Assembly: GCA_009777165.1 (NCBI GenBank)
Contig: WRML01000001.1
Span: 1-51,558 of the forward strand
Length of the DNA stretch: 51,558 bases
From: Kiritimatiellota bacterium
Lineage (GTDB): Bacteria; Verrucomicrobiota; Kiritimatiellia; RFP12; UBA1067
Reading direction: 5' to 3'
Shown here: positions 1 to 51,558 of the stretch, piece after piece
How the letters are laid out: the number at the start of each line of letters is the position of its first letter
Numbering within the stretch: the stretch's first letter is position 1
Notes under the pieces: model-generated
Told to the model about the DNA's origin: nothing
Database searches by the model: none
Seen by the model: the letters and a program-made list of their open reading frames with translations, nothing else
Translations under genes and position numbers: made by a program

Positions 1-106
1 GGAGGCCCGGGCGGTAAACGCCCACAGGAGAGACATTACCCCCCCGCCTTGAAACGATTCGCATTGCGTCGGGGCGAATCAGGGCGAGCCGAATCGGCTG
101 GCACTC

Positions 107-1267
107 TCATTTGTTCCAGCCGTGACCGTCCGCGAAATCCAGGAACCGTTCCCAGTCGTAGAGAGTGAGGTCATGTTGGCCGGGGCGGATGTGGTAGCCG
201 ATGGAACCTTCCTGCAGGGGCGTCTCAAGCGCAGGGAATGTATCGCCCACAAGCCCCTTTTTGCCGTAAAGTACCCAGGCGGGCGACGCAAGCTTGCACG
301 ATTCGAACTCGCCCTCCGGCCCTGCCCACGGATCCCCCTCCGCCGACGCGACATACACGAGGCGCGGTGCCATCAACGCGAGAAGCTGGTGCTGGTCAAC
401 CGGCAACGCCTCCTCATTGTCAACGTATTTCTGGAAATTCCCGCAGAACCAATAATCGAAGTTCTTGACGATTTGCGCGATATGCTCCGACTTGGGCAAA
501 TCCATCCTGTTCAGCTTCGCGCCGCCGCACCCGGACTCGTTGGAGATCACGAGCGCGAAACGCCTATCGGTCGCGCCGCACCACAATGCCGTCTTCCCAC
601 CCCGCGAATGCCCGATTACCGCGACGCGCTTCGCGTCCAACAGGGGCTCGGTCTCGATCCAATCCATCACGCGGCTCGCGCCCCACGCCCATGCCGCGAG
701 CGTCCCCCAACTGTCTGGCTTACGCATTGCGAGGTCTGGGAGAAAGACGGTATGGACACCGCCATCAAAACTGGGTTTCTTGTCCGGCGCCACATCCTGC
801 GTGTAGAACGCGATTGCCGCATAGCCGCGCGAGACGATCTCCTCGACCGGCCAGAACGGCGATTTCAGCGTACGCTCGGCATCGAGGTTCTCCTCGGGCG
901 AACGGTTGCAGATCAGTACGAACGCCGGCGCCTTCCTCTCACTCGTGGGGATGAACGCGGTCACATCGAACTGCCCCTTCCCGCCCGGCCCCTCAAAGTG
1001 GAGGCGAACACGTTTGCGCACGGCCTTGCCGTCCAGCATCCCGGCGACCTCGCCGAGCTCCTCGAAGCGCAGCGCGTCCGGTCGCCCAACTGGGTTGCGC
1101 CCGTAGACGTGTTCCTGAAACAGGTTGAGGATCCCCGCCCGGCGCGCCTGTTCCCACTGCGCGACCGTCGTCCCCCCCTCCCCTGTTTTCAGCAACTCAG
1201 GGATTTCCGCCTGTGCCGCATTACTCACCATCAGCGACACCCCCGCCAGCACCATTGCACGTTTCAT
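107..1267 (-). CDS. secreted alpha/beta hydrolase, glucuronoyl esterase (CE15)-like
   Basis: ORF 107..1444 trimmed to ATG at 1267, giving the signal-like N-terminus MKRAMVLAGVSLMVSNAAQA. GHSRGGK nucleophile elbow and flanking blocks resemble CE15 esterases. Confidence 0.65.
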   Translation of the reverse strand: MKRAMVLAGVSLMVSNAAQAEIPELLKTGEGGTTVAQWEQARRAGILNLFQEHVYGRNPVGRPDALRFEELGEVAGMLDGKAVRKRVRLHFEGPGGKGQFDVTAFIPTSERKAPAFVLICNRSPEENLDAERTLKSPFWPVEEIVSRGYAAIAFYTQDVAPDKKPSFDGGVHTVFLPDLAMRKPDSWGTLAAWAWGASRVMDWIETEPLLDAKRVAVIGHSRGGKTALWCGATDRRFALVISNESGCGGAKLNRMDLPKSEHIAQIVKNFDYWFCGNFQKYVDNEEALPVDQHQLLALMAPRLVYVASAEGDPWAGPEGEFESCKLASPAWVLYGKKGLVGDTFPALETPLQEGSIGYHIRPGQHDLTLYDWERFLDFADGHGWNK

Positions 1268-1434
1268 TCGTACTCCTTTTCTAACCATTGTTAATAATGG
1301 TTGGTATCGTATCTTTTTCACTGGGTCTTCCGCAAGGAAAAACGTGTGGAAAAATTCTCCTACAAAAAAGTGTTTCCCTCGCGGCACGGAAAAGTCTATA
1401 CTATTTATCGTTACATGAAAGGAGCGAAAGCAAA

Positions 1435-1902
1435 ATGAAAACACGAGATTGGTTTCTCATCGGATTGGGTGGGAGTACGTTGTCGGTTCTAATCCTGACA
1501 GGCTGCGGGACTACGCAGAGCCTCATCGAGAGACGCATCCAGCACGAGTACGTATTCTTCGCGGAACTCCCCGAGGACACGCAGGCGCGGCTACGCAACG
1601 GGCAACTCCAGGTGGGCGACGCGCTCAGCGCCGCATGGATCGTCTATGGCGACCCAACCTACATCCACGAGCGTACCACGGAAACGTCAACCAACATGGT
1701 CTGGTCATACAGTACCATGGAGACGCAACCCATTGACCAGTTCAACCAAGTGTACTACCCCACTTCCGGCCGGCGCGGCATCACGTACATGGAGTCGGAC
1801 CTCCTCCTCCAGCGTTCGTACCTGCACAGCCGCAACGACTACCTGCGGATCGAGCTCAGCGAAGGCAAGGTCATCGCCATTGACCGCATGAAACAAGAAT
1901 AG
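1435..1902 (+). CDS. lipoprotein of unknown function
   Basis: ATG at 1435 preceded by AAAGGAG (1418..1424). N-terminus MKTRDWFLIGLGGSTLSVLILTGC has a lipobox (LTGC). Confidence 0.6.
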   Translation: MKTRDWFLIGLGGSTLSVLILTGCGTTQSLIERRIQHEYVFFAELPEDTQARLRNGQLQVGDALSAAWIVYGDPTYIHERTTETSTNMVWSYSTMETQPIDQFNQVYYPTSGRRGITYMESDLLLQRSYLHSRNDYLRIELSEGKVIAIDRMKQE

Positions 1903-1956
1903 CGATGACGTTTTAGTGTTTTAAAAACACCTTGAACCTGAATTCTACAAACTAAA

Positions 1957-2874
1957 ATGCCCTCCCCCGACATTCCCCTGCTCAACCGGCGTTTCGGATC
2001 TGCCGGACGCATCATGTTCCGTTCGGACGAGGCGGGGCTGCCTATCGTCTCGCTTGTGAACACGTATGCCGCCTGCGAAGTGTCGCTCTATGGCGGACAC
2101 GTCCTCGACTACCGCCCGGCCGGGCTGGGTCCCGTACTGTTCGTGAGCAAACGCGCCGTGTTCGAGCCTGGCAAGCCCATCCGCGGCGGTATCCCCATCT
2201 GTTGGCCGTGGTTCGGTAAGGCGGAGCAGACAGTCCTGCCTGCCGTACCTTTACCCCTGCATGGCTTCGCCCGCATCATGCAGTGGAATCTGTCCGAAAC
2301 CGAATACACGGCGAATACCACGGAACTTCGGCTGTCGCTCTCCGACTCGGAACTGACGCGCCAGATATGGGATTTTGCGTTCGCACTGAAACTGCGCATC
2401 CGGCTGGAGCAGCACCTCACCCTCGAACTCGTGACCGAGAACCGTGACACGCGCCCGTTCGATTTGTCGCAAGGTTTCCATCCCTATTTCCGCGTGAGCG
2501 ATATTTCGGCGGTGTCCGTCCACGGCCTCAACGGCGCGACCTTCACCAACCACCCCTCGCCTCAACGTGAGCAGCAGCACGGCACGTTGACCCTCCAAGG
2601 AGAGACGAACCGCATCTACACGCCAGAGAAAAACGAGATCGCCATCCGCGATGAGAAGCTCAAACGCGCCACGCTCATCACGTTCTCCGGCACACGCAAC
2701 GTCGTCGTCTGGAACCCATGGGCCGAGCGCATCAAAACGTTCGACGACCTCGCGCCCGACGACTACACGCGGATGCTCTGCGTCGAGCCCGCCAACCTCG
2801 GCGACACGTCCATCACGCTCGACCCTAACGAACGCCACACGCTGAGAATGGATATTCAGGCGAGACTGACGTGA
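1957..2874 (+). CDS. D-hexose-6-phosphate mutarotase (aldose 1-epimerase family, YeaD-like)
   Basis: 305-aa ORF with the GGIPICWPWFG block and the overall aldose-1-epimerase layout. Confidence 0.75.
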   Translation: MPSPDIPLLNRRFGSAGRIMFRSDEAGLPIVSLVNTYAACEVSLYGGHVLDYRPAGLGPVLFVSKRAVFEPGKPIRGGIPICWPWFGKAEQTVLPAVPLPLHGFARIMQWNLSETEYTANTTELRLSLSDSELTRQIWDFAFALKLRIRLEQHLTLELVTENRDTRPFDLSQGFHPYFRVSDISAVSVHGLNGATFTNHPSPQREQQHGTLTLQGETNRIYTPEKNEIAIRDEKLKRATLITFSGTRNVVVWNPWAERIKTFDDLAPDDYTRMLCVEPANLGDTSITLDPNERHTLRMDIQARLT

Positions 2875-2892
2875 TGGCGACGATTCGTCTCA

Positions 2893-2999
2893 CACCAAGG
2901 CATAAAGGACACAAAGGCAATGTTACTTTTTTTGGATAGGATGAACGGGATGGACAGGATTTTGCTCATCAAAACCATTGCGTCCTTTGTGTTTTTGTG
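2893..2999. repeat. host intergenic hairpin element (ACAAAGG-type arms)
   Basis: CACCAAGGCATAAAGGACACAAAGG faces CCTTTGTGTTTTTGTG. The loop holds GGATAGGATGAACGGGATGGACAGGAT units. Confidence 0.55.
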
Positions 3000-3031
3000 C
3001 GAGGAAAAAAAGAAACGGGGAATCCTCTGGC

Positions 3032-4135
3032 ATGGCCCATATCGTACAGATCCTGCCCGCGCTGGATGAGGGCGGTGTCGAGCGCGGCATCGTGGAGATC
3101 AGCCGAGAGCTTGTCAGGCGGGGACACCGTAGCACGGTCATTTCCCTGGGGGGGCGGTTCGCAGGGACGCTCGCCCTCCAAGGGGGGGGGCATCTCCAAA
3201 TGGATGTGAAATCGAAAAACCCGCTGACCGTCCCGTCGCGCGTGTCGCGTCTCGCCGCCATCCTCAAAGATATCAAGCCTGACATCGTCCACTACCGCAG
3301 CCGCGTCCCGGGGTGGCTGTTTAAATTCGCGAACCGCAACCTGCGTTTGCCATTCGTCTCAACCGTCCACGGCTTCAACAGCGTGAGTGCCTACAGCCGT
3401 ATCATGACCGAAGGCATGAGGGTCATCTGTCCCAGCACCGCCGTCATCACCTACATCCGCAAACACTACGGCACCCCCGAAGAAAAGATTCGCCTCATCC
3501 ATCGCGGCATTGATCCTGAACAGTTCAATCCCGCAACACTCGATGCCGCATTCATCCGCGACTTCCGAAGGCAATACATCCCCGGCAATCACTTTGTCGT
3601 GCTGGGCGTCGGGCGTATCACACCGGTCAAAGGTTTCGATGCGCTCATCCGCGCGACCGCCCTCGCGCGTAACGATGTGCCGAACATACGGACGCTGATT
3701 GTCGGTCATGCGGAAGCGAACCGCATGTCCCACTTGGAGACCCTCAAACGGCTCATCGCAGAACTCGGACTTGAGGACACCGTCCTCTTCACGGGCGGGC
3801 AGAAAAAGATTGCGGAGATTTATTCCTGTGGCAACGTGCTGGTCTCCTGCAACGCCGCCAAGCCTGAGGCGTTCGGACGTTCCATGGCAGAGGCACTGGC
3901 GATGAACTGCCCGGTCATCGCCACAGCACAGGGGGGGGCCTTGGACATCGTCCGTGACGGAAAAAATGGCTGGCTCCTCCCCCCGCATGACAGTGGCGCA
4001 CTGGCACATGGCCTTGTCCAGGCTTCATGTACCCCTCCCCCCCGTAACCTTCGCGAAGATGCGCTCACACGGTTCTCTCTCCAACAGATGGTTGACCAAA
4101 CAGAAGCGGTTTATCGCGAGGTACTTTCTGAATGA
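3032..4135 (+). CDS. glycosyltransferase family 4 (GT-B fold)
   Basis: ORF track start 2978 is TTG; the ATG at 3032 gives MAHIVQILPALDEGGVERG. C-terminal EAFGRSMAEALAMNCPVIAT block is typical of GT4 enzymes. Confidence 0.75.
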   Translation: MAHIVQILPALDEGGVERGIVEISRELVRRGHRSTVISLGGRFAGTLALQGGGHLQMDVKSKNPLTVPSRVSRLAAILKDIKPDIVHYRSRVPGWLFKFANRNLRLPFVSTVHGFNSVSAYSRIMTEGMRVICPSTAVITYIRKHYGTPEEKIRLIHRGIDPEQFNPATLDAAFIRDFRRQYIPGNHFVVLGVGRITPVKGFDALIRATALARNDVPNIRTLIVGHAEANRMSHLETLKRLIAELGLEDTVLFTGGQKKIAEIYSCGNVLVSCNAAKPEAFGRSMAEALAMNCPVIATAQGGALDIVRDGKNGWLLPPHDSGALAHGLVQASCTPPPRNLREDALTRFSLQQMVDQTEAVYREVLSE

Positions 4136-4170
4136 CGGTCGCCCTTTCGGGGCAAAATGGACACACGATT

Positions 4171-5898
4171 ATGGAAAACACGATATTAAACAGATGTGAA
4201 GCGCAACTGGCGCAATGGCTGCAATCCGCGTTTGAGATGGCGTGGGGGGGGGGGATCCCGCCCGTCCGCGTGCAACCCACGGCGGACAACCGTTTCGGGG
4301 ATTTCCAGTGCAACGACGCCATGCCGCTCGCCAAAGCCTTGAAGAAGCCCCCCCGCGTCATCGCGGAGGCTGTGGTCTCCGCCCTCCCCCCCCCCTCGAT
4401 GCTGGACAAGATCGAGATCGCGGGCCCGGGGTTCATCAACCTGACCGTCAACGCGTCCTGGCTCGCGGGGCAGGTCGCCGAGCTCTCCGCCACGCCCGCG
4501 TTCGGCATCCCGAATATGGGGCGGGGGAGGACGGTCGTCATTGACTACTCCAGCCCTAACGTCGCCAAGCCCATGCACATCGGGCACATCCGCTCGACCG
4601 TCATCGGCAACGCGCTCGACCGCCTCTATCGCGCGCTCGGCTACACCGTCGTCGCGGACAACCACCTCGGCGACTGGGGCACACAGTTCGGCATCCTGAT
4701 CCAGGGCTAACGCGCGTTCCTCACCGACGCCGAACGTGCGAGCCTCACCATCGAGACGCTGGAGCAGATTTATGTCCAGAGCTACAACCGTACCAAGGAG
4801 GACGAGGGCTGGCTCGCCGCCTGTAAAGCCGAGCTCGTCAAACTCCAGCAGGGCGACGCGGAGAACCGCGTCATCTGGGAACGCTTCATCGCCATCAGCC
4901 TGAGCGAGTTCGACCGCATCTACGAACGCCTCGGCGTCCGCTTCGACCTCTGCCGCGGCGAGAGCTTCTACAACCCCATCCTGTCCGAGACCATCCGGCT
5001 CCTGCAGGACAAGGGGCTTGCCGTGGAGAGCGAGGGCGCGCTCGTCGTCAACCTCGAAGCCGAGGGAATGCCCGTCTGCATCGTGCGCAAGAGCGACGGC
5101 GGCTTCAACTACGCCGCCACCGACATCGCCACCGTGCGCAACCGCGTGGCGGAGTTCAGCCCCGACCGCATCGTCTACGTCACCGACGAACGCCAGCAGC
5201 TCCACTTCCGGCAGTTCTTCTCCGTCTGCGCCAAGCTCGGCATCACCGCGCACCTCGAGCATGTCTGGTTCGGGCTTATGCGTTTACCCGAAGGCACGTT
5301 CTCCACGCGCCAAGGCAATGTCATCAAACTCGAGGCCCTGCTCGACGAAGCGGTGCGCCGCGCACTCGACATCATCCAGTCATCCAGCACCGACATGACC
5401 GAGGCCGAGCAACAGAAGCTCGCGGAAGAGATCGGCATCGGCGCGATCAAATACGCCGACCTCTCGCACGACCCCCAGACGCTCATCGTCTTCACGTGGG
5501 AAAAGGCGCTCGCACTCGAAGGCAACTCCGGCCCCTACCTGCAGTACGCCCATGCGCGCATCTGCAGCCTGCTCGACAAATATGCCGAGCGCCTCCCCGG
5601 CCGCGACCCCCTGCGGAACACGCTCACGCTCGACGCGCCCATCGAGAAAGAGCTTGCGCTCAAACTGCTCCAGTTCCCCGCCACCGTCGCGCGCGCGGCC
5701 GAAGCGTACAAGCCCAACGTGCTGGCCGACTACCTGTTTGGGCTTGCCCAGGCCTACAGCAGCTTCTACCAGCAATCGCCCGTGCTGAAATCCGAACCCG
5801 CCATCCGCGACAGCCGCATCTGCCTCTGCGCCATGGTCGCCCAAGTGCTGCAACAGGGATTGACGTTGCTGGGAATAGCCACACCGAGAACAATATAG
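4171..5898 (+). pseudogene. argS: arginine--tRNA ligase interrupted by a single in-frame TAA at 4708..4710 (real nonsense mutation or sequencing error)
   Basis: Fragments 4171..4710 (PMHIGHIRS HIGH motif, GDWGTQFGILIQG) and 4711..5898 are in the same frame. The sequence after the stop continues as ArgRS (ESFYNPIL, DGGFNYAATDIA, QQLHFRQ). Confidence 0.85.
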
Positions 5899-5921
5899 TG
5901 CGTTATCCCATATCGGATCCC

Positions 5922-7817
5922 TTACCGGTCAGTGACCTCAACAATCACAGGGGGCGTGAAGAGGCCAAAGGGGACCACGGAGTAACTGGAATCGTTGAGG
6001 ATATGTGGATTCGTCTGGTTGTAGCGCGTGTTCGCGAGTTCGATACGTACGGTGTTCCGCCCGGACCGCAGTGCCGTCGAAATATCAGTCTCCCAAGGAT
6101 GAGAGAGTAACGGGAAGAAGGTGCCGCCGTTGACGGTGACCTGCAGGACGGCTGCCTGAAACGAGGGGAACGTCAGCAGGTAACGCATTCCGCGAACGAT
6201 ATGCGGCAGGTCAACGGTGGCCTCCAACACGAATGTCCCCGCATAGAACGGATACCCTTGCGGAACGAGGTCGCCAAGGGAGGGGGTACGTTCCTTCACA
6301 ATCGAGGCGCGCGCAAAGGGGTAGGGTAATGGGGACGGTGCAGACGGAGGTGGGGGGTCTGTCGTAACGGCGAAATCGCCCGTGAGGTAGATGTTTTGGA
6401 TATGACCGGCACGAGTGGCGGTTTCACCATCAAGGACAAGCTCAATCTCGTTCTCGCCGGGTTTGAGGAACGCCGCCACATCACCCGTATGGAGCGTCTC
6501 GCACATGAAGCAGTCGTTGGTCGAAAACGTGACGGGTTGCCCGTTCATCGTAATCGAAGCGTACCTCTGTGTCTCGTGGACAGCTAGCCTGCAGACGACA
6601 GGAATGTCCGTAACCTGTGCGGCATAGCGGAGACGTACCATGCGATTGGCGTGTGAAGGCGACGAGAACTGTTTGAAGATGTCACGTACAGATTCGGGAG
6701 CACTCCACGTGATGCCGTCATCTTGCGAGCAGCGCGCACAATCGAGCGTGAGCGCATTCGGGTCGAGGCGCTTACCGCTCCATGCGCCTTCCAACGCCGC
6801 GATAGCCTGACGGGGATAGGGCACGGCATAGATACCGTCGAAAACAAAATTCCGGGTAAACTCGCCGAAACACACAACCCACATCTGAGCGTGTGTAAAT
6901 GCAAGGCGGTAGGAACCGTCCTCCTCTTGGCGGAGCACAAACGTTCTCCCGCTCACGGGATCCAGAAGCGCAGTCCGTACGGAGTAGTCCGCTAGGTGAA
7001 GCGCAATGATGTTCGGGGCAGGCACTGGGCCGCTGCTGAGCCATAACGTATGACCACCCTCCACCGAACGCAAGTGTGCGGTAATCGTTTCCGTGTTTTT
7101 GCCGTCCAGCATGAACAAGGGCGGCACGTCTGTTGTCAGTGCCTGTTTCCATGCGTCATCGTCTGCCATCAACGGCGCGACTTCAGTGAGCGCACTCACG
7201 GCTTGGGGGTTCGCCATGCCGTCAACACGTTGCGGGTATGCTCTGTCAACCAAGATGATGCCGCCCTGCTGAGCAAAGCGCAACAGCAATGCCAATGTGC
7301 TTGCGCGGATGGAATCCATCTGCGACAACACCACGGTGCGGTATGTCTCCCTGCCGATGGTGAGACATCCCCTCCGTAACGTACCCCCTCCCACGACCAC
7401 GTCCTCGTCATTTGGTTGGACGTTACGGTGGTTCGCAAGCAGTAATTCATACAATGTTTGCGCGGTACGGTTGGTGTTCCCTTCCCGTTGGAGGGGATCA
7501 TCGGTGCGCCGTGGGTCAGCCGAACGAATCAAGCAAATGTTCGCCTCAACCTGCCCGGCTGAACGGAGGTAGACAAGACGCGCCTCGATCTCCGCGAACA
7601 ACGTGCTGTACCGCCCATACGCCTCGTAGACCTGAGGATCAGTCAATCCTTCGGGCGGCGAACGAAAATGACACTGGAACGTACTCTGCACAAACGAATC
7701 GGCGTTTTTCCAAATCCTACAACCTACCACCGAAAGGAGGACGGCAATGACGAGACCGATTTTGAAAAATAGACGACGGACGACGGACGACGGATGACCG
7801 TGTGAATGCAACAACAT
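5922..7817 (-). CDS. membrane-anchored protein with glycoside-hydrolase-like beta-sandwich C-terminal domains
   Basis: ATG at 7817 avoids overlap with trxA and gives a TM anchor (FFKIGLVIAVLLSVVGC). The C-terminal PQGYPFYAGTFVLEATVDLP ... TVNGG ... GRNTVRIELAN pattern resembles jelly-roll sugar-binding domains. Confidence 0.5.
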   Translation of the reverse strand: MLLHSHGHPSSVVRRLFFKIGLVIAVLLSVVGCRIWKNADSFVQSTFQCHFRSPPEGLTDPQVYEAYGRYSTLFAEIEARLVYLRSAGQVEANICLIRSADPRRTDDPLQREGNTNRTAQTLYELLLANHRNVQPNDEDVVVGGGTLRRGCLTIGRETYRTVVLSQMDSIRASTLALLLRFAQQGGIILVDRAYPQRVDGMANPQAVSALTEVAPLMADDDAWKQALTTDVPPLFMLDGKNTETITAHLRSVEGGHTLWLSSGPVPAPNIIALHLADYSVRTALLDPVSGRTFVLRQEEDGSYRLAFTHAQMWVVCFGEFTRNFVFDGIYAVPYPRQAIAALEGAWSGKRLDPNALTLDCARCSQDDGITWSAPESVRDIFKQFSSPSHANRMVRLRYAAQVTDIPVVCRLAVHETQRYASITMNGQPVTFSTNDCFMCETLHTGDVAAFLKPGENEIELVLDGETATRAGHIQNIYLTGDFAVTTDPPPPSAPSPLPYPFARASIVKERTPSLGDLVPQGYPFYAGTFVLEATVDLPHIVRGMRYLLTFPSFQAAVLQVTVNGGTFFPLLSHPWETDISTALRSGRNTVRIELANTRYNQTNPHILNDSSYSVVPFGLFTPPVIVEVTDR

Positions 7818-7875
7818 CCCCCTGCGTACGCCTGGGCAGATACAGGCCCCCCCCCCTCCACCTGACCACGGACTG

Positions 7876-8208
7876 CTAACCATTAACCACGATTCCCTCC
7901 ACTGCCTTGACAAGCGTATCGGCAGATTGGAGCCCGGTCATCTGCTGCGCAAGCTGACCGTCCTTGAAGATCAGGATCGTCGGGATACTCTTGATCCCGA
8001 ACTTCACGGCAAGCTCGCGCGACTCGTCAATGTTGACCTTGCCGATCTTCGCGCGTCCCTCCACGGCGGGCGCGACATGATTTTCAAGGATCGGAGTCAG
8101 CATCTGGCAGGGTCCGCACCACGGCGCCCAGAAGTCCACGAGCGTGACGCCCTCCGCAATGGTGGCGTCGAAGTTTGAAGCATTCAGTGTGAGTAGGTTC
8201 TGTGACAT
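7876..8208 (-). CDS. trxA: thioredoxin
   Basis: 110 aa with the WAPWCGPCQ active site. Confidence 0.9.
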   Translation of the reverse strand: MSQNLLTLNASNFDATIAEGVTLVDFWAPWCGPCQMLTPILENHVAPAVEGRAKIGKVNIDESRELAVKFGIKSIPTILIFKDGQLAQQMTGLQSADTLVKAVEGIVVNG

Positions 8209-8226
8209 AACATTATTCCTTTCGTG

Positions 8227-9420
8227 TTAAACAAGATATGCGCCGGCGGCAGGTTTGATGACGCTGACATCGCACGGCGTGTTGAACGTTGCGGCGTAGG
8301 CGGAGGCGAGCGCGGCAGAGGCGGTCTCGACATCGCGCGAATGTACCAGCACCACGGCGGAACCGCCGAACCCGCCGCCCGACAGGCGCGCACCCAGCAC
8401 GCCCGGGATTTTCTTTGCGGCGTCAACGACAGCATCCAGCTCCGCGCACGAGTTGCCGAACAACACGCGCGAGCTTTCATGCGAGTCGAACATCACCGCG
8501 CCAAATCCGGCGAGATTTCCCTCGGACAGCAGTTTTGCGCCTTTCAGCACGCGCTCGTTTTCGCCGATGGGATGCGCGGCGTGGTTCGCCACGTCCTCGG
8601 GCAGACCGCGCTTGTAAATCGCCCACTCGGTCATGCTCACGTCGCGGATCGCGTTCACGGGATGCCGCAGCACACGGGCGAAGTGCGCCGCCGCCTGTTC
8701 GCACGATTCACGCAAGCGGTTGTATGCACCGTCGGCAAGCGCGTGTTTTGTGCGCGTGTCGCACAAGAGGAAACACGCCTCCGCCCCCATGTTGACCGTC
8801 TCGTAGGAAACAGAGCGGAAGTCCGTTTTGACAAGCCTGTTCTCCTGTCCCGCCAGACTCGAAATCTGATCCAACAGCCCGCACTTGCACCCGACGAATG
8901 TGTGTTCCGCGTTCTGCCCGATTTTCGCGAGCATCACGGCATCGGTCGCGATGTTGTACAGCTTCGCGAGCGCGATGCCCGTTGACATCTCCAACGCGGC
9001 GGAACTCGACAGACCACTCCCCAGGGGGACGTTGCCCAGAAACATCCCGTCGAACCCGTGCGCGGGCGGCTTGCGTTCGGCGAGTCCTGCGAACGTGCCC
9101 TTGACATAATTCTGCCACGTGTCAGAGCCCCCTTTTGAAAGGGGGTACCCGAAGGGCGGGGGTTTGACATCATCCGCGCTGAACGTGACCTCCCGCATCA
9201 GGTCGCCAGCCACGAGGCGGCAGCCCATGGACACGCTTTTCGCAACGGCAAAAAATGTGCCGAACTGGATGGCGGCGGAAAAGACAAACCCCTCATTGTA
9301 ATCCGTGTGGTTGCCCAGCACCTCGATGCGCCCCGGCGCATAGGCGACGACCTCCGGGTAACGCCCGAAGTGCGCGCGGAACTTGCCCTGCAACTCATCG
9401 TAAATCGGCTTGTTCGTCAT
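8227..9420 (-). CDS. galK: galactokinase
   Basis: GRIEVLGNHTDYNEG galactokinase signature and GHMP loop GNVPLGSGLSSSAA. Carries an in-frame PLSKGG hairpin insert at 9128..9145. Confidence 0.9.
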   Translation of the reverse strand: MTNKPIYDELQGKFRAHFGRYPEVVAYAPGRIEVLGNHTDYNEGFVFSAAIQFGTFFAVAKSVSMGCRLVAGDLMREVTFSADDVKPPPFGYPLSKGGSDTWQNYVKGTFAGLAERKPPAHGFDGMFLGNVPLGSGLSSSAALEMSTGIALAKLYNIATDAVMLAKIGQNAEHTFVGCKCGLLDQISSLAGQENRLVKTDFRSVSYETVNMGAEACFLLCDTRTKHALADGAYNRLRESCEQAAAHFARVLRHPVNAIRDVSMTEWAIYKRGLPEDVANHAAHPIGENERVLKGAKLLSEGNLAGFGAVMFDSHESSRVLFGNSCAELDAVVDAAKKIPGVLGARLSGGGFGGSAVVLVHSRDVETASAALASAYAATFNTPCDVSVIKPAAGAYLV

Positions 9421-9465
9421 GTCATCTCCACAAAATTAAACCTCAAATCGAATATGACGATCATG

Positions 9466-9657
9466 TCATCCATTGACGTAACCTGCCAAAGGCTTAAGGA
9501 TGATTCGTTGGATGTGATAGCCTTGCGTGTTCACGGCGGTAAACGCTTGCGTAACGCAATCATCAATGGCAGCGACAATTTCACGCTCAGTCGTTCTAAA
9601 AGTGAACGTAACGCCTTTACGTGAAGTTCTGCGAGTCTTTAATATGGTCTTTGTCAT
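9466..9657 (-). CDS. hypothetical small protein (63 aa) at the edge of the R-M island
   Basis: ORF only. Lower GC than galK. No recognisable motif. Confidence 0.3.
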   Translation of the reverse strand: MTKTILKTRRTSRKGVTFTFRTTEREIVAAIDDCVTQAFTAVNTQGYHIQRIILKPLAGYVNG

Positions 9658-9680
9658 CTCTTTCTTTTCCTTTCAATAGA

Positions 9681-9712
9681 GGGGGGGGGGGGTAGCCCCC
9701 CTGTTTTTTTTT
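9681..9712. terminator. G12-TAG-C6 hairpin followed by a T run
   Basis: GGGGGGGGGGGGTAGCCCCCCTGTTTTTTTTT lies immediately 3' of the endonuclease stop. The T run follows the stem only on the plus strand. Confidence 0.4.
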
Positions 9713-11081
9713 ACTTTTTCACACACACGAAAAACAAAAATAGGTTTTCTGTTTTCCGATTTTGCAAAAAAACAACGAATTTCGTGTTTTTCGTAGGAAC
9801 AAAACAGATGTCATTTTTGAACGCTTCCAACGTTCTAGCCAGCGAATTTTTTGTACCGTCATACTCAAACGCTTTTTCGATGACCTTTTCAAAATTCCAC
9901 TTGTCAGAAACAGCAAACAAAGGCGTAACGCCTTTTGGCAGGTCTTTGGGACATTTAGCAAATGCCCAATTTTCAGGGCTATGCCATGTGGGATTCACAG
10001 TATTTCCAAAACCACTCGCACGTGGCGGACGCAAACGTGAAATCTCATAATCCCACTGCTCCACAACCTTCGCGCAATTAGTACCCTTTGGCATCCCTTT
10101 GTACGCCCCCCCTCTGAACCCCTCGCTGGGGGCTTTCGTCTTACTACCTGTCATCTCTAGTTTCTCCAGTGCGTCAAGGACGTTAACGATTTCCACATTT
10201 CGGGGCGTAGCTAACGGCGAGGCCTGAACACGTTGCCGAAGCTTCGCGAGGGCGGAATGGATTTTCGCCTCTGTTGTGTCTTGCTGGAACACCTTGAAAA
10301 ACTCCAGCCAGTATTCGGCATTTATCCCGCAAATCGGTGTGTTCTTCAGGCGTGCCATGTAGCCGTCCATGATGCCTGTACGGGCAATCCGCCCGAAATT
10401 CCCACCTTTGTCAGAAACAGGCTTATCCGTACTGGCATCAGATTTCGACGGATACGGCGAAATGCCAGACGGGATGTTTATGCCCGTGTTGTCTTGCGTC
10501 TTTCGCAAATGTTGCCAGTGATCATTCCTGAATTCGGCCGCATACCTGGCGGATTCGACAAACGGCGAGTAAACCTTGGGACGCCCCGAAATGACATTGC
10601 CGAGAACCCATGGGACAACCACAATCATATCCGCCTCCGCACAAGCGTCCAGCGTTTGCGTGAAACGAAGGCTCGGCTCACCTTCTTTCGCAAGAAGATA
10701 CCATCCTTTGAGCTCAATGCCGAACAGCGGTTTGGACGTGCGTCCTGTCATGTCCTTGAACACGACATCAGGGAATGTCTGCGGCTGGCGGATGAATCCG
10801 AACGATTGGTAATTGCCCGCCGGGTCCCATGTGGCGCGGATTTGATTGAGGGTTTCAACGACCTGATTTTCAATCGTCGCCCCGAGCGCGGAGTTGAGCG
10901 TGAAGATGTCTGTCGCATGGATACCCTCAATGAACGTATCGCTTCGGAAATGAAGTGGCAGCGCGGCAAGCGTGTCGCGGACATTTTGCCAGAGGGAGAA
11001 GTGCTCCCAATTGGCAGAGGGGGGGGTACGTGTCGGATTAACAGGTGGCTGCATATTGGATTTTTCGTTTTTCGTGTTCAT
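9711..11081 (-). CDS. type II restriction endonuclease candidate (PD-(D/E)XK-like)
   Basis: 456-aa ORF overlapping the 3' end of the methyltransferase gene. PDVVF...GIELKGW resembles a PD-(D/E)XK core. Lower GC than flanks. Call rests mainly on linkage. Confidence 0.5.
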   Translation of the reverse strand: MNTKNEKSNMQPPVNPTRTPPSANWEHFSLWQNVRDTLAALPLHFRSDTFIEGIHATDIFTLNSALGATIENQVVETLNQIRATWDPAGNYQSFGFIRQPQTFPDVVFKDMTGRTSKPLFGIELKGWYLLAKEGEPSLRFTQTLDACAEADMIVVVPWVLGNVISGRPKVYSPFVESARYAAEFRNDHWQHLRKTQDNTGINIPSGISPYPSKSDASTDKPVSDKGGNFGRIARTGIMDGYMARLKNTPICGINAEYWLEFFKVFQQDTTEAKIHSALAKLRQRVQASPLATPRNVEIVNVLDALEKLEMTGSKTKAPSEGFRGGAYKGMPKGTNCAKVVEQWDYEISRLRPPRASGFGNTVNPTWHSPENWAFAKCPKDLPKGVTPLFAVSDKWNFEKVIEKAFEYDGTKNSLARTLEAFKNDICFVPTKNTKFVVFLQNRKTENLFLFFVCVKK

Positions 11082-12117
11082 GGGCTCGTCTCAAAAGCAG
11101 GTCTTTGTTTTCCTCGTCCAACAACCGGGCTACCGCATGAGCGTGATACTCCGTATTGACTTCAGCGGCGAATGCGATACGGTTGATCCGGACGGCCGCG
11201 AGCGTTGCGGAACAAAGCCCGCCGAAGGGCTCCCATACGATGTCGTCGGGGTCTGACGAGGCGGCGACGATGCGCTCCAACAGGCGGAGTGGCTTTTGGT
11301 TCATGTGAACGCACCCGCCTTTTTTCTTGACCCGTTCAATGCCGCGCACCGCAGGTTCGCGCCAGACATTGGACACGCCGATCTCGCACCTGAATTTCGC
11401 CCGCATCAGTGCCCATTCGCCACCCGTCATCGGGCGGATGCCGTCCGCCGAAAAGTAAGGCCGCCCCTCCGCCTTGCCGTACCTGTTCGCATAACCGCAC
11501 AACGCGGTGAACGCCTCCGGCGGTGGGAAATACCAAAGGTGATCGGCGGTGAAATATTTGCGTGTCGCGGCATTCTTCATCCCGCAGGCCTCGTTGGTCA
11601 GGGAGAACGGCAGACCGCTTCTGCGCCATTCCTGCCGAAGCCACTTGCGGAGCGGCATTTCCTTGCCCTCGGATTGAAGGGTGTTCTTGCGTGTGTACTG
11701 GACACAGACCTCCGAGACAACAGGATAACGCCGGATGGTCTTGGTGTTGCAGTTTCCGGCGATATGCGCGATTCCCTTGTCCCAGATATGGCAGTTCTTA
11801 AACTCCCAACCGCAGGCCTCCAGCATACGGTGACAGTTGGCCCAGCCCTGCTCGCTGTTCCAAAACCACAGCGTTGCCGACGGCAACGCGTGCGCGTACC
11901 AAAGTTTGGCGTGGGGCTCGTACCACTCGGCGAGGCTTTCTGGCGAAGCAGGGTCACCGGGGAAACCTGAAAGCCCATACGGTCCGTCCGCAACAATAAC
12001 CGTCGGCGACGGCCACTCCGCGCAACGCAACAACGCATCTCCAAGGCACACGGTCGCATACCCGTCGAAGAACGTCATGTCCGGCATATCGCGTTGGCAT
12101 TGGGCATTCACCATCAT
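11038..12117 (-). CDS. DNA methyltransferase (N4-C/N6-A, beta-class permutation)
   Basis: Motif IV-like VIVADGPYGL lies N-terminal and motif I-like VWEPFGGLCS lies C-terminal. ATG 12117 lies 4 nt after the mutase stop; the ORF track start 12141 would overlap it. Confidence 0.7.
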   Translation of the reverse strand: MMVNAQCQRDMPDMTFFDGYATVCLGDALLRCAEWPSPTVIVADGPYGLSGFPGDPASPESLAEWYEPHAKLWYAHALPSATLWFWNSEQGWANCHRMLEACGWEFKNCHIWDKGIAHIAGNCNTKTIRRYPVVSEVCVQYTRKNTLQSEGKEMPLRKWLRQEWRRSGLPFSLTNEACGMKNAATRKYFTADHLWYFPPPEAFTALCGYANRYGKAEGRPYFSADGIRPMTGGEWALMRAKFRCEIGVSNVWREPAVRGIERVKKKGGCVHMNQKPLRLLERIVAASSDPDDIVWEPFGGLCSATLAAVRINRIAFAAEVNTEYHAHAVARLLDEENKDLLLRRAHEHEKRKIQYAATC

Positions 12118-12121
12118 GTTG

Positions 12122-13477
12122 TTATCCCCGAATGATCGCAAGCACCTCGTCCCTCTTCTCCGTCATTAATGCCTTGCTCTTCGCCTCCAGGTTCAGGCGT
12201 ACGATCGGTTCCGTGTTGGAGCAACGGACGTTAAACCACCAGTTCTGAAATTCCACGCTCACGCCATCGAGAGTCGATACCTTTCCGCCCTTTTCTTTCG
12301 TGAGCACTTTGTCGAGAACGTTCTTGATGACATCTTGCGGGTCACCGTTGACGTGCGAATTGATTTCACCTGAGGGACAATATTTCCGTAGCGGCCTGAT
12401 GAGTTCGGAAAGCGGCTTGCCCTTTTTCTCAACGATGCTCGCAACGGTGAGGATGGCCATCGCCTGACTTTCGGCAACGTAATTGTCCCTGAAATAATAG
12501 TGCGCGCTCACCTCACCTGCGAAAACCGCATCTTCTTTGCGCATCGTCTGTTTGATCCCCGAATGCCCCACAGGACATGCGATCGCAGTTCCGCCAGCCT
12601 TTTCAATGGCTTCCTTCACCGCCCAACTGCTGCGGACATCATAGAGAATCTTTGCGCCCTTGTGTTTCTCCAACAGATCCTGCGCAATCAGTGCGGTAAT
12701 CAAATCACCGGGGATAATCCGGCCCTTCTCATCCAGAAAACCCGCACGATCCGCATCGCCGTCGAACGCCACGCCAAACGCATAGTGCCCTTTGCTGTCG
12801 CGGATTTTTGTCTGCACGTCCTTCAGCGTTGTATAGGTGAGCGGGTCTGCCGCATGATTCGGGAACCATCCGTCCGGCGTTCCATACAGCGCATCCCACG
12901 TCATCAGCCCCTTCAGCGCCTGGGCTTCCCAGATGCCCATGCCGTTCGCAAAATCAATCGCAATATGGAGCGGACGTTTCGGGCACGTGAACTTCGCGAC
13001 ATGTTTCGCATACGCCGCAAGGACATTCTTTCGGGTGAGTGTTCCAAGCTGGGTGGTGGGTGCAAACGCCTCTTGCTCGACAATCCGCTCGATGTCCTTG
13101 AGTCCTGTTTTCCCGCTAATCGGCTCTGCGCTTCGCCGGCAGAGTTTAAACCCGTTCCATTCGGCGGTGTTGTGCGACGCCGTGATCATGACGCTCGCAT
13201 CCACGTTGAGCGCGCCATTTGCGAAATACGACATGGGCGTAGAGACTTTCCCGATGTCCATCACGTTTGCGCCCTGTTCCCTAATCCCCTTGACGAGTGC
13301 CGCGAACAGCGGTTCCGTGTGCATACGGACATCACGCCCAACGACCACATTTCGGCATTGCCCTCCTTTGCGTCGGAGAAACGTCACGAGAGCCCGCCCG
13401 ATTTTGTACGCCATCGCTTGGGTCAACTCTTTGCCCACGATGCCGCGGATATCGTATGCCTTAAAAATACCAGCCAT
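12122..13477 (-). CDS. phosphoglucomutase/phosphomannomutase (alpha-D-phosphohexomutase)
   Basis: TASHNTAEWNGFK phosphoserine loop and FDGDADR metal site; 451 aa. Confidence 0.85.
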   Translation of the reverse strand: MAGIFKAYDIRGIVGKELTQAMAYKIGRALVTFLRRKGGQCRNVVVGRDVRMHTEPLFAALVKGIREQGANVMDIGKVSTPMSYFANGALNVDASVMITASHNTAEWNGFKLCRRSAEPISGKTGLKDIERIVEQEAFAPTTQLGTLTRKNVLAAYAKHVAKFTCPKRPLHIAIDFANGMGIWEAQALKGLMTWDALYGTPDGWFPNHAADPLTYTTLKDVQTKIRDSKGHYAFGVAFDGDADRAGFLDEKGRIIPGDLITALIAQDLLEKHKGAKILYDVRSSWAVKEAIEKAGGTAIACPVGHSGIKQTMRKEDAVFAGEVSAHYYFRDNYVAESQAMAILTVASIVEKKGKPLSELIRPLRKYCPSGEINSHVNGDPQDVIKNVLDKVLTKEKGGKVSTLDGVSVEFQNWWFNVRCSNTEPIVRLNLEAKSKALMTEKRDEVLAIIRG

Positions 13478-13609
13478 AACTTACCTCCTTCATTGAAAGA
13501 AAAAAAGTATAGTCATTAAAACGGGGAATGTACAGCGAGAACACGAAAACAGCCTAACTCTTTTTTCTCCAGGCAAACGTCAATTTGCAAACGGCAATTT
13601 TGTTTTCTC

Positions 13610-13638
13610 TTGCATTCCGCGTTGGGAACCACTATACT
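13610..13638 (+). promoter_or_regulatory. sigma70-like promoter for tRNA-Ser
   Basis: TTGCAT (13610..13615), 17-nt spacer, TATACT (13633..13638), about 18 nt upstream of the tRNA 5' end. Confidence 0.45.
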
Positions 13639-13655
13639 TCATTTCTTTTTGCGTT

Positions 13656-13745
13656 GGAGAGGTGACCGAGCGGTCGAAGGTGCAGCACTGGAAATGCTGT
13701 GTGCTCTTACGGGCACCGGGGGTTCGAATCCCTCCCTCTCCGCCA
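13656..13745 (+). tRNA. tRNA-Ser (anticodon GGA), CCA encoded
   Basis: Acceptor GGAGAGG/CCTCTCC, anticodon loop CTGGAAA, long variable arm GTGCTCTTACGGGCAC, T loop GGTTCGAATCC, 3' GCCA. Confidence 0.9.
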
Positions 13746-13748
13746 TTT

Positions 13749-13818
13749 TGAATATAGAGCGAAATCACGTTAAAAGCACACCGCGACAATATCCCGTTAG
13801 GGATGGTTCTTTCGAAGT
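13749..13818 (+). repeat. left terminal inverted repeat of the prophage
   Basis: TGAATATAGAGCGAAATCACGTTAAAAGCACACCGCGACAATATCCCGTTAGGGATGGTTCTTTCG aligns with the reverse complement of 45304..45373 (about 80 percent identity by eye, one 2-nt indel). Confidence 0.8.
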
Positions 13819-13871
13819 ATTACGGCTCGTGGTTTAATACAGAATGACTGATGTTTGATACAGACTTGGAA

Positions 13872-13910
13872 GAAAGGGGGGTTGCAAGGGCTTTGCAACC
13901 CCCTTTCTTT
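13872..13910. terminator. bidirectional hairpin terminator after the Dam gene
   Basis: GGGGGTTGCAA (13877..13887) pairs with TTGCAACCCCC (13893..13903), flanked by A-rich and T-rich runs. Confidence 0.55.
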
Positions 13911-14670
13911 ATGGCGTGATGATGATCTCGGCGAACCTCCTTCCCGTGCGGTCTTTGTTGGTCATGGCGGCGTGGGTGGAGACGGCCTTGAACCTGCACC
14001 CCTTGAACGCGGCGCGGTTGGGGGGGCTGTCGTTCAGGGTTACCACCCACGTGCCTTTGAGCCCGGCCAGCACGCCGCGCAGCCGCTCCACGTCGCCGCC
14101 CGTCCAGCCCTTGTAGGCGGCGAGGCCGTCTTCGGTCGTGTAGGGCGGGTCGATGAAGTGCAGGGCCTCGGGGCAGTCGTACAGGCGCACGCAGCGCTCC
14201 CAGTCGAGGCTCTCGACGGTGACGCGGTCGAGCCGCCTGTTGAACGCGGCGAGGCGGCGCAGCACCCCGGACGCGCTGTTCCTGCCGAGCCGTTTGACGC
14301 CGTAGCTGTGGGCGTCGGCGCCGAACGAGTACAGGTTGCGGTAGAGGTAGCCGGCCGCGCGCTGTATCTCGGTCCTGTGCGGGTGCCCCTTCGACTCGGC
14401 GAACAGCTGCCGGCTGTCCACGCTGAGGCGTGTCTCGCGGATGACGGCGGGGAGATGGTATTTGACCTGTTTGTACAGGTTTATCAGTTCCCCGTCCGTG
14501 TCGTTGAGCACCTCGTGGTAGCTCGGCCGTTTGGCGAGCAGCACGGCGGCGCCGCCGCAGCAAGGCTCGACGTAGACCTTGTGCGGGGTGCCGTCGATGA
14601 CGGGCAGGAGGTGCCTGAGCATCCTGCCCTTGCCGCCGGGGCGGCGTATGATGGGCGTCACTCTTCCCAT
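13909..14670 (-). CDS. N6-adenine DNA methyltransferase, D12 (Dam) class
   Basis: ATG at 14670 (MGRVTPIIRRPGGKGRML). VEPCCGGAAVLL motif I-like block and FIDPPYT motif IV. Confidence 0.8.
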   Translation of the reverse strand: MGRVTPIIRRPGGKGRMLRHLLPVIDGTPHKVYVEPCCGGAAVLLAKRPSYHEVLNDTDGELINLYKQVKYHLPAVIRETRLSVDSRQLFAESKGHPHRTEIQRAAGYLYRNLYSFGADAHSYGVKRLGRNSASGVLRRLAAFNRRLDRVTVESLDWERCVRLYDCPEALHFIDPPYTTEDGLAAYKGWTGGDVERLRGVLAGLKGTWVVTLNDSPPNRAAFKGCRFKAVSTHAAMTNKDRTGRRFAEIIITP

Positions 14671-14876
14671 GCCAGCTCCCCCCGGATGCACTTGTCTATG
14701 CGCTCGCACACGAAGCGGGCGCAGTTGACGGGCCATGAGTTGCCGAGCATGAACATCCGCGCGTAGTCGCCGAGCGGTCTGCCGTTGGCGCCGCTGACGG
14801 CCGTGTGGCCGTCGGGGAAGCCCATCAGGCGTTCGTACTCGTGTTCGTTTTTAGAATGGACTACGTGACGACAAGA
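14658..14876 (-). pseudogene. C-terminal remnant of a C5-cytosine DNA methyltransferase
   Basis: The open minus frame reads KNEHEYERLMGFPDGHTAVSG...MFMLGNSWPVNCARFVCERI, matching the ERLMGFP and GNS(V/W) C-terminal motifs of Dcm-type enzymes. No catalytic N-terminal part. Not in the ORF track (55 codons from the first ATG). Confidence 0.5.
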
Positions 14877-14918
14877 CTACGTGACTACGGTTCTGATTTC
14901 ATATTTCTGGCTTTTCGT

Positions 14919-16307
14919 TCAGTCCCCCGCCGCGTCGCAACTCCCGGCCGCGAGGCGCGACTTGAGTTTCTCGATCTCGCGCTTCCCGTCCCTTGCGAGC
15001 GCGGTGACGCCCTGCAGGTACTCCTTGTTCGCCGCCATGTACTGCGCCAGCTCGCGCTCCGCCGCCTGCCGCGCGCTGGCGGAATCCTTGTGCGCCTGCT
15101 CCAGCGGTGCGCGGGCGGCGTCGCGCTGCCTGGTGTTGGTGGTCCTGGCGTTGCGCTTGTCGAAATCCTCAAGGTTCAGCCGCGCCTCCTCTTCCGTCAG
15201 CCGCGACCGGCGGACGCGCTCCTGCTGCTCGGCGATCCGTTTCTCGATCCTCTCCTTCTCGGCGGCGGCCTCTCTCGCCGCCGCGCGGTCGCGCTCCGCC
15301 TTGGCGACGCCCTCGTCGGCGACCCGCACGTTGCGGGCGGAGACGATGCCCGACGCCTGATCGCTGATCTCTATTGACCTCTTGCCCCCCGCCTCAATAG
15401 AAGCCTTCTCCGTCAGTTGCTCAATGTTACGCCTACTGGCCTCGTTCTGCTTGTCAATCTCATCAATCTTGGCGTTGAGTGTCTGCTCCTTCTCCCTGTA
15501 ACCCCTCGATGCCTCCTGTGTCTCCTTCAGCGAGCCCCCGAAGAACAGGCCGAGGCTTCTCTTGTTATACTTTCGGTAAGTCTCTTCCACGCCTTCGGAA
15601 CCTTCGGCCATATAGCCATATACTCGCGCCTCATGTGAGAGGCCGGCGCGCTCGGCATCCCTCCGGTTGACAGCGTCCTGCTCTCTGGCAGCCTCCTCGA
15701 GGAGCCGCCTCTGGCGGTTGTCCGAATCCTCCATCGCCCTGAGGCCATCATTCCCCGCACGCTGCAGGGAATAGCGCTCGCGGATGGTTTTCTCCTTCAG
15801 GCCACGGTCGGGATCGTCGGCGGCGAGTGCCTCGACCTCCCTCTCCTCCGCTAGCTTCAACTGCGCGTCCTCCATCTTCCGGGCGGCATCAAGGCGCAAG
15901 TCTTCGATCTCGTTCAGCCTGTTCAGCTCGTTGGCCGTCTCCGTGATGATCGTCTTCACCTTCTCGTAGCCGGAGGCCATCTTCTCGAAATCGGCGGCTT
16001 CGGCGGCTTTCTTCGCCGCCTTGGCGTACTCGTCCGTGCCGGTGACCAGATCGTGTATCTTCCCTGCCATTTGGGCGATCTGGCTGATGAGCGCGATGAT
16101 TCCCAGCCCGCCCAGCACCGTGCGGAGCGCCCGCATCGCGGTGGTGACGCCGCGGGTGCTGTCGCGGAACCTGTCGAGCCCCGCCTTCCCCTTCGAGCCC
16201 GCGCCCTCGGCCTCCGCCTGGAGCTCCTTGAGCACAGCCTTCGCCTGGTCCGCGCCGAGCGAGTCGAGCACGGTCTTGATCTGTATCTTCACCTCGTCTT
16301 TGTCCAT
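14919..16307 (-). CDS. coiled-coil protein with one hydrophobic segment (tape-measure-like; function open)
   Basis: ATG at 16307 behind AAGGA (the ORF track start 16325 is GTG). VLGGLGIIALISQIAQMAG segment followed by long E/K/A/R-rich coiled coil. Confidence 0.5.
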   Translation of the reverse strand: MDKDEVKIQIKTVLDSLGADQAKAVLKELQAEAEGAGSKGKAGLDRFRDSTRGVTTAMRALRTVLGGLGIIALISQIAQMAGKIHDLVTGTDEYAKAAKKAAEAADFEKMASGYEKVKTIITETANELNRLNEIEDLRLDAARKMEDAQLKLAEEREVEALAADDPDRGLKEKTIRERYSLQRAGNDGLRAMEDSDNRQRRLLEEAAREQDAVNRRDAERAGLSHEARVYGYMAEGSEGVEETYRKYNKRSLGLFFGGSLKETQEASRGYREKEQTLNAKIDEIDKQNEASRRNIEQLTEKASIEAGGKRSIEISDQASGIVSARNVRVADEGVAKAERDRAAAREAAAEKERIEKRIAEQQERVRRSRLTEEEARLNLEDFDKRNARTTNTRQRDAARAPLEQAHKDSASARQAAERELAQYMAANKEYLQGVTALARDGKREIEKLKSRLAAGSCDAAGD

Positions 16308-16321
16308 GGGGGAATCCTTTC

Positions 16322-18547
16322 TCACTCATCCCGGTAGAGGAAGATATGCGCGGCGTCCCAGCCGCCGCCCTCCACGTTGAATGCCTCCGAGGCGCCGGGG
16401 AGCTCGATGTGCATGGGCATGACGATGAACCACAGATGCCCCGACACGGGCAGCGGCGAGACGGGCAGGAAGCGGCTGTTCACGAACCCGCCGTGCTCCA
16501 GATATTCGGAACCGACGAGTTGATAGCCCTGCGGCACCTTGCCGGCCCACACGTCTTTCCACCCGCTGAGCGTGGCGACCGGGTCGCGCGGCGGGTCGCC
16601 GCTGTCGAGCAGCACGATGACGCGGATGTAGCGCACGCGCCCGTCGTGGGCCGCGATCGCGGGAAGCGAGTAGTGGAGGCGGTTGGGGGGCGCGTCGGTA
16701 TGGCGGCGGTCGAACGCGAGGCAGGCGGCGGAGGCGGTGAGCCGCGTGACGCCGCCGGCCGTCTCCGCGCCGTACGCGCCCGAGGCGGCGGGCCACGAGG
16801 CCAGCGCGTTGGCCGCGGACGCGGCGGCGCGCACGAGCCGGTCGCGCGTCGCGTGCGGGTCCCAGAGCGTGAGCGCGGCCTCGGCCGGGGCGGACGCCTC
16901 GTGCGCCGTCCACGCCTGCGGCGCGGCACGCTCCGTCACGATGGCGAGGGCGGACGAGTCTGACACGTTCACGCCGCCGATACAGACCGCGCGGGGCATG
17001 GCGGCCGCGCCGAGACCAGCGCCGATCCCGTAAGGGTCGGAGCCGAACATCCCCACCGTCCCGTCGTTGCGGATGTAGATGCCCGAGAACATCCCGAAGC
17101 GCACGAGGCGCACGTCACGCGCGTCCTCGTGGCTGGTGTCACCCGTGTTGTTGTAGCCCCACCGGCACAGCGTCCCGTCGGTCCGGAGCCCGGCGAACGC
17201 GCGGTTGCCCCCGCTGGCGTCCGCGAGCCCGGACTGGGCGGCCGCGCCGGAGGCTTCCCCGTAACTGTCGTACTGCGCCCACCCGACTGCCGTCCCGTCC
17301 GTCTTGACGACGCACGCCGCGCCGACGGCGCACGCCGCCGCCGCCGCGTCCGGTATGGGCGCGTGCGCGAACCAGCCATCATTCAAGCCGTCACTCTCAA
17401 TGACGGTCGCCACGCCGTCCTCGCCGATGACGATGATGCCGTTCGGGCCCACGGCGAGCCTCTTCGCGCCGCTGACCCCCGCGACCGCGCCGAGGAACGC
17501 GCCGCCGCTGAAACCGTGGACGGTGACCGTCCCGTCCGCGAGCAGCGCCCCGACGGTGGGGCTCAAGACGACGCCGGAGATGGCGACCGCGCCGCTGACG
17601 CCCGCCGCCCATGCGGCGGCGCCGCTTGACACGGCGGCGGGGCCCCACGCGCGGAGCGTCCCGTCCGCGAGCAGCGCGACGGCGAAGCCGTCCACGAAGA
17701 AGACGTCAACCGCGTCCGGCACGTCCGGCGCGGGGAGCAGCGCGGCCGCGCCGTCGCCCCACACCCGCACGGCCGCGCGCTCCTGATAGACCGTCTGCAC
17801 GCGCGACGGCTCCTCGAAGTCCTCCGGCCCGGCGGGGAACTCGAACGTTCCGCCAGGCGCATCGTGCGTGATCCCGTTCGCGTCGAACGTCGCGGACATC
17901 GCGCCCGCGTTGAGGAACCCCGCGCCCTCGACCCAATACTCCCACTTGATCTCCGGCCAGTCCTCGATCTGCACGACCACCCACAGGTACTGCTGGCACG
18001 GCTGGCCGAGGCTGATCTCCGCGACCGCGTCCTTGTTGCGCGCGGCGGACGTGCCCGCCGCCGGGTCCGCGAGGAAGCCCTCCAGCCGCGCCGCGCCCGG
18101 CGCGTCCCCGCGCAGCACGTCCCAGCCGAACGCGTCCGGGTACGCCTCCGCGCTCATGAACGCCGCCACGCGCAGGCCGTGCGACAGGAACTTGCTGGCG
18201 TACGCCATGATGCCGACGGACTCCAGATTTGCGCCGGCGGCGATCGCGGACGCGGGTATGGTGAAGCGGTACGCCGCCATCCCGGCGAACGACGCCTGGC
18301 CGCCCGAGGCGGGCGGGCAGTCGCCGCTGAACTTGTACGCGTCGTACGCGTCGCTGCTCTCGGTCTGCGCCGGGTTGCTCGGCGGCATGGTGACGGACAG
18401 CCCGGGGCGGGCCTTGACCCACGGCGCGGCGCGCAGCCGCGCGAGCGACTGGTCCAGCGCCGCCTGCGTCGAGACGAGCGCGTAGCGCTCCGACCTCGCC
18501 TGGCGGATGAACCGCGCGTACGGAAGATTGCTGAGTGTGCTTGACAT
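16322..18547 (-). CDS. tail fibre / receptor-binding protein candidate with RCC1-like beta-propeller repeats
   Basis: True start is ATG 18547 behind AGGAG; the first 96 codons of ORF 16322..18835 read through junction repeats. Repeated DGT(V/L)xxWG-type blades. Confidence 0.55.
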   Translation of the reverse strand: MSSTLSNLPYARFIRQARSERYALVSTQAALDQSLARLRAAPWVKARPGLSVTMPPSNPAQTESSDAYDAYKFSGDCPPASGGQASFAGMAAYRFTIPASAIAAGANLESVGIMAYASKFLSHGLRVAAFMSAEAYPDAFGWDVLRGDAPGAARLEGFLADPAAGTSAARNKDAVAEISLGQPCQQYLWVVVQIEDWPEIKWEYWVEGAGFLNAGAMSATFDANGITHDAPGGTFEFPAGPEDFEEPSRVQTVYQERAAVRVWGDGAAALLPAPDVPDAVDVFFVDGFAVALLADGTLRAWGPAAVSSGAAAWAAGVSGAVAISGVVLSPTVGALLADGTVTVHGFSGGAFLGAVAGVSGAKRLAVGPNGIIVIGEDGVATVIESDGLNDGWFAHAPIPDAAAAACAVGAACVVKTDGTAVGWAQYDSYGEASGAAAQSGLADASGGNRAFAGLRTDGTLCRWGYNNTGDTSHEDARDVRLVRFGMFSGIYIRNDGTVGMFGSDPYGIGAGLGAAAMPRAVCIGGVNVSDSSALAIVTERAAPQAWTAHEASAPAEAALTLWDPHATRDRLVRAAASAANALASWPAASGAYGAETAGGVTRLTASAACLAFDRRHTDAPPNRLHYSLPAIAAHDGRVRYIRVIVLLDSGDPPRDPVATLSGWKDVWAGKVPQGYQLVGSEYLEHGGFVNSRFLPVSPLPVSGHLWFIVMPMHIELPGASEAFNVEGGGWDAAHIFLYRDE

Positions 18548-18570
18548 GATTTTCTCCTTTTCCTTTTGAG

Positions 18571-18675
18571 TTTCCAGTTTCCAGTTTCCAGTTGTCGATG
18601 GCCGTCGATGGCCGTCGAAATTCCTCACTCCTAATTCCTCACTCCTCACTCCTAACTCCTCACTCCTCACTCCTT
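18571..18675. repeat. junction low-complexity element
   Basis: (TTTCCAG)x3, then (GTCGATGGCC)x2, then CTCACTC/CTAATTC/CTAACTC heptamer run. Confidence 0.8.
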
Positions 18676-18680
18676 CCGGC

Positions 18681-20570
18681 CTACCAGCACGGCCCGGTCT
18701 TGCCCGGGTGCCCGCCCCCCTCATGGCCGCCGCCCGGCGTGTCCGCGCCCGGGTGGTCGCCGTCGTGCCCGCCGCCGTCGCCGTAGGGCGTGCCGTCCGG
18801 CGCGCCGTCGTGGGCGCACTCGCGATCCTGATCATCCGGGCCCGCCGCGTCCGCGTCCCTCGGCTCGTTGACGAGGAAATACGCCCTTCTTTTTACTGGG
18901 TTGCCGTCCGCATCCACGTCCGAGACGTACTCGACCTCCCGCAGCTCCGCCTTGTTGTTATCCTCCGGCAGCCTGGAGGGGTCAACGACCGCCGTCGCCG
19001 GGTCGTTCGTCTGCCCGGCCTGCTCCGCGCCGATCTTGGTTTTCTTGCCCGGCGAGAACTCGGTCGTCTTCACGGGCGCGACGGCGGTGTGGTCAACCTT
19101 GGCGTCGTCCTTCGGCTCGCCCGTGGCGCGGGCGTTCGAGGAGGTGGCGCGGCGCTGGTTGCGCCATCCGGTCATGAGCCCGGCGAGGTCCTGGGCGGAG
19201 AGCTGGGCGGGCGGCCCGAAAGTCACCTCCATCAGGTCGGCGGCGAGGTCATGGCCGACCTCCTGGCAGATGAGGCCGCCGCGCGTCTGCCCCGGCACGG
19301 GCCACGCGGTGAGCGGCGGCCGCGCGGTGACGCCGAGCGCCTCGCCGTCGTGCGCGTGCTGCGCGAGGATCGCCTCCGCGAGGCCGTCCGGCACCCACTC
19401 CCCGGAGGTCGCGGAGCTGCTCTCCACCCACGAGTACCTGCGCGTCTGCGCGCTGGTGGTGATGAAGTCCATGGTCAGCAGCACGTCCTCCTCCACGTCG
19501 ATCTCCTCGTTGTTTTTGCCGAGCGTGGGGATTTTCGCCTTGACGCGGAAGGTGTCCATCTCGGCGCGGAGCCCGGCAGCCCCGATGTCCTTCATCGGCA
19601 CGGAGGTGATGCGCGGCAGGTCGCCGGAGCGCGACGCGTCCTTCAGCTCCAGGTAATGCTCGTCCACGTTCTCGAGACGCGGGTGCTTCTCTTTCCACCA
19701 CGCCTTGTTCGTCTGCCAGTCCTGCGGGATGTCCTCCGTCTCCACCTTCAGGCTGGCGGAGGTGACGGAGCCGCCCGCGCCGCTCAGGTCGAGCGGGATG
19801 TAGAGAACCCTCTTGCCGTCGGCGGTGTCCCCCGCCGTCTGCACGTCCACCTTGCGGTAGGCGTTGCCGTTGAAATCCCCGGTCGTCTCGATCTCCAGCA
19901 CCACGCCGTCCGGCGGCGAGCCGCTGCGCGACTCGGAGAGCAGCGTCCGGCGCAGCCCCGGGTCGTCCATCCATGCCGCCTCCGCGCCCGCGCCGACGTT
20001 CAGGACGGGGACGGGGCCGGAGTAGTCGAACCACGTGGCGACGGCGGGGAACAGGCGCAGGCAGCGCATCAGCGCCTGGGCGAGCGTGACGCTGCGCTGC
20101 TCATCCGCCGGCAGACAGATTTCCGGCACGCTGACCGCGCCGACGGCGAGCGCGCCCGTCGCGGCCGCCGGCGCGAGGATGTCGAGGACCTGGTCCTTCA
20201 GCGTCATCGGCGAGCCGCTCTGCCCCTGGTTCAGGATGACCCGCGAGAAATACTGCGCCGCCGGCCCGGACGCGCCGAGCGCCATCCACTGCTGGCGGTA
20301 GATGAGGTCGTCGAGCGTCTGCCACGGACCGCGCGCGGTGTAGGGGCGGCTCACCGTTGTCCCGCGCGAGTCCTCGCGCTCCCGCGCATAGATTTTGCCG
20401 CTGAACACCAGCCGCCCGTTGTGGCGCACGTGGACGGGATCGCCCACCTCGAACGCGACGCCCGGGCACCCGAACGCGAACGTGTCCGCCGCCAGGTTGT
20501 TGAGCCTCAGGCTCCCCGCCGTCACGCTGAAAACACCGCTTGTTGATGACACTGCCCAGTCGCCCCTCAT
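18681..20570 (-). CDS. tail hub / baseplate-like structural protein
   Basis: 629 aa. ATG 20570 behind the A8-CGGAG-T8 motif. N-terminal FEVGDPVHVRHNGRLVFSGKIY is reminiscent of gpD/hub N-termini. His/Gly-rich C-terminus. Confidence 0.45.
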   Translation of the reverse strand: MRGDWAVSSTSGVFSVTAGSLRLNNLAADTFAFGCPGVAFEVGDPVHVRHNGRLVFSGKIYAREREDSRGTTVSRPYTARGPWQTLDDLIYRQQWMALGASGPAAQYFSRVILNQGQSGSPMTLKDQVLDILAPAAATGALAVGAVSVPEICLPADEQRSVTLAQALMRCLRLFPAVATWFDYSGPVPVLNVGAGAEAAWMDDPGLRRTLLSESRSGSPPDGVVLEIETTGDFNGNAYRKVDVQTAGDTADGKRVLYIPLDLSGAGGSVTSASLKVETEDIPQDWQTNKAWWKEKHPRLENVDEHYLELKDASRSGDLPRITSVPMKDIGAAGLRAEMDTFRVKAKIPTLGKNNEEIDVEEDVLLTMDFITTSAQTRRYSWVESSSATSGEWVPDGLAEAILAQHAHDGEALGVTARPPLTAWPVPGQTRGGLICQEVGHDLAADLMEVTFGPPAQLSAQDLAGLMTGWRNQRRATSSNARATGEPKDDAKVDHTAVAPVKTTEFSPGKKTKIGAEQAGQTNDPATAVVDPSRLPEDNNKAELREVEYVSDVDADGNPVKRRAYFLVNEPRDADAAGPDDQDRECAHDGAPDGTPYGDGGGHDGDHPGADTPGGGHEGGGHPGKTGPCW

Positions 20571-20694
20571 AAAAAAAACTCCGTTTTTTTTAGTTTTTAG
20601 TTTCGATTCGGCTCGACTCTTCCCGATTCAACTCGATCCGGATCGATAACTAAAAACTTCTTCCTACTTCTCAACTCCTCAACTTCTCAACTTC
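20571..20694. repeat. junction low-complexity hairpin element
   Basis: TAGTTTTTAGTTT arm, CGATTCGGCTCGAC...CGATCCGGATCGAT core, AACTAAAAACT arm, then CTTCTCAAC units. Confidence 0.75.
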
Positions 20695-21069
20695 TTAAAA
20701 CCCCTCCACGCTGTACCTCATGACCAGCGAGCAGCCGATCTGGCGGATGTCGAGATCGCGCAGGGTGGCCTTCGCGAGCAGCGCGGCGCCGTCTATCTCC
20801 AGCGCGCCCTGGCGCGGCGCGGCCGCCTTCATGCCGATGGCGACGGTTTGCGCCTGGGCGACGGTGCCGTAGGTGCGCGTCACGCCGAACGACACGGCGC
20901 AGCTGTCGCACCCCACGTGCTCCGCCTCGATGCCGTCCGCATTGAGGTACTCGTAATCCTCCGTGCCGGGCGTGAGGCGAATGTTGATCCCTTCCGGGCC
21001 GACCGGGTCGCCCTCCGCGCCGGCGGCGCCGCCGGCGCAGAGAATCGCCCCGTTGAGCTTGATCTGCAT
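20695..21069 (-). CDS. hypothetical virion protein
   Basis: ATG 21069 (MQIKLNG) avoids overlap with the upstream lipoprotein gene. Sits in the tail gene block. Confidence 0.4.
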   Translation of the reverse strand: MQIKLNGAILCAGGAAGAEGDPVGPEGINIRLTPGTEDYEYLNADGIEAEHVGCDSCAVSFGVTRTYGTVAQAQTVAIGMKAAAPRQGALEIDGAALLAKATLRDLDIRQIGCSLVMRYSVEGF

Positions 21070-21085
21070 CCCTAATTGTCCCCCC

Positions 21086-21478
21086 TCACTCGCAGTTCCC
21101 GTCAACGCAGTCCCTGATGGCCTGAGCCTCGCCGACGGTCAGCTTGCCGCCGCCGGTGAGCTTGTCCCAGGCGGCGAGCGCCGCCGCCGTCAGCCCGGCC
21201 GTGGGCCTCGCCCCGCCCGTGCCGGCGCTGGCGCCGCCCCACGCCGCAGCGACCTCGGGCTTCACGTCCGTGGTCTGCGTCGGCGTGTTGCGCTGCGAGT
21301 CGCCGCCGCCGTCCGCGCTGGCGTAGAGCCCGTCACCGACCTTCAGCGTCACGTTGCTTGAGTCCGACACATAGATGTCCCGGTACGCCGTCCTGTTCGA
21401 GCGGCTCGCCGGGTCCGCGCTCTGGCAGCCCGCCAAAGCCGCGGCCGCCAGCATCATCATTACCATTGCCTTTTTCAT
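21086..21478 (-). CDS. phage lipoprotein (spanin-like or exclusion protein candidate)
   Basis: MKKAMVMMMLAAAALAGC lipobox, AGGAG upstream, next to the holin-like gene. Confidence 0.55.
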   Translation of the reverse strand: MKKAMVMMMLAAAALAGCQSADPASRSNRTAYRDIYVSDSSNVTLKVGDGLYASADGGGDSQRNTPTQTTDVKPEVAAAWGGASAGTGGARPTAGLTAAALAAWDKLTGGGKLTVGEAQAIRDCVDGNCE

Positions 21479-21497
21479 TCCTGTTCTCCTTTCTTTT

Positions 21498-21538
21498 GAG
21501 TAGCTAGTAACTAGTTACTAGCTACTAGTTACTAGTCA
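21498..21538. repeat. junction palindromic heptamer element
   Basis: GAGTAGCTAGTAACTAGTTACTAGCTACTAGTTACTAGTCA is self-complementary. Confidence 0.75.
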
Positions 21539-21715
21539 CTTCCCCTTCAGTTTGTCACTGAGTTTATTCCGTTTTAGCGCGAGCTTAATCAGCTTAGGCC
21601 CGCACCTCTTCACATCCGCAATCCGCTTGCGGAAAGCCTTGCAGAACGGCACCGCGCCGTCCACTGCCAGATGTCCGCAGGGCCTTGCCCTGCCGTTGCA
21701 GAATTCAATCCTCAT
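21536..21715 (-). CDS. small basic Cys-containing protein (59 aa)
   Basis: Not in the ORF track (<60 aa). MRIEFCNGRARPCGHLAVDGAVPFCKAFRKRIADVKRCGPKLIK... The ATG overlaps the end of the holin-like ORF. Confidence 0.3.
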   Translation of the reverse strand: MRIEFCNGRARPCGHLAVDGAVPFCKAFRKRIADVKRCGPKLIKLALKRNKLSDKLKGK

Positions 21716-21905
21716 CGTTCACCTTCACGACCGTCCTGCTCACCGTATAGCCCATGACCGACAGTATGGTGATAACCTGCCCGACGACCTGCTCCAGCCC
21801 AGTCCCCGCCGGGATGGCCCCGGACATCGAAACCAGCCCTATGACCGCTGCCAGAAGCGACAGCCAAAATTCTGTCGTCTTCCATCCCGGTTTTCGCTCA
21901 TTCAT
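21705..21905 (-). CDS. holin-like two-TM protein
   Basis: 66 aa. KTTEFWLSLLAAVIGLVSM and VVGQVITILSVMGYTV hydrophobic segments with a charged C-terminus. Confidence 0.45.
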   Translation of the reverse strand: MNERKPGWKTTEFWLSLLAAVIGLVSMSGAIPAGTGLEQVVGQVITILSVMGYTVSRTVVKVNDED

Positions 21906-21942
21906 TCCCTGTCTCCTTCTTCATCTGTCCCTTCCTTTTGCC

Positions 21943-21998
21943 CGACTGCCATCGATCGCCATCGGATGCCATCGAGATTCCTAATTCCTAACTCCTCC
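21943..21998. repeat. junction low-complexity element
   Basis: (GCCATCGA-type)x4 core followed by TTCCTAATTCCTAACTCCTCC. Confidence 0.75.
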
Positions 21999-22003
21999 AG
22001 AAA

Positions 22004-22855
22004 TCATTTTCTCCAATTAAAGAGTTTAGCCACCTCTTCCTCTGTAAGAGCCTTCTTGAAAATCATCAAGTCGCACCAGTCGCGCCACGGATTTCTAAAA
22101 TACATTGGCACAATAGTAGGCACAAACGAATCACTGACAACACCTGCGTCAGATAACACGCCGTTGACATAAAGCTTGATGACTCTATCCGAACCGACAA
22201 CCTCGCCGACCGTCAACGCTTTATGTGTCCAAACGTTCACTTGGTCGTCCTTTGCGTAATTGGATAAAAAATTGGGCGAGGTTGTCTCCACGACCCCCGT
22301 GTTCCATCCGTACGCCCCGTTAGCCACCGATGAATTAGACGAATCAACAAATATTCCGTAACGAAGAGAAAGACCGCCAACAGGTGTAAGGCCTCCTCCG
22401 TATACTAACAGTTCGGCGTACGACCCGGCAACGCCAGATTCCCCTCTCCTCGACCACCAGCAAAAAGACGTTTCTCTTTCATCCGAATTGACAGTTTCGG
22501 CGAGCAAGTTCATGTGCGGGGCGGTTGTCACCATAATAGTGTTTGCATCTGCGCACTTGCCGTTCACGCCGTCGCTGGAGAATGTCGGCGTCCCCGCCTG
22601 CGTCAGGTGAAAACCATTACCGCTCCTGTCCGTCAGGTCCCCGTCAAACGCCCACCACGCGAGCGGGTCCAGGTCCAGCGGGTGGAAGGCGCCCGGCCAG
22701 ACCTCCTCCCCGCCGAGGCGCGCCGCTTTCGCGTCGCGCCCCCCCGCGATCATCCGCGCCACGCCCGGCATCCCGGCGGCGGCGGCCCCCGCCGCCGCGC
22801 ACGCCCCCCCGGCGATGAACGCCCTCCGCCGCATCCGGCGGCCATCGGCGGCCAT
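22004..22855 (-). CDS. LamG/concanavalin-like lectin domain protein with twin-arginine-like N-terminus
   Basis: ATG 22855 behind AGGAGT. RRMRRRAFIAGGACAAAGAAAAG N-terminus. LamG-like body (WAFDGDLTDRSGNGFH ... LYVNGV). The 3' half is clearly AT-richer than the 5' part. Confidence 0.55.
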   Translation of the reverse strand: MAADGRRMRRRAFIAGGACAAAGAAAAGMPGVARMIAGGRDAKAARLGGEEVWPGAFHPLDLDPLAWWAFDGDLTDRSGNGFHLTQAGTPTFSSDGVNGKCADANTIMVTTAPHMNLLAETVNSDERETSFCWWSRRGESGVAGSYAELLVYGGGLTPVGGLSLRYGIFVDSSNSSVANGAYGWNTGVVETTSPNFLSNYAKDDQVNVWTHKALTVGEVVGSDRVIKLYVNGVLSDAGVVSDSFVPTIVPMYFRNPWRDWCDLMIFKKALTEEEVAKLFNWRK

Positions 22856-22857
22856 CG

Positions 22858-22900
22858 AGACTCCTGACTCCTCACTCCTCACTCCTAACTCCTGATTCCT
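22858..22900. repeat. junction low-complexity element
   Basis: GACTCCTGACTCCTCACTCCTCACTCCTAACTCCTGATTCCT. Confidence 0.75.
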
Positions 22901-23859
22901 CACGGCCCGTCCTCCAAAATGATGTACAGCGTCTGCGGGTCCGGGACGGCGATCGCGTCGTACTCCCCCTGCGTGCCGGTCCAGATCGCGGCGACGGTCG
23001 CGCTGGAGACCTTGCCCGCGGCGGCGGCGGCGACGTGCCCCTCGGTCGCGAGCGTGCCGCCCGCGCCGTCCCGCGGCAGCGCGAACACCGCCTTGGGGGC
23101 CTCGCCCCACTGCAGGGCGAACGTCCCGTCCGGCGCGACGGTCAGCTCCGACATCACCGGCGCTTCCGGCGAATAGTCCGCCAGCACGACCGCGCCAGCC
23201 GCGCCGTCCAGCAGGACGGTCGTGCCCTTGGCCGCCTGCGCGTTGATCTCCTCGCCCACGAGGAAGCGGTGCCGTTTGTGTGTGAACCCGCGCCCCCAGA
23301 GCTCGAACGCGTCGCCGACGCCGTTGGCCTCGCCCTTCCGCACGGCGGCGGCCACCGCCCCTGCCACGTGCTCCTCGGTCGCATACCCCCCCAGCGCGCC
23401 CGGCAGGAGCCACGGCGCGTTGAGGCAGGGCGTCGCGAGGAAGTCCAGGTACGGGATCGGCGGCGTAAGGGTGTTCGGTTTCCGCCCCGGCGAGGGCAGT
23501 ACCCGCAGCACCCCGTTCGCCTGATAGTTATGCCCGTCCGCGCCGATGAAGAAGGTGTATTGCGGCGCCCCCGTGTAATACTCCGGCAGCCACTGGAAGG
23601 CGTTGCCGGCCGTGTTCGTGAACCAGACGGCACCCATGCCGTTCGTCTGCCAGTAGAGCGTGAACGTCATCCCGTTGGTCGCCAGCGGCGCGCCGTAGGC
23701 GAGCCACGCCGGCTCGAACGTGATCGCGTCCCCGTCGTAGCGCGTGAACTGCGCCGGCGCGGGCCGCGCCACGTCCGTCTCCCAGCGCAGCGGTATCTGC
23801 GCGGCGGCGGTGGCCGCCAAAAGTAATAGGTAACAGGTAATAAGTAATAGGTTTTTCAT
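22900..23859 (-). CDS. tail-fibre-like protein with hydrophobic N-terminus
   Basis: C-terminal IWTGTQGEYDAIAVPDPQTLYII matches a motif common in phage tail-fibre proteins. The N-terminal MKNLLLITCYLLLLAA is encoded by ATAGGTA-type heptamer repeats. Confidence 0.5.
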   Translation of the reverse strand: MKNLLLITCYLLLLAATAAAQIPLRWETDVARPAPAQFTRYDGDAITFEPAWLAYGAPLATNGMTFTLYWQTNGMGAVWFTNTAGNAFQWLPEYYTGAPQYTFFIGADGHNYQANGVLRVLPSPGRKPNTLTPPIPYLDFLATPCLNAPWLLPGALGGYATEEHVAGAVAAAVRKGEANGVGDAFELWGRGFTHKRHRFLVGEEINAQAAKGTTVLLDGAAGAVVLADYSPEAPVMSELTVAPDGTFALQWGEAPKAVFALPRDGAGGTLATEGHVAAAAAGKVSSATVAAIWTGTQGEYDAIAVPDPQTLYIILEDGP

Positions 23860-23870
23860 AAATTCCTTTT

Positions 23871-23981
23871 AGTTTCCAGTTTCCAGTTTCTAGTTTCCAG
23901 TTGTCGACTGCCATCGACAGCCATCGGCGGCTATCGATTGCCATCGAAATTCCTCACTCCTAATTACTAACTCCTAACTCC
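23871..23981. repeat. junction low-complexity element
   Basis: (AGTTTCC)x4, (GNCATCGA)x5 core, CTCACTCCTAATTACTAACTCCTAACTC. Confidence 0.8.
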
Positions 23982-24871
23982 ACCGAATACAGCCTCCCGT
24001 CGCTCACGCGCCGGTGCGCGACGAACCCGAGCTGGCCGAAGCGGAGCTGGGTGCTGCCCCACTGCAGCGGCCCGGTGACGAGCGCGGCGTTGTGGAGCGT
24101 GACCTCCAGCCCCCCGCCCTGGCCCGTGATCACGAGGTCGCCGCCCGTGCGCGTGGACGCGCCGCGCCCCTTCGACACGGGGAGCGCGGCGAGTATCTCG
24201 CCGAGCCCCTTGCCCAGCGGCGTGCAGGACGCGCGGACGGTCACGTCCGTCAGCAGCAGGTCCACGGTCCCGACGTCGTCGGCCGGGAGCGGCTCGAGGC
24301 CCAGCTCGAAGGTGACGGTCCAGCCGTCAACGGTGTCGGGCAGCGTCAGGCTGCCGAACGCGGCGGTGTACGCGGTGCCGGTGATGGCGTTGGGGTCGGG
24401 GTACCCGGCGGCATACGCCTCCTCCGCGACCTTGCAGAACGCGTCCGGCGCGTCCGGCCTCTTGTTGTCCGCGACGAGCGCGGTGAACTCCGCCTGCCCG
24501 AACGCGGTCTTGACCGCGCTCAGACGCAGGTCCGGGATTTTCGTGAGCGCGGCATTGAGCAGCGTCACCTTCTTGCCGTCCGTGCCGTGGACGGTCAGCG
24601 GCGTGTCGGCCGCGCCGCAGACGCGCGAGCCGATCGCCGGCGCCTGGTGCGGGTAGAGGATGTCCAGTATCGGCTGGCTGATGACGCCGCCCGGCGTGAG
24701 CGTCACGACGCCCCGCTGGTCGGTCTTGATGGTGTCGAGCTTGCCGCTCACGCTGGAGGGGATGTCCTGCGTGGCGCTGTCGATGTTGACGGTGATGCCG
24801 TCCGCGTCGTGGATCACCACGCCGCCGTAACTCAGGGCCCCCGGCCCTGTCAGGATGTTCTTCCGTTCCAT
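23960..24871 (-). CDS. major tail (tube) protein candidate
   Basis: ATG 24871 behind AGGAG; the upstream 51 codons of the ORF track are junction repeats. About 300 aa, placed after the head-tail joining genes. Confidence 0.45.
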   Translation of the reverse strand: MERKNILTGPGALSYGGVVIHDADGITVNIDSATQDIPSSVSGKLDTIKTDQRGVVTLTPGGVISQPILDILYPHQAPAIGSRVCGAADTPLTVHGTDGKKVTLLNAALTKIPDLRLSAVKTAFGQAEFTALVADNKRPDAPDAFCKVAEEAYAAGYPDPNAITGTAYTAAFGSLTLPDTVDGWTVTFELGLEPLPADDVGTVDLLLTDVTVRASCTPLGKGLGEILAALPVSKGRGASTRTGGDLVITGQGGGLEVTLHNAALVTGPLQWGSTQLRFGQLGFVAHRRVSDGRLYSVELGVSN

Positions 24872-24890
24872 TCGGTCTTCTCCTTTTTTT

Positions 24891-24968
24891 GAGTTTTTAG
24901 TTTCCGGTTTCTCCTTTCCAGCGCTCGACAGCCATCGACTGCATTCGACTGCCATCGAAAACTGGGAA
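24891..24968. repeat. junction low-complexity element
   Basis: GAGTTTTTAGTTTCCGGTTTC units, then CGACAGCCATCGACTGCATTCGACTGCCATCGAAA core. Confidence 0.75.
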
Positions 24969-25430
24969 CTAACCATTCTCCACTTTTTTCGGCGGCGGCG
25001 CGAAAAGCGTCGTGAGCGCCTCAAAGCTGATGTTGTAGATGAGCGCGCCTTTCTCCAGCACCGCGCTGGAGATGTCCTTGAACACGACGGTCTCGCCGTC
25101 CGGCAGACGGGCGAGGTTGAGCGCGACGGCGATGTGCCGCGCCGCCTCGCCGGCGGTGCGCATGTTCGCGCGCCCCCGGTTCATCAGCGGGCGCTCCGAA
25201 ACCTGCACGGCGATGTCCGCGCGCGCGGTGACGTTGCGGCTGTCGCTGCTCTCGGCCCGCGCGGACGGCACCGCCACGACCGCGACGATGCCCAGCCGCG
25301 CCAGGGCGCCCTTGACGGTGTCGTCGATGTCGCCCTTGTCCTCGCAGTGGATCTCCACGCCGGCGACGGCGAGGAACTCGTCCCTTGCAAGGATGTTGCA
25401 GACCTCCTGATGGATGGTTTCAAAAGCCAT
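24969..25430 (-). CDS. tail completion / head-tail joining protein candidate
   Basis: 153 aa. Starts 1 nt after the stop of the upstream gene. Called by position only. Confidence 0.4.
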   Translation of the reverse strand: MAFETIHQEVCNILARDEFLAVAGVEIHCEDKGDIDDTVKGALARLGIVAVVAVPSARAESSDSRNVTARADIAVQVSERPLMNRGRANMRTAGEAARHIAVALNLARLPDGETVVFKDISSAVLEKGALIYNISFEALTTLFAPPPKKVENG

Positions 25431-25431
25431 G

Positions 25432-26016
25432 TCAATCTCCTTTTTTCTCCAGTGCCCTCCGGATCACGCCGAGGATGCCCTCCTTCGCCGCGCCGCCCAT
25501 CGCCGCGTCGGTGGGCAGGAGGCTCCTGTCCTGCGGGATCAGCACCGACTTCGCGAGGATGTAGAGCGGCACCACCTGGCCCGGCCCCGGCGAGTAGGCG
25601 AGGTAGTCCGCGCCCTTCGGGCGGAAGATGACGCGCCCCTCAGCCCTGAGCTGGGCGACGCGCTTGCCGTATGAGATCGCGTGGACGGGGATCGTCAGCG
25701 CCTTGGCGATGACGGGGCGGACCGTGAACGCGCCGAACACGCGCCTGAACCCCGGCGAGCGGATCACCACGTGGGCGTCGAACCCCCGCGACCCGACGGC
25801 CACGGACTTCTCCGCCTCCCGCAGGTGCCCGGTCGGCTCCGCGCCGAGCCGCTGCGCGGTCTTGTGGTGCGTGCGCGCGGTCAGGCGCAGGTGCGCCGTG
25901 ACCAGCTTGCGCACGCCGTTCGCCGCGGCCCGGAAGAGCCGCGCCCGCGCGCTGCGGGACAGCACCGCCATCAGCGCGTCCAGGCGCGGGGTGCTCGGTG
26001 TCGTGTTAATCTGCAT
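25432..26016 (-). CDS. virion morphogenesis / head-tail adaptor candidate (Mu gpG / HK97 gp10-like)
   Basis: 194 aa, ATG behind the A7-TCGGAG-T7 motif. TGHLREAEKSVAVGSRGFDAHVVI pattern. Confidence 0.4.
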   Translation of the reverse strand: MQINTTPSTPRLDALMAVLSRSARARLFRAAANGVRKLVTAHLRLTARTHHKTAQRLGAEPTGHLREAEKSVAVGSRGFDAHVVIRSPGFRRVFGAFTVRPVIAKALTIPVHAISYGKRVAQLRAEGRVIFRPKGADYLAYSPGPGQVVPLYILAKSVLIPQDRSLLPTDAAMGGAAKEGILGVIRRALEKKGD

Positions 26017-26036
26017 AAAAAAACTCCGATTTTTTT

Positions 26037-26158
26037 GAGTTAGGAGTTAGGAAGTAGGAAGTAGGAGTTTCGACACCCCCCGACGGCAATCGACTGCCAT
26101 CGAAACCAATAACTCCTAACTCCTACTTCCTAACTCCTAACTCCTAATTCCTAACTCC
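26037..26158. repeat. junction hairpin element
   Basis: Arm GAGTTAGGAGTTAGGAAGTAGGAAGTAGGAG, core TTTCGACACCCCCCGACGGCAATCGACTGCCATCGAAA, inverted arm CTCCTAACTCCTACTTCCTAACTCCTAACTCC. Confidence 0.85.
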
Positions 26159-26907
26159 ATTAACAGGTTCTCGGTGAACTCCGGGCCGAAATCCCGGAGC
26201 GCCCGCGCGATCTCGTCCTCATCCGGCGAGAGCGACTGCTCCCCGGGCAGGGGCGTCCCGGTGATGCCGAGGTCCCCCGCCTCCTCGCGGTCAACGGGCA
26301 CCCACTCGAGGGTCGAGCCGAACGCGAACGGCGGGTAGGGGTTGCCGAGGGTGTCGCCGAACCCGCCGGCGCCGTCGCCGAGCGCCTGCCAGACGGGGGA
26401 GTCCTTCCGCGCCGCCATCTGCGCGCGCGACGCGCCCTCCCAGCCGCAGGCGTCGCCCGCCGCCGCCCAGCGCTCGGCCCAGTCCTGCCGCGGCGCCTTC
26501 GCGCTGCCGACGCGCACCAGCTCCCACGCGGGGTAGGCCTCGAGCGTCCCCGCCGTCTGCGCGTTGACGCTCGCGACCGACTCCGCCATGGTGCGCTGGG
26601 TGTCGAGGATGAGCTGGAGGCGCGTGCGGCTGCCGAGGTCGGTGAGCGAGCCGGGGCTCTCCGGCACGTACCCCGACGCGTCAAGCCACGCCCGGAGCCG
26701 GTCCCGCGCGGTCTCGTCGCTGATCCTCCCCGCCGCCGCGTCCGCGCACACGTCCCGCATCTCCTTCAGGTACGCCGCCTCCGCCGTCCGCGCGCTGAAG
26801 ATGGACGTGCGGCGGATGTCTGCGGAAATCCGCCCGCGCGCCTCCCGCGAGGAGAGGTGCGTGGGCAGGATGGCTTTGTCCATGATGATCTGTGCGGGTG
26901 ACTTCAT
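26137..26907 (-). CDS. head morphogenesis-like protein (function uncertain)
   Basis: 256 aa, ATG behind A8-CGGAG-T8. The C-terminal ELGIRS residues are read from the junction repeat. Confidence 0.4.
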   Translation of the reverse strand: MKSPAQIIMDKAILPTHLSSREARGRISADIRRTSIFSARTAEAAYLKEMRDVCADAAAGRISDETARDRLRAWLDASGYVPESPGSLTDLGSRTRLQLILDTQRTMAESVASVNAQTAGTLEAYPAWELVRVGSAKAPRQDWAERWAAAGDACGWEGASRAQMAARKDSPVWQALGDGAGGFGDTLGNPYPPFAFGSTLEWVPVDREEAGDLGITGTPLPGEQSLSPDEDEIARALRDFGPEFTENLLMELGIRS

Positions 26908-26930
26908 AAAAAAAACTCCGTTTTTTTTTA

Positions 26931-27055
26931 GTTAGGAGTGAGGAGTTAGGAAGTAGGAGTTTCGATGGCAATCGATAGCCGCCGATGGCAATCGATGGCT
27001 GTCGAAACTGGAAACCGGAAACTTCTCCTCATTCCTAACTCCTAACTCCTAATTA
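26931..27055. repeat. junction hairpin element
   Basis: AGGAGT/AGGAAGT arm, (CGATGGC-type)x4 core, CTGGAAAC units, inverted CTCATTCCTAACTCCTAACTCCTAATT arm. Confidence 0.85.
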
Positions 27056-27060
27056 TTTCT

Positions 27061-27486
27061 TCAGTCGAGTACCCTTGGCGGGACGGTGACCTGCGGCACG
27101 CCGATGTCCGGCGCGGGGTCCGGGAGAAACTCCTCGTCCGGCGGCTCGATCACCAGCCGGCCGAGGTTGTCGCGGACGTGGTTCGCCCGCCGCCACTCCT
27201 CCACGCGCAGCGCGTCGAGGAGGGACTCCATGCCCGGAAGCCGCGTGTAGGCGCGGTAGCGGAAGTCGGCGAGGACGTGGACCTCGATCTCCGAAGGCAG
27301 CGCGAGGGGGCGCACGTCCAGCGCGGCCACCCGCGCGAGCGCGCCGCGCCACTCCCCGGCGACGGCGGCGGCGATCTCCGCCAGCACGTCGCCCTGCGCG
27401 GCGGACGTCGCCGCGCGCGCCAGCGCCTCGTGCTCCGCCCCCGCCACGCGCTTCAGCAGGTCGTCAGGTGTCAGTTCCCGCCACAT
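27061..27486 (-). CDS. head-tail connector candidate (Mu gp36 / DUF1320-like)
   Basis: 141 aa immediately after the capsid gene. VLADFRYRAYTRLP pattern. Confidence 0.45.
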   Translation of the reverse strand: MWRELTPDDLLKRVAGAEHEALARAATSAAQGDVLAEIAAAVAGEWRGALARVAALDVRPLALPSEIEVHVLADFRYRAYTRLPGMESLLDALRVEEWRRANHVRDNLGRLVIEPPDEEFLPDPAPDIGVPQVTVPPRVLD

Positions 27487-27508
27487 GAAAAAAACTCCGT
27501 TTTTTTTA

Positions 27509-27624
27509 ATTAGGAATTAGGAATTAGAAATTAGGAATGAAAGAAGTTTCCAGTTTCCAGTTTCCAGTTGTCGATGGCTGTCGAAACCAGTAACTCCTAA
27601 CTCCTACTTCCTCATTCCTAACTC
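27509..27624. repeat. junction hairpin element
   Basis: (TTAGGAA)x4 arm, (GTTTCCA)x3, GTCGATGGCTGTCGAAA core, inverted CTCCTAACTCCTACTTCCTCATTCCTAACTCC arm. Confidence 0.85.
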
Positions 27625-28536
27625 CTACGGTTCCGGGGTTGCGGTCTCGACGAGGCGGACCAGCGTCTGCCGCCCGTCCTCGCCCGGGTCGCCGACGGCG
27701 ACGCCGAAGTTGCTCTCGACGGACATCGAGGTCTTGCCGGTCGCGATCTCCGTCGCGACGACGGTGTTGAACGCGAAGCCCGTCGAGCCGTCCTGGCTCG
27801 TCTCGAACACGTCGTAGATGTCCGTGCGCAGGGGCCGCAGGAGGCGGCTCGCGCCGGCCAGCGCGGACGGGTAGGCGATGAAGCCGGGGATCGTCAGGTT
27901 CGGCGCCTCCACGAAGTCGCGGAAGCCGAACAGCCCGGGCAGGTGCCCGCTGAGGATTGCCTCGCGCCCGCCGTACACGCTCGCGTCCAGGTCCACCAGC
28001 AGCGCGGTGAAGTACGCGGGGTTCAGCACCACCACGCAGTCGCCCGGCGCCATGCCGTTGCGCGTCACGAGCGCGCGCAGCGCCCCGACCTTCCCCTTGT
28101 TGAACGCCGCCAGCGTGACGACCTCCTCCTCCGGGAAGTTCGCCGCGGTGACCAGCCCGAACATCGCGTTGACGATCTTCAGGCCCACCGAGCGCGCGTT
28201 CAGCCGCGCCTTGCCCTCCCAGTACGTCGGCTGGAAGGTGGCGACCTGCACGGGGCTGACCGCGAAGCCCGCGATCGGCCGCTGGCTGATGGTCACCTTC
28301 GTGTCCTTCAGCGTCGCGACGGGGCGGATGTAGTTGTTGGCGGCGTCGTCCCACTCCTCCGCTTCGTCGGCCTTCACCAGCGGCACCACGACGGTCTCGC
28401 CGGAATGGTTGATGAATTCGCTGGAGAAGTCCAGCGAGAAGCTGCCGATGCGCTCGAGCTCCAGCTCGATGCACTCGATGAAGCGGCTGGTGTACACCTG
28501 CGCCGCCGTGTTCAGGTCTGTCTGCACAGTATTCAT
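27625..28536 (-). CDS. major capsid protein
   Basis: 303 aa directly downstream of the protease/scaffold gene, with AAGGA upstream. Called by size and position. Confidence 0.6.
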   Translation of the reverse strand: MNTVQTDLNTAAQVYTSRFIECIELELERIGSFSLDFSSEFINHSGETVVVPLVKADEAEEWDDAANNYIRPVATLKDTKVTISQRPIAGFAVSPVQVATFQPTYWEGKARLNARSVGLKIVNAMFGLVTAANFPEEEVVTLAAFNKGKVGALRALVTRNGMAPGDCVVVLNPAYFTALLVDLDASVYGGREAILSGHLPGLFGFRDFVEAPNLTIPGFIAYPSALAGASRLLRPLRTDIYDVFETSQDGSTGFAFNTVVATEIATGKTSMSVESNFGVAVGDPGEDGRQTLVRLVETATPEP

Positions 28537-28546
28537 AACGTTTCCT

Positions 28547-29446
28547 TTACTTTTTCTCCTCGGTGCGGATGCGGTTGATCTCCGCCGCGTGGTTCCTGAG
28601 GAACTCGCGTTTCGCCTTGCCCGGGGGCAGGGCGTCGTACTCCTGCGCGCGGTTCAGCACCGGCGCGGGCGCGGCGGCCGGCGCGGGCCGCCGGTTCCAG
28701 AACGGCGTCTGCTTCGGCGCGTCCAGGTCAAGCTGCGCCACGAGCGCCTTGGCGGCCTCGCGGTTCTTGACGTAGAGCGCCTTGAACGCCTCGCGGTTCT
28801 TGATCGCGCCGCCGGCGCGGTTGGCGATCTCCTCCGCCTCCCTCCCGGCGGCCTCGTCCTGCAGGGCCGCCATGCCTTCGGTGAGGCTGGCGATCGCGGC
28901 GAGGATGTCCTCCTCCGCCGCCGTCTCCGGCAGCCCCAGCGCAAGCGCTATCTTCGTGTAGTCCATAATTGGACCTCCATTTTGGCCCGGGGGCGTGGCC
29001 GCCCCCGGCGATCTGTTCAACACCGGGGCCACCGGCAGATTGGGCTTGTTGATGAGCGCGACGCTGACGAGGCGGTCGGGCCTCCCGTCCTTGTCGAGCG
29101 TCCACCCTGGCGAGACGAAGCGGTAGCCGCGCCCGTTCACCGCCGCCGCGCCCTCTGGCGTGAAGCGGAAGTCCCCGTAGAGCCCGCCCGCCTCGACCGC
29201 GAGGTTGCCGCACCATGCGGCCGCGCGCGTGCTGCCGCCCTCCTCGGCGGCGTGGTCGAAGTCCACCAGCACCTCCGCCGCCGAGTTGCGCGCGACGGCC
29301 TCGAACGCGGCGCGGTCGCACACCTGCACGACGTTCTCGGGCTTGCCGCCCGCGCCCTCGCGGACGTTCGGGTAGCGGCCGAACGGCGCGATCTGCACCC
29401 TCAGCACGCCGCTCTCCGGCACTCTCGTCATTTTCGTCTCGTTCAT
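28547..29446 (-). CDS. Mu gpI-like prohead protease / scaffold
   Basis: ATG 29446 behind GGAGGAAG. VDFDHAAEEGGSTRAAAWCGNLAVEAGGLYGDFRFTPEGAAAVNGRGYRFVSPGW matches the gpI family pattern. Coiled-coil C-terminal half. Confidence 0.7.
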   Translation of the reverse strand: MNETKMTRVPESGVLRVQIAPFGRYPNVREGAGGKPENVVQVCDRAAFEAVARNSAAEVLVDFDHAAEEGGSTRAAAWCGNLAVEAGGLYGDFRFTPEGAAAVNGRGYRFVSPGWTLDKDGRPDRLVSVALINKPNLPVAPVLNRSPGAATPPGQNGGPIMDYTKIALALGLPETAAEEDILAAIASLTEGMAALQDEAAGREAEEIANRAGGAIKNREAFKALYVKNREAAKALVAQLDLDAPKQTPFWNRRPAPAAAPAPVLNRAQEYDALPPGKAKREFLRNHAAEINRIRTEEKK

Positions 29447-29623
29447 GGTTGACTTCCTCCAACGGGTTGTGCTACTCTCAAAATCACTGGCGGGAAACCC
29501 CCTGCTCCTAACCAATACGTGTTGCGGGGATGTGTAGGTGGGAATCTGGACTGGCGAAAGCCGACGAGGGTCAGCCCCATCAACCTGCCTTTAGGCGCTC
29601 TGGAGTCTCTCCAAGGCGCCATT

Positions 29624-32308
29624 TTAGTTTTCACCACGCGCATGATACTTCCCTCCACTTTTGTACCGTTTAAACTCGCCCTCGGTGATAGACCCGTAAC
29701 TGGTAATCAGCAACCGCCCGTCACGTTTCTTGGTCAGGACCGCGGCCTTGTCGCCGTGAATCAGGTAGAGCTTGCCGCGGTCCTTGTCGTGTTTGTAGGC
29801 CTCGCCCTGCTGCAGGACGCCTGGCAGCCCGCGGACAGCGTCCTTGCCGTGCTTGGCTTGGATGTGGCTCAGCCCGTGGCCGCCTTTGTGTTCGTTTGCG
29901 GGGTTGCCTGGCGCGCCGTAGTCCATCCCGATCCATCCCGTGTCCCGGCGGTACATCGCCTTCGGCTCCGCGCCTTTCCCGGCGGAGAGGATGCCCGTCG
30001 CGACGGATGCCCCGCGCTTCTGGTTCAGCCCCGGGTCCGCCGCCAGCCTCCCCTCGTCCGCCGTGCCGTGGCCGTCGCTTGAGCCCTTGGTCTCATGCTC
30101 GCGCGGGCGCCCCCCCCCTGTCCGGTCGCCGCCGCCCTCGGCGAACGTCCCGTCCGCCTCGCGGTTCGGGTTCCCGTTCATCACGGGCGGCGTTTCCTCC
30201 GGCGCGGCCGCGCCGGCATACGCCCGCGCGGCATCCTCCTCAAAGACCTTCTCCAGCGCGGTCGGCTTCTTGGCGGCCGCCGTGATTGCGCCGTCCAGCT
30301 CCTCCGCCAAGGCGTTGAGAAGTTGAGAAGTTGAGGAATTGAGAAGTTGAGAAGTTCCAACTTCTAAACTTTTCAACTTCTCTACTTCTGTACTTTTCAA
30401 CTTCTCAACTTCTGTACTTTTCGACTTCTCAACTTCTGTACTTTTTAACTTCTCAACTTCCCTCATCTTTTCCATCAGCTCTTTCGCCTTCTCGCGCCAC
30501 GGGGCCATGTCCTCGCTTAAGGCGGCCATGGCGGCCTGTGCCGCGTCCGCGCCGCGGGGGGTGTCCTTGCCCGCCCCGCCCCCCTCCGGGCGTTTTGCAA
30601 CGGGTTCTCGCCGTTTTGCAACGGGGTCGCGGTTGAGAAGTCGAGAAGTTGAGGAATTGAGGAGTCGAGAAGTTGAGGAATTGAGAAGTTGAGAAGTTGA
30701 GGAATCTAAAAGTCGAGAAGTTGAGGAATCTAAAAGTCGAGAAGTTGAGGAATCTAAAAGTCGAGAAGTTGAGGAATTGAGAAGTTGAGAAGTTGAGGAA
30801 TCTAAAAGTCGAGAAGTTGAGGAATCTAAAAGTCGAGAAGTTGAGGAATCTAAAAGTCGAGAAGTTGAGGAATCTAAAAGTCGAGAAGTTGAGGAATCTA
30901 AAAGTTGAGAAGTTGAGGAATTGAGAAGTTGAGAAGTTCCAACTTCTAAACTTTTTAACTTCTCTACTTCTGTACTTTTCAACTTTTCAACTTCTGTGCT
31001 TCTCACCGTCCAGCCGCTGCGCTCGCTCACCTCGGCGGGGTCGACGGCCAGCCCGGCGGCGGCGGCCTTGCCGGCGGTGGCGAAGACCTCGTCGGCGGTG
31101 GGCTGGCTCTCGGTCTCGAAGTCGAACGCCGCGAGGTGGGGGCGGCCGGGGAACGCGGCGTCGAGCAGCCGGTCCGTGACCTGCCGGTTGATCGCCGAGG
31201 CGATGACGGCCGCGTCGCGGCGGACGATGCTCTTCCACGTGTCGGCGTGGACGCCGCTGGCGCCCTGCCCGATGCCCGTGGGCCCGGAGAGGCTGGTGAA
31301 CACCCCCCCCGTCGCCATCAGCACGACCAGCTCCTGCTGGTGCTGGATGAACTGCGCGAACGGGCTCTGGGCCCGCGCGGCGTCCGCGTACTTCACGTCC
31401 GACCCGGCGGGCAGCGCGCCGCTGCCGCCGTCCGCCACCTTCTCCGCCGCGGCCATCCACTCGCGCTGCCGGGACGGGTCCGTCTCCGGCGGCATGATGA
31501 TGATGACGGGCGGGATGCCGTAGCGCTCCACGAACATGCCCCACTTTTTCTCCCCCAGCGCCGCGCGCACGTAGATGCCCAGCGCGGGGTAGTTGACGTG
31601 CCTCGCGCGCACCAGCGAGCAGAGCTCGCCCGGCCCGACCGGCACCACGCGCCCCGTGGCGAACTGCGTCAGCACGCCGTCCGCCTCCGGGTTCCAGTAC
31701 CACTGCCCCGTGCGGGGGTCGCGCACGAAGTTCCAGCTGTCGAAAAGCTCGAAGCGGTCCACGCCGCGCCCGCCGTCGGCCCACACCGGCGCCGTGTGGG
31801 CGAAGCCCCGGAAGAACGCCGTCGCCAGCCGCTCGACCGCCTCCCAGAGGTTCGCGTCCTCGAGGTCCCCGAACACGCCCAGCAGGAAGTCCTCCTGCTC
31901 GCGCGCCAGCCCCTCCAGCCCGTTCAGCCGGGAGGCCTTGCCGGACTTCACGCGGACGGTCCAGTCCAGGTCCGCCATCGCCCCCCCGCGCCGCTCGGTG
32001 CAGATGAAGAGCGTGGGGTCCGCGGCCTCGATCTCGTTGTAGAGCCACTGGAGGCGCACGGTGTTGCCGAGGCGGGCGGCGTCGTAGATCGCCTGGGCCT
32101 CGCGCAGGGTCAGGTTGCGCAGCGGGTTCGTCGCCTCGATCCACGCGGCGGCGTTCCGGTAGGCGCGGCCGGGCCCGCGCTCGAGCGCGAACGGGGCGGC
32201 GCCGCCCCCTTTTGAAAGGGGGGGGCGGTATATGCGCCCCTCCGAAGGATGGGGAAATTCCGCCGGGGGTTTGTTCTTCCGGGGGTCCGGTCTCGGATGC
32301 TTGCTCAC
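29624..32308 (-). CDS. portal protein (DUF935 / Mu gp29-like) with two in-frame repeat blocks and a ~300-aa C-terminal extension
   Basis: GTG 32308 overlaps the terminase stop (GTGA). N-terminal ~445 aa are portal-like (NLTLREAQAIYDAARLGN...). Continuous 894-aa frame through 30314..30996. Confidence 0.7.
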   Translation of the reverse strand: MSKHPRPDPRKNKPPAEFPHPSEGRIYRPPLSKGGGAAPFALERGPGRAYRNAAAWIEATNPLRNLTLREAQAIYDAARLGNTVRLQWLYNEIEAADPTLFICTERRGGAMADLDWTVRVKSGKASRLNGLEGLAREQEDFLLGVFGDLEDANLWEAVERLATAFFRGFAHTAPVWADGGRGVDRFELFDSWNFVRDPRTGQWYWNPEADGVLTQFATGRVVPVGPGELCSLVRARHVNYPALGIYVRAALGEKKWGMFVERYGIPPVIIIMPPETDPSRQREWMAAAEKVADGGSGALPAGSDVKYADAARAQSPFAQFIQHQQELVVLMATGGVFTSLSGPTGIGQGASGVHADTWKSIVRRDAAVIASAINRQVTDRLLDAAFPGRPHLAAFDFETESQPTADEVFATAGKAAAAGLAVDPAEVSERSGWTVRSTEVEKLKSTEVEKLKSLEVGTSQLLNSSTSQLLDSSTSRLLDSSTSRLLDSSTSRLLDSSTSRLLDSSTSQLLNSSTSRLLDSSTSRLLDSSTSRLLDSSTSQLLNSSTSRLLNSSTSRLLNRDPVAKRREPVAKRPEGGGAGKDTPRGADAAQAAMAALSEDMAPWREKAKELMEKMREVEKLKSTEVEKSKSTEVEKLKSTEVEKLKSLEVGTSQLLNSSTSQLLNALAEELDGAITAAAKKPTALEKVFEEDAARAYAGAAAPEETPPVMNGNPNREADGTFAEGGGDRTGGGRPREHETKGSSDGHGTADEGRLAADPGLNQKRGASVATGILSAGKGAEPKAMYRRDTGWIGMDYGAPGNPANEHKGGHGLSHIQAKHGKDAVRGLPGVLQQGEAYKHDKDRGKLYLIHGDKAAVLTKKRDGRLLITSYGSITEGEFKRYKSGGKYHARGEN
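30314..30462. repeat. octamer-repeat hairpin block 1 inside the portal ORF
   Basis: GTTGAGAAGTTGAGAAGTTGAGGAATTGAGAAGTTGAGAAGT turns at TCC into AACTTCTAAACTTTTCAACTTCTC... (about 100 nt). Confidence 0.85.
30632..30996. repeat. 24-nt tandem repeat / hairpin block 2 inside the portal ORF
   Basis: About 12 units of GAGGAATCTAAAAGTCGAGAAGTT and variants. The same GAGAAGTTCCAACTTCTAAAC turn as block 1, then a short inverted arm. Confidence 0.9.
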
Positions 32309-33639
32309 AGGCTGCTCCTCCTCTCGAATGCCACGGGCTTGAACGCCGGGCCGCCGCCCGATCCGACAGCCCGCAATGCCAGCGCGAGCGCGGTGCAGCG
32401 GTCGCTGTGGCCTTCCTTCGTGCGGCGCGCCTCGTAGCTGTACTCGCCGTTCTTGACGATCTGCTGCATCTCGTGCAGGTCCTCGCGCACCTCGACGTCC
32501 ACGGGTACGCGCACCTTGACGGGTGCCTCGAACGCGCGGCGCAGCTTGGGGAAGATGTCGCGCTTGAATTGCGTGGTGAATGTGCAGAGCTCGGCCTTGC
32601 CGAACCGGTGTTTGGCGGGGTCATACGCGCCGACGGCCTTCTCGACGTGGTCGCCGAAGCCGATGCCGGGACCCGTATAGTCCAGGCACGCGCGCCGTGA
32701 GGCGCGGATACGCGGTATCAGCACCGCCTCCTGGTCAGGGGTGGGCATGTCGCGAAGTACCAGTACCTCGCGCGTCCAGTAAACGTCCCCGACCTTCTCC
32801 AGTGTCCAGCACACGGTCGGGTCGTTGCTGCGCCCGAAGTCAATGCCGAGGTAAAGCGCCGCGCACGACTCCGGGGCGAAGATCGCGGGGTCGGCGAACG
32901 TGCTCGCGGACGCGCTCTCCGCCAGCGCGATGATGTCGTAGGGCAGGAGGCAGTTGGACGAGTCCAGGAACTCGCACATGTACTCCTGCGCCCATGCGGT
33001 CTCGTCGTCAATCGCCTCGCGCAGCGCGTTGACGTTCGTGCCGAGCGCGGGCGCCGCGTCGAGGATTGTTGTCTTGTGGACACTCCAAGACTTGGCATCA
33101 TTGCACAGTTTGTAAAACCTCGCGCCGCGCCCGCCCTTGCCGTTGGCGGTCGAGGAGATGAACATCTCCTTCAGCCCCCGCAGCGGATTCGAGACGGACG
33201 GGAAGATCGCCCGCCACGTCGCGTCCGGGTCCTCGAAGAACGCGAACTCGTCCATCCACACGTGCGCCGAGAACCCGCGCACGGTGTCCGGATTGCTCGG
33301 CACGGCGATGATTCGGGACTTGTTCGCGAACACGATGGTGGCGGACCTCATCAGCGCGCCGGGCGCGTCGCGCTCGTCGAGCTGCTCGGCGATGGCGAAC
33401 GCGAACGCCTCGCACCAGTCGCGGCACTTCAGCACCGCCTCGTAGCTCTGCCGCTCGGAGGGCGACACGATCAGCACATCCGTCTTGGGCTGGATCATCG
33501 CTTTTCTGACGCACCTTGCCGCGCCCGTGAAGCTCTTGCCGATCTGGCGCGACGCCAGCCACACGGCGAACCGCGCGGGGTCGTCGTACACGTTCCGCTG
33601 AAACGGCAGCATCAGGTCTAACGGGCTAACCGCGCTCAT
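32305..33639 (-). CDS. terminase large subunit (Mu gp28-like)
   Basis: 444 aa. LASRQIGKSF Walker-A-like block. Placed upstream of the portal with overlapping stop/start. Confidence 0.75.
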   Translation of the reverse strand: MSAVSPLDLMLPFQRNVYDDPARFAVWLASRQIGKSFTGAARCVRKAMIQPKTDVLIVSPSERQSYEAVLKCRDWCEAFAFAIAEQLDERDAPGALMRSATIVFANKSRIIAVPSNPDTVRGFSAHVWMDEFAFFEDPDATWRAIFPSVSNPLRGLKEMFISSTANGKGGRGARFYKLCNDAKSWSVHKTTILDAAPALGTNVNALREAIDDETAWAQEYMCEFLDSSNCLLPYDIIALAESASASTFADPAIFAPESCAALYLGIDFGRSNDPTVCWTLEKVGDVYWTREVLVLRDMPTPDQEAVLIPRIRASRRACLDYTGPGIGFGDHVEKAVGAYDPAKHRFGKAELCTFTTQFKRDIFPKLRRAFEAPVKVRVPVDVEVREDLHEMQQIVKNGEYSYEARRTKEGHSDRCTALALALRAVGSGGGPAFKPVAFERRSSL

Positions 33640-33658
33640 GGCTTCCTCCCTTTTTCCT

Positions 33659-33727
33659 CACACGAAGGTACGAAGGACACGAAGGATTTTTTATATCCCC
33701 CTTTGTGTCCTTTGTGCCTTTGTGTGA
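33659..33727. repeat. junction hairpin element (CGAAGG-type arms)
   Basis: CACACGAAGGTACGAAGGACACGAAGG faces CCTTTGTGTCCTTTGTGCCTTTGTGTG; pairing needs G-T wobbles. Confidence 0.75.
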
Positions 33728-33742
33728 GCATTCCACTTCGCT

Positions 33743-34477
33743 TCATAGCCCGAAAATCTCCTTCATCTTCGCGGTGCGCTCCTCGTCGGTCAGCGTCTCG
33801 TTGGCGACGATCTGCTTGGCCTCGGCGAGCCTCCGCTCCGCGGCCTCGAACTTCTCGCGCGCCAGCTTCAGTTGCTCGTCTTTCGTCTCCTGGGCGCGGG
33901 CCTTGAGCTCCAGCTCTTTCGCCTTGGACTGCCCGGCGGCGATGTCCATCGCCATCTGCGTGTAGCGGACGGCGGTCCGGGCGTCGCCCTGGAGCGCGAG
34001 GTCGGCGGCGAGGGACTTGTACGCGTCGATCAGGAGCCGGTCGGTGGAGACGGTGGCGGCGAGCGTGCCGATCTCCTCCTTGGCGATGATGGCCTGCTCG
34101 ACCTTGTGCGCGGACTCCATGCCGCGCATCCGCCCCGCCCAGTTGTAGAGCGATGTCCGCGACGGCTGCGGGACCTTGTGCTCCTCCTCCACGAACTTGG
34201 CGACCGAATACCACGGCGACCGCCGGAACAGGTCGTACACCTGCCACCGCTGGGCGTCCGTCAGACGGGCGTCCCACGCGTCGCACCGCGCCTTCGCCCT
34301 TGACGGGGGCGGGGGGTTCGAGGGATTAGGGGTTAAGGGGTTAAGGGGTTCAGGGGTTAAGGGGTTAAGGGGATTAGGGGTTAAGGATTCGATTGCCGTC
34401 GAGGGCTGTCGATTGCCATCGAGGGCTGTCGAGCCTGAACCCCTGAACCCCTTAACCCCTAACCCTGAACCCCTCAT
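33743..34477 (-). CDS. DNA-binding / small-terminase-like protein (Mu gp27-like)
   Basis: The only in-frame start is ATG 34477 (ATGA overlap with the upstream stop), so ~60 N-terminal codons are read from the repeat hairpin 34311..34474. The body has an HTH-like RWQVYDLFRRSPWYSVAKFV segment and a coiled coil. Confidence 0.45.
   Translation of the reverse strand: MRGSGLGVKGFRGSGSTALDGNRQPSTAIESLTPNPLNPLTPEPLNPLTPNPSNPPPPSRAKARCDAWDARLTDAQRWQVYDLFRRSPWYSVAKFVEEEHKVPQPSRTSLYNWAGRMRGMESAHKVEQAIIAKEEIGTLAATVSTDRLLIDAYKSLAADLALQGDARTAVRYTQMAMDIAAGQSKAKELELKARAQETKDEQLKLAREKFEAAERRLAEAKQIVANETLTDEERTAKMKEIFGL
34311..34474. repeat. hairpin element with GGGGTTAA-type arms, read as coding
   Basis: (GGGGTTAA/GGGGTTCA/GGGGATTA)x8 arm, (TCGATTGCCNTCGAGGGCTG)x2 core, inverted CCTGAACCCCTGAACCCCTTAACCCCTAACCCTGAACCCC arm. 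Confidence 0.85.
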
Positions 34478-34743
34478 ATCGCCTCCATCGCGTCGCTCCC
34501 GTCGGGCGTGATGCCCCACGTCTCCATCCCGGTGTAGCTGTTGGTGCGCTTCATGACCCACCCGCGGTCGCGGAGGGTGAAGAAGACGCGCTCGCGCTCG
34601 GCGGTCGTCAGGGGCCGCCCGACCGCGCTCTGCGCGACGTCCATCAGCGAGTCCTTCGCCATGCCGTCGGGCGCGACCCGCGCCAGCGCGGCCAGCGCCT
34701 GCTTGCAGACGGCGGCCGTCTGCGGGTCCATGGGCTTGCTCAT
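34474..34743 (-). CDS. hypothetical phage protein (89 aa)
   Basis: ATG 34743 overlaps the upstream stop (ATGA). MSKPMDPQTAAVCKQALAAL... Confidence 0.5.
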   Translation of the reverse strand: MSKPMDPQTAAVCKQALAALARVAPDGMAKDSLMDVAQSAVGRPLTTAERERVFFTLRDRGWVMKRTNSYTGMETWGITPDGSDAMEAI

Positions 34744-35168
34744 CGTGCGCCCCCTTTCGTCATGATGATGTCCAGCTTCTTGTCCATGCTGTCCACCTGC
34801 TTGCCCATCGAGGTGATGAGCCCGCGCATCTCCGAGCCCTGGTCGCGGACGCCGTTGACCTTCTCGTAGATGTCCTTGATGCAGTCGTCCGCGGCCTTGC
34901 AGCGGATGGCGCACTCGCTGCGCTTGGCGCACAGCTCGATCTCCCGGGTGAGCCTCCCGTCCATCGCGTCGAGCTTCCTGGAGAGCCCGTCGATGTCCGC
35001 CTTTGTGGCCGCCTCCGGCGCGAGCGTGACGGAGACGGGCTGGCCCGCGATCGTCGCCTCCGTCTTCTGGTTGCGCGCCTTCACCCAGCCGACCGCCGCG
35101 TTGATGATCTGCGTCAGCATCGCGCCCGTCAGGAACATCCCGCCGTTTGTCATCAGGTCCGTGTCCAT
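34740..35168 (-). CDS. first late-operon gene: TM plus coiled-coil protein (Mu gp25 / DUF2730-like)
   Basis: 142 aa. GGMFLTGAMLTQIINAAVGWV hydrophobic segment followed by a coiled coil. Confidence 0.45.
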   Translation of the reverse strand: MDTDLMTNGGMFLTGAMLTQIINAAVGWVKARNQKTEATIAGQPVSVTLAPEAATKADIDGLSRKLDAMDGRLTREIELCAKRSECAIRCKAADDCIKDIYEKVNGVRDQGSEMRGLITSMGKQVDSMDKKLDIIMTKGGAR

Positions 35169-35305
35169 AACGCCTAACTCCTCATTTCTAATTCCTCATT
35201 CCTAATTAAAAAGGTCCCGGCGCACCCGCAGGAAGACGGGGGCGGATGTGGACGCGCGCGGGTGTGTGGTGTCCGCGCGGCCGGGCGTCCAATGCGGAGT
35301 GCGGA

Positions 35306-35430
35306 GGTAATAGGTGATAGGTAATAGGTGATAGGTGATAAGCGCCTAGCTTGCGAAGCACTGCACTTATTACCTATTACTTCTGACCTATTACTTCTGG
35401 CCTCTGACCTCTGACATCTGACATCTGACT
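35306..35430. repeat. hairpin element in the late control region
   Basis: GGTAATAGGTGATAGGTAATAGGTGATAGGTGATAAG faces CTTATTACCTATTACTTCTGACCTATTAC, followed by (CTGACNT)x4. Confidence 0.8.
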
Positions 35431-35638
35431 TATGCTTTGCCTTCATGCGCCGTATAGTAGCACGGCGGGGGCAAAGCGCAACCGCCCGGCGTGCCCGTTG
35501 TGCAATTCCGGCAATTCCCGCAAGTCCGGCTCGTTTTGCACGAACGGGAATTACCGCTCGTTTTGGCTTGACCCGCTGATTTTCAGGACGGCAGGATGGG
35601 GGTGCCCTCCCCGCCCCCGGCGGAGCCGGGGGCGGGGG

Positions 35639-35676
35639 CAATTGACAATTGACAATTGACAATTGAGAATTGAGAA
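35639..35676. repeat. CAATTGA heptamer array (3x TTGACA, 2x TTGAGA)
   Basis: CAATTGACAATTGACAATTGACAATTGAGAATTGAGAA. Confidence 0.85.
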
Positions 35677-35750
35677 CGCACTTTTGTTAGAGAGTCAACA
35701 AGAAGTTGCTAGGATTTTTATGAAAACGTTAGGGGAAAGACTGCGGATAG

Positions 35751-35790
35751 GAAACAAAAAAGCCCCCTGCAAGAGGCTTGCAAGGGGGGC
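35751..35790 (-). terminator. rho-independent terminator of the repressor operon
   Basis: The minus strand reads GCCCCCCTTGCAAG-CCT-CTTGCAGGGGGC followed by TTTTTTG. Confidence 0.6.
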
Positions 35791-35849
35791 AGAAAATCCT
35801 TCGTGTCCTTCGTGCCTTTGTGTGAGAAAGAGAGAACGCCTCACGAATA

Positions 35850-36299
35850 TCAAAATCTAACAGGATGTCCTGACAAATAATTTCTTGAAGTACTCAGACA
35901 CCAGCACAATGATAGCAACCTCTGCGACAGTTCCCGTGAATGGGACGCAAATATTACAGCAGACGTATCATCTGTATCATCTTCTTCAATCCTTGTATAA
36001 ATGAGCCTTTTTGCTTCAAATGATTTTAATACTGCTTCAGCTAAAGAATCCTTTTTCCAGCAGAAATTACGTTCATCACTTGGGATAACCATTTCCATGA
36101 TAAGATCGGTCAACTGGTTCTTAGGCGCAACTATACATATTACTGTCATCGACACATATTTTTCACCCTCTAACACAAGTGATTCATGGGCAAACCCGTT
36201 TGAATCCATCGCTTTTTGATAGAGCATCTGGAACGTATAATGCTTAAGCCATTCTGTATATGCGTTTATACATGGTGCAAGTGACATTTTTTCGTTCAT
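35850..36299 (-). CDS. hypothetical 149-aa protein co-transcribed with the repressor (AT-rich)
   Basis: ATG 36299 behind GGAGG. No recognisable motif. GC far below the prophage average. Confidence 0.5.
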   Translation of the reverse strand: MNEKMSLAPCINAYTEWLKHYTFQMLYQKAMDSNGFAHESLVLEGEKYVSMTVICIVAPKNQLTDLIMEMVIPSDERNFCWKKDSLAEAVLKSFEAKRLIYTRIEEDDTDDTSAVIFASHSRELSQRLLSLCWCLSTSRNYLSGHPVRF

Positions 36300-36318
36300 A
36301 ACACACCCTCCAACCTTC

Positions 36319-36522
36319 TTAAACTTCAGTAACCCTGTCAACATCAGCCAATTGCTTCCCGCACCACGGGCAATTTTTCTCTTTGAGACATTGAGTTAGA
36401 CCTCTTGTAACTCCGATAAAATTCTTACAAGAAAGGCATCTCATTTTACTAGGGATGGATGCACCTCTTTTTAGTCTATGAATCAAATCATTTGACCATT
36501 TCACAACAATGTCATCTTTCAT
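36319..36522 (-). CDS. zinc-ribbon protein (67 aa)
   Basis: ATG 36522 behind GAGGAGG. CLSCKNF ... CPWCGK pairs. Confidence 0.45.
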   Translation of the reverse strand: MKDDIVVKWSNDLIHRLKRGASIPSKMRCLSCKNFIGVTRGLTQCLKEKNCPWCGKQLADVDRVTEV

Positions 36523-36901
36523 TTCTTTCGCCTCCTCTATTGCCCTCAACGATTGCTTGAAGCTCATTAGTCCCCTTGAGGATGAAACCAAGAGCCTTAT
36601 TTACACGTGCGAGTTTCTGCTCTGCGCCTTGACACCGTTTCAACAAATCACCGTCATCACCTACTCTGTTTGGTGAATCACTTAATCCGAGTAGCCAATC
36701 TGTGGTTACTCCGCAATGAGTAGCAATCGCTAATAGAGCGTCTGCGTTAGGAGAGTGAACGTCTCTGACATATCTATCAACAGTCGCCTGACGAAGCCCG
36801 ACACGTCTAGCAAATGCACTAACTGACTCGTCTTTGATTAACTCATTAATTCGAGACGAAAAAATTGTTGAGACTTTTACTCTTTTTTGATTTGACACCA
36901 C
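36512..36901 (-). CDS. XRE-family (cI-like) repressor
   Basis: HTH SVSAFARRVGLRQATVDRYVRDVHSPNADALLAIATHCGVTTDWLLG. Divergent from the early operon. Confidence 0.7.
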   Translation of the reverse strand: MVSNQKRVKVSTIFSSRINELIKDESVSAFARRVGLRQATVDRYVRDVHSPNADALLAIATHCGVTTDWLLGLSDSPNRVGDDGDLLKRCQGAEQKLARVNKALGFILKGTNELQAIVEGNRGGERNER

Positions 36902-36987
36902 TACTCCTTTTTGTTTAATATGCTCCTCACGTTACGCGAAATGGTTTGATTGTAACACGAAACGGTTGAGGAATGAAAGGAGAAAGT
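36902..36987. promoter_or_regulatory. divergent early/repressor control region with repeated operator-like sites
   Basis: AT-rich 86 bp between divergent genes. Contains the similar direct repeats GTTACGCGAAATGG and GTAACACGAAACGG. Confidence 0.4.
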
Positions 36988-37173
36988 ATGAGTGCTGGAA
37001 AGGCGAAGGCGAAGAGGGGAAAAAGGAAGTGGAGGGCGGTGTACCGCGGGATCACGGCGCACGCGGCGGCGCTGGGGTGCACGCGGCCGCACCTGTGGAT
37101 GGTGCTGACGGGGCGCAGGCAGAGCAAGAGCCTGACGGCGCGGTACAACGCGCTGGTCAAGGCGCAGGGGTAG
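36988..37173 (+). CDS. Ner/Cro-like small DNA-binding protein
   Basis: ATG 36988 behind AAAGGAG. Basic N-terminus and HTH-like ITAHAAALGCTRPHLWMVLTGRR. Confidence 0.45.
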   Translation: MSAGKAKAKRGKRKWRAVYRGITAHAAALGCTRPHLWMVLTGRRQSKSLTARYNALVKAQG

Positions 37174-37243
37174 GAGGACGGATTTTAATCAGGAATTAGA
37201 AATTAGGAATTAGGAATTAGGAATTAGGAAAGGAAGACAGGAG

Positions 37244-37366
37244 ATGGAAAAATTCATGAATTGGGTTATTTGTTTGACTGCGTGCATGTTGTGTGTCTTT
37301 TTGTTCGTGGGCTTATTATTAATGATTGTGTTGATTGGCGAAGAGCTGGTCAAGGCGCTGGGGTAG
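37244..37366 (+). CDS. 40-aa single-TM peptide on an AT-rich cassette
   Basis: MEKFMNWVICLTACMLCVFLFVGLLLMIVLIGEELVKALG. Not in the ORF track. Bounded by ~90-nt direct repeats. Confidence 0.4.
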   Translation: MEKFMNWVICLTACMLCVFLFVGLLLMIVLIGEELVKALG

Positions 37367-37423
37367 GAGGACGGATTTACAGTCAGGAATTAGGAATTAG
37401 GAATTAGGAAAGGAAGACAGGAC

Positions 37424-37612
37424 ATGAAGGCATATAAAATCACATGGGAGCACGTCGAGGGCGACGGCATATTCACGCTGATGCAGGGAATGCCGAGCGG
37501 GACGCGCGGCGAGACCGTCTGGGCGGAAAGCGAGAAGGACGCGGTGGCGGCGTTCGAGGCCTGCCACCGCCACGGCAGCAGGCTGGTGAGCGTGAGGGAG
37601 GTGGCGCGATGA
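37424..37612 (+). CDS. hypothetical early protein (62 aa)
   Basis: ATG behind AGGAAAGGAAGACAGGAC. The stop overlaps the next start. Confidence 0.5.
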   Translation: MKAYKITWEHVEGDGIFTLMQGMPSGTRGETVWAESEKDAVAAFEACHRHGSRLVSVREVAR

Positions 37613-37992
37613 AGCGGGTCGGCGGGCGGGTGACATGGCTGTGCAGGCTCGACGGCGTTCTCGCGGAAAAGGTCAGGGAAGGGACGAAGCGCATGACGAT
37701 ATGCCGGGGCGGCCTCGTCGAGCCCGGGGACGTGCTGAGGCTGACCGTGGGCGACGACACGATCCAGCAGGTGACGGTGGTCGAGGCGCGGGACCTGTGG
37801 ATGATGGCACAGGTCAACGGCGAGTGCGTCGGCGTGGTCGCGAGGATCTGCGGGAACGGCATCGGGGCCGGTGAGCTCGGTGAGCTTGCGAGGATGAACG
37901 GGTTCGGGTCGGCCCCGGAGATGGTCCGGTTCCTGGACGGGAAGGGGTGTTTCCTTCACGGCATCTTCGACGGGCAAATCATCGGGTGGTGA
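37609..37992 (+). CDS. ASCH/PUA-like domain protein
   Basis: ATGA overlap with the upstream gene. GTKRMTICRGGLVEPGDVLRLTVGDD pattern. Confidence 0.4.
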   Translation: MKRVGGRVTWLCRLDGVLAEKVREGTKRMTICRGGLVEPGDVLRLTVGDDTIQQVTVVEARDLWMMAQVNGECVGVVARICGNGIGAGELGELARMNGFGSAPEMVRFLDGKGCFLHGIFDGQIIGW

Positions 37993-38004
37993 GGGGTACA
38001 GTGA

Positions 38005-38126
38005 GTAGCGGTTAGTGGTTAGTTTACAGTTTTTAGTTTTTAGTTTTTAGAGCAATGCCTCGAAGCGCATCAACTAAAAACTATAAACTAAAAACTCAAA
38101 ACTCAAAAAAAAACGGAGTTTTTTTT
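38005..38126 (+). repeat. 122-nt hairpin leader, copy 1
   Basis: GTAGCGGTTAGTGGTTAGTTTACAGTTTTTAGTTTTTAGTTTTTAG-AGCAATGCCTCGAAGCGCATCAA-CTAAAAAC... ending in A9-CGGAG-T8. The first 78 nt are identical to 40351..40428. Confidence 0.9.
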
Positions 38127-38408
38127 ATGGCACAGGCAGACATCTTCGCGCAGGGCGCAGGGCCGGGGTTCGCGGCGCTGGTGAGGAAACGGCTGGGGGC
38201 CGCGGAGTGGTTCGCGGTGCCGGACGTGGCGGGGGCGTTCAACGTGAGCGCGACGAGCGTCCACCAGTGGATCGAGGAGGGGCGGCTCGTGGCGGCGGAC
38301 ATCAACGCGGGCAGGGTGTCCGGCAAGGGGTCGCCGATGCGGCCGTACTGGCGCGTGACGCGCGCCTCGGCGGAGGCGCTGGCGGACAGGATCGAGCGGG
38401 GGTACTGA
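38127..38408 (+). CDS. excisionase-family HTH DNA-binding protein
   Basis: ATG 38127 directly after A9-CGGAG-T8. FAVPDVAGAFNVSATSVHQWIEEGRL. Confidence 0.5.
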   Translation: MAQADIFAQGAGPGFAALVRKRLGAAEWFAVPDVAGAFNVSATSVHQWIEEGRLVAADINAGRVSGKGSPMRPYWRVTRASAEALADRIERGY

Positions 38409-38410
38409 AG

Positions 38411-38833
38411 ATGAGTAGTCCGGGGGAGATGATGTTCGTGGCGAAGCCGGGCTACGGGCGGACGCGGGCGCGGCCGAACCCGATGGCGGCGGCGGTGCGC
38501 TCGGCGCGGGGATGCTGGCTGGCGTTCGCGACGGTCTGCTGGCTGCAGTTCGAGGCGGATGAGAACTGGCGGGTGCCGGAGAGCCTGCGCGTGAGGTCGC
38601 TGCCGGGCTCGTGCGCGGGGTGCGCGTTCGGGACGCGGGTGGCGTTTGATTCGCGCTGGCCGCTGTTCTGCGAGGCGGCGCACCGGATGATTCCGCGCCC
38701 GCCGTTCGACAGCGATACGCGGCGGGCGCCGTTCTGCCCGCTCGCCGAGGACGCGGGGGCAAGGCTGGAGCCGGGCAGGTGCCCGGCGGCGGAGAGGATG
38801 GCGGGGGAAGTTATACTTAGGAATGAGGAATGA
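38411..38833 (+). CDS. hypothetical Cys-rich early protein
   Basis: ATG 38411 lies 2 nt after the upstream stop. The C-terminal LRNEE residues are read from the junction repeat. Confidence 0.4.
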   Translation: MSSPGEMMFVAKPGYGRTRARPNPMAAAVRSARGCWLAFATVCWLQFEADENWRVPESLRVRSLPGSCAGCAFGTRVAFDSRWPLFCEAAHRMIPRPPFDSDTRRAPFCPLAEDAGARLEPGRCPAAERMAGEVILRNEE

Positions 38834-38891
38834 GGAATTAGGAATTTCGATGGCCGTCGATGGCGGTCGATGGCAGTCGAAATTCCTAATT
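38817..38891. repeat. junction hairpin element
   Basis: TTAGGAATGAGGAATGAGGAATTAGGAATT arm, (TCGATGGCNG)x3 core, AATTCCTAATT arm. Confidence 0.8.
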
Positions 38892-38912
38892 GAAAAAATC
38901 GGAGGCTTTTTT

Positions 38913-39152
38913 ATGACGGAAGGACAGAAGGACACAAGGACGGATGGACGGGTGGACTGCTGCACGGACACGGGCGGGTGCCCGGCGTGGCTGTTCGCCG
39001 TGGTGATGCTGGCGGCGCTCGTGATACTGGCGCTCACCGAGGGGGAGCCGGAGCCGTGCTACCCGGACCCGGTGTGCGAGATGTGCGGGCAGGTGCTGGA
39101 CGGGAGCCACACGCCGTGGTGTACGCCGGAATGGGAAGCGGAGGGGAAATGA
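38913..39152 (+). CDS. small membrane protein
   Basis: ATG 38913 behind A6-TCGGAGGC-T6. WLFAVVMLAALVILAL TM segment. Confidence 0.45.
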   Translation: MTEGQKDTRTDGRVDCCTDTGGCPAWLFAVVMLAALVILALTEGEPEPCYPDPVCEMCGQVLDGSHTPWCTPEWEAEGK

Positions 39153-40354
39153 GCATGGACTATCTGGAAAACGAGGCGTTCAGGCGGCTGTGCAATGAGC
39201 CGGACGTCAGGATTGACGATAACCACTACAGGGTTGACACGCACCAGCTCATGATCAAGCGCAGGCTTGAGGGCACGAGCGGCTGGAAGAGGCACCAGCG
39301 CTTCGACACGCACGAGGCGATGGAGCGGGCGTGGGCGGACATCAAGGGGATTGACGGGGCGGTGGCGGAGGATTATCTGTCATCGAACAAAACGAATGAA
39401 ACGAATAAAGGCATTCACGCGGATTCGTTGCATTCGATGACAGGGCTGTATGCGCCCTCCGCAGGAGGGAACACCCCCGGCCGGGATACCGGCCACCCCC
39501 TTTCAAAAGGGGGCTTGGGCGGCACCCCCTTTCAAAAGGGGGCGGTGGCGGCGCAGGGGCAGCTTTTCACGCGGCACGACGGCGCGCACACGGCGCAGGC
39601 GGTGTCGGAGCAGTACAGGCGGGCGGTGAGCGGGCTTCTGGAGGGTATCCGCTTCGGCGCGATGCTCCTGGACCTTCAGGACAGCTTGATAATTTGTCGC
39701 GACAAATTTTCAAGTTTCTTCGCCCACGGTGGGGACAGGAGGGGCGGGACTGGCGTCAAGGAGTGGCTTTCGGAGCATTGCCCGGAGGTTGACTACGGGT
39801 GGGCAATGAAGTTCAAGCGGCTTGCGGAGGGCGTGCTGGAGCATTGCAAGGTGCCTGCGGAAGTGCCGCTGGCGCTTGCCCTGCCGCAACCCTACGGCTT
39901 GGAACTGTATGCGCCCTCCGCAGGAGGGAACACCCCCGGCCGGGATACCGGTCTCCCCCTTTCAGAAGGGGGCTTGGGTGGCGCCCCCTTCGGGAAGGGG
40001 GCCGCGGAGGACGCGGAGGTTGCCGGGGACAAGAGGCTGGCGAAGGTCCGGCGGGAGGTCGCGCTGTTCCTTGAGGGGAAGAGCGCGCGGCAGCTGGAGT
40101 TCGAGTTCGGGCACAGGGAGCCGAAGCCGAGGGGGGGGGACAGGCGCAGCGGGATCAGGCTGACCGAGATCGAGAAGCATGAGTATGCGGTGGAGCGCGC
40201 GAGGCGGGACTGGACGAGGGCGCTGGCGGACATCAAGGCGCTGGTGGAGATGCAGACGCACCTGCTGCTGGACGAGGATATGCTGGCAAGGGGCGTGGAG
40301 GTCCTGGCGATCGCGAGGGACGGTCTCCGCGCGGCGCAGGGGAAGAGGAAGTAG
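39149..40354 (+). CDS. hypothetical early protein carrying two copies of a 97-nt multi-hairpin module
   Basis: ATGA overlap with the upstream gene; 401 aa. LYAPSAGGNTPGRDTG(H/L)PLS(K/E)GGLGG repeated at 39446..39542 and 39905..40001. Confidence 0.5.
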   Translation: MSMDYLENEAFRRLCNEPDVRIDDNHYRVDTHQLMIKRRLEGTSGWKRHQRFDTHEAMERAWADIKGIDGAVAEDYLSSNKTNETNKGIHADSLHSMTGLYAPSAGGNTPGRDTGHPLSKGGLGGTPFQKGAVAAQGQLFTRHDGAHTAQAVSEQYRRAVSGLLEGIRFGAMLLDLQDSLIICRDKFSSFFAHGGDRRGGTGVKEWLSEHCPEVDYGWAMKFKRLAEGVLEHCKVPAEVPLALALPQPYGLELYAPSAGGNTPGRDTGLPLSEGGLGGAPFGKGAAEDAEVAGDKRLAKVRREVALFLEGKSARQLEFEFGHREPKPRGGDRRSGIRLTEIEKHEYAVERARRDWTRALADIKALVEMQTHLLLDEDMLARGVEVLAIARDGLRAAQGKRK

Positions 40355-40472
40355 CGGTTAGTGGTTAGTTTACAGTTTTTAGTTTTTAGTTTTTAGAGCA
40401 ATGCCTCGAAGCGCATCAACTAAAAACTAAAAACTGTAAACTAAAAACTCAAAAAAAAACGGAGTTTTTCTT
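40351..40472 (+). repeat. 122-nt hairpin leader, copy 2 (upstream of the transposase)
   Basis: Near-identical to 38005..38126. Confidence 0.9.
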
Positions 40473-42521
40473 ATGATGGAGAAGATGGACGGGGGCACGG
40501 CGGCGGTGGCGTTGCCGTTGCTGGACGACACGGGGGCGCGGGCGCGGGCGGCGTGGCTGGAGGCGGCGTGCCGGGAGATACGGGGCGCGGGGCGCGGCAA
40601 GGTGGCGCGGATGCGGGCGATCGCGAGGGCGAACCCGCACAGGGTTGCGTTCGGGACGTTGAAGCGGCTCTACTACAGCTGGCTGGAGCATGGGGAGGAC
40701 GGGCTTGCGGATCTGCGCAAGGCGCGCAGGCCGGGGCGGGAGAACCCGTGGCTGGAGTGCTACAAGGCGTGGTGCGGGCGTCACAACAGGAGCAACCGGG
40801 GGGCGTGGCGGAAGATGCTCGAGGCGTTCCACTCCGGGGCGGAGATGGAGTGCGGGGTCGGGACGTGGCACGGGTGGTGGCGGGCGGAGCACGGCGCGCC
40901 CCCCCCGGCGCATTGCCCGGCGTCGTTCATCCCGAGGTGCGCGCGGTACGCGGGCCTGCAGCGGCTCTACAGGCGGGACCCGGCCTACGGGTTCAACCTC
41001 GCGGCGGAGCGGCTGGGGCGCAAGGCGGCGCACGCGCACATCCTGCCCGTGCTGCGGACGCGCGCGGGGCTGGCGTGCGGGCAGTACGTCGAGTGGGACG
41101 ACGTGCACCTGGACGTCGAGGTGGTGATGCCGGGGCAGGGCGTCATCGCGCGGCCGCAGGCGTTCGTAGGGTATGACGTGGCGAGCGGCATGATGGTGGG
41201 GCACACGCTGAGGCCGCAGTATCCGGAAGAAGTCAAAAAGCCAAGAAATGGAGAAGTCGAGAAGTCCAGGCGGAATAGTCTCAAGGAGCGTGAGTTCAGG
41301 TTTTTGCTGGCGCACTTCCACACGGACGTGGGCTTCCACCCGGGCGGCGTCGTCCACGTGGTGGAGCACGGGACGACGGCGGTGCGCGAGGGTCTGGAGC
41401 TGCGCTACAGGTCCATCCCGAGATACGGGGAGATGATACGCTTCGAGCGCTCGGGCTTCCTTTCGGAGGCAATCCACGCGGGGGTGTTCAAGGGGAACGG
41501 CGGCGGCAACCCCCGCCTGAAGGCGTACTGCGAGCAGGCCCACCGCAACCTGCATTCGGCGCTGGCGATGCTGCCGGGGCAGGTGGGGCAGGACGCGGAT
41601 CACCGTCCGGAGTCGCACGCCGCGCTGGTCAGATACGAGGCGGCGCTGCTGAGGGCCTGCGAGACGCTCCCCCCGGACGCGCTGGACCGCATTGTCCACA
41701 GGCTCATGGACTACGGCGCGTTTGCGCGGAACTTCGCCCTTTTGTGCGAGGCCCTGATGGACAGGGCCGACCACCGGATGGAAGGGTTCGGGGAGAAGCG
41801 CGTGACGCTGTTCCGCCTGGACGCGGCGCAGGAGTGGGTGCCGGTGTCGCGGCTTGACGACGAGCCTGAGGAGAGGCGCGCGGCGATCATCCAGTACCTG
41901 CGCAACAACCCCGAGTGCATCCTGAACAGGCAGATGTCGCGCCGCGAGGCGTGGGACGCGGGCAGGCGCGACCTGATCCGCGTCCCGATGCACGAGCTGC
42001 CGCTCATGCTCGACCCCTCCGACGCGCGGGAGGTCACGGTCAGGGACAACGGCACGTTCGAGTTCACGGACCAGTTCTACCACGGCCCGGACAAGGTCAT
42101 CTTTCATGCGCAGTGCAAGAGCCGCGCGGGGTTCATGCAAGCCCTTGTGCCGGGGTGCAGATATATGCTTTTCACCACGCCGTTCCACCATCAGGGCGTG
42201 ATCGTGGACAAGGCGAGCGGCAACGTCGTCGGCGTGTGCCAGCAGTACAGGCGCGCGCCGCGCTACGACCGCGACGCGATCGTGCGCGCGGCGGGGGCGC
42301 AGAACCATGACTTGGCGCAGAAGCTCCTGCCCATCCGTGGGCGGCGCCAGGCAGAGGCGGAGCAGCGGCTGGCGATGATCGGGCACAACGCGGACGTGCT
42401 GAGGGAGGCGAGGCAAACCCACGGCTTGGACACAAGCCACCCCCTTTCAAAAGGGGGCGATGAGAATTTCTGGGCCGAGGAGGATGAGGGCATCCCCGAG
42501 GCCGTCAGAGAGGCACACTAA
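40473..42521 (+). CDS. MuA-like DDE transposase
   Basis: 682 aa. N-terminal HTH-like TLKRLYYSWLEHGEDGLADL. YVEWDDVHLDVEVV and NPRLKAYCEQAHRNLH catalytic-type blocks. Followed by the MuB-like ATPase. Confidence 0.7.
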   Translation: MMEKMDGGTAAVALPLLDDTGARARAAWLEAACREIRGAGRGKVARMRAIARANPHRVAFGTLKRLYYSWLEHGEDGLADLRKARRPGRENPWLECYKAWCGRHNRSNRGAWRKMLEAFHSGAEMECGVGTWHGWWRAEHGAPPPAHCPASFIPRCARYAGLQRLYRRDPAYGFNLAAERLGRKAAHAHILPVLRTRAGLACGQYVEWDDVHLDVEVVMPGQGVIARPQAFVGYDVASGMMVGHTLRPQYPEEVKKPRNGEVEKSRRNSLKEREFRFLLAHFHTDVGFHPGGVVHVVEHGTTAVREGLELRYRSIPRYGEMIRFERSGFLSEAIHAGVFKGNGGGNPRLKAYCEQAHRNLHSALAMLPGQVGQDADHRPESHAALVRYEAALLRACETLPPDALDRIVHRLMDYGAFARNFALLCEALMDRADHRMEGFGEKRVTLFRLDAAQEWVPVSRLDDEPEERRAAIIQYLRNNPECILNRQMSRREAWDAGRRDLIRVPMHELPLMLDPSDAREVTVRDNGTFEFTDQFYHGPDKVIFHAQCKSRAGFMQALVPGCRYMLFTTPFHHQGVIVDKASGNVVGVCQQYRRAPRYDRDAIVRAAGAQNHDLAQKLLPIRGRRQAEAEQRLAMIGHNADVLREARQTHGLDTSHPLSKGGDENFWAEEDEGIPEAVREAH

Positions 42522-42537
42522 GAAAAGGAAGACAGAC

Positions 42538-43647
42538 ATGAATGAGCAAACCCCCGGCTTGGACACAAGCCACCCCCTTTCAAAAGGGGGCTGCGAAGAC
42601 GACATGATCCAGAACGCGAACAGGGCGCGCATCCCGATCCCCGGCGACACGGTGAAGATCGAGCTGGCGAAACTGCGCGAGGCGGGCAAGATAAGCGAGG
42701 CGGACGAGGCCGCCGTCTGGTGGTTCTACAGCTACGCGAAGGACCACAAGTGGTCGCTCGCCGAGGCGGGCGAGGCCATCGGCTACAACTCCTCGACCGT
42801 GCACCGCCTGTTCAACGGCACCTACGGCGCGAGCCCGGACAAGGTCATCGAGGCCGTCCTGCGCTTCCGCAAGGTCGCCGTCGAGCGGGCGAAGCGCAAG
42901 GACATCGGCTACATCGAGACGTCAACGTGGCGGAAGGTCAGCGCGATCTGCGACTCCGCCTTCTACGACGCCCTGCCCGCGTTCATCTACGGCGCCAGCC
43001 AGATCGGCAAGACCGAGGCCCTGGAGGAGTACACGCGGCGCAACAACCACGGCCAGACCCGCTACCTGCGGATGCCGGCGGCGCCGACGTTCACCTACTT
43101 CGTCAAGATACTCGCCGAGGCCTGCTACATCTCGCACCGCCAGCAGCACGACGTCATGCGCCAGCGCATCATGAACGTGCTCGACAAGCGGAACCTGCTC
43201 ATCGTGGACGAGGTCCACCTCGCCATCATCACCGCGACGGACATCACCGCCAAGAAGGTGATGGAGTTCCTGCGCGAGGTGTACGACCGCACCAAGTGCG
43301 GGATCGTCCTCTGCGGCACAGAGGTGTTCCGCGACGAGTTCGAGCGCGGCCGCCTGAACACGGTGTTCAAGCAGTTCCGCCTCAGGGGGATGCTGGAGCT
43401 GCAGCTGCCGGACGCGCCGCCGAAGTCGGACATCGCCAGGATCGCCGCGTCGTTCGACCTGCCCGCGCCGGACGAGGCGACGCTGGGCATCATCCAGGCG
43501 ATGCTCAAGGAGTCCGGGATCGGCAAGTACATCAAGTTCCTGCAGTACGCCCACGGCGTGAGCGTCTCGCGCAAGGAGAAGCTCGGCTGGGGGCATTTCG
43601 CGGACGCCTACGAGGGCGTGAGGCAGTTGTCGAGGGCAGGAAAGTAA
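42538..43647 (+). CDS. MuB-like AAA+ transposition ATPase
   Basis: ATG 42538 behind AAAGGAAGACAGAC. Walker A GASQIGKT and Walker B LLIVDEVH. Confidence 0.7.
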   Translation: MNEQTPGLDTSHPLSKGGCEDDMIQNANRARIPIPGDTVKIELAKLREAGKISEADEAAVWWFYSYAKDHKWSLAEAGEAIGYNSSTVHRLFNGTYGASPDKVIEAVLRFRKVAVERAKRKDIGYIETSTWRKVSAICDSAFYDALPAFIYGASQIGKTEALEEYTRRNNHGQTRYLRMPAAPTFTYFVKILAEACYISHRQQHDVMRQRIMNVLDKRNLLIVDEVHLAIITATDITAKKVMEFLREVYDRTKCGIVLCGTEVFRDEFERGRLNTVFKQFRLRGMLELQLPDAPPKSDIARIAASFDLPAPDEATLGIIQAMLKESGIGKYIKFLQYAHGVSVSRKEKLGWGHFADAYEGVRQLSRAGK

Positions 43648-43658
43648 GGAGGATGCAA

Positions 43659-44321
43659 ATGAGCAGGCAAGAGAAAACCATGAGGGACGCGCTCGGGCAG
43701 GATGTTCCGCTGGGCTACGTGAAGCCGTACGACAGGGTGCGGGATAAAATGGTGCGGCGTATCCACAAGCGCTGGGAGGCAGCAAGGGCGGTGCTGGAGA
43801 AAGTCCACGCCGAGACGCTGGCGGACATCGCGGCAATCGCGAAGGCGCGCGGCGACGCGGAGATGAACCCCTCCGAGAAAGGCAATATGCAGGTGTCCAG
43901 CTTCGACGGCAACATCTGCGTCAGCGTCAACCAGCGCTACGAGATCAGGCTCGACGACCGCGTGGTCCAGGCGCGCGAAAAGATGTACGTCTATGCGCGT
44001 GGGCTGGTCGAGAAGGTCGGCGGCGACGACGGCAGGGCGCTCTTCGAGATCATCAAGCAGGCGTTCGAGGTCACGCGGTCCGGGTCGCTCTCGATGGGGC
44101 GCGTCGCGAACCTGCTCAAGATGAACATCACGCACAAGGACTGGGCGGAGGCGAAGGCGCTCCTCGTCGAGTCCATGGCCCCCGAGAAAGGCAAGTGCTA
44201 CATCCGCGTCGAGCGGCGCGGGAGCCGCCAGCAGGACATGAAGGCGGTACGGCTCGACATCGCCGACTGCTGGGTGGAAAGCACACACGAAGGCACGGAG
44301 GTCACAAAGGAGGGGCAATGA
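43659..44321 (+). CDS. DUF3164-family Mu-like phage protein
   Basis: AAGGAGG upstream. KGNMQVSSFDGN ... YIRVERR pattern is typical of DUF3164. Confidence 0.65.
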   Translation: MSRQEKTMRDALGQDVPLGYVKPYDRVRDKMVRRIHKRWEAARAVLEKVHAETLADIAAIAKARGDAEMNPSEKGNMQVSSFDGNICVSVNQRYEIRLDDRVVQAREKMYVYARGLVEKVGGDDGRALFEIIKQAFEVTRSGSLSMGRVANLLKMNITHKDWAEAKALLVESMAPEKGKCYIRVERRGSRQQDMKAVRLDIADCWVESTHEGTEVTKEGQ

Positions 44322-44530
44322 AAGTTTATAAATGCCCCGCTTGCGGCAACGGGCCCGTTTTCGTTAAGGCCTCATGCTCCGTAAAGGGATACAGCGGAAA
44401 ATTAAGCAGGTGGTATTCGTACTGCTCGGGGACAGTCCGATCCCCCCATGAGAAACTTACGGCCGGCTACGGCAAGACCGGGGGCGAGGCCGCCGGGAAG
44501 TGGAATGATGCCGCGAAGGGAGGAGGCTGA
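44318..44530 (+). CDS. small zinc-ribbon-like protein
   Basis: ATGA overlap with the upstream gene. MKVYKCPACGNGP. Confidence 0.4.
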   Translation: MKVYKCPACGNGPVFVKASCSVKGYSGKLSRWYSYCSGTVRSPHEKLTAGYGKTGGEAAGKWNDAAKGGG

Positions 44531-44532
44531 CA

Positions 44533-44994
44533 ATGGCAACCAAAAACCAGCGCGTCGCGTTCTTCAAGCTGTGGGGCAAGGCGAAGCGCGAGATACGCGT
44601 CTTGGTTGGCGCGGCGGACGACGAGTCCGCCCGCCACGCCTGGATACGCCGGCACACCGGCTACACCGACAGCATCAACGCCGTCAAGCCCGGCGCGGAC
44701 TTCGGCAGGCTCATGCTCGAGACCGCCATCATCGCCGACGACTACGCCGCCGTCGCCAAATGGAGCATGGACGTGGCGAACAGGTGGCGGCACCTCATCG
44801 GCGAGCAGCTCCGCCGGATCGGCGAGATTACGGGCGAGGCGAAGCCGTGGGCATACGCGCGCGGTATATTCAAGCACCTCCGCCTGCCCGAGTCCTGGGA
44901 GGACATCCCCGAGGACCGGCTCGCCGACGTCTTCAAGATGCTCGACACCCACCGCCGCCGCCTGATCAGAAAGGCGGCGCAGGAGGCATCGTGA
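44533..44994 (+). CDS. GemA-like (Mu gp16 / DUF1018) regulatory protein
   Basis: 153 aa, the last early gene before the right end. Loose similarity to the GemA pattern. Confidence 0.4.
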   Translation: MATKNQRVAFFKLWGKAKREIRVLVGAADDESARHAWIRRHTGYTDSINAVKPGADFGRLMLETAIIADDYAAVAKWSMDVANRWRHLIGEQLRRIGEITGEAKPWAYARGIFKHLRLPESWEDIPEDRLADVFKMLDTHRRRLIRKAAQEAS

Positions 44995-45050
44995 CGAGAG
45001 CGCGGCAATGCGCCGGACCCTTTAGGCGGGCCCGCGTTTGCAGAAACAAA

Positions 45051-45130
45051 GAAACCGTCCTGCATGATACTTGCGGGGCGGTTTTTTTTCTCAACTGTTT
45101 GATATACCGCGCCTTCAGGCGGTCTTTTTT
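45051..45130 (+). terminator. two tandem rho-independent terminators ending the early arm
   Basis: ACCGTCC...GGGGCGGT followed by T8, then ACCGCGCCTTCAGGCGGT followed by CTTTTTT. Confidence 0.5.
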
Positions 45131-45303
45131 CTCAGGTACGGAAATCCGCCCTTTGTCACCATAAGTCCCTAATATTCAAACGTTTTCCGCCCTTTTCCCA
45201 CTTTTTCACTTCGAATCGTTCAGGACACAGGTGCGACCGATGGGGCACGGGATGCACCTAAAAGAGGCATCCCGATGGGATGCCATGATTTTTTTGCGTT
45301 CTC

Positions 45304-45373
45304 TTCTACCGAAAGAAACATCCCTAACGGGATGTTGTTACGGTATGCTTTAAAAGTGATTTCACTATATGCA
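45304..45373 (-). repeat. right terminal inverted repeat of the prophage
   Basis: CGAAAGAAACATCCCTAACGGGATGTTGTTACGGTATGCTTTAAAAGTGATTTCACTATATGCA ends in CA. It is the inverted partner of 13749..13818. Confidence 0.8.
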
Positions 45374-45738
45374 TGCTCTGTGCGACTCTGCGGTCCTCCG
45401 TGTACCTCTGTGTAACTTTAACTGCATACCCATCTTGTCCCGATGATGACGAGACCCTTCCTAACATCACAACCGTAAAAAGATCCGCCAACCAGATGGC
45501 GGCAGGAGGACAAAAAACTACAATAGAGAAGTAGCCCGGCTTATTGGATGTTCGGCCGGCCTCCTGCCAAGTGTTCCGCTTCCGCTTCGACAGGGCCCGA
45601 ATTAGGGTTTTTACTCCCCTTACTTTCCGTACAGGCCGACAACCTTTTTACCGGGCTAAAACGGAAGCCCCGCGCCCCCGTTTAAGCGCCCCCGTTTAAG
45701 CGGCGTTTCGCGAGCGGCGTTTCGGGGCGTTTCGGGGC

Positions 45739-45767
45739 TTGCCTTCCGGCGGCGGGTGTGGTATGAT
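45739..45767 (+). promoter_or_regulatory. candidate promoter of the CRISPR array
   Basis: TTGCCT (45739..45744), 17-nt spacer, extended -10 TGgTATGAT (45759..45767), 4 nt upstream of the first (truncated) repeat. Confidence 0.45.
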
Positions 45768-45770
45768 GAT

Positions 45771-46328
45771 GTTTTACAGCTGAAAAGCGGTTGAGTCACA
45801 CCCGCATCAAGGGGGTTCAGGACATCCGTTCAGGGTGTAAGTACAGCCGAAAGGCGGTTGAGTCACACTCGGGTCGCGGAGCAGGACGCGGCGGGCGTAG
45901 GTGTAAGTACAGCCGAAAGGCGGTTGAGTCACACTGGTCCGCCTCATGGATCGCCGCCATTTCGTGGTGTAAGCACAGCCGAAAGGCGGTTGAGTCACAC
46001 CCAACCACGCGTTCGGGATTCCTCGGATGTCGGTGTAAGCACAGCCGAAAGGCGGTTGAGTCACACCCGGAGACCGTCACTTTGAACCAGCGGAAGGGTG
46101 TAAGCACAGCCGAAAGGCGGTTGAGTTACAGCCGCCCGTATGCGTATAACCTACGCCTGACAGGTGTAAGCACAGCCGAAAGGCGGTTGAGTTACAGCGC
46201 CCCCTTACTTTTTGACACAAACAAAAAAGGTGTAAGCACAGCCGAAAGGCGGTTGAGTTACAGCTGGGGTTTTATTGGGTTACCGTCTTGTCGAGGGCAC
46301 GGGCACAGCCGGAAGGCGGTTGACGCGC
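45771..46328 (+). CRISPR. orphan CRISPR array with 8 spacers
   Basis: Seven well-conserved 35-nt repeats GGTGTAAG(T/C)ACAGCCGAAAGGCGGTTGAGT(C/T)ACA(C/G) start at 45834, 45900, 45966, 46032, 46097, 46163 and 46228. Degenerate terminal repeats lie at 45771..45801 and 46295..46328. Unique spacers are 30-32 nt and the period is 65-67 nt. Confidence 0.85.
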
Positions 46329-46508
46329 GTTTTGAAGGACAACAGCCATAACCGCTGACCCATACAAGCCAACGGCAACGCCATTGACCCGTACGCCGCA
46401 TACAATACCACCCCCCCCCGGCATGGTTTTGAAAGCGCGAAAAAGGTTTCGCTCGACTTTCACTGCCGTTCGTGATATGGTTCTTTTTTTAAAATCGGGA
46501 GTTATCAG

Positions 46509-47441
46509 ATGATGAAGATGTTTGACTTAAGCGGCAAGAAGGCGCTCGTCACGGGCGCGGCGGTCGGGATCGGGCGGGGTTACGCCGTCGCGCTCGCAAA
46601 GGCAGGGGCGGATGTCGCGATCGTTGACGTGGATGACAAGACGGGGCCAACGACCGCCAAGGAAATTCAGTCCTACGGCAGGGATGCGTTGTTCGTCCGT
46701 TGCGATGTGACGAAAAAGGAAGAGGTCGAGGCGATGGTCGAGGCTGTCGCCCAAAAATTCGGGCGGCTCGACATCGGTGTCAACAACGCCGGGATCGGTA
46801 TCCTGGGCGGTGACGTGGATTTTTCGCTCCAGGACTGGAACAAGGTCATCGGCGTCAACCTGACCGGGATGTATCTGTGCGCGCAGGCTGAGGCGAAGCA
46901 GTTCCTGAAGCAGTCGCCGGTGCAAGGGAAGATTATCAATACGGCCTCCATGTCCGCGCGGATCTGCAACTGCAACGCGTCGTACAACGCATCCAAGGGG
47001 GGGGTGGTCGAGATGACGCGGATGCTCGCTGCGGAATGGGGGACGTACAACATCAACGTCAACTGCATCAGCCCGAGCTACATCCTGTCGCCGATGCATG
47101 CCTCGACACCGCTGGAGGTCCGTGCGCGTATCCGTGAGTTGACGCCGCTCGGGTATGTTCAACGTCCCGAGGATGTGTATGGCCCAGTCGTGTTCCTCGC
47201 GTCGGATGCGGCGAATTACGTCACGGGGCTTGACCTGCTCGTGGACGGCGGTCACACGTTGAATGCGTGGCTCACGCCGCTGGGACGCGCCGTGCCGCCG
47301 CGCGTGTCGCCGGCGGAGGAGACCGTCCAGCTCAAACACGATCTCGCCGCAATGGGATTGCCGTTCGACGACAACGGCATCAACGAGTCCCTGCATCCTG
47401 AAATCGCCGGCGCGTTCAAAGCGGCCTTCGGAATCGGGTAG
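46509..47441 (+). CDS. short-chain dehydrogenase/reductase (SDR)
   Basis: TGAAVGIGRG Rossmann motif and YNASK catalytic motif. Confidence 0.8.
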   Translation: MMKMFDLSGKKALVTGAAVGIGRGYAVALAKAGADVAIVDVDDKTGPTTAKEIQSYGRDALFVRCDVTKKEEVEAMVEAVAQKFGRLDIGVNNAGIGILGGDVDFSLQDWNKVIGVNLTGMYLCAQAEAKQFLKQSPVQGKIINTASMSARICNCNASYNASKGGVVEMTRMLAAEWGTYNINVNCISPSYILSPMHASTPLEVRARIRELTPLGYVQRPEDVYGPVVFLASDAANYVTGLDLLVDGGHTLNAWLTPLGRAVPPRVSPAEETVQLKHDLAAMGLPFDDNGINESLHPEIAGAFKAAFGIG

Positions 47442-47478
47442 CCCCAGATGAATCCTCGGCGTGCGGAAAAAAGGGCGT

Positions 47479-48168
47479 ATGCAAATGGACCTCCATCAGC
47501 TTGTTGCCATGATTGACCTCAGTGCGGTTCGTGCGGATTCCGGTTGGGACGATGTGCAGTCCGTCGCCGCACTGGCGAGGGAGTATTCCTGTGCCGCAGC
47601 GTTTGCGCTGCCGGCGTTCACGCGGGAACTCGTCGGGTTACTGCACGGGACTTCGGTTGTCGCCGGGGGGACGGTCGGGTTCCCGAGCGGTGGCGAGACG
47701 ACCGCCATGAAAGTCGCCCAGGCCAAGGAACTCCTCGCGCTCGGCTGCGGCGAGATTGATATGGTTCAGAACATCGGTGCCTTGCTGTCGGGACGGCTCG
47801 GACAGGTCGAGGCGGACATTGCGGCCGTCAAGCAAGCGGTTGCCCCTGTGCCGCTCAAAGTCATTCTCGAATGCGCGTATCTGCCGCCCGACCTGATTGC
47901 GGCGGCATCGGAGATTGCGGTTCGCGCGGGCGCGTCCTGGGTCAAGACCGGCACCGGCTGGGCATCGCTAGGGACGACGGTGGAGCACGTCCGGCTCATC
48001 AAGCAGACGGTCGGCAACGCCGCGCGTGTCAAAGCCGCGGGCGGTGTCCGCGACCTCGACACCCTGCTCGAGATGAACCGCCTCGGCGCGGAACGCTTCG
48101 GCATCGGCCATAAAACCGCCAGGGCGATTTTCAGCGAATGCCAAAGGAGACAACGATGCAACGCTTGA
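47479..48168 (+). CDS. deoC: deoxyribose-phosphate aldolase-like class I aldolase
   Basis: ATG 47479 (the ORF track start 47461 is GTG). SWVKTGTG Schiff-base lysine context and VKAAGGVR. Confidence 0.65.
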   Translation: MQMDLHQLVAMIDLSAVRADSGWDDVQSVAALAREYSCAAAFALPAFTRELVGLLHGTSVVAGGTVGFPSGGETTAMKVAQAKELLALGCGEIDMVQNIGALLSGRLGQVEADIAAVKQAVAPVPLKVILECAYLPPDLIAAASEIAVRAGASWVKTGTGWASLGTTVEHVRLIKQTVGNAARVKAAGGVRDLDTLLEMNRLGAERFGIGHKTARAIFSECQRRQRCNA

Positions 48169-49676
48169 TTCTTGCCCATGACCTGGGTACCGGTGGCAAC
48201 AAAGCGTCGCTGTTCGACAGCGACGGCGTGCGGCTGGCTTCCGTGTTCGAGCCTTACGAGACGCTCTATCCCGGACCGGGGATGCACGAGCAGCGACCCG
48301 CCGACTGGTGGGACGCCATCGTGCGCAGTACACGGCGACTGCTGGAGGCGGTGGCGGCACACGGCATCACAGGGCACGACATCGGTTCCCTCGCGATTTC
48401 CGGCCACAGTCTCGGCTGTGTGCCGCTTGATGCCGACGGCAACCTGCTGCGAGCAACCACGCCCATCTGGTCCGACAGCCGCGCGGGGCACGAGGCCGCG
48501 GCGTTTTTCCGTCACGTGGACCCGACCGACTGGTATCTGCGCACCGGCAACGGTTTCCCTGCGGCACACTACACGCTGTTCAAAATGCTGTGGCACAAAA
48601 ACAACGAGCCCGAACGCTTCAGCCGCCTCGCCACGGTGCTCGGCACAAAAGATTACATCAACTACCGCCTCACGGGCATACAGGCGACCGACTACAGTTA
48701 CGCCTCCGGCTGCGGCGGCTACGATTTGACCGGATGGGACTATGACGGCGAACTGATTGCGCGCGCCGGGCTTTCGCCGTCGCTGTTCCCCAGGCTGGTC
48801 CCCGCGACAGCGATTTTAGGCCCCCTCACGCCCCAAGCCGCCGATGAGCTCGGGCTTCCGCCCACGCTCCTTGTCGCGGCGGGAGGCGTGGACAATTCCT
48901 GCATGGCGCTCGGCGCCGGATGTTTTCAGGAGGGACGTTCCTACGCCTCGCTCGGCTCCTCGTCGTGGATTGCCGTCTCCGACTCGAAACCGCTCCTCGA
49001 CAGCCGGACGAAACCGTACGTCTTTGCGCACGTCGTCCCCGGGATGTTCACTTCGGCGCTCGCCATTTTCTCCAGCGGCACCACGTTCCGCTGGTTGCGC
49101 GACCAGCTCTGCCGCGACCTCACCGAACGCGCGTCAGCGGAAAACCGCACGGTCTATGCGCTGATGGATGCCGAAGCCCAGCACTCGCCGCCTGGCGCGC
49201 GAGGGCTCCTGCACAACCCAAGCCTTGCGGGGGGGTCATCGCTCGACCCCAGCCCGTCCATCCGCGGCGCATTCTTGGGGCTCGATCTCACGCACACCCG
49301 CGCCGACGTGATTCGCGCCGTGATGGAAGGCATTGCCCTGAACCTGCGGCTGGTGCTGGACGCCTTCCGTTCGCTCGCGGCGATACGCTCCGAAATGATT
49401 GCCGTCGGCGGCGGCGCCAACAGCGGCGTGTGGCGGCAGATTTACGCCGACGTGTTGCGCGTCACGATGACGACGACGACCATCGGCCAAGACGCCGCCG
49501 CCCTGGGTGCCGCCGCGATTGCCGCCGTCGGCACCGGGCAATGGAGCGGATTTGAGAAGATTGGCTCGATCCTGCGCGTCGAAGACCGTCTCCTTCCCAT
49601 TGACGCCAACGCCAACATCTACGATAACATCCTGCCTCGCTTCCAGAACGACATCCGCTTTTTATCGGCGCGATAA
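48156..49676 (+). CDS. FGGY-family carbohydrate kinase (xylulokinase-like)
   Basis: ATG 48156 behind AAAGGAGA. LAHDLGTGGNKASL phosphate-1 motif; ~506 aa. Confidence 0.75.
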   Translation: MQRLILAHDLGTGGNKASLFDSDGVRLASVFEPYETLYPGPGMHEQRPADWWDAIVRSTRRLLEAVAAHGITGHDIGSLAISGHSLGCVPLDADGNLLRATTPIWSDSRAGHEAAAFFRHVDPTDWYLRTGNGFPAAHYTLFKMLWHKNNEPERFSRLATVLGTKDYINYRLTGIQATDYSYASGCGGYDLTGWDYDGELIARAGLSPSLFPRLVPATAILGPLTPQAADELGLPPTLLVAAGGVDNSCMALGAGCFQEGRSYASLGSSSWIAVSDSKPLLDSRTKPYVFAHVVPGMFTSALAIFSSGTTFRWLRDQLCRDLTERASAENRTVYALMDAEAQHSPPGARGLLHNPSLAGGSSLDPSPSIRGAFLGLDLTHTRADVIRAVMEGIALNLRLVLDAFRSLAAIRSEMIAVGGGANSGVWRQIYADVLRVTMTTTTIGQDAAALGAAAIAAVGTGQWSGFEKIGSILRVEDRLLPIDANANIYDNILPRFQNDIRFLSAR

Positions 49677-49740
49677 CTGAAAACAGTCAGGCTCAATAAT
49701 CTGTTTTCCCGGTTTTTTCATGTTCTTATAAACGCCCGTT

Positions 49741-51213
49741 TCATAGATTCGCAAGTTTCTCCGACACGAGCTTGCCGACGATCTGGGGGTCGGCCTTGCC
49801 TTGGCTGAGCTTCATCACTTGCCCGACGATAAACCCGGCCGCCGCGGTCTTGCCGGCCTTGTAGCTTTCGACGGATTTCGGGTTCTCCGCGATCACCTTG
49901 TCCACGAACGCCTCCAGCGTCGCGGTGTCGCTGACCTGCCCGAGCCCGCGCGCCTCGACCAGCGCACCCGGCATCCCGCCCTTCTCGAAAATCTCCGCCA
50001 CAAGCTCCTTTGCGGTCGTGCCGTTGATGACGCGCCCGCCCACGAGCGTCACCAGCTCCGCCAGTGCCTCGGGCGTGAACGCGCATTCGGAGATCGCCTT
50101 GCCCGTCTCGGACAGCAGGCGCATGATCTCCGTCATAAACCAGTTCGACACCGCCTTGCCCTGGCCGCACAGCCGCGCCGCCGCCTCGAAGAAATCCGCA
50201 TTCGCCTTCTCGTCCGCCAGCACCCCCGCGTCGTACTCCGGGATGCCGTACTCCCTGACCATGCGCTCGCGCCGCGCGGACGGCAGCTCGGGCAGCGCCG
50301 CGCGCCATGTCTCGATCTGCTCCTCGCTCAGCACGACCGGCACGAGGTCCGGGTCCGGGAAGTAGCGGTAGTCATGCGCGTTCTCCTTAGTGCGCATGGA
50401 CTGCGTCTCTCCGGCGTCCGGGTCCCACCGCCGTGTCTCCTGCACGAGCCTGCCGCCGTGCGTCAGCGCATGGATCTGCCGCGCGATCTCATACTCCAGC
50501 GCCGCGTCAATCCCCTTGAACGTGTTCATGTTCTTGATCTCGACGCGCGTGCCGAGTTTCTCCTGACCCTCCGGGCGGATGCTCACGTTCACGTCCGAGC
50601 GCATCTGGCCCTTCTCCATGTCGCAATCGCTCACGCCCGCATAAATCAAAATCTGCCGCAACGTGTGCAGGTACGCCATCACCTCCTCGCGCGACGACAT
50701 ATCCGGCTCCGTCACGATCTCGATCATCGGCATGCACCCCCGGTTGAAGTCCACGCCGCTGAACCGCGCGTAATGGTTGATCTTCGCCGCGTCCTCCTCC
50801 AGGTGGATGTGGTGGATACGGATGCGTTTCACGCTATGATTCCTAACGCCTAACGCCTCATTCCTAATTCCTAATTCCTCATTCCTAATTTCAACCCCCC
50901 CCCCCACGCAGAACGGGCGCAGGCTCTGGGTGATCTGGTAATTCTTCGGGATGTCCGGGTAGAAATAGCTCTTCCGGTCGAACGTGCTGTAGCGGCTGAT
51001 CTCGCACCCCAGCATCATCCCCCCCGTGACCGCCAGCCGCACCGCCTCGCGGTTCACCACCGGCAGCGTCCCCGGGAACCCGAGGCACCCCGGGCAAGTG
51101 TTCGCGTTCGCCTCCGCCCCGAACGCCGTGCTGCACCCGCACCACAGCTTGCTCTTCACCTTCAGGTGGACATGCGTCTCCAGCCCGACGGTCACCAAAT
51201 ACTTGCTCATCAC
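49741..51213 (-). CDS. gatB: Asp/Glu-tRNA(Asn/Gln) amidotransferase subunit B, with an in-frame repeat insert
   Basis: VTVGLETHVHL, HLEEDAAK and YRYFPDPDL motifs. Extra IRNEELGIRNEALGVRN segment encoded by 50839..50891. Confidence 0.9.
   Translation of the reverse strand: MMSKYLVTVGLETHVHLKVKSKLWCGCSTAFGAEANANTCPGCLGFPGTLPVVNREAVRLAVTGGMMLGCEISRYSTFDRKSYFYPDIPKNYQITQSLRPFCVGGGVEIRNEELGIRNEALGVRNHSVKRIRIHHIHLEEDAAKINHYARFSGVDFNRGCMPMIEIVTEPDMSSREEVMAYLHTLRQILIYAGVSDCDMEKGQMRSDVNVSIRPEGQEKLGTRVEIKNMNTFKGIDAALEYEIARQIHALTHGGRLVQETRRWDPDAGETQSMRTKENAHDYRYFPDPDLVPVVLSEEQIETWRAALPELPSARRERMVREYGIPEYDAGVLADEKANADFFEAAARLCGQGKAVSNWFMTEIMRLLSETGKAISECAFTPEALAELVTLVGGRVINGTTAKELVAEIFEKGGMPGALVEARGLGQVSDTATLEAFVDKVIAENPKSVESYKAGKTAAAGFIVGQVMKLSQGKADPQIVGKLVSEKLANL
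50839..50891. repeat. heptamer repeat insert inside gatB
   Basis: ATTCCTAACGCCTAACGCCTCATTCCTAATTCCTAATTCCTCATTCCTAATT, the same unit family as the prophage junction arms. Followed by C11 (50895..50905). Confidence 0.85.
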
Positions 51214-51558
51214 CGTACCTCCTCATACGCGGCCGCAGCCCGCAAAACCAAATCCTCCCGAAACGCCGGCGCAACGATCGTCACGTCACCCATCGACAAC
51301 GCGCAGAGACCCGCAAGCTCGGCGGACAAGGCAAACCACACCCCCGTCCCGCCGTCCGCCGCCACCACGTCGCACACCTTGAACGCCTCCTCGAAATCCC
51401 TCCTGATGAGCGTGCGGATCTTCTGCGCCCGCAGGAAATACTCCTCATAACACCCCTGGCCCACCACATACGTCCCGAGGAGGACCTGCCGTTTCTGCTC
51501 CATGCTGAAGCCCCCCCCCCCCCCCCCCCAGCACACACCCACCCCCCGCCCCCCCGCC
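51210..51558 (-). CDS. gatA: amidotransferase subunit A, C-terminal part (partial; runs off the window)
   Basis: LLGTYVV...YEEYFLRAQKIRTLIRRDFEEAF matches the GatA C-terminal region. The stop overlaps the gatB start by 4 nt. The frame passes through a C20 tract (51511..51530). Confidence 0.65.
   Translation of the reverse strand, partial: AGGRGVGVCWGGGGGGFSMEQKRQVLLGTYVVGQGCYEEYFLRAQKIRTLIRRDFEEAFKVCDVVAADGGTGVWFALSAELAGLCALSMGDVTIVAPAFREDLVLRAAAAYEEVR

Follow-up and report, generated by a model that had tools for sequence, protein, structure and literature searches.

A CRISPR array set apart from its effector genes, and a probable variant of type III-B (Cmr) in a Kiritimatiellota clade

The CRISPR array at positions 45767–46330 of the window (the whole stretch of 51,558 nucleotides analysed here, which is the entire contig C1 of a 389-contig, 2.45-Mb metagenome-assembled genome, or MAG, that is 72% complete) is likely to be a genuine array of a variant type III-B (Cmr) system, located away from the effector genes and acting as follows. 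Transcription would proceed on the + strand and probably begin at the array's own promoter candidate (45739–45767), and each repeat in the transcript would fold into a GNRA-tetraloop hairpin (GCC-GAAA-GGC), with a looser outer helix between a 5′ GGUGU and a 3′ ACAC. Processing of the pre-crRNA probably falls to a housekeeping RNase that cuts at a conserved G-UU immediately after the hairpin, a role for which the RNase E/G homologue encoded on contig C36 is a candidate, and this cut would leave a repeat-derived 5′ handle of approximately 11–13 nt, as in the III-Bv system of Synechocystis. The crRNAs would then load into a Cmr2-3-4-5-6-1 complex encoded on contigs C154 and C38, which would cleave complementary RNA only, via Cmr4, and would neither act as a DNase nor signal through cyclic oligoadenylates. 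The interest of this system is that it belongs to a small Cmr clade without the HD domain, the cyclase residues, a recognisable Cas6 or adjacent adaptation genes, in which the six effector genes are nonetheless all intact and are accompanied by several small arrays with an altered repeat and short spacers. We regard this Cmr clade, Cas6-less, HD-less and cyclase-dead and with these changes in repeat and spacers, as a modestly new variant.

The array lies on the + strand and consists of nine repeat copies (R0 to R8), spaced 65–67 nt from start to start. Its body (45802–46295) is made of spacers S1 to S8 alternating with the seven good repeat copies R1 to R7, which are 35 nt each (starts at 45834, 45900, 45966, 46032, 46097, 46163 and 46229), have the consensus GGTGTAAG[T/C]ACAGCCGAAAGGCGGTTGAGT[C/T]ACA[C/G] and differ from one another at one to three positions. 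The eight spacers (S1, 45802–45833; S2, 45869–45899; S3, 45935–45965; S4, 46001–46031; S5, 46067–46096; S6, 46132–46162; S7, 46198–46228; S8, 46264–46295) are 30–32 nt long and all unique, each giving only itself as a full-length match when searched against the genome with blastn-short. Near-identical, regularly spaced repeats within the range of 23–55 nt and uniform, unique spacers are the features by which CRISPR arrays are recognised, and the array that had been predicted from the sequence is real; nor are its spacers repeats of each other, as spacer–spacer comparison gave no full-length matches. The three-stage drift described for the repeats is also present, in blocks that run from GTAAGT..TCACAC (R1–R2) through GTAAGC..TCACAC (R3–R4) to GTAAGC..TTACAG (R5–R7). 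A search against Rfam returned neither CRISPR-DR nor any other family above threshold, the only matches being weak ones to sRNA-Xcc1 and PAGEV. As an array it is ordinary.

The two terminal repeats are degenerate. R0 (45767–45801, + strand) is truncated at its 5′ end, with similarity to the consensus only from 45776, and it was correctly predicted to keep the 3′ part of a repeat. The retained part, however, is 26 nt long and not 15 nt (ACAGCTGAAAAGCGGTTGAGTCACAC, 45776–45801; 24/26 positions match the consensus), which is about three-quarters of a repeat and includes the hairpin, in the form GCT-GAAA-AGC. At the other end, R8 (46296–46330, + strand; GGCACGGGCACAGCCGGAAGGCGGTTGACGCGCGT) keeps the hairpin with the loop GGAA and is 60% identical to a 43-nt reference copy that comprises the repeat and 8 upstream nucleotides.

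The original prediction placed this array far from any cas gene and called it an orphan. The first statement holds for the 51.5-kb contig, as tblastn found no Cmr, Cas1, Cas9 or CARF match anywhere on C1, and the array has no cas gene within at least 45 kb on its left or 5 kb on its right, on which side the genes encode an SDR, a DeoC-like aldolase and an FGGY kinase. The second does not, because a search of the whole genome for cas genes and further arrays found both on other contigs. A complete cmr2-cmr3-cmr4-cmr5-cmr6-cmr1 operon is divided between C154 and C38, the last 55 residues of Cmr1 being encoded at the start of C38, which overlaps the end of C154 by 9 nt; a 9051-bp ENA contig of the source assembly confirms this join and the order cmr2-3-4-5-6-1-dus. 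NCBIfam scores were above the cut-offs for Cmr4 (186 bits), Cmr5 (35.5) and Cmr6 (94) and below them for Cmr2 (67) and Cmr3 (45), where Pfam assigns Cmr2_N, Cas10 palm2 and Cas_Cmr3, while Cmr1 was identified by its 72% identity to the protein of a sister species (G001) that itself passes TIGR01894. The MAG encodes the type III-B gene set, Cmr1 to Cmr6 including Cmr2/Cas10. When the MAG was searched with the repeat core, a second locus appeared upstream of cmr2 on C154, a mini-array of four degenerate repeats of the same length class with a 66-nt period, and C38 carries one degenerate solo repeat about 50 nt after the cmr1 stop. Searches of the 72% complete MAG found no Cas1, Cas9, CARF protein or Cas6, and a Cas2-superfamily match on C133 was rejected as a VapD-like stand-alone gene, located between fabD and fabG and outside any CRISPR locus. 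At this level of completeness, the unassembled part of the genome could still encode Cas6, Cas1-Cas2 or a second effector.

Repeats of this family also follow cmr1 in two relatives. In the sister species (WRJS01000007.1, a Kiritimatiellaeota MAG), a 17-repeat array with the repeat GGTGTAGTTACAGCCGAAAGGCGGTTAGAACACAC and spacers of 28–32 nt starts 24 nt after cmr1, and in a third metagenomic relative (L043), with a Cmr2 that is 57% identical, six such repeats lie approximately 70 nt after this gene. Physical linkage between repeat and cmr genes is found in both relatives and, through the mini-array and the solo remnant, in the MAG, but not for the window's own array. Given that the same repeat family occurs beside cmr loci both here and in relatives, the window array belongs to type III-B, apart from its operon. 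It shares with orphan arrays the lack of a nearby cas gene, but differs from them in that the matching effector is encoded elsewhere in the same genome, and one should therefore look through the remaining contigs of a fragmented MAG before naming an array orphan. Gene order is scrambled between the MAG and the sister species, and the MAG is too fragmented for synteny to date the separation of array and cmr genes.

The repeat type of the window is absent from all other GTDB species representatives and from all other JGI metagenome contigs, and this type III-B variant is so far confined to one genus-level clade of Kiritimatiellota. Related Kiritimatiellota III-B systems (G010, G047, G051 and G252) have in common with it the repeat core CAGCCGAAAGGCG[A/G]TTGAG and a GNRA hairpin, as well as the cmr2-3-4-5-6-1 order and the co-orientation of array and operon. 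In other genera of the order, relatives have 37-nt repeats (GTC..CAGCCGAAAGGCG[A/G]TTGAGAC), spacers of 37–43 nt and full III-B loci, which encode a Cas10/Cmr2 of 868–879 aa with HD and GGDD, Cmr3 to Cmr6, Cmr1, a CARF protein and an adjacent Cas1. Unlike these, the window MAG is without CARF and Cas1, and its main array is detached from the operon. Its repeat measures 35–36 nt against the 37 nt of the relatives; it falls short of theirs by about 7 nt at the 5′ end, extends approximately 4 nt further at the 3′ end and terminates in GTTGAGTCACAC, and its spacers of 30–32 nt are some 10 nt shorter. This difference in spacer length (30–31 nt against 37–43 nt) is also of interest with regard to the cross-class adaptation considered below. 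The arrays related to that of the window contain duplicated, diverged spacers, and terminator-like hairpins that replace spacers.

Cas10/Cmr2 is reduced in the window clade. It is 485–489 aa long (485 aa in the MAG) and, as seen by alignment to relatives and to P. furiosus Cmr2, has the HD region deleted. In the MAG protein the palm motifs DGD and GGDD have become RGN and SGGD, and in the four closest Cmr2 homologues the first motif reads RGN, TGD, AGD or AAD instead of DGD, while the second reads SGGD, RGGE, GGE or RGGD instead of GGDD in all four; both motifs persist in more distant short Cmr2 proteins, which adjoin CARF-Card1 effectors. The clade thus departs from type III-B as defined by a Cas10 with HD and GGDD. 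Cmr4 keeps its N-terminal catalytic Asp context, AVDLLVMRE...SSVKG, and with the HD region absent and the cyclase residues lost, the complex probably cleaves only RNA, via Cmr4. In the 2020 classification of Makarova et al., III-C and III-F are said to have an inactivated cyclase and III-D to be without HD. In those subtypes one Cas10 activity is lost and the RAMP backbone is kept, whereas here both activities appear to be lost, and in a Cmr-type (III-B) set of genes. Should the complex be active, it would represent a type III effector that contains Cas10 yet is cut back to RNA cleavage alone, a natural counterpart of the Cas10-less type III-E.

Three genomes together provide 23 distinct variants of the repeat, and every one of them (100%) keeps the GCC-GAAA-GGC stem paired, including R0 with its GCT-GAAA-AGC. 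The original prediction that the stem is kept in R0 and, with a GGAA loop, in R8 is borne out. It had also described the R0 change as compensatory; ViennaRNA, however, prefers another register (CAGCCG/CGGUUG), in which the same change amounts to a wobble pair and a change in the loop, and R0 is therefore suggestive of compensation, not proof of it. The outer helix, which pairs the ends of the repeat, is paired in 63% of cells, and the observed covariation was reached by 7 of 500 shuffles. Just 3′ of the hairpin, G23, T25 and T26 are conserved in the 23 variants and the remainder of the 3′ arm is variable. The hairpin is followed by GG-UU, and the distance from stem to spacer is 13 nt.

No Cas6 was found in the 72% complete MAG with the profiles PF01881, PF10040 and TIGR01877. 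Beyond the MAG, TIGR01877 detected no Cas6 in any of 61 genomes of the order (the MAG and 60 relatives), some of which carry long, active-looking arrays, and PF01881 detected none in the six genomes tested with it (the MAG and five relatives). The window repeat, which ends GTTGAGTCACAC and not ..TTGAGAC, would also not yield an 8-nt ATTGAAAC-like Cas6 tag. In view of the negative result across 61 genomes, processing without Cas6 seems to characterise the order as a whole, and a housekeeping RNase is the probable processor. With E. coli Rne as query, we found an RNase E/G homologue at C36:892–2163.

There is a known system to which this arrangement can be compared. PMC12464536 describes III-Bv CRISPR3 of Synechocystis sp. 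PCC 6803 (Behler et al. 2018) as a Cmr system that has no cas6, a gene that was not found here either. Its repeat forms a stem-loop followed by about 13 single-stranded nucleotides up to the spacer, where RNase E (with RNase J) cuts, RNase E leaving handles of 13–14 nt. Unlike the window array, the Synechocystis CRISPR3 arrays adjoin cas genes; they are active in interference assays and belong to another phylum. The features consistent with III-Bv-type processing here are the RNase E/G homologue of the MAG, the negative Cas6 searches, the conserved hairpin followed by GG-UU and the 13 nt between stem and spacer. If active, the clade described here would be a second lineage, after cyanobacterial III-Bv, to use host RNases for crRNA maturation.

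Transcription of the array was originally predicted to start from a promoter that ends 4 nt before the first repeat. A sigma-70-like candidate, TTGCCT-17-TGgTATGAT, is indeed present at 45739–45767 on the + strand, with 9/12 matches and the TG of an extended −10. The scan gave no other such match in 1.8 kb (45000–46800), where 0.7 would be expected by chance; the site is thus no better than chance and not statistically distinctive. The truncated repeat does stand directly behind it, but the gap after the −10 box is 8 nt, not 4. A start approximately 7–9 nt downstream of the −10 box would fall at 45774–45776, the first base of the retained part of R0, and R0 would in that case still supply the hairpin and the handle for spacer 1. 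In the surroundings of the array of the sister species the scan gave no promoter-like site, and a site picked by eye upstream of the C154 mini-array fails the criteria of the scan.

The likely transcript is that of the + strand, in which repeat sequence precedes the spacer on its 5′ side, as had been proposed, and four lines of evidence drawn from the sequences agree on this. The cmr operon is co-oriented with the arrays of both relatives and with the C154 mini-array; the window repeat is homologous to the repeats of relatives, the orientation of which is fixed by the ..TTGAGAC 3′ end and a cas1-proximal leader; the only promoter-like site is on the + strand; and the partial matches of three spacers are antisense to ORFs. 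These matches are 24/27 to C7 for S1, 27/31 to C2 and 24/25 to C39 for S2, and 17/17 to C121 for S3, and since all of them are antisense, a crRNA from the + strand would pair with mRNA, as type III RNA targeting requires. The 3′ third of the repeat, the would-be handle, is the least conserved part in related arrays. Such variability is unusual for a 5′ tag recognised by sequence and could point to arrays in decay, or to transcription from the opposite strand.

The spacer searches that had been suggested, against the prophage, the genome and viral collections, gave no full-length protospacer. With the whole array as query there was no match in 50,697 phage records; IMG/VR contained no exact match for S3 or S6; and 300 genomes of the order gave only partial spacer matches, to conserved coding motifs. 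No spacer matches the adjacent prophage, and the MAG and the sister species have no spacers in common. S1 and S2 are antisense to diverged host genes, and the matches of S2 lie in paralogous giant surface proteins.

The array is part of a 674-bp insert (45664–46337, + strand) made of GC-rich tandem repeats, the promoter candidate and the array, so that it takes in roughly 100 nt ahead of the first repeat. This insert has GAAG on both sides and interrupts a multi-copy sRNA-like element of about 330 nt that lies on the − strand. The distal half of the element is at 45456–45663, with a terminator-like hairpin at 45502–45485, and its promoter-proximal half, recognised by homology to intact copies, is at 46338–46426. 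Homologues of the two halves are contiguous on C331, C2 and C190, three intact paralogous copies from which the insert is missing, so that the genome has four copies of the element in all.

Left of the element there is a MITE-like repeat of 143 nt (45228–45370), copies of which, 90–100% identical, occur on more than 100 contigs and for the most part at their ends. Within it lies the inverted repeat that had been regarded as marking the right end of a Mu-like prophage, in which 45310–45363 pairs with 13761–13814 and the terminus, ...TATATGCA, is at 45373. The array does lie about 400 nt from this terminus, as predicted, but the terminus is itself within a repeat present on more than 100 contigs. 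Because the prophage end is a high-copy repeat, neither the lack of a target duplication nor the closeness of prophage and array can be relied on, and the latter may be an assembly join. The earlier speculation that a phage-mediated deletion had removed the cas genes finds no support, since these genes are present in the MAG and the array, as a discrete insert of 674 bp between collinear halves, does not abut the phage end. We also considered whether the prophage end could reach the half-repeat, given the GGCGTTTCGG repeats at 45702–45738 that resemble transposase-binding sites, and this is ruled out by the terminus at 45373.

Alternatively, the array and the two mini-arrays could be the decaying relic of a III-B system that is now without adaptation, signalling and nuclease, and could be drifting without providing immunity. 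Neither Cas1 nor Cas2 was found, the sole Cas2-superfamily match being the VapD-like gene of the fab cluster; both terminal repeats are degenerate, the 3′ ends of the repeats vary and the collections searched hold no protospacers, while in related arrays some spacers are diverged duplicates and others are replaced by hairpin elements. With duplicated spacers, hairpins in the place of spacers and no adaptation genes found, slow decay stays a live rival. We nevertheless consider it unlikely, because three lineages, at 57–77% identity, have every one of the six cmr ORFs open, Cmr4 keeps its catalytic Asp, the hairpin is kept in every variant, and the seven near-identical repeats have their variants in ordered blocks, as polarised acquisition predicts. 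It is a more doubtful proposition still that the Cmr of this genus is a pure RNA-guided RNA cutter coupled to cross-class adaptation or to the control of host genes. In the former case, the arrays may be filled by a co-resident type II-C Cas1-Cas2, as the sister species has a type II-C locus with a 1074-aa cas9, a type II cas1 and 36 repeats, and the 66-nt period of this II-C array, equal to that of the Cmr-linked repeats, makes a cross-class supply of 30-nt spacers possible. In the latter case, the system may have been turned on host genes, an idea that draws on the antisense matches of S1 and S2, on the giant surface proteins matched by S2 and on the place of the array within the sRNA-like element.

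The same geometry raises the question of whether the window array is itself of type II, as a 36-nt repeat with a 30-nt spacer is typical of Cas9 systems, the period here is 65–67 nt, and the sister species has just such a locus. This is scarcely credible, since the II-C repeat (ACTGGGGCTTGTAGGTTTTTGGATCTTTGATACACT) is unrelated in sequence, tblastn found neither Cas9 nor type II Cas1 in the MAG, the genome search gave no anti-repeat and no reverse-complement match to the repeat outside the arrays, and the window repeat is homologous to Cmr-linked repeats that adjoin cmr1 in relatives. A chimeric join in a repeat-rich MAG, which would make an artefact of the array or of its position, is very improbable. 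The 143-nt repeat with its more than 100 contigs does lie 400 nt to the left, and the array region is built of three repeat families, but the halves of the interrupted element are collinear and meet in a clean GAAG/GAAG junction, which is not what a chimera would produce, and the right flank runs unbroken into unique metabolic genes. Doubt about the assembly is confined to the link with the prophage and does not affect the array, which we continue to read as a type III-B array separated from its operon.

The element interrupted by the insert has features of its own. Weak matches to sRNA-Xcc1 (RF02221; 25–30 bits) were obtained for three of its four copies. Approximately 255 nt separate a promoter-like site from a terminator in the intact C2 copy. 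The copies on C2 and C331 stand ahead of operons that encode giant surface proteins, and S2 matches a conserved motif of the giant surface protein family on C2 and C39. The array lies inside a copy of an sRNA-like element that elsewhere in the genome precedes the operons of giant surface proteins.

The second spacer (S2, 45869-45899) of the Cmr array, the plus-strand CRISPR array at window positions 45767-46330, is antisense to sequence encoding the motif ARRVLLRDPG(S/A)W at two other sites in this MAG (contigs C2, 2696-2724, and C39, 858-882), where the motif belongs to a pair of paralogous giant secreted proteins. This motif region also accounts for the only spacer matches in other genera of the order, which were found in four genomes (G006, G055, G121 and G206).

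The array is flanked by the two parts of a minus-strand copy (45456-45663 and 46338-46426) of an sRNA-like element of approximately 330 nt, which is present in four copies; the intact ones lie at C331:2460-2815, C2:140-510 and C190:1188-1470. On C2, where the copy is intact, approximately 255 nt separate the element's own promoter-like site (TTGCCA-18-TGgTATTGT) from an intrinsic terminator. Sub-threshold matches to sRNA-Xcc1 (RF02221) were obtained with three of the four copies. Downstream of the element on C2 and C331 are operons for giant surface proteins, of >580 aa (the reading frame runs off the contig end) and 1522 aa. We regard the element as a candidate sRNA or leader family.

To the left of the array, the inverted repeat taken for the right end of the Mu-like prophage lies inside a 143-nt repeat (window 45228-45370), copies of which, at 90-100% identity, are carried by more than 100 contigs of the MAG, mostly at contig ends and often adjoining an inverted arm of approximately 66 nt. 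This repeat looks like a MITE-like high-copy element that may have originated from Mu-like ends. Its presence breaks up the assembly of the MAG, and the contig studied here could be chimeric at this position. A second Mu-like right end (C190:1061-1190), identical in its inner part to window 45290-45330 and different in its terminal 40 nt, adjoins the promoter side of the sRNA-like element on that contig. A third repeat family begins 3 nt past the prophage terminus at 45373 (window 45376-45465), with approximately eight copies of 65-90 nt that are 78-82% identical (other copies on C128, C42, C28, C336, C115, C6 and C57).

The sister species, G001, also has a type II-C locus (L025, 7125-13976, on its contig C23), encoding a Cas9 of 1074 aa (712 bits against TIGR01865) and a type II Cas1, with an array of 36 repeats of 36 nt and 30-nt spacers; the resulting 66-nt period is common to this array and the Cmr arrays of the genus. 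In the Cmr array of G001 (L012, 1230-2304; contig C7 of G001, ~24896-25970), which follows cmr1, a terminator-like hairpin (TGGTGCGGGCATTCCTGCCCGCAT..) fills three spacer positions, beside which the repeat ends are altered, and one spacer pair (27/31) is a diverged duplicate. A similar hairpin (GTGATGCGGGCATTCCTGCCCGCATC) is also found outside the array (L012, ~2863).

A Cas2-superfamily gene of the MAG (C133:4345-4605), located between fabD and fabG/acpP, was set aside as a stand-alone VapD-like gene without CRISPR context; its product scores as PF09827.

Follow-up and report, generated by a model that had tools for sequence, protein, structure and literature searches.

A heptanucleotide array translated within gatB of a Kiritimatiellota bacterium: sequence context, related copies and probable origin

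How does a tandem heptanucleotide repeat of a type seen in a prophage come to stand in frame inside gatB, and what does it do there? The question is raised by a 51,558-nt stretch of a contig of a Kiritimatiellota bacterium (WRML01000001.1, positions 1 to 51,558), which is referred to as the window. An earlier note, made from the bare sequence, had described an in-frame insert of about 16 amino acids in this gene and assigned it to a chromosomal repeat family able to colonize coding sequence.

The gatB gene and its array

The gene gatB (49,741–51,213, minus strand) comprises 490 codons counted from a GTG. The database protein P0001 has 489 amino acids and starts one codon after this GTG. The product of the open reading frame matched Aquifex GatB (3h0l_B) with similarity over the full length (E 8e-149), and both PF02934 (GatB_N) and PF02637 (GatB_Yqey) were found in it. 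An AlphaFold2 model of the protein resembled the solved structures 3ip4_B and 3al0_B with a TM score of about 0.8. Comparison with relatives gave dN/dS values of 0.13–0.24; gatB is under purifying selection. These values and the intact length ruled out a pseudogene. Upstream, in the same operon, the 3' end of gatA (51,210–51,542, minus strand) is without heptamer units in the window. In the GatA of one relative (L003), the GGSSGG region is lacking and arginine replaces the nucleophilic serine.

The array occupies 50,838–50,890 on the minus strand and consists of seven units, where the earlier note had counted about seven, in the order AGGAATG AGGAATT AGGAATT AGGAATG AGGCGTT AGGCGTT AGGAATC. 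In the gatB frame these units encode (I)RNEELGIRNEALGVRN. With its surroundings, the coding strand runs GTG GGG GGG GGG GTT GAA ATT AGG AAT GAG GAA TTA GGA ATT AGG AAT GAG GCG TTA GGC GTT AGG AAT CAT AGC GTG AAA, which is translated as V G G G V E I R N E E L G I R N E A L G V R N H S V K. For 50,839–50,890, Tandem Repeats Finder returned a period of 7 (7.4 copies, 82% matches, score 62) and, at the same site, a super-period of 21 nt (2.5 copies, 87% matches, score 76). Head-to-tail 7-nt units in at least three copies, a defining feature of dispersed heptanucleotide arrays, were thus present. By eye, neither a terminal repeat nor a target-site duplication was seen at the junctions ATT|AGG ... 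GTG|AAA, and no inverted partner was found within 750 nt.

Each frame of a pure AGGAATK array (K = G or T) is interrupted by a TAG every 21 nt. Among the sense frames of the gatB array, that of gatB alone is open, and one antisense frame is open as well. The array stays readable because two G-ending AGGAATG units, giving AAT GAG and not AAT TAG, are spaced exactly three units (21 nt) apart in the phase of gatB. As the pure repeat is closed in all frames, copies inside open reading frames need variant units. The adjoining C11 homopolymer had also been described correctly: it lies at 50,895–50,905 (C11 on the plus strand, G11 on the coding strand), 8 nt upstream of the array, and covers the codons of the conserved GGG together with the first base of the valine codon after them. 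The sister strain L001 has the G11 homopolymer too, and more distant orthologues have GGC GGC GGC.

The array lies in a hairpin whose turn is short in nearly all relatives. Counted between GGGV-x-I and K-R/F-I-R-I, the turn has 6 residues in 111 of the 114 orthologues examined out of 120 listed (102 by pattern and 9 by eye), and 19 in the window. The replaced turn spans 50,830–50,886 (minus strand), where 19 codons encode RNEELGIRNEALGVRNHSV. The earlier claim of an insertion therefore holds, but its size has to be revised, since a 6-residue turn was replaced for a net gain of 13 residues. Three solved GatB structures, which show a gap of 12–13 residues at the insert point, agree with a short native hairpin, as described in the earlier note. 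AlphaFold2 modelled the strands on either side (residues 105–109 and 127–140) with confidence and gave the insert a pLDDT below 50. The 19-residue tip is of low complexity and probably flexible, and the hairpin may be exposed at the surface. GatB recognizes tRNA through a 3_10 turn at residues 183–186 of the S. aureus protein (PMC2811023). An overlap of the insert with this tRNA-discriminating turn was considered and rejected, as the hairpin corresponds to S. aureus residues ~107–114.

Short-read assembly across a repeat might have added the array or given it a wrong length, and some features of the contig invite this explanation: it was binned from a metagenome, it ends in 48 bases of artefactual poly-C, and argS is interrupted by a stop codon in frame. 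However, both flanks belong to the same gatB gene with the frame intact, and the array, at 52 nt, is below read length. An ENA contig from another analysis (L004, possibly built from the same reads) is 100% identical over 3,095 nt (window 48,426–51,520), array included, and the hairpin is likewise enlarged, at these codons, in two relatives that come from other samples. We regard an artefact as extremely improbable.

Copies of the repeat family and the origin of the array

The motif TTCCTMATTCCT occurs 34 times in the window with at most one mismatch (0.13 expected), three times in gatB. A Mu-like prophage, 15 kb from gatB, carries family arrays whose units are the same as those in gatB, as the earlier note had pointed out. 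Two intergenic AGGAATT arrays stand upstream of start codons on the plus strand (37,187–37,230 and 37,385–37,410; Tandem Repeats Finder and motif count), and a further intergenic array of the family unit lies at 27,508–27,538. At 38,819–38,890 (plus strand), a composite element was found, in which an arm of AGGAATG/AGGAATT units (38,819–38,845) is followed by a self-complementary core, (TCGATGGCNN)3, and a short inverted arm, AATTCCTAATT. The array closest to that of gatB is the leader of the prophage open reading frame 34,740–35,168 (35,168–35,207, minus strand; AATT AGGAATG AGGAATT AGAAATG AGGAGTT AGGCGTT), with ATG directly after it. It has the unit order of gatB, including the rare AGGCGTT, and is closed in all six frames, as are most family arrays in the window. 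Within the window, gatB is the sole copy of the family outside the prophage, and the conclusion that the family is chromosomal was weak on these data. Rfam on the whole window reported a tRNA-Ser only, the arrays being covered by no family.

Other genomes supplied what the window could not. The AGGAATK family was found at more than 120 chromosomal loci in many phyla, recurring at many mostly intergenic sites near the starts or ends of genes, and viral contigs contained 103 family stretches, against 18 stretches of a control unit with permuted sequence. Of 132 arrays, at least 5 are in frame in conserved proteins of other phyla, namely Fmt, IspD, an EgtB-like protein, an ABC ATPase and a rhamnosidase. 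Together with gatB (window and relative L002) and gatA (L001), the family is thus present in frame in several unrelated conserved genes, the pattern known from Rickettsia palindromic elements (RPE). Both arms are in frame in two of these proteins, IspD (L036) and the EgtB-like protein, which is from Hymenobacter rubidus (L064). A chromosomal family that can occupy coding sequence in frame is therefore borne out by loci of other genomes and by L001 gatA, while the active colonizing proposed earlier would rest on the shared rare variants described below.

Long in-frame arrays are rare. The peptide (LGIRNEE)x6, searched against 5.8 billion proteins, hit only ORFs of 25–71 residues without domains, which are spurious ORF calls over intergenic arrays; no other large protein with at least three periods was retrieved by this search, which is blind under about three periods and missed the window GatB itself. 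For the repeat strings, no paper was found in the open-access library searched, and a 2025 STR survey (PMC12699852) contains none of the terms for 7-nt repeats that were looked for in it.

The unit AGGCGTT made it possible to follow individual copies. It is absent from all 615 units of 120 arrays from other genomes. Nevertheless, the string AGGAATT AGGAATG AGGCGTT AGGCGTT AGGA recurs at 32/32 nt in L125, an intergenic array on another metagenome contig, and the prophage leader at 35,168–35,207, in which the ordered units including AGGCGTT recur, is 93% identical over 29 nt to this L125 copy. The same AGGCGTT-bearing string is in frame in gatA of L001 (24 of 25 nt identical), the 3' end of which has three in-frame heptamer units (GNEALGVRS) that are absent from the window gatA. 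As ordered rare AGGCGTT units are common to separate loci, the arrays appear to have been copied between loci rather than grown locally. By this sequence comparison, the gatB array would have been copied from elsewhere, by template switching or illegitimate recombination. The L125 host may be a different organism, and the shared 32 nt could then reflect transfer. A donor with flanks matching the gatB array was not found. Against viral contigs, an 18-mer of the rare variant gave 9 matches, all in ordinary coding sequence (NEALGV/NEELGV) and attributable to chance, and a 21-mer gave none; no phage donor was found.

These shared strings also bear on a local birth of the array, in which replication slippage would have multiplied a heptamer present in the loop by chance, independently of other arrays. 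The contig is rich in heptamer arrays with many different units, and this suggests that the genome tends to generate them; the insert in L001 contains a local 32-nt tandem duplication; and a G11 tract adjoins the gatB array. Independent slippage, however, would not arrive at an order of units, two rare AGGCGTT among them, that is shared exactly with L125 over 32 nt and almost exactly with L001 gatA and the prophage leader, and a TTAGGAA-like seed is present in the turn of no orthologue. Local birth is disfavoured, and we consider it improbable.

A selected cis-element, binding a CsrA-type GGA regulator, ribosomes (AGGA/GAGG) or a phage factor, is less probable still, and only slight weight was given to it. 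The array has the sense orientation, like the leader arrays before start codons (35,168–35,207, 37,187–37,230 and 37,385–37,410), and puts seven GGA/Shine-Dalgarno-like motifs into the gatB mRNA; for TAACTGA heptamer leaders, binding by S1, Csp or CsrA has been proposed (MacGregor 2015, PMC4679880). On the other hand, the array is not conserved in relatives, the sister-strain inserts being quite different, no RNA structure was detected in it (z −0.06), and the in-frame copies of other genomes lie in unrelated genes in both orientations.

Taken together, the gatB array is in all probability real and translated, and we favour, with some confidence, the reading that it is a piece of the dispersed AGGAATK family that was copied in and is most likely a tolerated passenger. 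The usual sites of the family are gene leaders and the arms of intergenic hairpins, in the Mu-like prophage as in many bacterial and phage genomes. Selection would thus have determined which variants of the array were able to remain in gatB, and the array would persist because the hairpin tip is permissive. It presumably has no role in amidotransferase chemistry and is probably neutral, although its seven GGA/Shine-Dalgarno-like motifs might have an effect in the mRNA.

The enlarged hairpin in close relatives

Deviation from the 6-residue turn was confined to three proteins among the 114 orthologues examined (P0001, P0002 and P0003), which form one clade (neighbor-joining bootstrap 99.8%). Their enlarged hairpins contain a sense array (window), a GC-rich palindrome (L001) and an antisense array (L002), and the same six codons were replaced in all three. 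The GatB hairpin is a clade-wide hot spot, and the heptamer array may not have been the first insertion in it. The sense array of the window adjoins the left junction and the antisense array of L002 the right one. The L001 insert folds as a hairpin (−64.7 kcal/mol, z −7.7). A long-hairpin palindrome of the RPE or MITE kind is accordingly found in L001 (z −7.7) and not in the gatB array (z −0.06). Comparison of the three inserts with one another, and of the L001 insert with the window, gave only chance matches of 12–13 nt. A long, non-repetitive segment in a close relative, which the earlier note had regarded as damaging to its reading, is approached in L001 but not reached: the segment is longer and non-heptamer, yet it is itself repetitive, being a palindrome, and heptamer units are present in L001 gatA.

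The three hairpins permit another history, in which a composite element (sense arm, core, antisense arm) of the type seen throughout the window was inserted into the hairpin a single time, in the clade ancestor, and the lineages kept different parts: the left AGGAATK arm in the window, the GC-rich palindromic core in L001, and the right arm, GTCCTAA GTCCTAA GTCCCAA, in L002. The monophyly of the three proteins (99.8%), the same replaced codons, the orientation and position of the parts and the stable L001 hairpin all fit. Whole elements are translatable, as both arms are in frame in IspD and the EgtB-like protein, and the right junction TCG AAA/G TTC (L003 and L001, taken as ancestral) is the same as the junction between core and arm, TCGAAATTC, in the window elements. 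This junction match was noticed post hoc, however, and the inserts share no residual similarity. One insertion plus three different frame-keeping deletions would be required, the L002 units (TTAGGAC) are unlike those of the window, and the L001 core is not of the TCGATGGCNN decamer type. We treat this history as a possibility, albeit a doubtful one.

A broader and somewhat less likely proposal is that AGGAATK arrays and palindromic cores are phage-associated, very small mobile elements throughout Bacteria, which would have a copying mechanism of their own and would have landed repeatedly in frame in loops of conserved enzymes (GatB, GatA, Fmt, IspD, EgtB-like and others); the GatB hairpin clade would then keep the left arm, core and right arm of one composite insertion. 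On that proposal, the arrays would be the analogue of Rickettsia palindromic elements outside Rickettsia.

Known repeat systems and implications

To our knowledge, neither a function nor a mechanism of spread has been established for heptanucleotide arrays. Such arrays have been reported in bacteria since a study of Calothrix PCC 7601, and PMC4692102 (2015), which cites cyanobacterial STRR heptamers and long SSRs, states that detailed literature was missing. TAACTGA repeats were described in Beggiatoaceae, Cyanobacteria and Bacteroidetes (MacGregor 2015, PMC4679880). The AGGAATK family shares with the TAACTGA and STRR-like repeats the tandem 7-nt units in mostly intergenic positions, often before start codons, the stops in all frames of one orientation, and the patchy occurrence across distant phyla, with a minority of sets in ORFs read as 7-residue repeats. 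It differs in its unit and in that its arrays are often inverted arms around a palindromic core. Whereas in-ORF cases of TAACTGA mostly concern protein ends or hypothetical proteins, the gatB array is internal to the conserved catalytic domain of a housekeeping enzyme, has the orientation that bears stops, and is kept readable by G variants in phase.

Like the RPE (PMC10969869), the array is part of a short dispersed repeat, apparently without a transposase of its own, that occurs in frame in unrelated conserved genes and is judged compatible with their fold and function. RPE, in contrast, are palindromes of ~150 bp, each with a conserved peptide, and are found in Rickettsia only (PMC10969869); the gatB insert is a 49-nt one-armed tandem array without a hairpin, and only the L001 insert is a long RPE-like palindrome. 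In Borg elements, nucleotide tandem repeats in ORFs likewise add low-complexity, probably disordered and fast-evolving residues. According to PMC9879509, these repeats arise locally and independently, and the host genome has almost none of them. By comparison, a 7-nt unit keeps the frame only in triplets of units, and the gatB array is related to copies elsewhere. Phase-variable SSRs, finally, are alike in a unit that is not a multiple of three in coding sequence, here with a G11 homopolymer adjoining. Unlike them, the array is imperfect (82% matches) and lies in a housekeeping gene under purifying selection; one allele was seen, the two assemblies being identical and the 90% protein cluster having one member, and on/off switching was not in evidence.

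The rare AGGCGTT pair is a traceable marker of copies, which links a housekeeping gene, the neighbouring gene of a sister strain, a prophage leader and an unrelated contig. The locus also amounts to a natural test of what proteins tolerate: a repeat laden with stops survives in catalytic domains when its variants are phased at 21 nt, at sites that include the hairpin tips of GatB and Fmt and the interior of IspD. If this is general, a hidden class of repeat-derived loop insertions would be present in annotation pipelines and protein-family alignments, and the repeat family would supply conserved enzymes with new peptide segments.

The heptamer array in gatB

The window comprises an entire 51,558-nt contig from a Kiritimatiellaeota metagenome bin. 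Its minus-strand ORF 49741-51213 is gatB; the encoded protein (P0001) contains both Pfam domains of GatB, and its match to Aquifex GatB (3h0l_B) has an E value of 8e-149. Values of dN/dS between 0.13 and 0.24 versus three relatives indicate a gene that is probably functional. At 50838-50890, its coding strand (-) reads AGGAATG, AGGAATT, AGGAATT, AGGAATG, AGGCGTT, AGGCGTT, and AGGAATC, or TTAGGAA/TGAGGAA/TTAGGCG units in the register of the earlier note, and is translated as (I)RNEELGIRNEALGVRN. Tandem Repeats Finder reported a period of 7 with 7.4 copies (score 62) and also a 21-nt super-period with 87% identity. The motif of the heptamer family occurs 34 times in the window versus 0.13 expected. 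A G11 run at 50895-50905, common to the window and its sister strain (L001), adjoins the array and encodes the conserved GGG of GatB. Thus, both the in-frame array and the neighboring homopolymer encoding GGG, as described in the earlier note, were confirmed.

The assembly from another ENA analysis (L004) showed 100% identity to window 48426-51520, array included. The flanks on both sides of the array belong to the same gene, gatB, and the frame is kept. Judged from these sequences, misassembly of the array is very unlikely. The terminal poly-C stretch at 51511-51558 is an assembly-end artefact; L004 has G10 (coding strand) there, followed by normal gatA sequence.

The hairpin comparison covered 114 of the 120 closest GatB proteins (105 matched by pattern and nine of the remaining 15 checked by eye). 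In 111 of these 114, the turn between GGGV-x-I and K-R/F-I-R-I consists of six residues, e.g., QTPAGP; the others are the window protein with 19, P0002 with 31, and P0003 with 10 residues. In the window, the insert therefore took the place of the native turn, adding 13 residues net. Alignments with the GatB structures from Aquifex, Thermotoga, and S. aureus have a gap of 12-13 residues exactly at this hairpin. Hence, the short native hairpin and its enlargement, both anticipated from the sequence, held true, but not the proposed size of an insertion of about 16 residues. In the AlphaFold2 model (mean pLDDT 79), which superposes on solved GatB with a TM-score of about 0.8, strands 105-109 and 127-140 are confident, and the insert between them (pLDDT <50) appears as a weak helix. 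The enlarged hairpin is distinct from the 3_10 turn recognizing the first tRNA base pair, which comprises residues 183-186 of S. aureus GatB (PMC2811023).

As 7 and 3 are coprime, TAG recurs every 21 nt in each frame of a pure TTAGGAA array; the opposite strand contains TAA. Most of the window's AGGAATK-family arrays (K = G or T) have no open frame among the six. The gatB array has a single open sense frame, which is that of gatB. Its two G-ending units, spaced by exactly three units, are the two that would put TAG in frame, AAT GAG replacing AAT TAG. The gatB array of a relative (L002), GTCCTAA GTCCTAA GTCCCAA, lies in the opposite orientation and represents the mirror case: the sole unit whose TAA would be in frame has CAA.

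Shared unit order and hairpin inserts of the clade

Matches to Portal_Mu, Mu-like_Pro, terminase, and DUF3164 place a Mu-like prophage at about 14-45 kb, whereas ordinary chromosomal DNA occupies 1-13.5 kb and 46-51.5 kb. Prophage arrays at 27508, 35173, 37187, 37385, and 38819 contain gatB-type units, in agreement with the earlier statement that the gatB units equal the arms of prophage elements. AGGCGTT was absent from all 615 units of 120 arrays in other genomes. The gatB string AGGAATT AGGAATG AGGCGTT AGGCGTT AGGA is nonetheless present, with 32 of 32 nt matching, in an intergenic array of a metagenome contig (L125), the sole match of a 23-nt scan across JGI metagenomes. Similarly, the 3' region of gatA in L001 (L001:197-221) shares 24 of 25 positions, in frame, with part of the gatB array. 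Its three units, AATGAGG CGTTAGG CGTGAGG, encode NEALGVR (GNEALGVRS with neighbours); the window gatA (51210-51542) is devoid of them, and L001 GatA is 8 residues longer there. The leader of the prophage ORF 34740-35168, abutting its ATG, also has the unit order of the gatB array. Since independent slippage would not reproduce this order, the gatB array probably derives from, or has a common source with, the L125, L001 gatA, and prophage leader copies. Neither a donor whose flanks also match nor a phage donor was found.

The three GatB proteins whose hairpins are enlarged group in a single clade (NJ bootstrap 99.8%, 473 gap-free columns). In the window, L001, and L002, the same six codons were replaced by different DNA: a sense array, a GC-rich palindrome, and an antisense array, respectively. 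The palindrome in L001 gatB (L001:681-788; ENA ERZ27257302) gives rise to a 31-residue hairpin segment, contains a 32-nt tandem duplication, and folds as an RNA hairpin (-64.7 kcal/mol, z -7.7); it is an in-frame palindrome resembling Rickettsia palindromic elements (RPE-like). A single composite insertion in the clade ancestor followed by differential loss, which would refine rather than replace copying as the main explanation, is attractive because intergenic elements of the window, and many of those in other phyla, consist of a palindromic core preceded by a sense arm and followed by an antisense arm. The three remnants lie in positions and orientations that agree with it. However, no residual similarity among the three inserts could be demonstrated, and we consider this scenario rather unlikely.

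Other repeats and genes on the contig

A Mu-type portal ORF (29624-32308, minus strand; Portal_Mu at residues 88-432) extends over 894 codons without a stop and harbors a second, much larger in-frame repeat on the gatB contig. It runs through two octamer-based inverted arrays (30314-30460 and 30638-31005), translated as STEVEKLK... and (SSTSRLLD)n with a 24-nt period and 12.5 copies, after which about 230 C-terminal residues lack a Pfam match.

Composite intergenic elements occur in the prophage late region at 18569-18674, 23871-23981, 26037-26158, 26930-27052, 27508-27627, 34313-34474, and 38819-38890. They comprise a heptamer/octamer arm, two to five self-complementary decamers TCGAYNGCNN, and an inverted arm; A7-9 CGGAG T4-9 and a start codon frequently come next, and the units vary by locus (AGTTTCC, TCCTAAC, GGGGTTAA, and others). 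The ORF 38978-40354 is flanked by a pair of almost identical elements, each about 110 nt long (38003-38125 and 40350-40470), with TTAGTTT/TTAGTTTT arms around GAGCAATGCCTCGAAGCGCATC, followed by inverted AACTAAA arms and then A9 CGGAG T-run. At the right prophage edge (45834-46264), 66-nt tandem repeats (131 nt higher order, 4.5 copies, 74-79% identity), whose consensus begins GGTGTAAGCACAGCCGAAAGGCGGTTGAGT, had no Rfam match. At the left border lies tRNA-Ser(GGA) (13656-13745, plus strand), beyond which the first phage-side gene encodes a D12 adenine methyltransferase (13909-14736).

Five G/C homopolymers of 10-12 nt (4244-4254, 4386-4395, 7847-7856, 9681-9692, and 50895-50905) were counted in 51 kb, where base composition predicts about 0.6. 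At least two encode Gly runs in housekeeping genes, argS (4244-4254) and gatB (50895-50905), and gatA has G10 in L004. The argS gene (4132-5898, plus strand) contains one in-frame TAA at 4708-4710 (…GILIQG*RAFL…) with an unchanged frame on either side; sequencing error, recent nonsense mutation, and recoding are possible causes. GatA from the relative L003 (GCA_009778475.1; L003:8856-10001, only 382 residues) lacks the GGSSGG region of Aquifex GatA and carries DTGGR instead of DTGGS, the motif with the nucleophile serine; it may be glutaminase-dead in this clade, with GatB still under purifying selection.

Occurrence in other genomes and proposed origin

A scan of one genome per species revealed AGGAATK arrays at at least 120 loci in Bacteroidota, Firmicutes, Acidobacteriota, Planctomycetota, Verrucomicrobiota, Cyanobacteria, Patescibacteria, and other phyla, commonly as inverted pairs around a GC-rich hairpin. 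Viral contigs contained 103 AGGAATK stretches versus 18 for a permuted control unit. The 100-kb IMG/VR contig IMGVR_UViG_3300021256_000006, with at least 10 separate arrays (L143, L146, L159, L175, L176, L207), is a phage genome rich in the family.

Long in-frame arrays are rare. At least five of 132 arrays lie in frame inside conserved proteins. Specifically, these are Fmt from Quinella sp. (L092:6807-7742; RNEELGIRNL, a turn 5 residues longer than in 3tqq), IspD from Bacteroidales UBA1189 (L036:460-1251; both arms, an insertion of about 25 residues at a single point relative to 5ddt), an EgtB-like protein from the isolate Hymenobacter rubidus DG7B (L064:2378-3829; both arms, interdomain linker), an ABC ATPase from Selenomonadaceae (L006:5699-7216; IIPHSSFLIPN), and an alpha-L-rhamnosidase from Hydrogenedentota (L045:125-3094; LGIRNEELGMG). 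The generalization of the earlier note, a chromosomal family able to sit in coding sequence in frame, stands because of these arrays, data its reader did not have; its reading of the gatB repeat is supported, with caveats.

The nearest known description is that of intergenic TAACTGA heptamers, some copies of which lie in ORFs (PMC4679880), followed by heptameric simple sequence repeats described in Xanthomonas and Nostoc (PMC4692102). With regard to in-frame location within conserved genes, the closest are the Rickettsia palindromic elements (PMC10969869). The gatB array differs from these in its unit, its location inside the catalytic domain of a housekeeping enzyme in a stop-bearing orientation, the traceable shared variant, and the three-way hot spot. 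Neither AGGAATTAGGAATT nor its three permutations had a match in the searchable literature.

With seven GGA/Shine-Dalgarno-like motifs in sense orientation, the array could conceivably act as an RNA or protein binding site, but no conservation of the array supports this. Under the copying model, which is the account with the best support, a leader-type or arm-type array would have entered the permissive hairpin tip of gatB by template switching or illegitimate recombination, perhaps aided by the adjacent G run and TCGAAATTC junction microhomology. Persistence in gatB would require a variant in which the 21-nt phase is free of stops, and the 19-residue GatB tip would be a tolerated passenger.
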